Assembly: GCF_000341395.1 (NCBI RefSeq)
Contig: NC_020304.1
Location: forward strand, 3,510,001 to 3,542,000
DNA from: Desulfocapsa sulfexigens DSM 10523
GTDB lineage: Bacteria; Desulfobacterota; Desulfobulbia; Desulfobulbales; Desulfocapsaceae
DNA length: 32,000 nt
Direction of reading: 5' to 3'
How positions within the stretch are numbered: position 1 is the first letter of the stretch; each line of letters begins with the position of its first letter. Positions 1 through 32,000 of this stretch are shown in pieces. The notes below the pieces were generated by a model that was not told where the DNA came from, did no database searches, and saw nothing but the letters and a program-made list of their open reading frames with translations. The translations under genes and the position numbers were made by a program.

Positions 1-1320
1 AGCTGCAGTACCAATCCTGAGCCACATGATGTTTCGCTGGCCCATATGCATAATACCCTGGATGTAGTTCATCAGATGATGAAACTGACGTTCAAGGATA
101 GGTTCAAAATCAGACTGCATTTCACGGCCTGCGACCTCTACAAGAATACCAAGTGGGACATTTTGACCACGTTCCAGATCGGAAATGTCCAATCCTTCAA
201 GTGTCACTAATCCATCTTCGATCTCATCCATTTCTTTAGAGATAAGAACTTCAACACCTGGAGTTCGACCACCACCACACTCCATAAAGAGATCGTCCTT
301 TCGAACACGCTCACCCTCAAAAGCGGGGCCAAAGGACATCGGGATATCGATTTTAGTTACGTTGACCTTCAGTCCACGAACCTCAATTGCTTTTTGAACA
401 ATTTCTTCATGGGGGACGTTCGACACAACATGCTCGTAGGTACAGACACCAGTGGGCAGAATCTGAGGAATATCATAATCAGAAATGGTTGGAAAACCCC
501 AGTTAATAGCACCAGCAGCATTTGCATACCACTCATCACTGACTTCACCAAAGGCCATGACAAAGGCAAAGGTTCGGTCTTTGTTATATTTCAGGTTCCC
601 GGCATAGTCGCCTGGTTTGACCCCACCAAAGGCAAGGGCAACACGACAGGCAAAACCTATGGCAAAAACGGCGGTGGTATATTCACGACCAAATGGAACA
701 AGACGGGTTCCCCAGCCAACCTGCTGTTTTTGTTTAAGCAGTTGATCGGGAAGACTTATCCCCTCGGTCTGGTCATGCATAAAGATGTACAGATTCTTCT
801 CCTGAAGTTCTATCGCAATCTTTGCAGCCATTTCAGGATCTTTAGGAGTTCCAAGAATAGCAGCAAAACCAGGGGCTGAGCCATCGACAAATTCAACACC
901 ACGTTTACGAAAAATTACGTCATCTGCGGCACCAAGCCAGAAGTTATCTGCGGTGGGATCTTCGGTTGCGGTATAGAGGCCAGGTTCATTGAGATACCTG
1001 ATAGCTTCGTACATCTCTTCTGCAAAGAATGTTGCCATACCGGCATCAAGTGCCGGAGCAAGATAGGGAAGCCAGATATCACCTGTTACAACAGGAGGCA
1101 TAAGCTTTCGACACTCCAGAAATATATCTTTCATGTCGCCAAGCTTCTCAACCTTGGCTCCAAGCATACTGTAAATAATTGGCAGAAAATAGGCGGTATT
1201 CGGAAATGACACTTCTTTGTCTTCACCATACTTCTTAACCGCATCTTCATAGCTGCTCTCGGCCATATCTATGATTTTTTGTGCACCGCGGATGGCAGCT
1301 GAACAAATTATTTTGGACAT
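1..1320 (-). CDS. acsB: Acetyl-CoA synthase (CO-methylating), bacterial AcsB type. N-terminal 440 codons only; the gene continues past the left window edge.
   Basis: Absent from the ORF track because there is no stop codon in the window. My reverse-strand translation from the ATG at 1320-1318 gives MSKIICSAAIRGAQKIIDMAESSYEDAVKKYGEDKEVSFPNTAYFLPIIYS...WLPYLAPALDAGMATFFAEEMYEAIRYL...IDIPMSFGPAFEGERVRKDDLFMECGGGRTPGVEVL...PLGILVEVAGREMQSDFEPILERQFHHLMNYIQGIMHMGQRNIMWLRIG. This is colinear with the N-terminal half of Moorella-type AcsB. An SD aggag lies about 8 nt upstream. The frame is open for all 440 codons down to nt 1. Confidence 0.9.
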   Translation of the reverse strand, partial: MSKIICSAAIRGAQKIIDMAESSYEDAVKKYGEDKEVSFPNTAYFLPIIYSMLGAKVEKLGDMKDIFLECRKLMPPVVTGDIWLPYLAPALDAGMATFFAEEMYEAIRYLNEPGLYTATEDPTADNFWLGAADDVIFRKRGVEFVDGSAPGFAAILGTPKDPEMAAKIAIELQEKNLYIFMHDQTEGISLPDQLLKQKQQVGWGTRLVPFGREYTTAVFAIGFACRVALAFGGVKPGDYAGNLKYNKDRTFAFVMAFGEVSDEWYANAAGAINWGFPTISDYDIPQILPTGVCTYEHVVSNVPHEEIVQKAIEVRGLKVNVTKIDIPMSFGPAFEGERVRKDDLFMECGGGRTPGVEVLISKEMDEIEDGLVTLEGLDISDLERGQNVPLGILVEVAGREMQSDFEPILERQFHHLMNYIQGIMHMGQRNIMWLRIGTAA

Positions 1321-1331
1321 ATCTTAAACTC

Positions 1332-1359
1332 CTGTAATAGCTGTAATAGCAGTAATAAG
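1332..1359. repeat. Short tandem repeat in the acsD-acsB intergenic spacer: ctgtaatag ctgtaatag cagtaataag.
   Basis: Direct reading finds two perfect 9-bp units at 1332-1340 and 1341-1349, plus a degenerate 10-bp unit at 1350-1359. On the mRNA (minus) strand they read CUUAUUACUG CUAUUACAG CUAUUACAG and run straight into the acsB SD (GGAG). Confidence 0.6.
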
Positions 1360-1392
1360 CTTTGACTTCTACGTTTCAGTTCAAAGTTCCAA

Positions 1393-4077
1393 TCAGTCCA
1401 TAAGACCGGCAACCATTGCGTTAGTGAGTGCTATGGCTTTGGGATGACGCATGATCATAACTTCTCCACCTGCCATAAGCATGCAGCTGGCTGTAAGTGC
1501 TTCCATCATTATTCCTCGAGTCTCCTGATCACCAATCATATCATCGCTAGGAAGTTTCGTTTCCTTTGCCTTCCAGACTTCACAGCCAAGGTTACAGATG
1601 ATGGGTACCTGAAGCTTTGCATCCTGCTGGGTAAGAGCAGCAATACGAATACGCTCCATTACAGAGTAGGTGTACTCTATACCATAGCCAAGCGCTCCAA
1701 TGGAAGGATCCATCAGGACAGTATCAAGAGAAACACCAAGATTTTCAAGAAGAATGTTTAACTGTTTAGCTAGGTTAACATCAATTGGGGAGGCAGCTAC
1801 AATCGGATGCTGGAATGCCATGGCAGTTGCTCCGATAGTTCTGTAGTTGGAATCCTCAAGGGGCGCAAGACATACTTTTTTATCTCCTATGACGGAGGTA
1901 ATATCTCGCAGAGTTTCGGTATCTTTATCGGAATTACCACATCCCCAGACGATTACTGGGACATCAACTGCAGCAATTACAGCTGCTGCAGTTTTAGCAG
2001 CATCTGCAGCTGAACGATTCATACCATTTGGATCAGTGGAACCGAGGGTAACGGCGATTGCTTCAGCACCATAAACTTTGACACATTTTTCTGCCCAGGC
2101 GACTGGATTGTCAAATACATCGCTAAAGTGCCTGCTAAGCGTCTCTGGCCACTCATCGGGCTTCACATCTGAAACCTCCATGGCAATTAACGGTTTGTTG
2201 GGATGGTCACCTTCAAAGAGATGGAATGGCATAGATGAGGAGCCACCAACAATTTTCTCATTACCTTCATTGCCCAATTTTACAGAACGTAGCTCACCTG
2301 AATATTTGGTTTCGTAATTTGCAGGAGCAACTTTAGTGGAACGGTCTGCAAGCGACACGGTCTCTTTAGCAAGCTCGCCAACACCACTGTCTGCGACCGG
2401 GGCTGGAGCAGCCTGTACATTTGCTTTTGCTTCGGCTTCAGCCTTAACCTTGGCTTCTGCTGCAGCTTTTTCCTCTGCAGCAGCTTTGGCTTTAGCCTCA
2501 TCTGCGGCCTTTGCATCAGCAGCAGCCTTTGCATCTGCTGCTGCTTTTTCCTGTGCCTCGGCTTTCAATTTTGCAGCTGCGGCAGCTTTTAATTTTGCTT
2601 CTTCATCGGCCTTGGCCTCCGCATCCGCCTTTGCTTTGGCGGCCGCTTCAGCTTTTGCCTTTTCTGCAGAATCATCTATTACTGGTGCGGCGGGAGCTGC
2701 TGGAGCAGCAGGCGCTTGTGGAGCAGCGGCTGCTACTGGTGCAACAGGTGCGCTACTCACAACCTCTGGCTCTTTCTTCAAAATAGCATGGGCACCTGCA
2801 AAACTCGACAGTGCCTCAAACTGATCATCAGTTAATCCATAGGCCTTTTTCAATGCGGCCAGGCCAAGATTTACAGAATCAAGGGCCATGATCCGTTCTT
2901 TTTCATTCATTTCATGCTCTCCTGAATCATCAACGCCCTGTGGCGCTTCAGTGGTTATACTGGTGGTTGCAGTGGCAACTGAGCTGACAGCTGCAGCTTT
3001 CTGCTTAAGATTTTCTGCTTCTGCTTTAGCTGCTGCAATAATTGCTGCTGCCTCAGCTTTTGCTTTTTCAAGTAAGGTATCGGTATCAACAGATTGAACT
3101 GTAATCTGTTCCTTAACTTCATCTGTTGCTATCGGCTTAACTGCAGCATCGGTTTCTGTGATACCTGGCCGTGGAAGAAGACCTGCTCTTTTGAGTATTT
3201 CAGGAACTGCGCTCTCCCACTCAATAGCCATGCAGTGAATACCAGCAACACCCTCAATATCCTTCACTTCATTGATTATGTCAGCGCAAATCTGGATACC
3301 TTCGTCCTGCATGTCTTTGGCATCTTTCATCCGTTGAATAACTTCATCGGTGACATCCATGCCGGGAACGAATTTTTTCATGTAACGCGCCATCCCTAAA
3401 GACTTTGGCGGAGTTACACCGGCAAGAATATAGCATTTTTCATGGAGGCCAAGATCCCGAACCATTTTCATGAATTCGCGAAATTTTTCTACATTATATA
3501 TTATCTGAGTCTGAATAAAATCAGCTCCGGCAGCAACTTTTTTCCCCAGACGTACAGCACGATATTCAAAAGGATATGCAAATGGATTTGCAGCAGCTCC
3601 AAGAAAGAGTTTTGGTTCATTACTCTTAATTTCTTCGCCACATTGAAATATCTTATCATCACGCATTCCCTTCATCATTCCAAGCATCTGGATAGAGTCC
3701 ATATCAAAGACCCCTTTTGATCCCGGGTGGTTACCAAATTTTTGATGGTCACCAGTGAGGCAGAGAAGATTTTTCAGACCAAGAGCTGAGGCACCCAGAA
3801 TATCGGACTGCATGCCGATCCTGTTACGATCACGACAGGTCATCTGAATAACGGGTTCAAGCCCTTCTTCTTTTGCGATAAGTCCAGCGGCAATGGATGA
3901 CATACGAACTATCGCAGTCTGACAGTCGGTAATATTGACTGCGTCCACATTGCCTTTCAGTAGTTGCGCCTTTTCACGCACCACTTCAGGATTTCCATTT
4001 TTGGGAGGACCAAGTTCACCGGTTACGACGAATGTCCCCTCTTTTAAAAGTGTTTCTAGTTTACTGCCCGACTTCAT
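1393..4077 (-). CDS. Fusion protein: methylenetetrahydrofolate reductase (MetF-like, aa 1-300), a ~290-aa low-complexity linker, and the corrinoid iron-sulfur protein small subunit (AcsD/CdhD-like, aa ~590-894).
   Basis: An uninterrupted 894-aa ORF. The N-terminal part has MetF-type blocks (VTGELGPPK, NITDCQTA, MTCRDRNR, LCLTGDH, GAAANP, GADFIQTQ). The C-terminal part has AcsD-type blocks (SSSMPFHLFEGD, VPVIVWGCGN, LMDPSIGALGYGIEYTYSVMERIRIAAL, IMRHPKA). An SD gaaggag lies upstream of the ATG at 4077. Confidence 0.85.
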   Translation of the reverse strand: MKSGSKLETLLKEGTFVVTGELGPPKNGNPEVVREKAQLLKGNVDAVNITDCQTAIVRMSSIAAGLIAKEEGLEPVIQMTCRDRNRIGMQSDILGASALGLKNLLCLTGDHQKFGNHPGSKGVFDMDSIQMLGMMKGMRDDKIFQCGEEIKSNEPKLFLGAAANPFAYPFEYRAVRLGKKVAAGADFIQTQIIYNVEKFREFMKMVRDLGLHEKCYILAGVTPPKSLGMARYMKKFVPGMDVTDEVIQRMKDAKDMQDEGIQICADIINEVKDIEGVAGIHCMAIEWESAVPEILKRAGLLPRPGITETDAAVKPIATDEVKEQITVQSVDTDTLLEKAKAEAAAIIAAAKAEAENLKQKAAAVSSVATATTSITTEAPQGVDDSGEHEMNEKERIMALDSVNLGLAALKKAYGLTDDQFEALSSFAGAHAILKKEPEVVSSAPVAPVAAAAPQAPAAPAAPAAPVIDDSAEKAKAEAAAKAKADAEAKADEEAKLKAAAAAKLKAEAQEKAAADAKAAADAKAADEAKAKAAAEEKAAAEAKVKAEAEAKANVQAAPAPVADSGVGELAKETVSLADRSTKVAPANYETKYSGELRSVKLGNEGNEKIVGGSSSMPFHLFEGDHPNKPLIAMEVSDVKPDEWPETLSRHFSDVFDNPVAWAEKCVKVYGAEAIAVTLGSTDPNGMNRSAADAAKTAAAVIAAVDVPVIVWGCGNSDKDTETLRDITSVIGDKKVCLAPLEDSNYRTIGATAMAFQHPIVAASPIDVNLAKQLNILLENLGVSLDTVLMDPSIGALGYGIEYTYSVMERIRIAALTQQDAKLQVPIICNLGCEVWKAKETKLPSDDMIGDQETRGIMMEALTASCMLMAGGEVMIMRHPKAIALTNAMVAGLMD
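2422..2670. repeat. Low-complexity GCN/AAR-rich coding repeat, the Ala/Lys/Glu/Asp core of the MetF-AcsD linker.
   Basis: It encodes SAEKAKAEAAAKAKADAEAKADEEAKLKAAAAAKLKAEAQEKAAADAKAAADAKAADEAKAKAAAEEKAAAEAKVKAEAEAKA. The DNA shows reiterated gcagc/gcttt/gcctt units, which also produce spurious Ala-rich ORFs on the opposite strand. Confidence 0.8.
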
Positions 4078-4173
4078 CGGCTAGACTCCTTCTGCCAAAA
4101 CCTATCTTTTTAATAGCACCTGACTGAACAGCCGCTACACATTTTCAAAAGTAGAATTTCTATTAAAAACTTG

Positions 4174-6171
4174 TCATTTATGCCCGCAACCCAAACCTGG
4201 AATTCCCTGGCCAGTAGCACCGACATCAAGATCACGACGCATCTCCATGTCAAAGAGTACTCTGTCCTTCTTCTTATTGATCCCAAGGGCTTCACGTTTC
4301 CCGTCAATGGCCTTGATCATTTTCTGAGCAAGCTTGATCGGATCTTCTTCATAATCCCAGCAGGCACCATACTCTTCCTTCATACCATTGGTAATGAACT
4401 CGTTCATTTCCTTTGATCCGGTTACCGGAAGGTTCTGGAATATTACATGGGCACCGGAGGTAACAAAGTACTGACCGATGGCCACAGCCTTTTCACTCAT
4501 CCACAGAGGCGCTGTACCACAGGCTGGAAGTTCGGATATGTCTTCACCAAGCCCACCCTCTTTAACCATAGCGGTGAGGGCAATAAGGAGACGACTGTTA
4601 TCAACACAGGAACCGACATGCAGAACAGGTGGCATACCAACAGTCTCACAGACCTCAGCAAGACTTTCTCCACAATATTCGGCAGCTGCTTCTGGTCTCA
4701 TCAGCCCCATACGACCAAGTGCCTGAGCGGCACAACCGGTGGCAAGGACAAGGACGTTATTTTTAAGCAGTTCAACAGCAATCTTAAAATGGACATCATC
4801 ACTGTATTTATAATGTTCACAACCAACCAGAGCGCCAAGTCCTTTAATTCGACCATTAATGATATTGTCATTGAGCGGACGATAGCTCTTACGAAAACGG
4901 CCACCAAGCATATAGTTGATGGTCTCATGGCTGAATCCGACAACAACATCGAGTTTGTTATCTTTAGGAATATAGTAGTCACCACGTTTCTTGAAATTAT
5001 TAATAGCATGGGTGAGGATTGCCTTGGCAGAGCCAAGAGGATCATCTTCCTCAAACTGCATATGGATAGCATCAGGCATCTTCGCCCGATAGTTTGTAGT
5101 AATAATATCAGTATGTTTACCTTTTACCACCTGGGCGACTGACTGCATGACACACTGGACATCAACAACCATAGCTTCCACTGCACCGGTGGCCAGTACC
5201 ATCTCCTGCTGGATAAATGATCCAGCAACTGGAATTCCTCGACGCATAAGAATTTCGTTACCAGTACAGCAGACACCGGCAAGATTAATCCCTTTAGCAC
5301 CTACTTTTTTAGCAAGAGCAAGAATCTCGGGATCCTCGGCTGCCATACAGAGGGACTCAGCCAAAAGTGGCTCATGCCCATGAACGGTAACGTTCACCTG
5401 ATCTTCCTTCAGGACGCCAAGGTCAATAAGGGCACGCCTTGGAACCGGTGTACCAAACATTATATCAGTCAGCTCGGTGGAGAGCATGGAAGCCCCCCAG
5501 CCATCTGCAAGTGAGCAGCGTGCTGCCTGTTTCATGATGTTCTTGTATTCCTGATCAACACCCATATGGGTACGATGCATGGTTTCAACAACCTCACGAT
5601 CAATACCTCTTGGTTCCACACCCTTCGCTTTCCATATTTCCTGCTGTTTCTTGGGAGCACGTTTGAGCATGGTAAGAGTCCCCTGCTGCTGGCCAAATTC
5701 CGCCAGCGCCTTTTCACCAAGCTCAAGAGCGATTTCATTCTTATCACGTCCCTCAATCTCAATCCCGAAGGTTTCGGCCATGGCATGAAGCTTCTCAACA
5801 TCCTTGATTTCATGGGGAGTTTTACCCTTTGCTGTCTCGATAAACCCCATGACCATCTCACGGGCATGGTCTGTATGAGCTGCAGTTCCGGCAGCGACAA
5901 TACGGGCAAAATTTCGAGCAACTACGGTTGCGGCAGTGGCTCCACAGATGCCAATCATCTGCTCGACACCATCAATAATCTGACAGGGCCCCATGTTACA
6001 GATACGGCAGCAGGTACCACCTGAACCAAAGAGACAGGCCGAAACCCCACGGTCTTCTATACGATCGTAGGCAGTTCTTACCTGTTTCGCCAAATCCTGA
6101 TTAAGCAGGTCTTTGGTTGAAGCGCCTGTTATATCATTACAGGATGTGCATCCACCTTTACTCTTGCTCAT
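4174..6171 (-). CDS. cooS: Ni-dependent anaerobic carbon monoxide dehydrogenase catalytic subunit (CooS/AcsA).
   Basis: A 665-aa ORF with the N-terminal D/B-cluster cysteine pattern ACLFGSGGTCCRICNMGPCQI...GICGATA and AAHTDHAREM. CODH-typical blocks continue through to GSCVDNSR and the C-terminus. An SD ggagg lies upstream of the ATG at 6171. Confidence 0.92.
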   Translation of the reverse strand: MSKSKGGCTSCNDITGASTKDLLNQDLAKQVRTAYDRIEDRGVSACLFGSGGTCCRICNMGPCQIIDGVEQMIGICGATAATVVARNFARIVAAGTAAHTDHAREMVMGFIETAKGKTPHEIKDVEKLHAMAETFGIEIEGRDKNEIALELGEKALAEFGQQQGTLTMLKRAPKKQQEIWKAKGVEPRGIDREVVETMHRTHMGVDQEYKNIMKQAARCSLADGWGASMLSTELTDIMFGTPVPRRALIDLGVLKEDQVNVTVHGHEPLLAESLCMAAEDPEILALAKKVGAKGINLAGVCCTGNEILMRRGIPVAGSFIQQEMVLATGAVEAMVVDVQCVMQSVAQVVKGKHTDIITTNYRAKMPDAIHMQFEEDDPLGSAKAILTHAINNFKKRGDYYIPKDNKLDVVVGFSHETINYMLGGRFRKSYRPLNDNIINGRIKGLGALVGCEHYKYSDDVHFKIAVELLKNNVLVLATGCAAQALGRMGLMRPEAAAEYCGESLAEVCETVGMPPVLHVGSCVDNSRLLIALTAMVKEGGLGEDISELPACGTAPLWMSEKAVAIGQYFVTSGAHVIFQNLPVTGSKEMNEFITNGMKEEYGACWDYEEDPIKLAQKMIKAIDGKREALGINKKKDRVLFDMEMRRDLDVGATGQGIPGLGCGHK

Positions 6172-6215
6172 AATGTTCCTCCGGAAATATATGCGTAGTT
6201 CTTTATATCTTTCTA

Positions 6216-7103
6216 TTAGATGAGGTTAGCTGCCATTTTAGCAGCCTGTACAGTATTTTTCATCAGCATGGTGATGGTCATTGGGCCTACGCCACCTGGC
6301 ACAGGAGTGATACAGGATGCAACTTCCTTGACTGCGTCAAAATCAACATCCCCGGCAAGTATTGCCTTTCCATTGCTCGCCTTCCCTATACGGTTAACAC
6401 CGACATCAATAATTGCAGCACCTTCCTTGACCATATCTGCTGTGACCATTTTCGGCACACCAACAGCAGCAATTATGATGTCAGCACGTTTACAATGGGC
6501 GGCCATGTCTTTTGTTCTTGTGTGACAGAGGGTCACCGTGGCATTTCCGCCATCACGCTTTTGAAGCATGAGGTTGGCAATGGGTTTTCCGACAATATTA
6601 GATCGTCCGATCACCACAACCTCTGCACCACTGGTCTCGACACCGCTTCTTGTGAGAAGCTCAAGGATCCCATGGGGTGTGCAGGGGAGAAAACACTGCT
6701 CCCCAAGCACCATCTTTCCAACATTGACCGGATGAAAACCATCCACATCTTTATCCGGATTAATGGCGTAGAGCACATTTGCCTCATTAATGTGCTTTGG
6801 CAGGGGCAACTGTACAAGGATACCATTGATCTTCGAATCCTTGTTATATTTATCAACGAGTTTGAGGAGATCTTCTTCACTGGTCTCAGGATCAAGTGTC
6901 ACCTGCTCCGAATGAATACCAAGAGCGTGGGCGGTCTTATTTTTTGCAGCAACATAGGATTGAGAGGCTGGGTCCTCTCCAACAAGAATAGTTACAAGCC
7001 CTGGAACAACATTATGTTTTTCTTTCAGCTCCGCAACTTCTCTGGTTAACTCCTCACGAATTGCCTTCGCTGTTTCAGTACCGCTAATAAGCTTTGCCGT
7101 CAT
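6216..7103 (-). CDS. folD: Bifunctional 5,10-methylene-THF dehydrogenase / 5,10-methenyl-THF cyclohydrolase.
   Basis: A 295-aa ORF with FolD blocks LVTILVGEDPASQSYV, GILVQLPLP, DKDVDGFHPVNVG, CTPHGILELL, VVVIGRSNIVGKP and PVPGGVGPMT. Confidence 0.95.
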   Translation of the reverse strand: MTAKLISGTETAKAIREELTREVAELKEKHNVVPGLVTILVGEDPASQSYVAAKNKTAHALGIHSEQVTLDPETSEEDLLKLVDKYNKDSKINGILVQLPLPKHINEANVLYAINPDKDVDGFHPVNVGKMVLGEQCFLPCTPHGILELLTRSGVETSGAEVVVIGRSNIVGKPIANLMLQKRDGGNATVTLCHTRTKDMAAHCKRADIIIAAVGVPKMVTADMVKEGAAIIDVGVNRIGKASNGKAILAGDVDFDAVKEVASCITPVPGGVGPMTITMLMKNTVQAAKMAANLI

Positions 7104-7181
7104 TTACTTTTCCTCAATTATTTCCGACGAGCGTTATCATATTCTAACAATATCGCAACGTCATTTAGTTAGCTGTGGGGG

Positions 7182-7240
7182 ACAAACTGCTCTCAAATAC
7201 AACAAATGCCACAAATACCACAGAGCAGATCTGAGCAGAT
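7182..7240. promoter_or_regulatory. Two sets of phased short direct repeats in the AT-rich region upstream of folD; a candidate operator or UTR element.
   Basis: On the plus strand, ACAAACT (7182-7188), CAAATAC (7194-7200), CAAATGC (7203-7209) and CAAATAC (7212-7218) repeat with a 9-bp period. They are followed immediately by caGAGCAGAT ctGAGCAGAT (7221-7240) with a 10-bp period. The block lies 80-140 bp upstream of the folD ATG at 7103 on the minus strand. Confidence 0.3.
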
Positions 7241-7555
7241 GTTTAACAAAAAAACCCTTTATCAACACGACTATCAGGTTAATGAAAAAGCTAAATTAAT
7301 TGATTTGTCAATTTTTTTCAATATGCATATCAATATATTTTAACATTCATCAACTTTTTTTGATTTACTGTTCAGAAAAATCGATATAGGGTCTGCCAGC
7401 CATGCATAATTAACCATCTATGTTACTAATAATAAGTGATAATACGAATATGAAATGGATACAGGTTCAAGATGTTTGACTAACGAGGATGGCTACAAAA
7501 GGAATTTTATCTTCAAGGAGACACAAAAATGGAAAATATACGACAGTTGACAAAT

Positions 7556-7587
7556 CAGGTTCCGGTTCACTGAACTCCCGGAACCTG
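7556..7587 (-). terminator. Stem-loop just downstream of the malic enzyme stop; a possible intrinsic terminator.
   Basis: A perfect 10-bp inverted repeat, caggttccgg (7556-7565) and ccggaacctg (7578-7587), with a 12-nt loop that can pair further (ttca/tgaa). It starts 16 nt after the TAG at 7603-7605. The trailing U-tract on the minus strand (AUUUGU) is weak. Confidence 0.45.
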
Positions 7588-7602
7588 ACATGCGTATCAA
7601 CT

Positions 7603-9357
7603 CTACATTGCAACAATGGGAAGATATTCGGGATCCCACCGCATCTTTCTGAGTAACTCAGCCATTCGGATCTCATCCCCCTCATGCTGAAACGTTGAAA
7701 AGACGCAGGGTCTGCTCACGCCATGCTCAACCGCAGACATAGCAACAGCAAGTGCAACCTTAGAACTCACCTCTCTCAAAGTATTCACCGCAGGAACGAG
7801 ACATCCTTCCCTCATATCCGCCTTGGACACACAGGATGAAACAGCATGGGCCGCTGCGGTAAAGAATTGGGGAAGGACCTCTCTTGCACCTGAACCCAGA
7901 ACACCAAGCCCCACGCCAGGAAAAACAAAAACATTATTGCATTGGCCAATATGGTGAGTCACACCATTATGGGTCACTGGAGCAAAGGGACTGCCCGTGG
8001 CAACCAGTGCTTTCCCATCGGTCCAGCGGTAAATGTCCTCCGGCAGTGCCTCGGTCATCGAAGTTGGATTGGAAAGCGGCATAATCACTGGTCTATCGGT
8101 ATTACCAGCCACAGCCTCTACAACTTCCTGAGTAAAGCAACCACCCTGTCCTGATGTACCGATCAATACCGTCACTCCCGCTCTTTTAACAGCTTCAAGC
8201 AGAGATTGATTTGCGGGATCTTTCAGCCATGGAAATTTTTCCTTGTCCTTTGCAAATTTAAGTTTGTATTCTTCAATATCACGATCACTTGTGACCACAC
8301 CACGGGAATCCAGGGTGAATATCCTGTCCTTTGCCTCTTCCTCAGTAAGTCCCGCCTCAATCAGCGCGACACCTATCTGCTCTGCAACACCAACGCCACC
8401 AGCACCAGCACCATGAATAAGAAAAACCTGGTTTTCAAGTTTTTCCAGCTTAATACGCATGGCAGTTAAGATCCCCGCCAGGGTCACTGCCCCTGTCCCC
8501 TGAATGTCATCGTTAAAAGATATCAGGTCGTGGAGGTATGTATCACGAATGGCAAAGGCGTTCTGTTTAGAGAAATCCTCCCACTGGCACAGAGCATTAG
8601 GAAACACATTTCTGAAGGCGTGAGCGAAACGTCTTATAAATTCAAGATACTCGTCTCCAACGATACGATGATGACGCCAGCCAAGATAATCACTGTCTGC
8701 AAGCAGAGCCTCATTATTCGTACCAACATCCAGGGAAATCGGCAGACAATGCCACGGGGCAACACCTGCCCCCTGTGTATAGAGCATCAGCTTACCGAGA
8801 CAGATAGCAATACCACCAGCCCCCTGATCTCCAATACCAAGAATTCCCTGATTATCAGTAACCACAGCCACCCTGATATCACGATGCAGATAGCGACGCA
8901 GGATATTCTCTGCCTGATCTATATTGCCTGGATAAAAATGAAGACCATTGGCCTGGCGAAACATGGATGAGTACTGTTGCACGGCAAGCCCAACCGTTGG
9001 TGTATAGATTATCCCCATCAGGTTTTCAATATCGCTCTTAATCAACGCATGAGCAAGTGCCACATTTCTGTCAAAGAGAGATCGCAGATAGATGAATTTT
9101 TCTATGGGTTGTTCTTTTGAGTTTACTTTTATCTTGGAATTCTCCACCTGATGTTCCAGGCTCCTGACGGCAGGAGGCAAAGCAGCTTCAAGCCCAAGCC
9201 GTTTTCTTTCTGACAAAGTAAAAGCTGTACCCTTATTCACATAGCTGATACCGTGAACACTCGTACCGCTGGAATAGACAAGTATTTCCCTGGTGTTACC
9301 ATATTCATCGTATTTAAAACCGTATTGATTTTCAGACATTTCCATACTCCCGGGCAT
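7603..9357 (-). CDS. maeA: NAD(P)-dependent malic enzyme, large SfcA/MaeA type.
   Basis: A 584-aa ORF with blocks NKGTAFTLSERKRLGL, IYTPTVGLA, VVTDNQGILGIGDQGAGGIAI, FNDDIQGTGAV, MPLSNPTS and CNNVFVFPGVGLG. The true start may be the third ATG at 9339 (MSENQYGF...), which has gggag 7 nt upstream. The ATG at 9357 has no SD. Confidence 0.9.
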   Translation of the reverse strand: MPGSMEMSENQYGFKYDEYGNTREILVYSSGTSVHGISYVNKGTAFTLSERKRLGLEAALPPAVRSLEHQVENSKIKVNSKEQPIEKFIYLRSLFDRNVALAHALIKSDIENLMGIIYTPTVGLAVQQYSSMFRQANGLHFYPGNIDQAENILRRYLHRDIRVAVVTDNQGILGIGDQGAGGIAICLGKLMLYTQGAGVAPWHCLPISLDVGTNNEALLADSDYLGWRHHRIVGDEYLEFIRRFAHAFRNVFPNALCQWEDFSKQNAFAIRDTYLHDLISFNDDIQGTGAVTLAGILTAMRIKLEKLENQVFLIHGAGAGGVGVAEQIGVALIEAGLTEEEAKDRIFTLDSRGVVTSDRDIEEYKLKFAKDKEKFPWLKDPANQSLLEAVKRAGVTVLIGTSGQGGCFTQEVVEAVAGNTDRPVIMPLSNPTSMTEALPEDIYRWTDGKALVATGSPFAPVTHNGVTHHIGQCNNVFVFPGVGLGVLGSGAREVLPQFFTAAAHAVSSCVSKADMREGCLVPAVNTLREVSSKVALAVAMSAVEHGVSRPCVFSTFQHEGDEIRMAELLRKMRWDPEYLPIVAM

Positions 9358-9374
9358 TTTGCCACATTGGGAAA

Positions 9375-9403
9375 TTGACTTTTAGCCTGCAATCCTCCAT
9401 AAT
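9375..9403 (+). promoter_or_regulatory. Sigma70-type promoter candidate for the KamA-family gene.
   Basis: TTGACT (9375-9380), a 17-nt spacer, then CATAAT (9398-9403). The ATG at 9412 lies only 8 nt beyond the -10 element, and no SD sits between them. Confidence 0.4.
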
Positions 9404-9411
9404 GCATCACC

Positions 9412-10461
9412 ATGACACACTGGAAAAAAATCCTGCAAAACTCGGTGAATAGTCCAACAGAACTTGCACACCATTTTGATTTTAATTGTAGCGCATTGGA
9501 AGCAACAAACGCAAGCTTTCCCATGCGAATTAATCCTTATTATTTAGGCCTCATCCAATCGGTCAACGACCCCCTCTGGAGACAGGCAGTTCCCGACCCT
9601 CTTGAACTTAATGATTTCGTATGCATACCCGATCCGCTTGCAGAGGAGGACTTAAGCCCGGTACCTAATCTGGTTCATAAATATCCCGACAGAGTTCTTT
9701 TCCTGGTTACCAGTGAGTGCGCAATGTACTGCAGATTCTGCACCCGAAAGCGTAAAGTAGGAACGCCCAAAATGGCAATCACTGAAGAATCCATCGAGGC
9801 AGGGATACATTATATACAAAAAAATAAAGAGATCAGAGAGGTTCTTCTTTCGGGTGGAGATCCGCTAATGTTATCAGACCGTAAACTCGACTCTCTACTT
9901 TGTCGGATTCGTGCAATTCCAAGCGTTGAAGTCATTCGCATAGGTACCAGAATCCCATGTACCCTTCCAATGCGTGTAACAAAAGAGCTTGCGACCATGC
10001 TCAAAAGACATCATCCTCTCTATATCAACACTCACTTCAACCACCCAAGGGAACTCACGCCCCAGGCAACTGAGGCCTGTACTCTTCTTGCCGACGCCGG
10101 AATCCCCTTGGGTTGCCAGACAGTTCTCCTCAAAGGTGTTAATGATAACGCAGAAACGCTCAAGAAACTCTTCCTCGGACTGCTCCGGATGAGGGTAAAA
10201 CCCTATTATCTCTTTCAGGGAGATCTTACCAGGGGTACTAACCACTTCCGCACTCACACCCGTGACGGAATAGAGATAATGCGGGATCTCATCGGAACGA
10301 TATCCGGAATGGCAATTCCAACTTTTGCCCTCGATGCACCAGGGGGGAAAGGCAAAATCCCACTTACTCCGGATTACATTCTTAACAGCACTGAACAGCT
10401 CACCTTTCATAACTACCAGGGAGTACTCTGTTCCTATCCTGAAAGCGGTGATCCATTATAA
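9412..10461 (+). CDS. KamA-family radical SAM aminomutase (lysine 2,3-aminomutase / EpmB-YjeK-like).
   Basis: A 349-aa ORF with the radical SAM triad CAMYCRFCTRKRK, plus KamA-family blocks HKYPDRVLFLVT, VLLSGGDPL, IRIGTR.P, NTHFNHP.E, NQ.VLLKGVND, PYYLFQ.D and G..HFR. Its length fits the short EpmB-like branch better than the 416-aa clostridial KamA. Confidence 0.85.
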   Translation: MTHWKKILQNSVNSPTELAHHFDFNCSALEATNASFPMRINPYYLGLIQSVNDPLWRQAVPDPLELNDFVCIPDPLAEEDLSPVPNLVHKYPDRVLFLVTSECAMYCRFCTRKRKVGTPKMAITEESIEAGIHYIQKNKEIREVLLSGGDPLMLSDRKLDSLLCRIRAIPSVEVIRIGTRIPCTLPMRVTKELATMLKRHHPLYINTHFNHPRELTPQATEACTLLADAGIPLGCQTVLLKGVNDNAETLKKLFLGLLRMRVKPYYLFQGDLTRGTNHFRTHTRDGIEIMRDLIGTISGMAIPTFALDAPGGKGKIPLTPDYILNSTEQLTFHNYQGVLCSYPESGDPL

Positions 10462-10535
10462 GAATCCATCAACACGTGAATTATCGAATATTCCTGAGAG
10501 GGGCTTAAATATATCTCAAGTATTTTTTACTTTTC

Positions 10536-10565
10536 TTGAAATTCATCTCCATAAGAAGATATAAT
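10536..10565 (+). promoter_or_regulatory. Sigma70-type promoter candidate upstream of the HDOD-GGDEF gene.
   Basis: TTGAAA (10536-10541), an 18-nt spacer, then a consensus TATAAT (10560-10565). This would give a leader of about 130 nt before the ATG at 10701. Confidence 0.4.
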
Positions 10566-10700
10566 TAAAACAGGGTAGCAACTGTTCTTCAAAAGCTACC
10601 GCTGTCATGGACAAAACGTAATAGGTTGAAAGACGTTCCAGGAACCCTTCAACCACTATCTCTCTTTTCTTTCACTCTTATAAAACAATGAGGCTTGGTT

Positions 10701-12251
10701 ATGAACCAGGAAGAAACTCTTGCTGCAGTACTCAATTCCGATGAACTCCCAACCCTACCCACCGTTGCCTCTGAGATTATAACCCTCACGGCAAGAGAGG
10801 ACACAACTCTTGCTGACATTGCAAATCTGGTCTCCAAGGACACTGCGCTTTCTGCAAAAATCCTTAAAGTATCCAACTCTGCTTTTTACAGTTTCCCTCA
10901 GCAGATCAGTTCCATCAACCAGGCTGTCTCCATTCTTGGAATTAATGCAGTACGAAGTCTTGTCCTTTCGTTTTCTTTTTTGAGTATGAAGGGAGGCAAA
11001 AAAAAGCTTCATTTTAATTTTGAAAAATTCTGGAAAAATTCCCTTGCTGCAGCCGTTGCCTCAAAGCTTATCCTTGAACGGGTTAAGGGAGCCGACACCG
11101 AGGAAATTTTCATCTGCGGTTTACTGCAGAATCTTGGACAATTGATTACAGCTGTAACATTCCCCAAGGAGTACGATGAAGTACTCGCCAAGATAGGTGA
11201 AAGTCAATATGATGTTCTAAATGCTGAGAACGACACCTTTGGGACCTCCCACCCAACCATAGGCTATGAGGTTGCCAAAAACTGGGGATTCCCTGAAGTG
11301 CTTCTCCTTCCCATCCTGTATCATCACGACCCGCTGCAATATAAAGGTGGGGATAAAAAAATCGAAGTTACCTGCAAGGCATCCTATCTGGCAGACCTCC
11401 TTATTTCCATTCTTTATTCCGACAAACCACAGGAATTTCACAAGCGTTTTCGTAAGGAAGCTAAGGACCTGCTGGGATTGAACAATGAGGACATGGATCA
11501 TATTCTAAACGAGCTGCACACGCAGGTTGATCATGCCGGTGAATACTTTGGTCTCCGCATTAAAAACACCAAGTCTATCCAGGAAATTCTCCAGGAAGCA
11601 AACATCCGACTCAGCCTGATAAACCTCGATTTCGATCAGATGAACCAGGAGCTTATTAAAGCTAAGATAGAACTTGAAAATCTAACTCGCGAACTGAAAG
11701 AAAAAAACAAACTGCTTGGAAATCTAGCGAACATTGACGGTCTGACGGAGATATTCAATCATCGTTATTTCCAAAACAGCCTCGACAATGAAATCGATCG
11801 CGCACTACGCAATGAAACCAACATAGCACTCCTCTTAATCGACATCGATTTTTTTAAGAAATTCAATGACACCTATGGCCATCAGGTTGGTGACTTCATC
11901 CTCAAGGAATTCAGTGCATTGCTTAAAAAAGAAATTCGCAAATATGACACGCTGGCTCGTTATGGCGGAGAAGAATTCACCATCATCCTGCCTGACACCT
12001 CTGCTGACGAGGCCTGTGCAGTCGCTGAAAAACTTTGTTCAGCAGTAAATGATTATGTCTTCAGGGATCCGCAAACCAATTACCACATCACAGCAAGCTT
12101 CGGTGTTTCCTCAGCCAAACCAGTAACGGATGACACTTTTTCCAAAGAAAATTTCATTAAAATGGCCGACGCAGCTCTCTATGACGCCAAGGAAGCCGGG
12201 AGAAACAGAGTAGCTCTCTATGCAGAAAAGAAAAAATGGTATAAATTTTAA
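10701..12251 (+). CDS. HDOD domain-containing diguanylate cyclase (HDOD, coiled coil, GGDEF).
   Basis: The N-terminus has an HDOD signature (LPTLPTVASEIITL...ILKVSNSAFY...I.SINQAVSILG...GTSHP.IG). A coiled coil covers QMNQELIKAKIELENLTRELKEKNKL. The C-terminus is a GGDEF domain (DGLTEIFNHRYF, LLLIDIDFFKKFNDTYGH) with the active site RYGGEEF and an I-site RKYD five residues upstream. The ORF track starts at a TTG at 10695. I prefer the ATG at 10701, which has gagg 8 nt upstream. Confidence 0.85.
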   Translation: MNQEETLAAVLNSDELPTLPTVASEIITLTAREDTTLADIANLVSKDTALSAKILKVSNSAFYSFPQQISSINQAVSILGINAVRSLVLSFSFLSMKGGKKKLHFNFEKFWKNSLAAAVASKLILERVKGADTEEIFICGLLQNLGQLITAVTFPKEYDEVLAKIGESQYDVLNAENDTFGTSHPTIGYEVAKNWGFPEVLLLPILYHHDPLQYKGGDKKIEVTCKASYLADLLISILYSDKPQEFHKRFRKEAKDLLGLNNEDMDHILNELHTQVDHAGEYFGLRIKNTKSIQEILQEANIRLSLINLDFDQMNQELIKAKIELENLTRELKEKNKLLGNLANIDGLTEIFNHRYFQNSLDNEIDRALRNETNIALLLIDIDFFKKFNDTYGHQVGDFILKEFSALLKKEIRKYDTLARYGGEEFTIILPDTSADEACAVAEKLCSAVNDYVFRDPQTNYHITASFGVSSAKPVTDDTFSKENFIKMADAALYDAKEAGRNRVALYAEKKKWYKF

Positions 12252-12323
12252 TCTGTGCTAATCTAGACGAAAGAAAACTCCATACTATGAAGATGGTTTT
12301 CAGTATGATCAGACTCCCATAAA

Positions 12324-13016
12324 ATGAAACAGACTATGACCGAAACTACTTTTAACTACTGTTTTGATTTCCCAGACAACAGTAAAAAACGTTTTCTTAT
12401 CAAACTTGACCCAAACACTTTTGAATATAAACCCTCCAACAGCACTCCACCAGACTGGGCCCTTTTGGGGATTGCCCGATGTGAATGCTGTCGACTTGAT
12501 CTCTCAGAAAATGACTATTGCCCCATTGCAGCAAACATTGCTGACCTTGTTTTCTCATTTAAAGACACAGCATCGCACAAATCCTGTATGGTATCATGCA
12601 TTTCAACCGCTAGGACCTGCAGTAAAGACACCACAGTCCAGGAAGGACTTGCTTCAATCATGGGTATTATCATGGCCACAAGTGGCTGTCCTTCCATGTC
12701 CATCTTAAAACCCATGGCATGTTACCACCTTCCTTTCGCTACCGTCGAAGAGTCCATGTACCGTTCAGTATCGGCCTACCTGTTACGCCAGTATTTTTCA
12801 CACCGAAAGGGTGAAAACTGTGATTTTTTCATGCACCGTATTCAGGAATATTACAGTGAGGTTCAACAGGTGAATGGGGGGATTTTAAAACGAATCAATA
12901 TGACATCTGAAATGGATGCCGATAAAAATGCTATCGTCACCCTCAACGCCCTGGCCCAGATTCTTGTTATGGAGGTTGACGAGGATCTAGACTCCTTAAA
13001 ACGTCTGTTCTCCTGA
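12324..13016 (+). CDS. Cysteine-rich hypothetical protein; family not recognised.
   Basis: A 230-aa ORF, same strand as the cyclase and 72 bp downstream of it. It has 11 Cys residues, including the clusters CECC and C-X3-C-X6-C (SCMVSCISTARTC). There is no obvious SD and I find no recognisable domain. The coding call rests on length, non-overlap and ordinary composition. Confidence 0.55.
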   Translation: MKQTMTETTFNYCFDFPDNSKKRFLIKLDPNTFEYKPSNSTPPDWALLGIARCECCRLDLSENDYCPIAANIADLVFSFKDTASHKSCMVSCISTARTCSKDTTVQEGLASIMGIIMATSGCPSMSILKPMACYHLPFATVEESMYRSVSAYLLRQYFSHRKGENCDFFMHRIQEYYSEVQQVNGGILKRINMTSEMDADKNAIVTLNALAQILVMEVDEDLDSLKRLFS

Positions 13017-13116
13017 AAACCTTTCAGGTACAGGTGTATTCGTTCTCAGCTGTCCGCAACAGTTCTGTCCTGCGGTCAAACAAGAACCAGTGGAAATACG
13101 AATCTATGACTATTTT

Positions 13117-15624
13117 TTACATCATGGATTCTGGATCCACATCTATCGCTATCCGAATATCCCCCTTTACCAGACTTGAATATCTGCCAAGAACCCTCCC
13201 GCAAATGCCATGCAAGAGAGGAGAATCTGCACCTTTTAACAATACCTGCCAGCGGTAACGGTCACGGATTCTGTCAACCGGAGACGGGGCAGGACCCAGG
13301 ATTTCTATTCCTGCATGCTTTCCAGTACGACAAAGTGCAGCAACCTGAGCTGCAGTACTCTGCACCTGTCCTTCATTCCCTCCTGATATTTTCAGGTTAA
13401 TCATACGTAGAAAAGGTGGAAATTTAGGGTTCGCTCTGTTTTCCATTTCTTTTTGATACAGCCGTTCATAATCATGCACCCTGGCAAATTGAATAGCATA
13501 ATGTTCAGGTCTCAATGTCTGGACTATGACCCGGCCAGGACTGTCACCTCTGCCTGCCCTCCCGGTCACCTGTGACAAAAGCTGATAGGTACGTTCTGCC
13601 CCACGATAATCCGGCATGCTGAGACCGCCATCCGCCCATATCACCCCGACCAGAGTGACATGTGGGAAATCGTGCCCCTTGGCTATCATCTGTGTTCCGA
13701 TCAGAATATCAATTTCGCGTTGATGCATTTTTTTTAGCAATGCAAGAAAGGCTCTCCGGTCGGCTGCCGTATCGGAATCTATTCGTGCCACACGAGCCTC
13801 TGGAAACCTCTCCTGTATTTCCATTTCAATACGTTCAGTACCGTAGCCAACGGGCGTAAGTTTGGTGGATTGACAGGCACCGCAGATTACCTTGTCCTTA
13901 AGGGTATATCCGCAGTAGTGACACACCAGTTTCGCCCTTCTTTTATGATAGGTTAGAGAGACATGGCAGTGGAGACACTTCACCGGTTCCCCGCAATCAC
14001 TGCAAAGATACACCGATGAAAATCCTCTCCGATTCAGTAGAAGAATGGACTGTTTACCCTGTTCAAGATTTAATCCAAGCTCCTTATGGAGTTTTTTGCC
14101 GATAGCTTCCTGATAGTTTTTTTCTTTTTTATCACGCAGATCAACTATCTGTACTGTAGGCAGAGGCCTGTTTTCAACACGTTTCCGCATGCTAAGAAGA
14201 GTAAACTTCCCCTTCATGGCACTCGCAAAACTTGTAACAGTGGGGGTTCCTGAACCAAGAATCACCACTGCCTTGTTATATCGGCCTCGCAGGATGGCCA
14301 GATCACGTCCCTGGTAGCGCAGACCGTCTTCCTGTTTATAGGCACCATCGTGTTCTTCATCAACGACAATAAGGCCCGGATTACTCAGTGGTGCAAAAAC
14401 AGCTGATCGGGCACCAATAACAATTTTCGCACGCCCACTGGCGGCAAGGCTCCACTGATCATAGCGTTCGCCTGGACTTAATCCTGAATGGAGGAGCACC
14501 ACCTGGTCGCCAAAGCGGGACACGAAGTGGGCTTCAAGTTGCGTGGCCAGAGCTATTTCAGGTACAAGCACCAGGACATCACGACCAAGTGTAAGAGTTT
14601 CTTCAGCAGCCCGCAGATACACCTCTGTTTTTCCGCACCCGGTGACACCATGAAGAAGAAAGGGCGTAAATGTCTGTTGTTGCAAAGCAGGGAGAATTTC
14701 GGAAAGCACCTGAGTCTGCTCTTCACTCAGAGATTCCGGTTTTGGAAAGTGGGTCAGTATTTCGCCAAAAGGATTCCTGTAAATCCGTCGTTCTTCGGAA
14801 CAGACCAGTCCCTGTTTTTCCAGTTCTTTTAAAGCCCTGGAAGCGCCACTATACATCCGACGCAGATCCTTTGCAGCAACACTATCAACGCCCTGTTCCC
14901 TGGCGAGTGCTGTCAGGTTCACAAGAGTTCGAATCATGGGGATGCTCAGTTTTTCACCATTAACCAACAGCTGATCTGCTCCCTTTGCCACTGCTGTCTC
15001 CTGCTCAGCCTCGCCCAATTGAGGCAGTTCGATGGTCGTTGTTTTTCTATAGCAGAGTTCCAGCTTTTCACTGGTCTTTACTTTATCGAGGACATCCACG
15101 ATACGTATCAGTTTTTTTTGTTTCAGTTCGTCAATAGCCTTTGAAAATTGCGTTTCTATAAGTATTTTTTTTGTTACAGCAGCACTTAATTCCTTGCCAG
15201 CAAGTAGCGAGGAAAACCAGTCAGGCGCAGCAATGTTCGGATCTGGCCATCTGATAGTGTTTTTTTCAACATCAGGCATTACCTGCAGCACCTTACGGTT
15301 ACGAAGGGTAAGCCCTCCGGGAAGTGCCGTCTTCACCACCTCGCCAATGGGATAATGGTAATAGTCCGCAATCCATTTAAAAAAAGGCACAAGATTTTCC
15401 GGAAAAAGAGGTTTGTCCCTGTCATCAAGAAAGCGAAGAACGGGAAGTATCCGGAAACTGACATCCTCATCTGGCAGGAGTCCGAGCACATACCCTGTAA
15501 CCTTCTGCGGCCCAAGACGTACGAGTACCCTTCTCCCGACAGGATCACCATCCTTATCAGAATCAAACGAATAGGACAGGGTCTGAAACAGCGGGGCGGC
15601 AACAGCCACCTCAATTCTACTCAT
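13117..15624 (-). CDS. priA: Primosomal protein N-prime, replication restart helicase PriA.
   Basis: An 835-aa ORF with Walker A GVTGCGKTEVYL, DEEHD, and the PriA zinc-binding cysteine array CSDCGEPVKCLHCHVSLTYHKRRAKLVCHYCGY...CGAC. The C-terminal helicase motifs GTQMIAKGHDFP and QV.GRAGR are also present. Confidence 0.93.
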   Translation of the reverse strand: MSRIEVAVAAPLFQTLSYSFDSDKDGDPVGRRVLVRLGPQKVTGYVLGLLPDEDVSFRILPVLRFLDDRDKPLFPENLVPFFKWIADYYHYPIGEVVKTALPGGLTLRNRKVLQVMPDVEKNTIRWPDPNIAAPDWFSSLLAGKELSAAVTKKILIETQFSKAIDELKQKKLIRIVDVLDKVKTSEKLELCYRKTTTIELPQLGEAEQETAVAKGADQLLVNGEKLSIPMIRTLVNLTALAREQGVDSVAAKDLRRMYSGASRALKELEKQGLVCSEERRIYRNPFGEILTHFPKPESLSEEQTQVLSEILPALQQQTFTPFLLHGVTGCGKTEVYLRAAEETLTLGRDVLVLVPEIALATQLEAHFVSRFGDQVVLLHSGLSPGERYDQWSLAASGRAKIVIGARSAVFAPLSNPGLIVVDEEHDGAYKQEDGLRYQGRDLAILRGRYNKAVVILGSGTPTVTSFASAMKGKFTLLSMRKRVENRPLPTVQIVDLRDKKEKNYQEAIGKKLHKELGLNLEQGKQSILLLNRRGFSSVYLCSDCGEPVKCLHCHVSLTYHKRRAKLVCHYCGYTLKDKVICGACQSTKLTPVGYGTERIEMEIQERFPEARVARIDSDTAADRRAFLALLKKMHQREIDILIGTQMIAKGHDFPHVTLVGVIWADGGLSMPDYRGAERTYQLLSQVTGRAGRGDSPGRVIVQTLRPEHYAIQFARVHDYERLYQKEMENRANPKFPPFLRMINLKISGGNEGQVQSTAAQVAALCRTGKHAGIEILGPAPSPVDRIRDRYRWQVLLKGADSPLLHGICGRVLGRYSSLVKGDIRIAIDVDPESMM

Positions 15625-15645
15625 GCACCAGAATTCCTTTTTTAA

Positions 15646-18600
15646 ATGACAGATGAATTTTTCCCGTGTACAAATCAGCAGCCGGCCTTATACCATATTT
15701 TCCGTTTAACAACATCGCCTACCATGCAACTCAACTATCCAGCAGAAATTCCTATTGTCTCCTATCGGGAATCATTTCTCGAACTTTTGAAGGAACATCA
15801 AGTTATTATAGTATCTGGAGAGACTGGCTCTGGGAAAACCACTCAACTGCCAAAATTCTGCCTTGAGCATTTCCCCGACACTTCCTTTCACATAGGCTGT
15901 ACCCAACCACGAAGAGTCGCAGCAACCTCTGTTTCTTCACGTGTTGCTACGGAACTTGGTTCCCACAAACAGCTAGTGGGATATAAAATACGATTCCATG
16001 ATAAGACCACCAGTGAGACAAGAATCAAATTTATGACCGACGGTGTATTGCTTGCAGAGACAAGAAAAGATCCACTGTTAAAAAAATATGGCGTTATCAT
16101 AATAGATGAGGCCCATGAACGAAGCCTCAACATAGATTTTCTTCTTGGATACCTCAAAAATATCCTTCCCAATCGACCAGATCTAAAAGTAATCATCACC
16201 TCAGCAACCATTGACACTGCAATTTTCTCAAGACATTTTGACAACGCACCGATCATGGCGGTTGAGGGACGCAGTTACCCGGTAGAAGTTCGCTATAGAA
16301 AGGACCCTGATAATGATGAGGGGGAAGATACCTCCTATGTTGAAGAATGTGTTGAAACCATAGTCGAATTACACCGAAGAGAGATCCCTGAAGATACCCT
16401 GATCTTTCTTCCTACCGAAAAAGATATTCGAGAATGTTGTGAGCTTCTTTCAGGGAAACTTTCAAACACTCTGGTACTCCCCATGTTCGGACGCCTGGCC
16501 GCAGCCGACCAGAAAAAAATATTTAAGCCTTCCCCGCTCACCAAGGTTATCGTTGCGACAAACGTTGCGGAAACTTCAATTACGGTTCCTGGAATTCGCT
16601 ATGTCATAGACTCGGGACTTGCCCGCATATCCCAGTATAATGTCCGGGCACGAACTACCAGTCTCCCGATCACCAGAATATCACGCGCAAGCGCAGACCA
16701 GCGAAAAGGGCGTTGCGGACGTGTAGGACCAGGGATCTGTATCAGACTCTATTCTGAAGCGGATTATCTGGATCGCGATCAGTATATGCTGCCAGAAATC
16801 AAACGTTCGAATCTGGCCGATGTTATACTGCAGATGATAAGTATGAACCTTGGTTCGCCTCTGGATTTCCCGTTCATCGAACCACCTCATCCAGGTGCCA
16901 TCAGAGATGGCTACAATCTCCTCAAAGAACTTGGTGCCCTGCGACCAGACAATCGGTTGAACCGCATAGGTAGGCTGATGGCCAGACTTCCTATAGATCC
17001 CCCTATCTCACGAATCCTGATTGCTGCACGTGAAAACAACTGTGTACGGGAAATAAAAATCATCGCCCCGGCACTCGCCATCCAGGATCCACGTGTCCGT
17101 CCTGCTGACAAAGAAGCCCTGGCAGATGCAGCCCATAAGAAATTCGCTCACGAACATTCAGATTTTTTGAGCCTGCTCAATATCTGGGAGCTTTTTCACA
17201 GTGTAAAGGAGAAGGGGCATTCATGGGGACGATTAAAAAAGTTCTGCAAAAGTCACTTCCTCTCCTTTCAACGGATGCGTGAATGGATAGATCTCCATGA
17301 GCAGTTAAGCAATATCCTGGAACGGGAAAAGGGATTTATTGATAATCAAACTCCGGCATCCTATCCGGCGATTCACAAAAGTCTCTGCACCGGTTTCCTG
17401 AGAAATATCGGTATAAAAAACGAGAAGGAAAAGAAACTCTACCACGGTGCCGGTGGTAAGGAATTCATGGTTTTCCCTGGTTCACACCAATTCCACAGCT
17501 CTGGAAAATGGCTTATCGGAGCAACATTTCTCGAAACCAATCGACTCTACGCCCTGACCGTTGCCAACGTTGAGGTTGAATGGCTTATCGATGCTTCTAC
17601 CCACCTCAGCCGCAGATCGTGGTCCAACCCACGCTGGCAGAAAAAAAGCGGTCAGGTGGTAGCCGATGAAAAAATCAGCCTCTTTGGCCTTATCCTCTCT
17701 GCTGACAGAACAGTAAATTTTGGCAGGACAGGAAAGAAGAATCAGAAAGAGGCACGACAGATTTTTATCCAGCACGCACTTCTCGAAAATGATATTCAGG
17801 GAAACTATTCTTTTCTCCAAAATAACATCGATATCCTGAAAAAATGGCAGGACACGGAAGAACGACTCCGAAAACGTGACCTGGTCGTCGACGATACAAG
17901 TCTCCGGAACTTTTACGACGCCAGACTTCCAGCAGATGTCTATGACAGATTCACCTTGAACCGTTTTCTTTCCCGTAACAAGGATCAAAGTTTCCTCAAT
18001 ATGAAAGAGGAGGATATTCTCGCTCGCAGACCTGAAGACAGGGAGTTACAGGATTTCCCCAAGGAACTGCGTATGGGATCACACACACTTCAACTCAGTT
18101 ACAACCTGACACCCGGAAAGGAGGATGATGGCGTGACCGTACGTATCCCGGTGGATGGCGTTGAAAACTTTTCCGAGTCAGTTTTCGAATGGCTTGTGCC
18201 AGGGCTTCTTCGTGAAAAAGTAAACTTTCTTCTTAAAGGCCTCCCTAAGCGGCTACGGAAACACCTTATCCCTATCCCTAACACGGTGGATCTGCTCCTC
18301 GATGACTGCAACCATTACCAGGGATCTTTGTACCACGCGCTCGAACGTGGCATCTTCAAGATGTTCCGGTTAAGAGTTGGCCGTTCCGACTGGCCTGAAA
18401 TTCTGCCGTCGCACCTCACCATGCGTTATCTTCTATACGATACCAGTGGCAGAACAGTGGCAACTGGAAGAATCCTTCACAAACTTGCCCACAGTGTCAG
18501 CTCTGCTTCCCCCTGTAAGATCACCCCGGATAAAAAAACACAAAATTCACTTGATCGGTGGCAAGATACCCTTTTCCAGAAATGGGATTTTGATGGACTC

Positions 18601-19488
18601 AAGAGAAATATACCACTCTTCACCCAATCCAACGAAATCGCCGGCTATCTCTACCCGGCTCTCCACGTTGAAAGAAATCGCGGTGGAGTGACAATAAGCT
18701 TCGAATCCAATCGTAAAACAGCAGCAACGCTCAACCTCAGCGGAAGCCTCTTCCTCTACCAGCTCAAGTTCAAAGATGAGTTCAAAAGTCTCAAAAAGTA
18801 CTGTCACACAGCCCTGTCTGCACCATCATCACAGTGGCTTATTGCACTGTTTGGCAATAAAACAAAGGCAAATGATGCACTGCTTGAGTTTGTCATGCGC
18901 TCACTCTTTACTCAAAAGCTAGATACAATACCCGACAAATCAACCTATGAAGCCGAAGTAGAAAAGGTTCAACAGTTGGGACTTTACCGAAGGGGACAGG
19001 AAATCTGTGATGAAATGTTTCAGATTTTACGCAAGCGCAAAGAAGTTTCCAGCCATATAAATCACTACGCAGGACTCTCCAGAAAAAGCCATTCTTACAA
19101 TGAAGCACAGTTTAAAGAGTACGAAACTCTGCTGGAAGACATTCTCCCAGCTGATTTTTTAACCACCCAATCGGCGGAAGACCTTGCCGGCTGCGATCGT
19201 TTTTTTCAGGCCCTGAAGATTCGTATAGAGCGTGCCTACGCTAACCCGGCAAAGGATATGACAAAATCCAGACAACTGGAGTCATATGTGAACAGGCAAA
19301 AGCAGATCCCCAGAGACATCACCGGACTCCCCTTTGAATGCAGGAAGGCCCTTTCTCTTTATTCAGCTATGGTAGCGGAGTTCCGGGTAACCATCTTTGC
19401 GCCGGAACTTAAAGGGGGAATGCAGGTTTCGGAAAAGAAACTCAAACTTCAATGGCAGACAGTGCAATCCATCTGCCCGGGTATTTAG
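15646..19488 (+). CDS. hrpA: ATP-dependent DEAH-box RNA helicase HrpA.
   Basis: A 1280-aa ORF with GETGSGKTTQLPK, IIDEAHERS, TSATID, TNVAETSITVPGI and QRKGRCGR, plus the long HrpA-type C-terminal region. The first 26 codons look non-conserved, so the real start may be the ATG at 15724 (MQLNYPAEIPI...). Neither candidate start has a clear SD. Confidence 0.9.
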   Translation: MTDEFFPCTNQQPALYHIFRLTTSPTMQLNYPAEIPIVSYRESFLELLKEHQVIIVSGETGSGKTTQLPKFCLEHFPDTSFHIGCTQPRRVAATSVSSRVATELGSHKQLVGYKIRFHDKTTSETRIKFMTDGVLLAETRKDPLLKKYGVIIIDEAHERSLNIDFLLGYLKNILPNRPDLKVIITSATIDTAIFSRHFDNAPIMAVEGRSYPVEVRYRKDPDNDEGEDTSYVEECVETIVELHRREIPEDTLIFLPTEKDIRECCELLSGKLSNTLVLPMFGRLAAADQKKIFKPSPLTKVIVATNVAETSITVPGIRYVIDSGLARISQYNVRARTTSLPITRISRASADQRKGRCGRVGPGICIRLYSEADYLDRDQYMLPEIKRSNLADVILQMISMNLGSPLDFPFIEPPHPGAIRDGYNLLKELGALRPDNRLNRIGRLMARLPIDPPISRILIAARENNCVREIKIIAPALAIQDPRVRPADKEALADAAHKKFAHEHSDFLSLLNIWELFHSVKEKGHSWGRLKKFCKSHFLSFQRMREWIDLHEQLSNILEREKGFIDNQTPASYPAIHKSLCTGFLRNIGIKNEKEKKLYHGAGGKEFMVFPGSHQFHSSGKWLIGATFLETNRLYALTVANVEVEWLIDASTHLSRRSWSNPRWQKKSGQVVADEKISLFGLILSADRTVNFGRTGKKNQKEARQIFIQHALLENDIQGNYSFLQNNIDILKKWQDTEERLRKRDLVVDDTSLRNFYDARLPADVYDRFTLNRFLSRNKDQSFLNMKEEDILARRPEDRELQDFPKELRMGSHTLQLSYNLTPGKEDDGVTVRIPVDGVENFSESVFEWLVPGLLREKVNFLLKGLPKRLRKHLIPIPNTVDLLLDDCNHYQGSLYHALERGIFKMFRLRVGRSDWPEILPSHLTMRYLLYDTSGRTVATGRILHKLAHSVSSASPCKITPDKKTQNSLDRWQDTLFQKWDFDGLKRNIPLFTQSNEIAGYLYPALHVERNRGGVTISFESNRKTAATLNLSGSLFLYQLKFKDEFKSLKKYCHTALSAPSSQWLIALFGNKTKANDALLEFVMRSLFTQKLDTIPDKSTYEAEVEKVQQLGLYRRGQEICDEMFQILRKRKEVSSHINHYAGLSRKSHSYNEAQFKEYETLLEDILPADFLTTQSAEDLAGCDRFFQALKIRIERAYANPAKDMTKSRQLESYVNRQKQIPRDITGLPFECRKALSLYSAMVAEFRVTIFAPELKGGMQVSEKKLKLQWQTVQSICPGI

Positions 19489-19541
19489 GTATTCAGCTAA
19501 CATTCGGAAGAGTTACTACCTGTTTCACTTCAACACATCAA

Positions 19542-21866
19542 TCAATGTTTAAAAACCATTTCTCGGAAGAAAACAGTCAATCGCTCCCTCCTGCTTTTCA
19601 TACGCACCTGTTCTGGAATAAGATCGGAGGGATCAATTTTCATTACCGCCATCTTGTATTCGATATGTGAAGCAAAACGGTTATCAAGGTACCAGGCATA
19701 GGTAAGGCCCATCAAAAGACCGGGAGGAGTGAACCCCTCCCTGCCGTTTACAAGGCGGGTGAAATGGGTGGCATCGGAGGAATCAGGGACCATCCTCGCC
19801 AGAATCAAATACCGAGCAAGCGCCTCATCACTAAAATAGCACACTCTCTCGCTAAAAGGCTTTAAGTAAAGATGATAGGCTTTGCCAAGAGAACTCTTAC
19901 CTGAAACAAGGGGACGAATTTCTTTACGGGCAGCATAATTCCCAAGAAGTCCCTGGCCAAGGGCGACAAGAAATGCGATCTCAAAGTCGACATTGGAGGA
20001 AAATTGATCCTGGCGAATTTTCACCATGCAATCCTCGGGGTCATAAAAGGAAAAAACTTTATCCCAGTTTTGATTTCTTTTCCATTTTTTATCGGCAATG
20101 CACTGTATTCCCTTGACGAACAGCAGATGTTCCATGGGGATATCTTTATGAGTCCAGAGGATTTCCCGCAGAGTCTGCTTTATTGCATCCACCTTCTTGT
20201 GTGAGTTTCTGGACAGTTCAATCCGAAGCCCCGACAGATATTCATTTATTTTTGTATAGCGGAGACACGGAACCTGCATGGAGGTCAGGTATTTTCGTTT
20301 GGGATCGACGACTTGAGACTTTCTGGAACCTGAAACGAGCGGAACTGGCAGGGTAGATGCAATTGCCCAAAGAGTACGGACAACCAGTGCAAACTGTTTC
20401 GGATCATGCCTGATTACTCCGTCATCCCGAAGCGCTGTCCTGGAATAAATCCCGCATTCCAGAGGAATAATTCCCTGTTCTCTCACTTCATCACGATCGA
20501 GATAAATAGGAATTTTCCCCTCAACCGCATAGTTCTGAATGACCGTAGCAGGCACGTCTTTCAAAGAGAGACACAACACCTTATCAAAGAGCCCTCCAGT
20601 TCCTCCAGGAATATTGCGCTCGTAGGCCTTCAACAGATCGGAAAGAAGAAACTTTCGTTCAGGGTTGTAAATACTGATGTCCGTTTCTCCTGCCTGAACC
20701 CAAAGATTAGATACAAGAATTTTCAAGGCCTTCCTGTTATTTTTCACGGCCTCTGCAATCTTTGGTACCTGAAAAATCGGCACCAGGGAACTGTACAAAC
20801 TTCCAGGGGCCATGATCATAATATCTGCATTATGAATAAGCCCAAGGACATCGTCACTCACTTCAGGTTCCGCACAGAAATTGATCAGAACCGTATCAAC
20901 AGGGTATCCCCTTCTGGCCTCACTTGATTTGTGTTCTCCTGTCACCTGAACACCGTTTGTGTATCGTAGACTGAGCTCAGCAGGCACGTATGTACACGGC
21001 ATAACAGCATGTTCGTCGGCCCCGAGAATTGTACAAAGGGAAGCAATTCCCCTATGAATATTCTGACGGATCAGATCGGGTTCGCTAATAAGCGCTGCAT
21101 TAGTAAAATGAGCGGGTATCTGTTCATAAATGGAGGAGACGAGAATAAGGTTGCCAAGGCAATGGGGCCGATTCAAAGTAACCTGAAGGCGGGGATCAAC
21201 AAAAAGCTTGTGAATAATCCGTTCAAGCGAGCCGAATATGGCTGCCGGAAGAACAGTGTCAGCGTCACCGATCAATCCGCAATCGTGAAGCAACTTGGTG
21301 TTGCTCGTTGGCTTTTCACTGAATCGGTGGTTAAATACACGAGCAAGAATTTTAACACACTGAGCCGCTTCAATCTCTGTAAGCGAGTAATATTCCTGTA
21401 GTCTGGCAAGTTGGATGGAGGAGAGCAGCACATGGCGAATATCACCAAGAGCAATGAGCGGCAGATCTTTCAGCAGTTCACCCGTCGAACCGCCGTCATC
21501 GGTTATACAAACTATGGATCTGGTTTTTGGAAAAAGCGCTTTCAGCCCCTGAAAAGGATCATTTACCCAGGATTCGGCTCGACTGTCCCCACCAATAATG
21601 GTCGAGAGCCCGGTTCCTCCACCAAAGACCACAACATTGAGGTGGGAAACAGGCTCCTGGTTGAGACTGTTTTTAACTCGTTGAAGATCGGTTGCGGTCT
21701 CTGGTGGAAGCCCGTCTGGAACTCCAGCCAGGACGAGTTCCACCAGTTTTTCACGAATGTCAGTATGGGGGAGCAGGTCTAAAGGTGAAAGAGCTTTCCG
21801 GTCTATCTGTTTGAGGCATTCGGCCACGCCGGATTCTACTAACTCTGTTGTCTCTTTCACTTCCAC
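19542..21866 (-). CDS. Large YvcK/CofD-family (UPF0052, gluconeogenesis factor / GlmR-like) protein with N- and C-terminal extensions.
   Basis: A 774-aa ORF. Residues ~76-505 carry YvcK/CofD blocks (VVVFGGGTGLST, ITDDGGSTGELL, LGDIRHVL, NHRF, HCLGNLIL, ADIMIMAPGSLYSSLVP, SNLWVQAGET). Residues ~510-774 match nothing I recognise. The start is a GTG at 21866 with an SD agaggga that overlaps the mdh stop codon 12 nt upstream. There is no in-frame ATG for more than 290 codons. Confidence 0.75.
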   Translation of the reverse strand: MEVKETTELVESGVAECLKQIDRKALSPLDLLPHTDIREKLVELVLAGVPDGLPPETATDLQRVKNSLNQEPVSHLNVVVFGGGTGLSTIIGGDSRAESWVNDPFQGLKALFPKTRSIVCITDDGGSTGELLKDLPLIALGDIRHVLLSSIQLARLQEYYSLTEIEAAQCVKILARVFNHRFSEKPTSNTKLLHDCGLIGDADTVLPAAIFGSLERIIHKLFVDPRLQVTLNRPHCLGNLILVSSIYEQIPAHFTNAALISEPDLIRQNIHRGIASLCTILGADEHAVMPCTYVPAELSLRYTNGVQVTGEHKSSEARRGYPVDTVLINFCAEPEVSDDVLGLIHNADIMIMAPGSLYSSLVPIFQVPKIAEAVKNNRKALKILVSNLWVQAGETDISIYNPERKFLLSDLLKAYERNIPGGTGGLFDKVLCLSLKDVPATVIQNYAVEGKIPIYLDRDEVREQGIIPLECGIYSRTALRDDGVIRHDPKQFALVVRTLWAIASTLPVPLVSGSRKSQVVDPKRKYLTSMQVPCLRYTKINEYLSGLRIELSRNSHKKVDAIKQTLREILWTHKDIPMEHLLFVKGIQCIADKKWKRNQNWDKVFSFYDPEDCMVKIRQDQFSSNVDFEIAFLVALGQGLLGNYAARKEIRPLVSGKSSLGKAYHLYLKPFSERVCYFSDEALARYLILARMVPDSSDATHFTRLVNGREGFTPPGLLMGLTYAWYLDNRFASHIEYKMAVMKIDPSDLIPEQVRMKSRRERLTVFFREMVFKH

Positions 21867-21878
21867 TTTCGATTCCCT

Positions 21879-22805
21879 CTACAGTCCCGTCGCTTCCATC
21901 TGTTTTTCAACCGCTTTCACGGAAAGCTGCAAAGCTTCTTTTTCTTCAGCAGTGAGTTCAAACTCAAGAATCTTCTCGACCCCATTCTCGCCAATAACAA
22001 CGGGAACACCGAGGAAATAACCGGAAATTCCAAATTCACCTTCCAGATACGCGGCGCATGGAAGGACACGTTTTGAATCGGTGAGTACTGCCTCGGCCAT
22101 TTCAACTGCAGCAAGACCGGGAGTATAAAACGCTGAGCCTGTTTTCAGGTGATTAACAATCTCGAGCCCACCAGTCTGAGTACGATGAACAATGGCATCA
22201 ATCTCTTCAGCTGAGAGGAGATCGGTAATAGGTACTCCAGCCACATTAGCAAGACGCACCATAGGCATCATGTTATCTCCATGAATACCGAGTACAAGAG
22301 CATTGACATCCTTTGGAGCCACACCGATAGCCTGGGCGAGGAAGGTACGATAACGGGCTGAATCCAGTACACCTGCCATACCGATCACTTTTTCCTTAGG
22401 GTGTCCGGTCACTTTAAAGGCAGTGTGAACCATTGCATCGATGGGGTTTGTCACCACGATGAGCACACAATCAGGAGAATACTTAACCGCTTCCTCGGCA
22501 CAGGATTTTACAATAGCAACATTAATAGCGAGCAGATCGTCTCTCGACATCCCGGGCTTACGGGCAAGACCAGCTGAGATAATCACGACATCAGAATTTG
22601 CGGTATCAGCATAATCATTACTTCCTTTGACACCAAAATGAAACCCCTCAACGGGACCGGATTGTGAGAGATCCAGGGCCTTTCCCTGAGGAATTCCTTC
22701 TGCCACATCAAGGAGTATAATATCTCCAAGGTTTTTTGCAGCAGCCCAGTGGGCAGCGGTGGCTCCTACATTTCCAGCACCAATAATTGTTATTTTCTTT
22801 CTCAT
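21879..22805 (-). CDS. mdh: Malate dehydrogenase, LDH-like family.
   Basis: A 308-aa ORF with KITIIGAGNVG, AGLARKPGMSRDDL (Arg at the substrate-discriminating position, typical of MDH rather than LDH), VVTNPID, GVLDSAR and GIHGD. Confidence 0.95.
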   Translation of the reverse strand: MRKKITIIGAGNVGATAAHWAAAKNLGDIILLDVAEGIPQGKALDLSQSGPVEGFHFGVKGSNDYADTANSDVVIISAGLARKPGMSRDDLLAINVAIVKSCAEEAVKYSPDCVLIVVTNPIDAMVHTAFKVTGHPKEKVIGMAGVLDSARYRTFLAQAIGVAPKDVNALVLGIHGDNMMPMVRLANVAGVPITDLLSAEEIDAIVHRTQTGGLEIVNHLKTGSAFYTPGLAAVEMAEAVLTDSKRVLPCAAYLEGEFGISGYFLGVPVVIGENGVEKILEFELTAEEKEALQLSVKAVEKQMEATGL

Positions 22806-22856
22806 AAACGTTCCTTTCTGTTTAATTTATTCTTATATTAAAAACCATCCACACAC

Positions 22857-23624
22857 TCAGCCATTTACAATATATTCCTCAACCCTCTTCAAGTCCTCCG
22901 GCGTATCAACTTCAATGGAATCATGTTCCGTTAGAATAACTTTTATCCGGTATCCATATTCCAGCGCCCGTAGTTGCTCAAGTTTTTCAAAACGTTCCCA
23001 TTCTCCTTCCGGCAGGGCAACAAAGGTAAGGAGAAACCCCTTACGATAGGCGTAAAAACCAAGGTGTTTATAGTAGGTAGGAACAATCCCCTCCTCGGGG
23101 TTTCGCTGAAACGGTACAGGAGAACGTGAAAAGTACAGGGCATAGTTCTCATGGTCAAAAACAGTCTTTACATGATTCGGATCATTAATTTCTTCCGGTC
23201 TGATTATTTTATATATCAGGGTGGACATGGGCAGAGACGGGTCAGAGAGTAGCGGACCGGCCACCTGTTCAATCACTGCCGCATCAAAAAGGGGTTGATC
23301 TCCCTGAATATTTACAACCACATCATGCTCGGAAATGTCAAGCAACTCAGCGGCTTCTGCAAGCCTGTCTGAACCGGAGACATGATTCTTTCGGGTAATA
23401 ACATATTCACCGCCAAAGCCAGCAACACAATCGGCGATACGCTGGTCATCCGTCGCCACAACCACCCTGCTGAGGAGTTGGACGGATTTTGCACGCTCAA
23501 CCACGTGTTGAATCATAGGCTTGCCGTTGATAAGTGCCAGCGGTTTTCCTTCAAATCTGTTTGAATGGTATCTAGCCGGAATAATAGCCACGACTTTAAC
23601 CCTGTGCTGTTTTTCTGTTTCCAT
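22857..23624 (-). CDS. kdsB: 3-deoxy-manno-octulosonate cytidylyltransferase (CMP-KDO synthetase).
   Basis: A 255-aa ORF with VVAIIPARYHSNRFEGKPLALINGKPMIQHVVERA, VVVATDD, SGSDRLAEA and VVNIQGDQP, closely colinear with E. coli KdsB. Confidence 0.93.
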   Translation of the reverse strand: METEKQHRVKVVAIIPARYHSNRFEGKPLALINGKPMIQHVVERAKSVQLLSRVVVATDDQRIADCVAGFGGEYVITRKNHVSGSDRLAEAAELLDISEHDVVVNIQGDQPLFDAAVIEQVAGPLLSDPSLPMSTLIYKIIRPEEINDPNHVKTVFDHENYALYFSRSPVPFQRNPEEGIVPTYYKHLGFYAYRKGFLLTFVALPEGEWERFEKLEQLRALEYGYRIKVILTEHDSIEVDTPEDLKRVEEYIVNG

Positions 23625-23720
23625 CTTATTCAGTATTAGGTAATGAGAGTAATAGTATAGTAGAGATACGATCTTGTTTTGATCATTTGAATGTCAACCA
23701 GAACCGCCTTTCCGTGAATA

Positions 23721-24536
23721 ATGGTCAAACCTTACATTCCCAACACCCTGCCTCCTCTATCCATAGGAGTATCAAGCGCAACGGAAAACCCGACACTTTT
23801 GGAAAAAGCTTCAGATCTTGCTGAGTTGTTGAAAATAGAGATAATTCCTCCTGCGGATCTGGGGAAATATGACCTGCTCCTACTATATACGGAAAAAGGG
23901 TTACAAATTCAACTGAAACAAGACAACAAAACAAAGAAGCCCGCTACTCTGTGTATCGACTTCCTCTCTGATGCACTCACCTATCGCAGAGAACATGGTG
24001 GCGGGATTAAACAATCTTTGGCCCGGGCTGTAGGAATTAAACCTGGAATCAGACCGACGGTTATCGATGCCACGGCAGGACTGGGCAGAGACAGTTTTTT
24101 ACTGGCTTCTTTTGGGTGCAGGGTAACCATGATAGAACGTTCTCCTTTGCTTGCTGCTCTCCTGCATGATGGTCTGGAACGTGCAATAGACTCACCTTCC
24201 CTCCAAGCCGACGTCACAAACAGGCTAAGCCTTCTCCAGGGTGATGCTGCGACTATTATAGCAGAACACCAACCAAGTCTAAAGGCTGACACTATTTACC
24301 TGGACCCAATGTATCCTCATGGCCGAAAGTCAGCACTGAACAGGCTGGAAATGCGCCTTATCAGAATAATTGTCGGTGATGACAGTGACGCGGCAGTACT
24401 TCTTCGAACTGCACTGCATTACGCACAAAACCGCGTCGTTGTAAAGCGCCCCAAAGGTGCCCCCTTATTAGATAAACGGATACCGAGTCATGTTATCAAA
24501 ATGAAAAACAGTCGTTACGATGTCTATATGACATGA
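23721..24536 (+). CDS. rsmJ: 16S rRNA (guanine1516-N2)-methyltransferase RsmJ (YhiQ family).
   Basis: A 271-aa ORF with GGGIKQSLARAVGIK, VIDATAGLGRDSFLLASFGCRVTMIERSP, LLHDGLERA, IYLDPMYPH..KSAL and VVVKRP, colinear with E. coli RsmJ. Confidence 0.85.
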   Translation: MVKPYIPNTLPPLSIGVSSATENPTLLEKASDLAELLKIEIIPPADLGKYDLLLLYTEKGLQIQLKQDNKTKKPATLCIDFLSDALTYRREHGGGIKQSLARAVGIKPGIRPTVIDATAGLGRDSFLLASFGCRVTMIERSPLLAALLHDGLERAIDSPSLQADVTNRLSLLQGDAATIIAEHQPSLKADTIYLDPMYPHGRKSALNRLEMRLIRIIVGDDSDAAVLLRTALHYAQNRVVVKRPKGAPLLDKRIPSHVIKMKNSRYDVYMT

Positions 24537-24582
24537 GTTATGCTATTATTGAAATAGACACTAACCCAGATAACTGAAAATC

Positions 24583-25281
24583 ATGCCAATGACTCCTAAA
24601 AAATTATCCAGGCGAGCAGTATGTTTTTACCATCGATACGGCGAAGAACTCGAGGCAATCCGTCAGCTTCTGCATATTCAACTTGAAAAACTGGCACTTG
24701 CCTGCACTCTTGAAAATCGTTTACCTCGAAAAGCGATTAAAGTTGTGAGCAGAACAAAGGAACTCAAAAACTTCCTCTTCAAACTGGAGAAGATGGGATG
24801 GCCTGAATTTTATCTTCCAAGTGAAATTATTCACGATCTGGTGGGGGCGCGCATTGTCTGCTGGTTTCAGGAAGACTGTTACAGCATGCTCGACCTTCTC
24901 AGGGACTCAAAGCGTCTCAGGCTCCTTGCTGATTCCATTGAAGATTACAACAAATCCCCCAAAGCTTCGGGATATCGGGCCATCCATATTCACTGTGATG
25001 TCGCCTATGACCAGATTGTCCATCTAAACAATAAGCACCAGATCATTACAGGTCATATGACCTGTGAAATACAGATACGATCCATATTCCAGGACGCCTG
25101 GGGAGAACTGACCCATCAGATGCATTATAAAATGGCAGAAGCGGAAAGATTACAATACAACGAGCTTGTTGCATCTCTTGCCGATCGTCTTTCCTCTGAA
25201 GATAAAGCAGCGACGGCTATCAGGAACCTTCTCCAGAAGAAGAATGACAAAAAGCAACGAGGCGGCTTTAAAGACAAGTAA
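24583..25281 (+). CDS. Small alarmone synthetase: a single-domain RelA/SpoT-family (p)ppGpp synthetase.
   Basis: A 232-aa ORF with synthetase-domain blocks SRTKELKNFLFKLEK, IHDLVGARIVCWF, DYNKSPKASGYRAIHIH, CEIQIRSIFQDAWGELTHQMHYK. It has no HD hydrolase domain and no TGS/ACT domains. It lies 46 bp downstream of rsmJ on the same strand. Confidence 0.85.
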   Translation: MPMTPKKLSRRAVCFYHRYGEELEAIRQLLHIQLEKLALACTLENRLPRKAIKVVSRTKELKNFLFKLEKMGWPEFYLPSEIIHDLVGARIVCWFQEDCYSMLDLLRDSKRLRLLADSIEDYNKSPKASGYRAIHIHCDVAYDQIVHLNNKHQIITGHMTCEIQIRSIFQDAWGELTHQMHYKMAEAERLQYNELVASLADRLSSEDKAATAIRNLLQKKNDKKQRGGFKDK

Positions 25282-25343
25282 AAGAGAGAGATGGGTTAGT
25301 CAGTGCAGATTTGGACAGCTAAGGGTTGAGAACTTCCTGGCAT

Positions 25344-25810
25344 CTACTTATGGTATTTCTCACCGGCCTTTATTGTGTAGGCACGATAGAGCTGCTCCAT
25401 TAAAAACAGCCGCACCATATCATGAGTAAAAGTCATCCGGGAAAAAGACAGCACAAAATCCGCCTGGGTCAAAACTTCGCTGGAATGGCCAGTGGGACCA
25501 CCAATTAAGAATGCAACCACTTTACGCCCTTCCTGTTCCCAAGCAGAGATACGGCCCGCAAGTTCCTCAGAACTTATCTGCTTGCCACCGGAATCCAGAA
25601 CCACTTTAACGGTTGCAGGAGGCAGGGAGGCAAGCAAAACCTGACCTTCTTCCTGCCGCTCCTGTTCTTCAGTCCATCCCTTTTTTTTTTCACCTTTAAA
25701 AGGGAAATATTACAAGCTGTATAATGTTTCAGACGACCACTGTATTCTTTGATCCCCTCTTCAATAAAGGAGTCCTTGGTTTTTCCGAGAAAGGGTAATT
25801 CGATCTTCAT
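25344..25810 (-). pseudogene. rlmH: 23S rRNA (pseudouridine1915-N3)-methyltransferase RlmH, split into two frames at an A10 homopolymer. This is a frameshift, a sequencing error or a recoding site.
   Basis: ORF 25574..25810 matches the RlmH N-terminus only as far as MKIELPFLGKTKDSFIEEGIKEYSGRLKHYTACNISLLKVKKK. In the -1 frame the reading continues GWTEEQERQEEGQVLLASLPPATVKVVLDSGGKQISSEELA...FLIGGPTGHS...LSFSRMTFTHDMVRLFLMEQLYRAYTIKAGEKYHK, which is the RlmH core and C-terminus (ORF 25344..25637). The frames switch at the run of 10 T on the plus strand, 25681-25690. A run of 11 or 8 would give one ~155-aa RlmH. Confidence 0.8.
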
Positions 25811-25816
25811 GCTTTT

Positions 25817-26218
25817 TTAACAGTGAATTATTGTCTGCTCATCAATAAGTTCCTTGAATATTCGACAAAATTCTTCATAGGAGATTTCAGTATTGATCCC
25901 GGGACAGGATTCGCTGATGGTCTTATAGTTATTCTTATCTGCAATCATGGAAGGATGCATTGGCCATTGAGCACAGCGCCACGGGCGGCCCTTATGGACG
26001 GTACAGCCATTATCATAAAAAATGCAGTGGCCATCAATGATCTTCATTTGCACCACATTGCCGGTGACACGCCAGTACTTTTCCCTTACCTCGGCCTCTG
26101 AAAGACCAAGGGCCTCAACCATCCGTTTCTGATCCTTTTCATCGAGCGAAACAGTGGTTTCACCATGACAGCAATACCCGCATTGGGTGCATTCAAATAT
26201 TTCTTTTATATCAGCCAT
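25817..26218 (-). CDS. YkgJ-family cysteine-cluster protein (UPF0153, putative Zn/Fe-S binding).
   Basis: A 133-aa ORF with the family signature CTQCGYCCHG near the N-terminus and further conserved Cys (GHCIFYDNGCTVH, RPWRCAQWP, ESCPG). Confidence 0.75.
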   Translation of the reverse strand: MADIKEIFECTQCGYCCHGETTVSLDEKDQKRMVEALGLSEAEVREKYWRVTGNVVQMKIIDGHCIFYDNGCTVHKGRPWRCAQWPMHPSMIADKNNYKTISESCPGINTEISYEEFCRIFKELIDEQTIIHC

Positions 26219-26252
26219 AATTTTGTATATTTTGAAGAATTTTAAGGATTAA

Positions 26253-26843
26253 TCAAGCATAACCGATATGATCTTGAAAAATGGAAATATCAATGCCGTT
26301 AATAGCAGCGGCCTGGCGCCATTTTTCCTCATCGGGGACATCAAAAATAATGGAATCCAGAGCTGGAATTGTAATCCATCCCTGTGAGACGAGTTCCTGC
26401 TCCAATTGCCCAGGCCCCCAGCCTGCGTAACCAACGGCAAAAAGAAACTTCTCGGGTCCCCGTTCTCTGGAAATATCCTCGAGCACACTGGTATTTCGTG
26501 TTAAATACACAGTAGGACTTACCTCCAAATGATGTTCAGTTACATAATCGGACTGATAAAGAATAAAAGCGGAATTTTGTTCAACCGGCCCTCCCATATA
26601 CACAGGGGCACTGAAACCAGGAGGAACAGGAAGATTATTGGTAAGAAGAACCTCTTCCAGGTCAAGAATGGGGTTTGGTTTATTGACCGCAATCCCGACA
26701 GCCCCCTCATATCCGTGGGAACAGATATAAATCACCTGTTCAGAAAAACGAGGATCCGGCATCTGCGGAGTGGACAGGAGAAATGACCCTGTCAATGTGT
26801 CTATGATTGGTCTTCCTCTTTCGTCCATTCTGATTCCCGCCAC
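26253..26843 (-). CDS. YqgE/AlgH-family protein (UPF0301).
   Basis: The ORF is colinear with E. coli YqgE: GSFLLSTPQMPDPRFSEQVIYICSHGYEGAVGIAVNKP, PVYMGGPVEQNSAFILY, FAVGYAGWGPGQLEQEL..GWI, W..AA...GID. The track start at 26843 is a GTG with no SD. The ATG at 26828 (MDERG...) is the more likely start. Confidence 0.88.
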   Translation of the reverse strand: MAGIRMDERGRPIIDTLTGSFLLSTPQMPDPRFSEQVIYICSHGYEGAVGIAVNKPNPILDLEEVLLTNNLPVPPGFSAPVYMGGPVEQNSAFILYQSDYVTEHHLEVSPTVYLTRNTSVLEDISRERGPEKFLFAVGYAGWGPGQLEQELVSQGWITIPALDSIIFDVPDEEKWRQAAAINGIDISIFQDHIGYA

Positions 26844-27062
26844 TGGTAGTCTTTAGCTGCATAATCACGTATTACTGCTCTGAAATTCAGACAATAACAG
26901 ATCCGGTCAACGATGGTCAAGCAGTGTTCAATGGAGAACTTGCCAACGAATGGGTTGATAATTTATATCTACACCCATTTAGCCCTATGTTTTCCTTAAC
27001 GGATTTGCTACTCTTATATAAACAAACATCTTTCTGTGCTTTCTATAGCTTAGGGGTACCCC

Positions 27063-29270
27063 ATGGGAATAAAAGAACAAATAGATCGCCTCCTCCTTGC
27101 AGAACATTATGATCCTTTTCAGGTTCTGGGGGTACATTTTTCTGACAACGATAAGGATTCAGCCGTTATTCGCTGCTTTCAGCCCCACGCCAGGTCTGTT
27201 TCACTCCTGATTGATGGGAAAACCATTCCGATGGAAAGAGTGCGTAGTGAGGGGATTTTTGAAGCCACCATTGATCGGGGTACGGTTACCGACGAAAACC
27301 TTGATCCTTACACCTATCAATATAAAATCACTTATAACGATGGTGTAGAAAAAACGATCAATGATCCTTATCGTTTTATGCCAATCCTGAGTGAGGAGGA
27401 CAGGTTCCTCTTTAATTTTGGCACCAATTATGAACTCTACGACCATATCGGTGCTCACCCCGGCATGTATTCCCAGATCAGGGGAACCATTTTTCGCGTA
27501 TGGGCCCCATCAGCCACCAGAGTTTCCGTGCTCGGCAACTTCAATGGCTGGGACGGCAGGGTTCATCCCATGCGAAGTCTTGGCAGTTCAGGGATATGGG
27601 AACTTTTTCTTCCCGGAATTGGTGAGGATGAAATCTATAAATTTGAGATTCGCACCACCCGGGGTGATATCCTGGAAAAATCTGATCCATTTCAATTTTT
27701 TGGCGAACATCGGCCAAAAACCGCATCGGTGGTTCGCTATCTCGATCATTATCAATGGCATGACAGGGATTGGCAACAATCAAAAAAAGAAGCCAACCCC
27801 TATGAAAATGCCATGACCATTTACGAGCTCCACCCCGGATCCTGGCAACGCGATCCTTCAAACCCTGAACGTTTTCTCACCTTCAGAGAGCTGGCAGACA
27901 GACTCATCCCCTATGTGAAGAAACTCGGATTTACCCACATCGAACTTATGCCGGTAATGGAACATCCCCTGGACGAATCATGGGGATACCAGATTACCGG
28001 TCCATTCAGCATGACCAGCCGCTATGGTGTTCCTGAAGACTTTATGCATTTTGTAGACAGTTGCCACCTTGAAGGTCTTGGAGTCATTCTCGATTGGGTT
28101 CCTGCTCATTTTCCTAAGGACTCACACAGTCTCGCCCGCTTTGACGGCACAGCACTTTTTGAACATGAAGACCCAAGAAAGGGTGCCCATCCTGAGTGGG
28201 GTACTTTTATTTATAATTATGGTCGTAAAGAAGTCAGCAATTTTCTTATTGCCAATGCCCTATTCTGGATAGACAAATACCATATTGACGGCCTGCGTGT
28301 TGATGCCGTAGCATCCATGCTGTATCTGGATTACTCGCGTAAAGAAGGAGAGTGGCTCCCTAATCAGCACGGGGGAAGAGAAAACCTTGAAGCAATTGAA
28401 TTTATCAAACATCTGAACTCAGTTGTTTATGAGCGTCACCCTGGCACCTTGATGATTGCAGAGGAATCCACCAGCTTTTACGGAGTTTCAAAACCTGCCG
28501 ATCAGGGTGGGCTCGGATTTGGCTTCAAATGGAATATGGGCTGGATGAATGACATCCTTGCCTACTTTGAAAAAGATTGTTTCTACCGACGGTTTCACCA
28601 TAACAGTCTAACTTTTTCCATTATGTACGCTTTTTCTGAAAACTTTATCCTGCCGCTCTCTCACGACGAAGTTGTCCATGGAAAACGTTCTCTTATCGAC
28701 AAAATGCCCGGAGATCTCTGGCAGAAGTTTGCCAATCTTCGTCTTCTCTACCTGACAATGTGGATGCACCCCGGCAAAAAACTTCTTTTTATGGGAGGGG
28801 AATTTGGACAATGGCGTGAGTGGAACTGTAAACAAAGCCTGGATTTCCACCTGCTCCACGAAAATGACCATCACAAAGCAATGCTCCACTTCTTCCATGA
28901 ACTCAACACACTGTACAAGAGCAATGCAAGCCTTTGGGAACTCGATTTCAGCCCCGATGGATTTCAATGGATGGACCTGGAGGATCGAGAAAATTCAATT
29001 ATATCCTATGCACGTTTCGCTAAAAATCGTGACGATCATCTGGTCTGTCTTCTCAATTTCACCCCCCAGACCTTTTATAACTATAAAATAGGACTGCCGA
29101 GCGGATCCAACTACGAACAAGTCTTCTGCTCCGACCAGAGCAGATTTGGCGGAAGCAATGCAGCAGACAGGACAATCTACAGAACCATTGATGAACCCTA
29201 CGCCCAGGCACAGTTTCATGCAAATGTAACAGTTCCTCCCCTTGCCGGGATTGTTTTGAAACCATGTTAA
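27063..29270 (+). CDS. glgB: 1,4-alpha-glucan branching enzyme.
   Basis: A 735-aa ORF with GH13 branching-enzyme blocks FRVWAP.A..V.V.G.FN.WD, YKFEI, IYELH.GSW, GFTHIELMP, SWGYQ, HFPKD, DGLRVDAV.SMLY, AEEST, GFGFKWNMGWM and LPLSHDEVVHGK. Confidence 0.95.
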   Translation: MGIKEQIDRLLLAEHYDPFQVLGVHFSDNDKDSAVIRCFQPHARSVSLLIDGKTIPMERVRSEGIFEATIDRGTVTDENLDPYTYQYKITYNDGVEKTINDPYRFMPILSEEDRFLFNFGTNYELYDHIGAHPGMYSQIRGTIFRVWAPSATRVSVLGNFNGWDGRVHPMRSLGSSGIWELFLPGIGEDEIYKFEIRTTRGDILEKSDPFQFFGEHRPKTASVVRYLDHYQWHDRDWQQSKKEANPYENAMTIYELHPGSWQRDPSNPERFLTFRELADRLIPYVKKLGFTHIELMPVMEHPLDESWGYQITGPFSMTSRYGVPEDFMHFVDSCHLEGLGVILDWVPAHFPKDSHSLARFDGTALFEHEDPRKGAHPEWGTFIYNYGRKEVSNFLIANALFWIDKYHIDGLRVDAVASMLYLDYSRKEGEWLPNQHGGRENLEAIEFIKHLNSVVYERHPGTLMIAEESTSFYGVSKPADQGGLGFGFKWNMGWMNDILAYFEKDCFYRRFHHNSLTFSIMYAFSENFILPLSHDEVVHGKRSLIDKMPGDLWQKFANLRLLYLTMWMHPGKKLLFMGGEFGQWREWNCKQSLDFHLLHENDHHKAMLHFFHELNTLYKSNASLWELDFSPDGFQWMDLEDRENSIISYARFAKNRDDHLVCLLNFTPQTFYNYKIGLPSGSNYEQVFCSDQSRFGGSNAADRTIYRTIDEPYAQAQFHANVTVPPLAGIVLKPC

Positions 29271-29294
29271 AATATTTCAAGGAGAATAGTCATC

Positions 29295-29480
29295 ATGTCT
29301 TTACGGCAACCAACACGATGTACTGGAGATAAGAAAAAACTAGCACTGGCTGAACTCTGTCAGCTTCTTGAAGATCATCCAGAAAAAAGCCGCAAAATAC
29401 TCCTGCAGCAGGTTGAAATCAAGTACGACCTGACGCCGAAGGAGTGCGAGTTTCTGGACAGAAATTTCCACACGGAATAA
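29295..29480 (+). CDS. Small hypothetical protein (61 aa).
   Basis: An ATG preceded by aaggag with a 10-nt spacing, 24 nt after the glgB stop. It does not overlap either neighbour. The composition is ordinary (charged and helical-looking), and I recognise no family. Confidence 0.4.
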   Translation: MSLRQPTRCTGDKKKLALAELCQLLEDHPEKSRKILLQQVEIKYDLTPKECEFLDRNFHTE

Positions 29481-29604
29481 GAGAAACTTGCCAACAGCCA
29501 CTGCACTGCTTAGTTTTATCTCCAAGTCGATATCAGATTTCCAAAGCTATCTGAAAAGAATCTCCATTTAGAAACGCCAGAACACCTGGAGGAAGGAACT
29601 ACAC

Positions 29605-30270
29605 ATGGATGCCTACCAACAACTCATCACTACACTTGCTCTCACAATGGGAACAGCATGGGCAGCTGGAATTAATCTGTACGCAACCATCGCAGTACTA
29701 GGAACTCTTGGTCTCACCGGTAATATGGTTCTCCCTGAACAACTTCTTATCCTACAAAACCCGATGGTGATTGGCGCAGCAGCCCTGATGTACCTGGTTG
29801 AATTCTTTGCAGACAAAACCCCTGGAGTCGATACCGGCTGGGACACCATTCATACATTTATTCGAATTCCCGCTGGTGTTATGCTTGCAGCTGGGGCCGT
29901 TGGTGAGGTAAATCCGGCTATAGTTGTAACAGCAGGTATATTAGGCGGTGGCGTTGCAGCAACTACTCATACAATCAAGGCCGGTACGAGGGTTCTGATT
30001 AATACATCTCCTGAACCATTTTCAAACTGGACGGCATCAGTTGTTGAAGATCTGGCCGTAATTGGTGGGATATTTGCTATGCTTCACTACCCTCTGGCCT
30101 TTCTCGTTTTCTTTGTAGCCTTTCTTCTTACTGCAATCTGGCTGCTCCCGAAGCTCTGGTCAGGTATCAAGGTTGTGTTCCAGACAATTCTTACTTTCTT
30201 CTCGGGAAAAAAACCTGTAGCTTCGCAGGACAAGGAAAAGACAACACCAAAAGAACTGCCTTTAACATAG
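29605..30270 (+). CDS. DUF4126-like integral membrane protein.
   Basis: A 221-aa ORF with an SD ggaggaagg upstream. It has several hydrophobic Gly/Ala-rich segments (TAWAAGINLYATIAVLGTLGL, VIGAAALMYLVEFFADKTPGVD..WD, PAGVMLAAGAVG, AVIGGIFAMLHYPLAFLVFFVAFLLTAIWLL). The FFADK.PG.D..WD block is what I associate with DUF4126. Confidence 0.7.
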   Translation: MDAYQQLITTLALTMGTAWAAGINLYATIAVLGTLGLTGNMVLPEQLLILQNPMVIGAAALMYLVEFFADKTPGVDTGWDTIHTFIRIPAGVMLAAGAVGEVNPAIVVTAGILGGGVAATTHTIKAGTRVLINTSPEPFSNWTASVVEDLAVIGGIFAMLHYPLAFLVFFVAFLLTAIWLLPKLWSGIKVVFQTILTFFSGKKPVASQDKEKTTPKELPLT

Positions 30271-30338
30271 GGCGTCCCATAAAAGATTTGTAAACGCTAG
30301 GAGTGTCAGAAACTCTGCTATACGTTGTCCAAGGATAG

Positions 30339-32000
30339 CTAACAGGGAATCTCAATCACGACCGAGGTTCCCTTTCCTTCCTTGGAATCCACAACCATGC
30401 TCCCCCCATGTTCCTCAACAATCTTTGCAGACATTGCCATTCCAAGCCCTGTTCCTTCTGGCTTTGTTGTAAAGTATGGATCAAATACCCGTCCTAGATT
30501 TTCCGAACTGATTCCACAACCGCTATCCGTTACCGTGATAACAATTACATCACCACTTTTCACACTACGAACAGATAATGTTCCTCCGTCGCTCATAGCC
30601 TGGATGGAATTCAAAAAGAGATTGAGGAAGACCTGACTCAGCCTGTCTTCATCGGCGTAGATCGGGGACAATGTCTCAGGAAAATCGAGAACAATCTCCA
30701 CCCCCGCAGCCTCGGCATCAATACTGAGTAATGAAACTGATTTCTGAAGCAGGGCATGAAGATCAAACTCACTCTTCTGAAGCTCCTGCGGCCTTGCGTA
30801 GTCAAGCAACTCAGAGATACTGCGATTAAGTCTCTCAACTTCCTGCACCAGAATATTGGCAGTTTCTCTATCATTATTTTCAATGCAAAATTTTGACCGT
30901 AGAACGAGGGCAAGGCCTTTGATTGAACTGAGAGGATTGCGCAATTCATGGGCCACCCCAGCAGCCATTTTCCCAAGAGCAGCAAGACGTTCACTCCTAC
31001 GCAGATCTTTTTCAAGTTTTTTCACCTGACTCAGATCCTGTATCATAAGAAGGATTCCAACGAATTGATTATCACGATCGACTATAGCCATACGATTAAG
31101 CTGGACAGTATGACAGGTACCTTGAGCATTTATCAACTGCACCTCCCTCTGTGAGATAACGCCTCTTCGTTCTCCTGAAGCGTCCAGAATCGATCGGATA
31201 GCCTCTGTTTTAGCAAATACTCCTGTATTGTTGCCAAGTGCTATTTTTTCACTTATTCCGGTAAGTTCCTCGGAGAATTTATTATACAGAACAATCTGTC
31301 CTTTACTATCGGTTGCAATGAGTCCTACAGGTAAGGAGGATATCAGGATATCGCGAAAAGCCTCAACCCGACGCAATCTGCTTTGAGATCCTTTCAGTCC
31401 TTCAAGAGTGAGGATAGAAAGCCAGCCGCCGAAACCGACAAGCAGAAGAACAATGGATAAAATTATGATCTCAAGTTTTTGACGCTGCAGCCTTTTATTA
31501 TACTGCTTCATATCAAGCTCAACGAGAATCATGTATTTTTTCTGGCTTAAGGATTCTATCCTCTTTTTCCATGTTGAGTTGGATCCGTGAAGCCGCATCA
31601 CCCGGTTTCCCATTCCTTCTGAGTTGTTCTTCATCACTTGCGGGGAAAATTGCTCCAGTAAGCGACTGGTAATGGGTGAAAAATATGCCGCAACCTGAAA
31701 AACAGAGCCCTTATCTTCAGTACTGATACGATAATTAAACGTTCTGGTATCACTGGCATCTGCATCAATTGCCAGGAGAAAATCATGGGTTTGCTTGGAT
31801 ACCTGCTGAATTCGAGCGGCTGGAACTGAGTTAGCAAGAATAAACCCATCATTGTCAACAAGAGCTAAAAATCTGACTCCGGGATGTCCGGCCGCATGTT
31901 CAAGAACACGTTGTACATTGCCAGGCCAAAGTGCGGCAAGATCCTGCCCTGAGCGCAGACCTGTAATAATTGAACTTCTTGAACTGGAGGCAACAAAACG
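30339..32000 (-). CDS. Sensor histidine kinase (periplasmic/N-terminal sensor region, TM, PAS, HisKA, HATPase_c; NtrB/AtoS-like). The 5-prime end lies beyond the right window edge.
   Basis: HisKA H-box AAGVAHELRNPLSSI. The N, G1 and G2 boxes are present (FLNLFLNSIQAM, VTDSGCGI, FDPYFTTK.EGTGLGMA). A PAS-like segment (GLIATDSKGQIVLYNKFSEELTG) follows a TM helix IIILSIVLLLVGFGGWLSILTL. The same frame stays open upstream of the ATG at 31637 all the way to nt 32000 (RFVASSSRSSIITGLRSGQDLAALWPGNVQRVLEHAAGHPGVRFLALVDNDGFILAN...), so the track start is only the first in-window Met. Confidence 0.85.
   Translation of the reverse strand, partial: RFVASSSRSSIITGLRSGQDLAALWPGNVQRVLEHAAGHPGVRFLALVDNDGFILANSVPAARIQQVSKQTHDFLLAIDADASDTRTFNYRISTEDKGSVFQVAAYFSPITSRLLEQFSPQVMKNNSEGMGNRVMRLHGSNSTWKKRIESLSQKKYMILVELDMKQYNKRLQRQKLEIIILSIVLLLVGFGGWLSILTLEGLKGSQSRLRRVEAFRDILISSLPVGLIATDSKGQIVLYNKFSEELTGISEKIALGNNTGVFAKTEAIRSILDASGERRGVISQREVQLINAQGTCHTVQLNRMAIVDRDNQFVGILLMIQDLSQVKKLEKDLRRSERLAALGKMAAGVAHELRNPLSSIKGLALVLRSKFCIENNDRETANILVQEVERLNRSISELLDYARPQELQKSEFDLHALLQKSVSLLSIDAEAAGVEIVLDFPETLSPIYADEDRLSQVFLNLFLNSIQAMSDGGTLSVRSVKSGDVIVITVTDSGCGISSENLGRVFDPYFTTKPEGTGLGMAMSAKIVEEHGGSMVVDSKEGKGTSVVIEIPC

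Follow-up and report, generated by a model that had tools for sequence, protein, structure and literature searches.

The MetF-AcsD fusion encoded in the analysed window, a stretch of 32,000 nucleotides from Desulfocapsa sulfexigens DSM 10523, is confirmed at the gene level as genuine and evolutionarily conserved. A methylene-THF reductase (MetF) and the small subunit of the corrinoid iron-sulfur protein (CFeSP) are carried on one polypeptide and separated by a long linker (Table 1). The fusion is already known and is widespread in sulfur-cycling Desulfobacterota. We read it, with a probability of about three in four, as a bifunctional Wood-Ljungdahl polypeptide that tethers an Hdr-linked MetF to CFeSP.

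Table 1. Position, strand and supporting evidence of the fusion gene, its parts and its neighbours in the window.
Feature	Position	Strand	Evidence and remarks
acsB (acetyl-CoA synthase), N-terminal 440 codons	1..1320	(-)	72 nt downstream of fusion; runs off window start; translation
metF~acsD fusion gene, complete	1393..4077	(-)	894 codons plus stop; ORF list, translation, both Pfam families on one polypeptide
AcsD (CFeSP small subunit) TIM-barrel domain, aa 591-894	1396..2307	(-)	PF03599, NF003376, 4djd_D, fold match
Interdomain linker, aa 301-590	2308..3177	(-)	Composition, conservation profile, pLDDT
Long Ala/Lys/Glu-rich helix, aa 470-549	2431..2670	(-)	Predicted, pLDDT 61-78; ~12 nm if a single helix
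Pro/Ala-rich hinge, aa 437-469	2671..2769	(-)	Length varies, predicted disordered; pLDDT 32-46
Conserved helical-hairpin module, aa 383-436	2770..2931	(-)	Motif GEHEMNEKER...GLxALKKAYGLxDDQFEAL; predicted helices aa 392-413 and 417-433
Predicted linker helix, aa 332-364	2986..3084	(-)	pLDDT 72-82; core aa 341-350 conserved 74%
MetF (MTHFR) TIM-barrel domain, aa 1-300	3178..4077	(-)	PF02219, NF006396, fold match; MetV-associated acetogen-type clade
AGGAG, Shine-Dalgarno-like	4086..4090	(-)	8 nt upstream of ATG at 4077; sequence inspection
acsA (Ni-CODH catalytic subunit)	4174..6171	(-)	96 nt upstream of fusion; Prismane/CODH family, E 1.2e-150
folD (methylene-THF dehydrogenase/cyclohydrolase)	6216..7103	(-)	First cluster gene visible in window; THF_DHG_CYH, THF_DHG_CYH_C

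Conservation and prior record of the fusion

The reading frame opens with ATG and contains zero internal stops, and the claim of the preliminary description that a single frame runs through both domains without stop or frame change holds. The domain positions given there were correct, and its point that MetF and AcsD are separate polypeptides in the characterised acetogen systems is upheld. No terminator-like site was found within the 44-, 96- and 72-nt gaps that separate folD, acsA, the fusion and acsB.

Both domains lie on a single ORF in 68 of 81 related genome loci, the best relatives being 82-94% identical. The 12 exceptional loci are interrupted by a contig end (10) or carry frameshifts (2). 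All of the 120 best database matches to the fusion contain both Pfam families. In a second search, seeded with a 54%-identical fusion, both were present in 119 of the top 120 matches, the exception being a partial MTHFR-only entry. This second search returned Caldimicrobium, Thermosulfurimonas, Thermodesulfatator, Thermosulfuriphilus, Thermodesulfobacterium, Dissulfurimicrobium and Dissulfurirhabdus, and also Desulfobulbaceae. More than 1000 database proteins from Desulfobulbia, Dissulfuribacteria and Thermodesulfobacteria share the architecture. The Ca. Desulfobulbus rimicarensis ortholog, a gene of 2679 nt listed as 'MetF', is transcribed in situ, and the gene listing of this organism contains no separate acsD.

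An artefact of assembly or annotation, in which two ordinary genes were joined through a collapsed or chimeric repeat, would have to be reconciled with these observations. Ten related MAG contigs do break off in the gene, either in the linker or close to it, and together with the frameshifts at two loci this indicates that the region is awkward for assemblers. Against this stand the same single ORF in 68 independent assemblies and its presence in the complete genomes of Desulfolithobacter dissulfuricans GF1 and Thermosulfuriphilus ammonigenes (CP048877). In comparison with seven close relatives about 75 indels were found, every one a multiple of 3, at a linker DNA identity of only 66-78%. The two other coding-strand frames of the linker hold 13 and 28 stops, and its DNA is hardly repetitive, with tandem repeats limited to one weak 24-nt x2 repeat. 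Conservation across loci and the in-frame indels rule out the artefact, to which we leave a practically negligible probability.

The fusion is named in the genome paper of Desulfurivibrio alkaliphilus (Melton et al. 2016; PMC5016858) as "mthfr/acsD ... fusion", with cluster definitions attributed to Pierce et al. 2008. It is placed there in the acs clusters of D. alkaliphilus AHT2 and delta proteobacterium MLMS-1, as an annotation in a figure legend without functional analysis, and this was the only paper found in a literature search for descriptions of the fusion. The preliminary description had left it undecided whether the architecture was already on record; the printed name and the size of the database family show that it is neither undescribed nor rare, and the fusion proves common in databases across three Desulfobacterota classes. 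The proteins of Desulfurivibrio and MLMS-1 have the same layout of MTHFR, linker and CFeSP small subunit, belong to the same class, Desulfobulbia, and are encoded in the same acsA-fusion-acsB-acsC order with folD and formate dehydrogenase nearby. A Desulfurivibrionaceae MAG ortholog has identities of 80% and 71% over the two domains, and only the organism and details of the linker differ from the Desulfurivibrio/MLMS-1 fusion.

The two domains and their gene neighbourhood

As the preliminary description had expected, the MTHFR family was matched at the N-terminus and the CdhD family at the C-terminus of the same polypeptide. PF02219 covers aa 6-299 over the full profile (1-287 of 287; E 8.8e-37, 127 bits against a cut-off of 24), and NCBIfam NF006396 matches the domain with its profile positions 311-585 (220 bits). 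A PDB sequence search aligned aa 65-301 with human MTHFR (6fcx, E 4e-14), and Foldseek on the AlphaFold model matched the barrel to Thermus MTHFR (8eac_B, TM 0.82). Glu21, Asp110 and Gln191 align with the EFFPP, RGD and TQ motifs of the Thermus enzyme, and we take them to be the catalytic Glu28, Asp120 and Gln183 in E. coli numbering. These three residues do not vary among 50 members of the family, and the position equivalent to E. coli Phe223 is aligned with Leu. Among MetF proteins without an AcsD part, the nearest relatives are in many cases MetV-MetF fusions, and judged by sequence the N-terminal barrel is a MetF of the MetV-associated, acetogen-type clade.

In the C-terminal domain PF03599 was matched at aa 599-877 (E 5.7e-42, 144 bits against a cut-off of 24.8) and NF003376 with 366 bits against a cut-off of 280, while the stricter exception model NF040759 (WLP_AcsD) scored 299, under its cut-off of 430. 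Moorella AcsD (4djd_D) was found with aa 602-889 in a PDB sequence search (E 7.5e-81). The fold search employed an AlphaFold model built on a 50-sequence alignment (mean pLDDT 79, both barrels mostly above 88); an earlier model from a shallow 30-sequence alignment (pLDDT 59) was excluded from it. The barrel superimposes on 2h9a_B (TM 0.96) and 4djd_D (TM 0.91, 41% identity) with an rmsd of 1.2-1.6 A, and as far as sequence and predicted fold can tell it is canonical AcsD. The stand-alone AcsD of Moorella and Carboxydothermus (4DJD chain D, 2H9A chain B, 9FZY chain E) resemble it over the full-length barrel (41-42% identity, TM 0.91-0.96), and in relatives an AcsC gene lies close to the fusion. 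The solved AcsD proteins have 310-323 aa and lack an N-terminal extension, whereas the fusion has 590 residues before the barrel. Other AcsD fusions were also found, namely AcsB-AcsD (~1210 aa), AcsD-CODH (1122 aa) and AcsD with long C-terminal extensions. These share the long Pro/Ala/Glu/Lys-rich linker with a short amphipathic helix and the joining of AcsD to a Wood-Ljungdahl enzyme, but differ in partner and domain order.

Synteny is extensive, the order folD-acsA-fusion-acsB-acsC-fdh-hdrA-like being kept in 34-73 loci. AcsC, with its FeS and CdhD domains, is encoded two genes downstream of the fusion in 59 related loci, while the window itself ends inside acsB; the acsB ortholog at a related locus has the CODH_A_N, CdhC and ACS_CODH_B_C domains. 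The preliminary description had noted that no metV, hdr or rnfC-like gene sits next to the fusion. This argument does not hold, since acsB is cut by the window edge, and in relatives the cluster continues past the corresponding point as acsB-acsC-(fdh)-hdrA-like(Sec)-mvhD. In 47 related Desulfobulbia loci an HdrA-like ortholog is encoded in the part of the cluster that lies outside this window, and a Sec-MvhD gene follows it in both of the Desulfobulbia loci that extend far enough. This HdrA-like protein shares 57% identity with its Thermosulfuriphilus counterpart, which is encoded just upstream of metV-metF~acsD. The genes hdrA-mvhD-fer4-flpD-metV lie immediately upstream of the fusion in Thermosulfuriphilus, in Dissulfurirhabdus and on a Caldimicrobium-like contig. 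The fusion had also been offered as a pointer to the open question of the MetF electron donor, but the hdrA and mvhD genes in the clusters of relatives suggest a known Hdr/MvhD type of MetF partner and not a new donor.

Electrons for the MetF domain are most probably supplied via the Sec HdrA-like flavoprotein and MvhD of the cluster, as the comparison of gene neighbourhoods suggests. The route would resemble that of the HdrABC-MvhD-MetFV methylene-THF reductase complex of Moorella thermoacetica, reportedly described by Mock and colleagues in 2014, whose MetF is the type III MetF of acetogens. The likeness lies in the same MetV-associated MetF clade and in the HdrA-like and MvhD genes of the relatives' cluster, and extends in the Thermodesulfobacteria and Dissulfuribacteria relatives to the complete gene set directly upstream. 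Unlike in the Moorella complex, MetF is here covalently joined to AcsD, the HdrA and MvhD encoded in relatives carry selenocysteine, and the Desulfobulbia have neither metV nor an HdrBC-like gene nearby. No MetV-like sequence (DUF5981/PF12225) was detected in the window or within 10 kb of the fusion in the 81 Desulfobulbia loci, no HdrBC-like gene was found near the fusion in these loci, and metV is reported absent from one genome. Since metV is missing near the Desulfobulbia fusions, an electron path from HdrA/MvhD to the MetF flavin would be without the Fe-S relay that MetV usually provides. It was considered whether Cys52, Cys81 and Cys106, which are invariant in the MetF domain, could form an Fe-S site in place of MetV. 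This was dropped, as the residues form no cluster-like motif and two of them, Cys81 and Cys106, occur commonly in the whole MetV-associated MetF clade.

Composition and variation of the linker

The linker had been characterised as a low-complexity tether of about 290 residues. Its length and Ala-rich composition (31% Ala, 11% Lys, 11% Glu, zero Cys) stand, but it is not low-complexity throughout, as it includes a conserved hairpin and three predicted helical elements. In the model from the 50-sequence alignment pLDDT falls below 50 at aa 308-329, 365-390, 435-469 and 549-560. The hinge has a gap fraction of 0.69 at aa 451-460 in the conservation profile, and the Ala/Lys/Glu-rich helix region gives a TolA-like low-complexity match. 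The hairpin module is 62-98% identical across 68 loci, with a column identity of about 70-82% and an invariant motif, GEHxMNExER...GLxALK...DxQF, and matches no Pfam family.

Across the family the linker ranges from 107 to 509 aa, and its composition differs by clade (Ala/Lys/Glu, Glu/Lys/Val or Pro/Ala/Glu). A hairpin HMM matched all 120 fusions among the best database matches and 62 of 114 proteins in a set made up of the second-search proteins and P0121/P0122. By this HMM the module is absent from Thermodesulfobacteria-type fusions, and a hairpin discerned by eye in the Caldimicrobium-type linker (P0122, P0128) was discarded when the HMM gave no match. TPR repeats occur in the linker of Dissulfuribacteria- and Thermosulfuriphilus-type fusions. 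The hairpin profile also matched TAL effectors in the PDB (E 4e-33), but this value is the sum of ~20 individually insignificant repeat matches and does not reflect homology; a single TALE repeat (2kq5) gave E 0.7, which suggests at most a similar two-helix hairpin.

Archaeal CdhD has an N-terminal disordered region with an oligomerising helix that is stated to be absent from bacterial AcsD (bioRxiv 10.64898/2026.07.07.736967). The fusion resembles it in that the small subunit bears an N-terminal disordered extension in which a short helix precedes a Pro/Ala tract. The archaeal extension, of ~90 aa, is not attached to another enzyme and has no sequence similarity to the fusion linker. Homology between the hairpin and the archaeal helix was rejected at an hhalign probability of 0.2%, and the archaeal helix is therefore taken as an architectural analogy only.

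Possible roles of the fusion

As a bifunctional polypeptide, the fusion would combine a flavin-dependent methylene-THF reductase of the MetV/Hdr-associated type in its N-terminal barrel with an AcsD barrel that would pair with AcsC to form CFeSP. The linker, partly disordered and partly helical, would hold both barrels on one chain at 1:1, with a probable reach of well over 10 nm. With both barrels so linked, methyl-THF would be made, or consumed in the oxidative direction, beside the methyl-transfer station of CFeSP/AcsE and beside the CODH/ACS whose genes flank the fusion; the separately encoded AcsE would still be required. It is reasonable to suppose that the fusion keeps the last step of the methyl branch near the methyl acceptor, possibly with a kinetic benefit. 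The variation of the linker in length and composition speaks against any role that depends on exact geometry or on channelling.

The same variation would also be expected of a near-neutral 'Rosetta-stone' fusion that fixes co-expression and 1:1 stoichiometry, with the linker as a mere spacer and no channelling or supercomplex role. Such a fusion is rather unlikely. In its favour, AcsD is also joined to AcsB, CODH and extensions of unknown nature, which suggests that it tolerates fusion easily; the intermediate methyl-THF is, moreover, soluble, and AcsE exists as a protein of its own. A mere spacer accords poorly with retention of the fusion over three Desulfobacterota classes, with a frame strictly kept through a fast-evolving linker, and with the near-invariant polar residues of the linker module and the TPR repeats of many relatives, since a conserved module and TPR repeats are typical of protein-protein contacts. 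These last features would instead favour a linker that is a structured scaffold, its hairpin or TPR repeats docking AcsE, ACS or HdrA/MvhD as candidate partners in a bacterial megacomplex comparable to ACDS. This proposal we regard as tentative. It is in line with the oligomerising helix of archaeal CdhD and with the recurrence, in AcsB-AcsD fusions and N-extended AcsD, of a layout in which a disordered region, a short amphipathic helix and a Pro/Ala tract precede the AcsD part, and it is weakened by the lack of a detectable sequence relationship between hairpin and archaeal helix and by the absence of the hairpin from Thermodesulfobacteria-type fusions. Its widest form, in which the scaffold recruits AcsE, ACS and/or HdrA-MvhD and AcsD, being fused also to AcsB and CODH, serves as a general fusion hub across bacteria, is more doubtful still.

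It is very improbable that the MetF-like domain is no longer a reductase and has become a module that is structural or binds folate, or one that replaces AcsE. The Leu at the Phe223 position and the absence of acsE from the cluster in 81 of 81 Desulfobulbia loci could be read in this way, but the catalytic residues are retained and invariant. Moreover, acsE is located on another contig and highly expressed in Ca. D. rimicarensis, and lies in the same operon as the fusion in Thermosulfuriphilus and Dissulfurirhabdus; with acsE present, a substitute role was rejected. The only other metF of Ca. D. rimicarensis is a 628-aa gene, the size of which would fit the YitJ-like methionine-pathway type.

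Most genome papers and PGAP name the fusion by one domain only, and pathway reconstructions that expect metF and acsD as two genes will count one of the pair as absent from these lineages. If the scaffold proposal were true, the methyl branch, a flavin-based electron-bifurcating reductase and CFeSP would operate as a single ACDS-like megacomplex in sulfur-disproportionating Desulfobacterota. In the bifunctional polypeptide that we favour, an Hdr-type MetF and CFeSP would be covalently joined by nature, and this in cultivable autotrophs (Desulfocapsa, Desulfurivibrio, Thermosulfuriphilus and Thermosulfurimonas). It may thereby offer an experimental handle on the spatial organisation of methyl-THF formation, of the supply of electrons for it and of methyl transfer onto the corrinoid protein.

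The metF~acsD reading frame and its two domains

The 894 codons read from 4077 to 1393 on the minus strand form one ORF with an ATG start and zero internal stops, and a Shine-Dalgarno-type AGGAG lies 8 nt 5′ of the ATG. MTHFR was found at the N-terminus and CdhD at the C-terminus of this same polypeptide, both far over the curated Pfam cut-offs, as the preliminary description had predicted. The C-terminal part scored 366 bits against the cut-off of 280 for the NCBIfam AcsD subfamily model NF003376, and the best NCBIfam match of the N-terminal part was to the model for the YitJ-type bifunctional enzyme, in its reductase half. In a PDB sequence search Moorella AcsD (4djd_D) matched aa 602-889 (E 7.5e-81), and human and Thermus MTHFR were more distant matches of the N-terminal barrel. 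The AlphaFold model, built on an alignment of 50 family members, had a mean pLDDT of 79 with both barrels mostly >88. By Foldseek its AcsD barrel superposed on solved AcsD chains with TM 0.91-0.96 (rmsd 1.2-1.6 Å), and its MetF barrel on MTHFRs with TM up to 0.82. These searches bear out the coordinates and both domain calls made initially. The MTHFR catalytic Glu, Asp and Gln are retained and the AcsD barrel is canonical; judged from sequence, the protein is most likely a methyl-branch methylene-THF reductase and CFeSP small subunit in one chain.

That the join is instead an assembly artefact is ruled out for practical purposes by cross-genome comparison, in-frame indels and the negligible tandem repetition of the linker at the DNA level. 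All of the 120 best database matches carry both Pfam families in one protein of 862-927 aa. The comparison took in 81 loci, from metagenome contigs and from genomes of GTDB species. Of these, 68, with labels all Desulfobulbia-type or unresolved, have both domains in a single ORF; in 12 exceptional loci either the contig stops in the linker or close to it (10) or the gene is frameshifted (L044 and L075). Against seven close relatives the linker DNA is 66-78% identical with 9-12 indels per comparison, all multiples of three, and the two other coding-strand frames of the linker contain 13 and 28 stops.

Contigs were seen to end inside the fusion gene, within or near the linker, at loci L018, L019, L020, L022, L033, L037, L051, L057, L066 and L068-L070. 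Such breaks are frequent among MAG contigs and often leave the fusion on record as a pair of partial genes, which can make acsD or metF seem missing in pathway reconstructions.

Features of the fusion protein, its linker and the gene neighbourhood
Feature	Position	Location	Basis
MTHFR (PF02219)	aa 6-299	fusion protein	Pfam
Disordered segment	aa 301-331	linker	conservation + model
Helix with conserved core	aa 332-364	linker	conservation + model
Disordered segment	aa 365-390	linker	conservation + model
Hairpin module, helices aa 392-413 and 417-433	aa ~383-436 (window 2770-2931)	linker	conservation + model
Pro/Ala hinge, length varies	aa 437-469	linker	conservation + model
Ala/Lys/Glu helix, ~80 residues	aa 470-549	linker	conservation + model
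Segment partly packed on AcsD barrel	aa 550-596	linker	conservation + model
CdhD (PF03599)	aa 599-877	fusion protein	Pfam
acsB	1320 to window edge	window, -, downstream of fusion	
acsA/CODH	4174-6171	window, -	
folD	6216-7103	window, -	
Three genes divergent from malic enzyme gene	9412-13016	window, +	
774-aa ORF	19542-21866	window, -	
TGA-bearing genes	4422-7481, 7503-8267	locus L083	
TGA-bearing genes	about 16560-19599, 19661-20239	locus L004	
TGA-bearing gene(s)	16462-20625	locus L001	

Gene neighbourhood and electron transfer

The window cluster reads folD, acsA/CODH, fusion, acsB on the minus strand, with gaps of 44, 96 and 72 nt in which no terminator-like site was found. In relatives the cluster continues past acsB with acsC and then three genes with a predicted Sec, which encode a formate dehydrogenase joined to an NfnB/GltD-like domain, an HdrA-like flavoprotein of 942 aa and MvhD. 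The apparent lack of hdr genes beside the fusion, which had been thought to bear on the MetF electron donor together with that of metV and rnfC-like genes, is thus an effect of the window edge cutting the cluster. No metV or acsE was found within 10 kb of the fusion in any Desulfobulbia locus; in the sister classes metV does occur in the cluster, on top of hdrA and mvhD. The gene neighbourhood therefore suggests a link between the MetF domain and an HdrA/MvhD (ancestrally also MetV) electron-transfer module of the kind that Moorella has. In the genome paper of Ca. Desulfobulbus rimicarensis the ortholog (2679 nt) is transcribed and named merely 'MetF', no separate acsD is given, metV is reported absent, and acsE is highly expressed from a different contig.

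In the cluster, an in-frame TGA occupies a conserved Cys position in each of the HdrA-like, MvhD-like and formate dehydrogenase genes (in HdrA, for example, TNDCS[LI]-TGA-ILAPK), an indication of selenocysteine; gene callers report each such gene as two ORFs. Elsewhere in the window, the three genes divergent from the malic enzyme gene encode a radical-SAM lysine-2,3-aminomutase-like protein, an HDOD-GGDEF diguanylate cyclase and a DUF6901 protein, and the acs cluster of the close relative L001 is flanked by these same neighbours. The 774-aa ORF, far longer than a typical CofD/YvcK protein, has CofD (2-phospho-L-lactate transferase family) as its sole Pfam match, spread over aa 78-466.

Distribution and earlier records

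Few clusters of full-length fusions (P0121 and P0122) came out of a scan that covered 1.84 billion representative proteins at the 50% identity level, and the nearest MetF relatives not joined to AcsD were often MetV-MetF fusions. A second search started from P0122, a divergent fusion, and recovered MTHFR+CdhD proteins of 700-1112 aa in Desulfobulbia, Thermodesulfobacteria (Caldimicrobium, Thermosulfurimonas dismutans and T. marina, Thermodesulfatator, Thermosulfuriphilus, Thermodesulfobacterium) and Dissulfuribacteria (Dissulfurimicrobium, Dissulfurirhabdus). Across all searches, the hosts with names are largely autotrophs that belong to the sulfur disproportionators or cable bacteria: Desulfocapsa, the Desulfurivibrio family, Ca. 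Electronema, Thermosulfurimonas, Thermosulfuriphilus, Dissulfurimicrobium, Dissulfurirhabdus and Caldimicrobium. The operon starts fhs-folD-acsA-hdrA(Sec)-mvhD-like-fer4-flpD-metV-metF~acsD in Thermosulfuriphilus ammonigenes, Dissulfurirhabdus thermomarina and a Caldimicrobium-like contig; the first two go on with acsB-acsC-acsE-fdh, and the contig stops in the first gene after the fusion. The HdrA-like protein encoded by Desulfocapsa relatives shares 57% identity, over 943 residues, with its counterpart in the Thermosulfuriphilus operon.

The scan of 1.84 billion proteins also gave AcsB-AcsD fusions (P0199, P0266, P0222, P0205, P0234), an AcsD-CODH fusion (P0141) and AcsD with a long C-terminal extension (P0129, P0136, P0147). 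AcsD is joined to several different Wood-Ljungdahl partners in lineages beyond the metF~acsD hosts, and each of these non-MetF fusions is bridged by a Pro/Ala/Glu/Lys-rich linker with a short amphipathic helix. Among other MetF fusions, P0125 (455 aa) is apparently MetF with a C-terminal response-regulator receiver-like region, judged from sequence, and P0187 (1681 aa) combines MetV, MetF and every module of cobalamin-dependent methionine synthase.

The metF~acsD gene is a known, widespread and uncharacterised fusion; it had been correctly observed and is not new. The exact sequence was absent from the protein collection searched, but the protein is an ordinary ortholog that shares 82-94% identity with proteins from Desulfocapsa MAGs. 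The fusion is on record as 'mthfr/acsD' in the Desulfurivibrio alkaliphilus genome paper (Melton et al. 2016; PMC5016858), a passage of which credits Pierce et al. 2008 with defining acs clusters for delta proteobacterium MLMS-1. Other genome papers overlooked the fusion, naming it for one domain, and full-text literature searches found no functional study of it.

The linker and its possible role

The 290-residue linker had been described as a low-complexity tether. Its composition agrees (Ala 31%, Lys 11%, Glu 11%, no Cys), but it is not uniformly of low complexity, having a conserved module and predicted helices. The hairpin module carries near-invariant polar residues (GEHEMNEKER ... GLxALKK ... 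DDQF), and in Pfam it matched no family, with a weak TPR_CcmH hint only (E 0.098). Its profile resembles one TALE repeat (ALExV..L..L..A.GL..DQ..A.A); homology was rejected, as only summed weak matches were obtained and single repeats were each insignificant (2kq5, E 0.7). The module is present in 62 of the 114 proteins examined and missing from the Glu/Lys/Val-rich Thermodesulfobacteria type. Across the family the linker measures 107-509 aa, with TPR repeats in many. By analogy, archaeal CdhD has an N-terminal disordered region with an oligomerising helix (bioRxiv 10.64898/2026.07.07.736967), to which the linker shows no sequence similarity.

The linker helices alone would span >10 nm if extended. 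The variability of the linker favours a loose tether, and the conserved hairpin and TPR inserts favour specific contacts. Joining MetF to AcsD would fix their ratio at 1:1 and would place the making of methyl-THF within reach of the CFeSP-AcsE-ACS machinery, and the outcome may be channelling, simple co-assembly or scaffolded partner recruitment.
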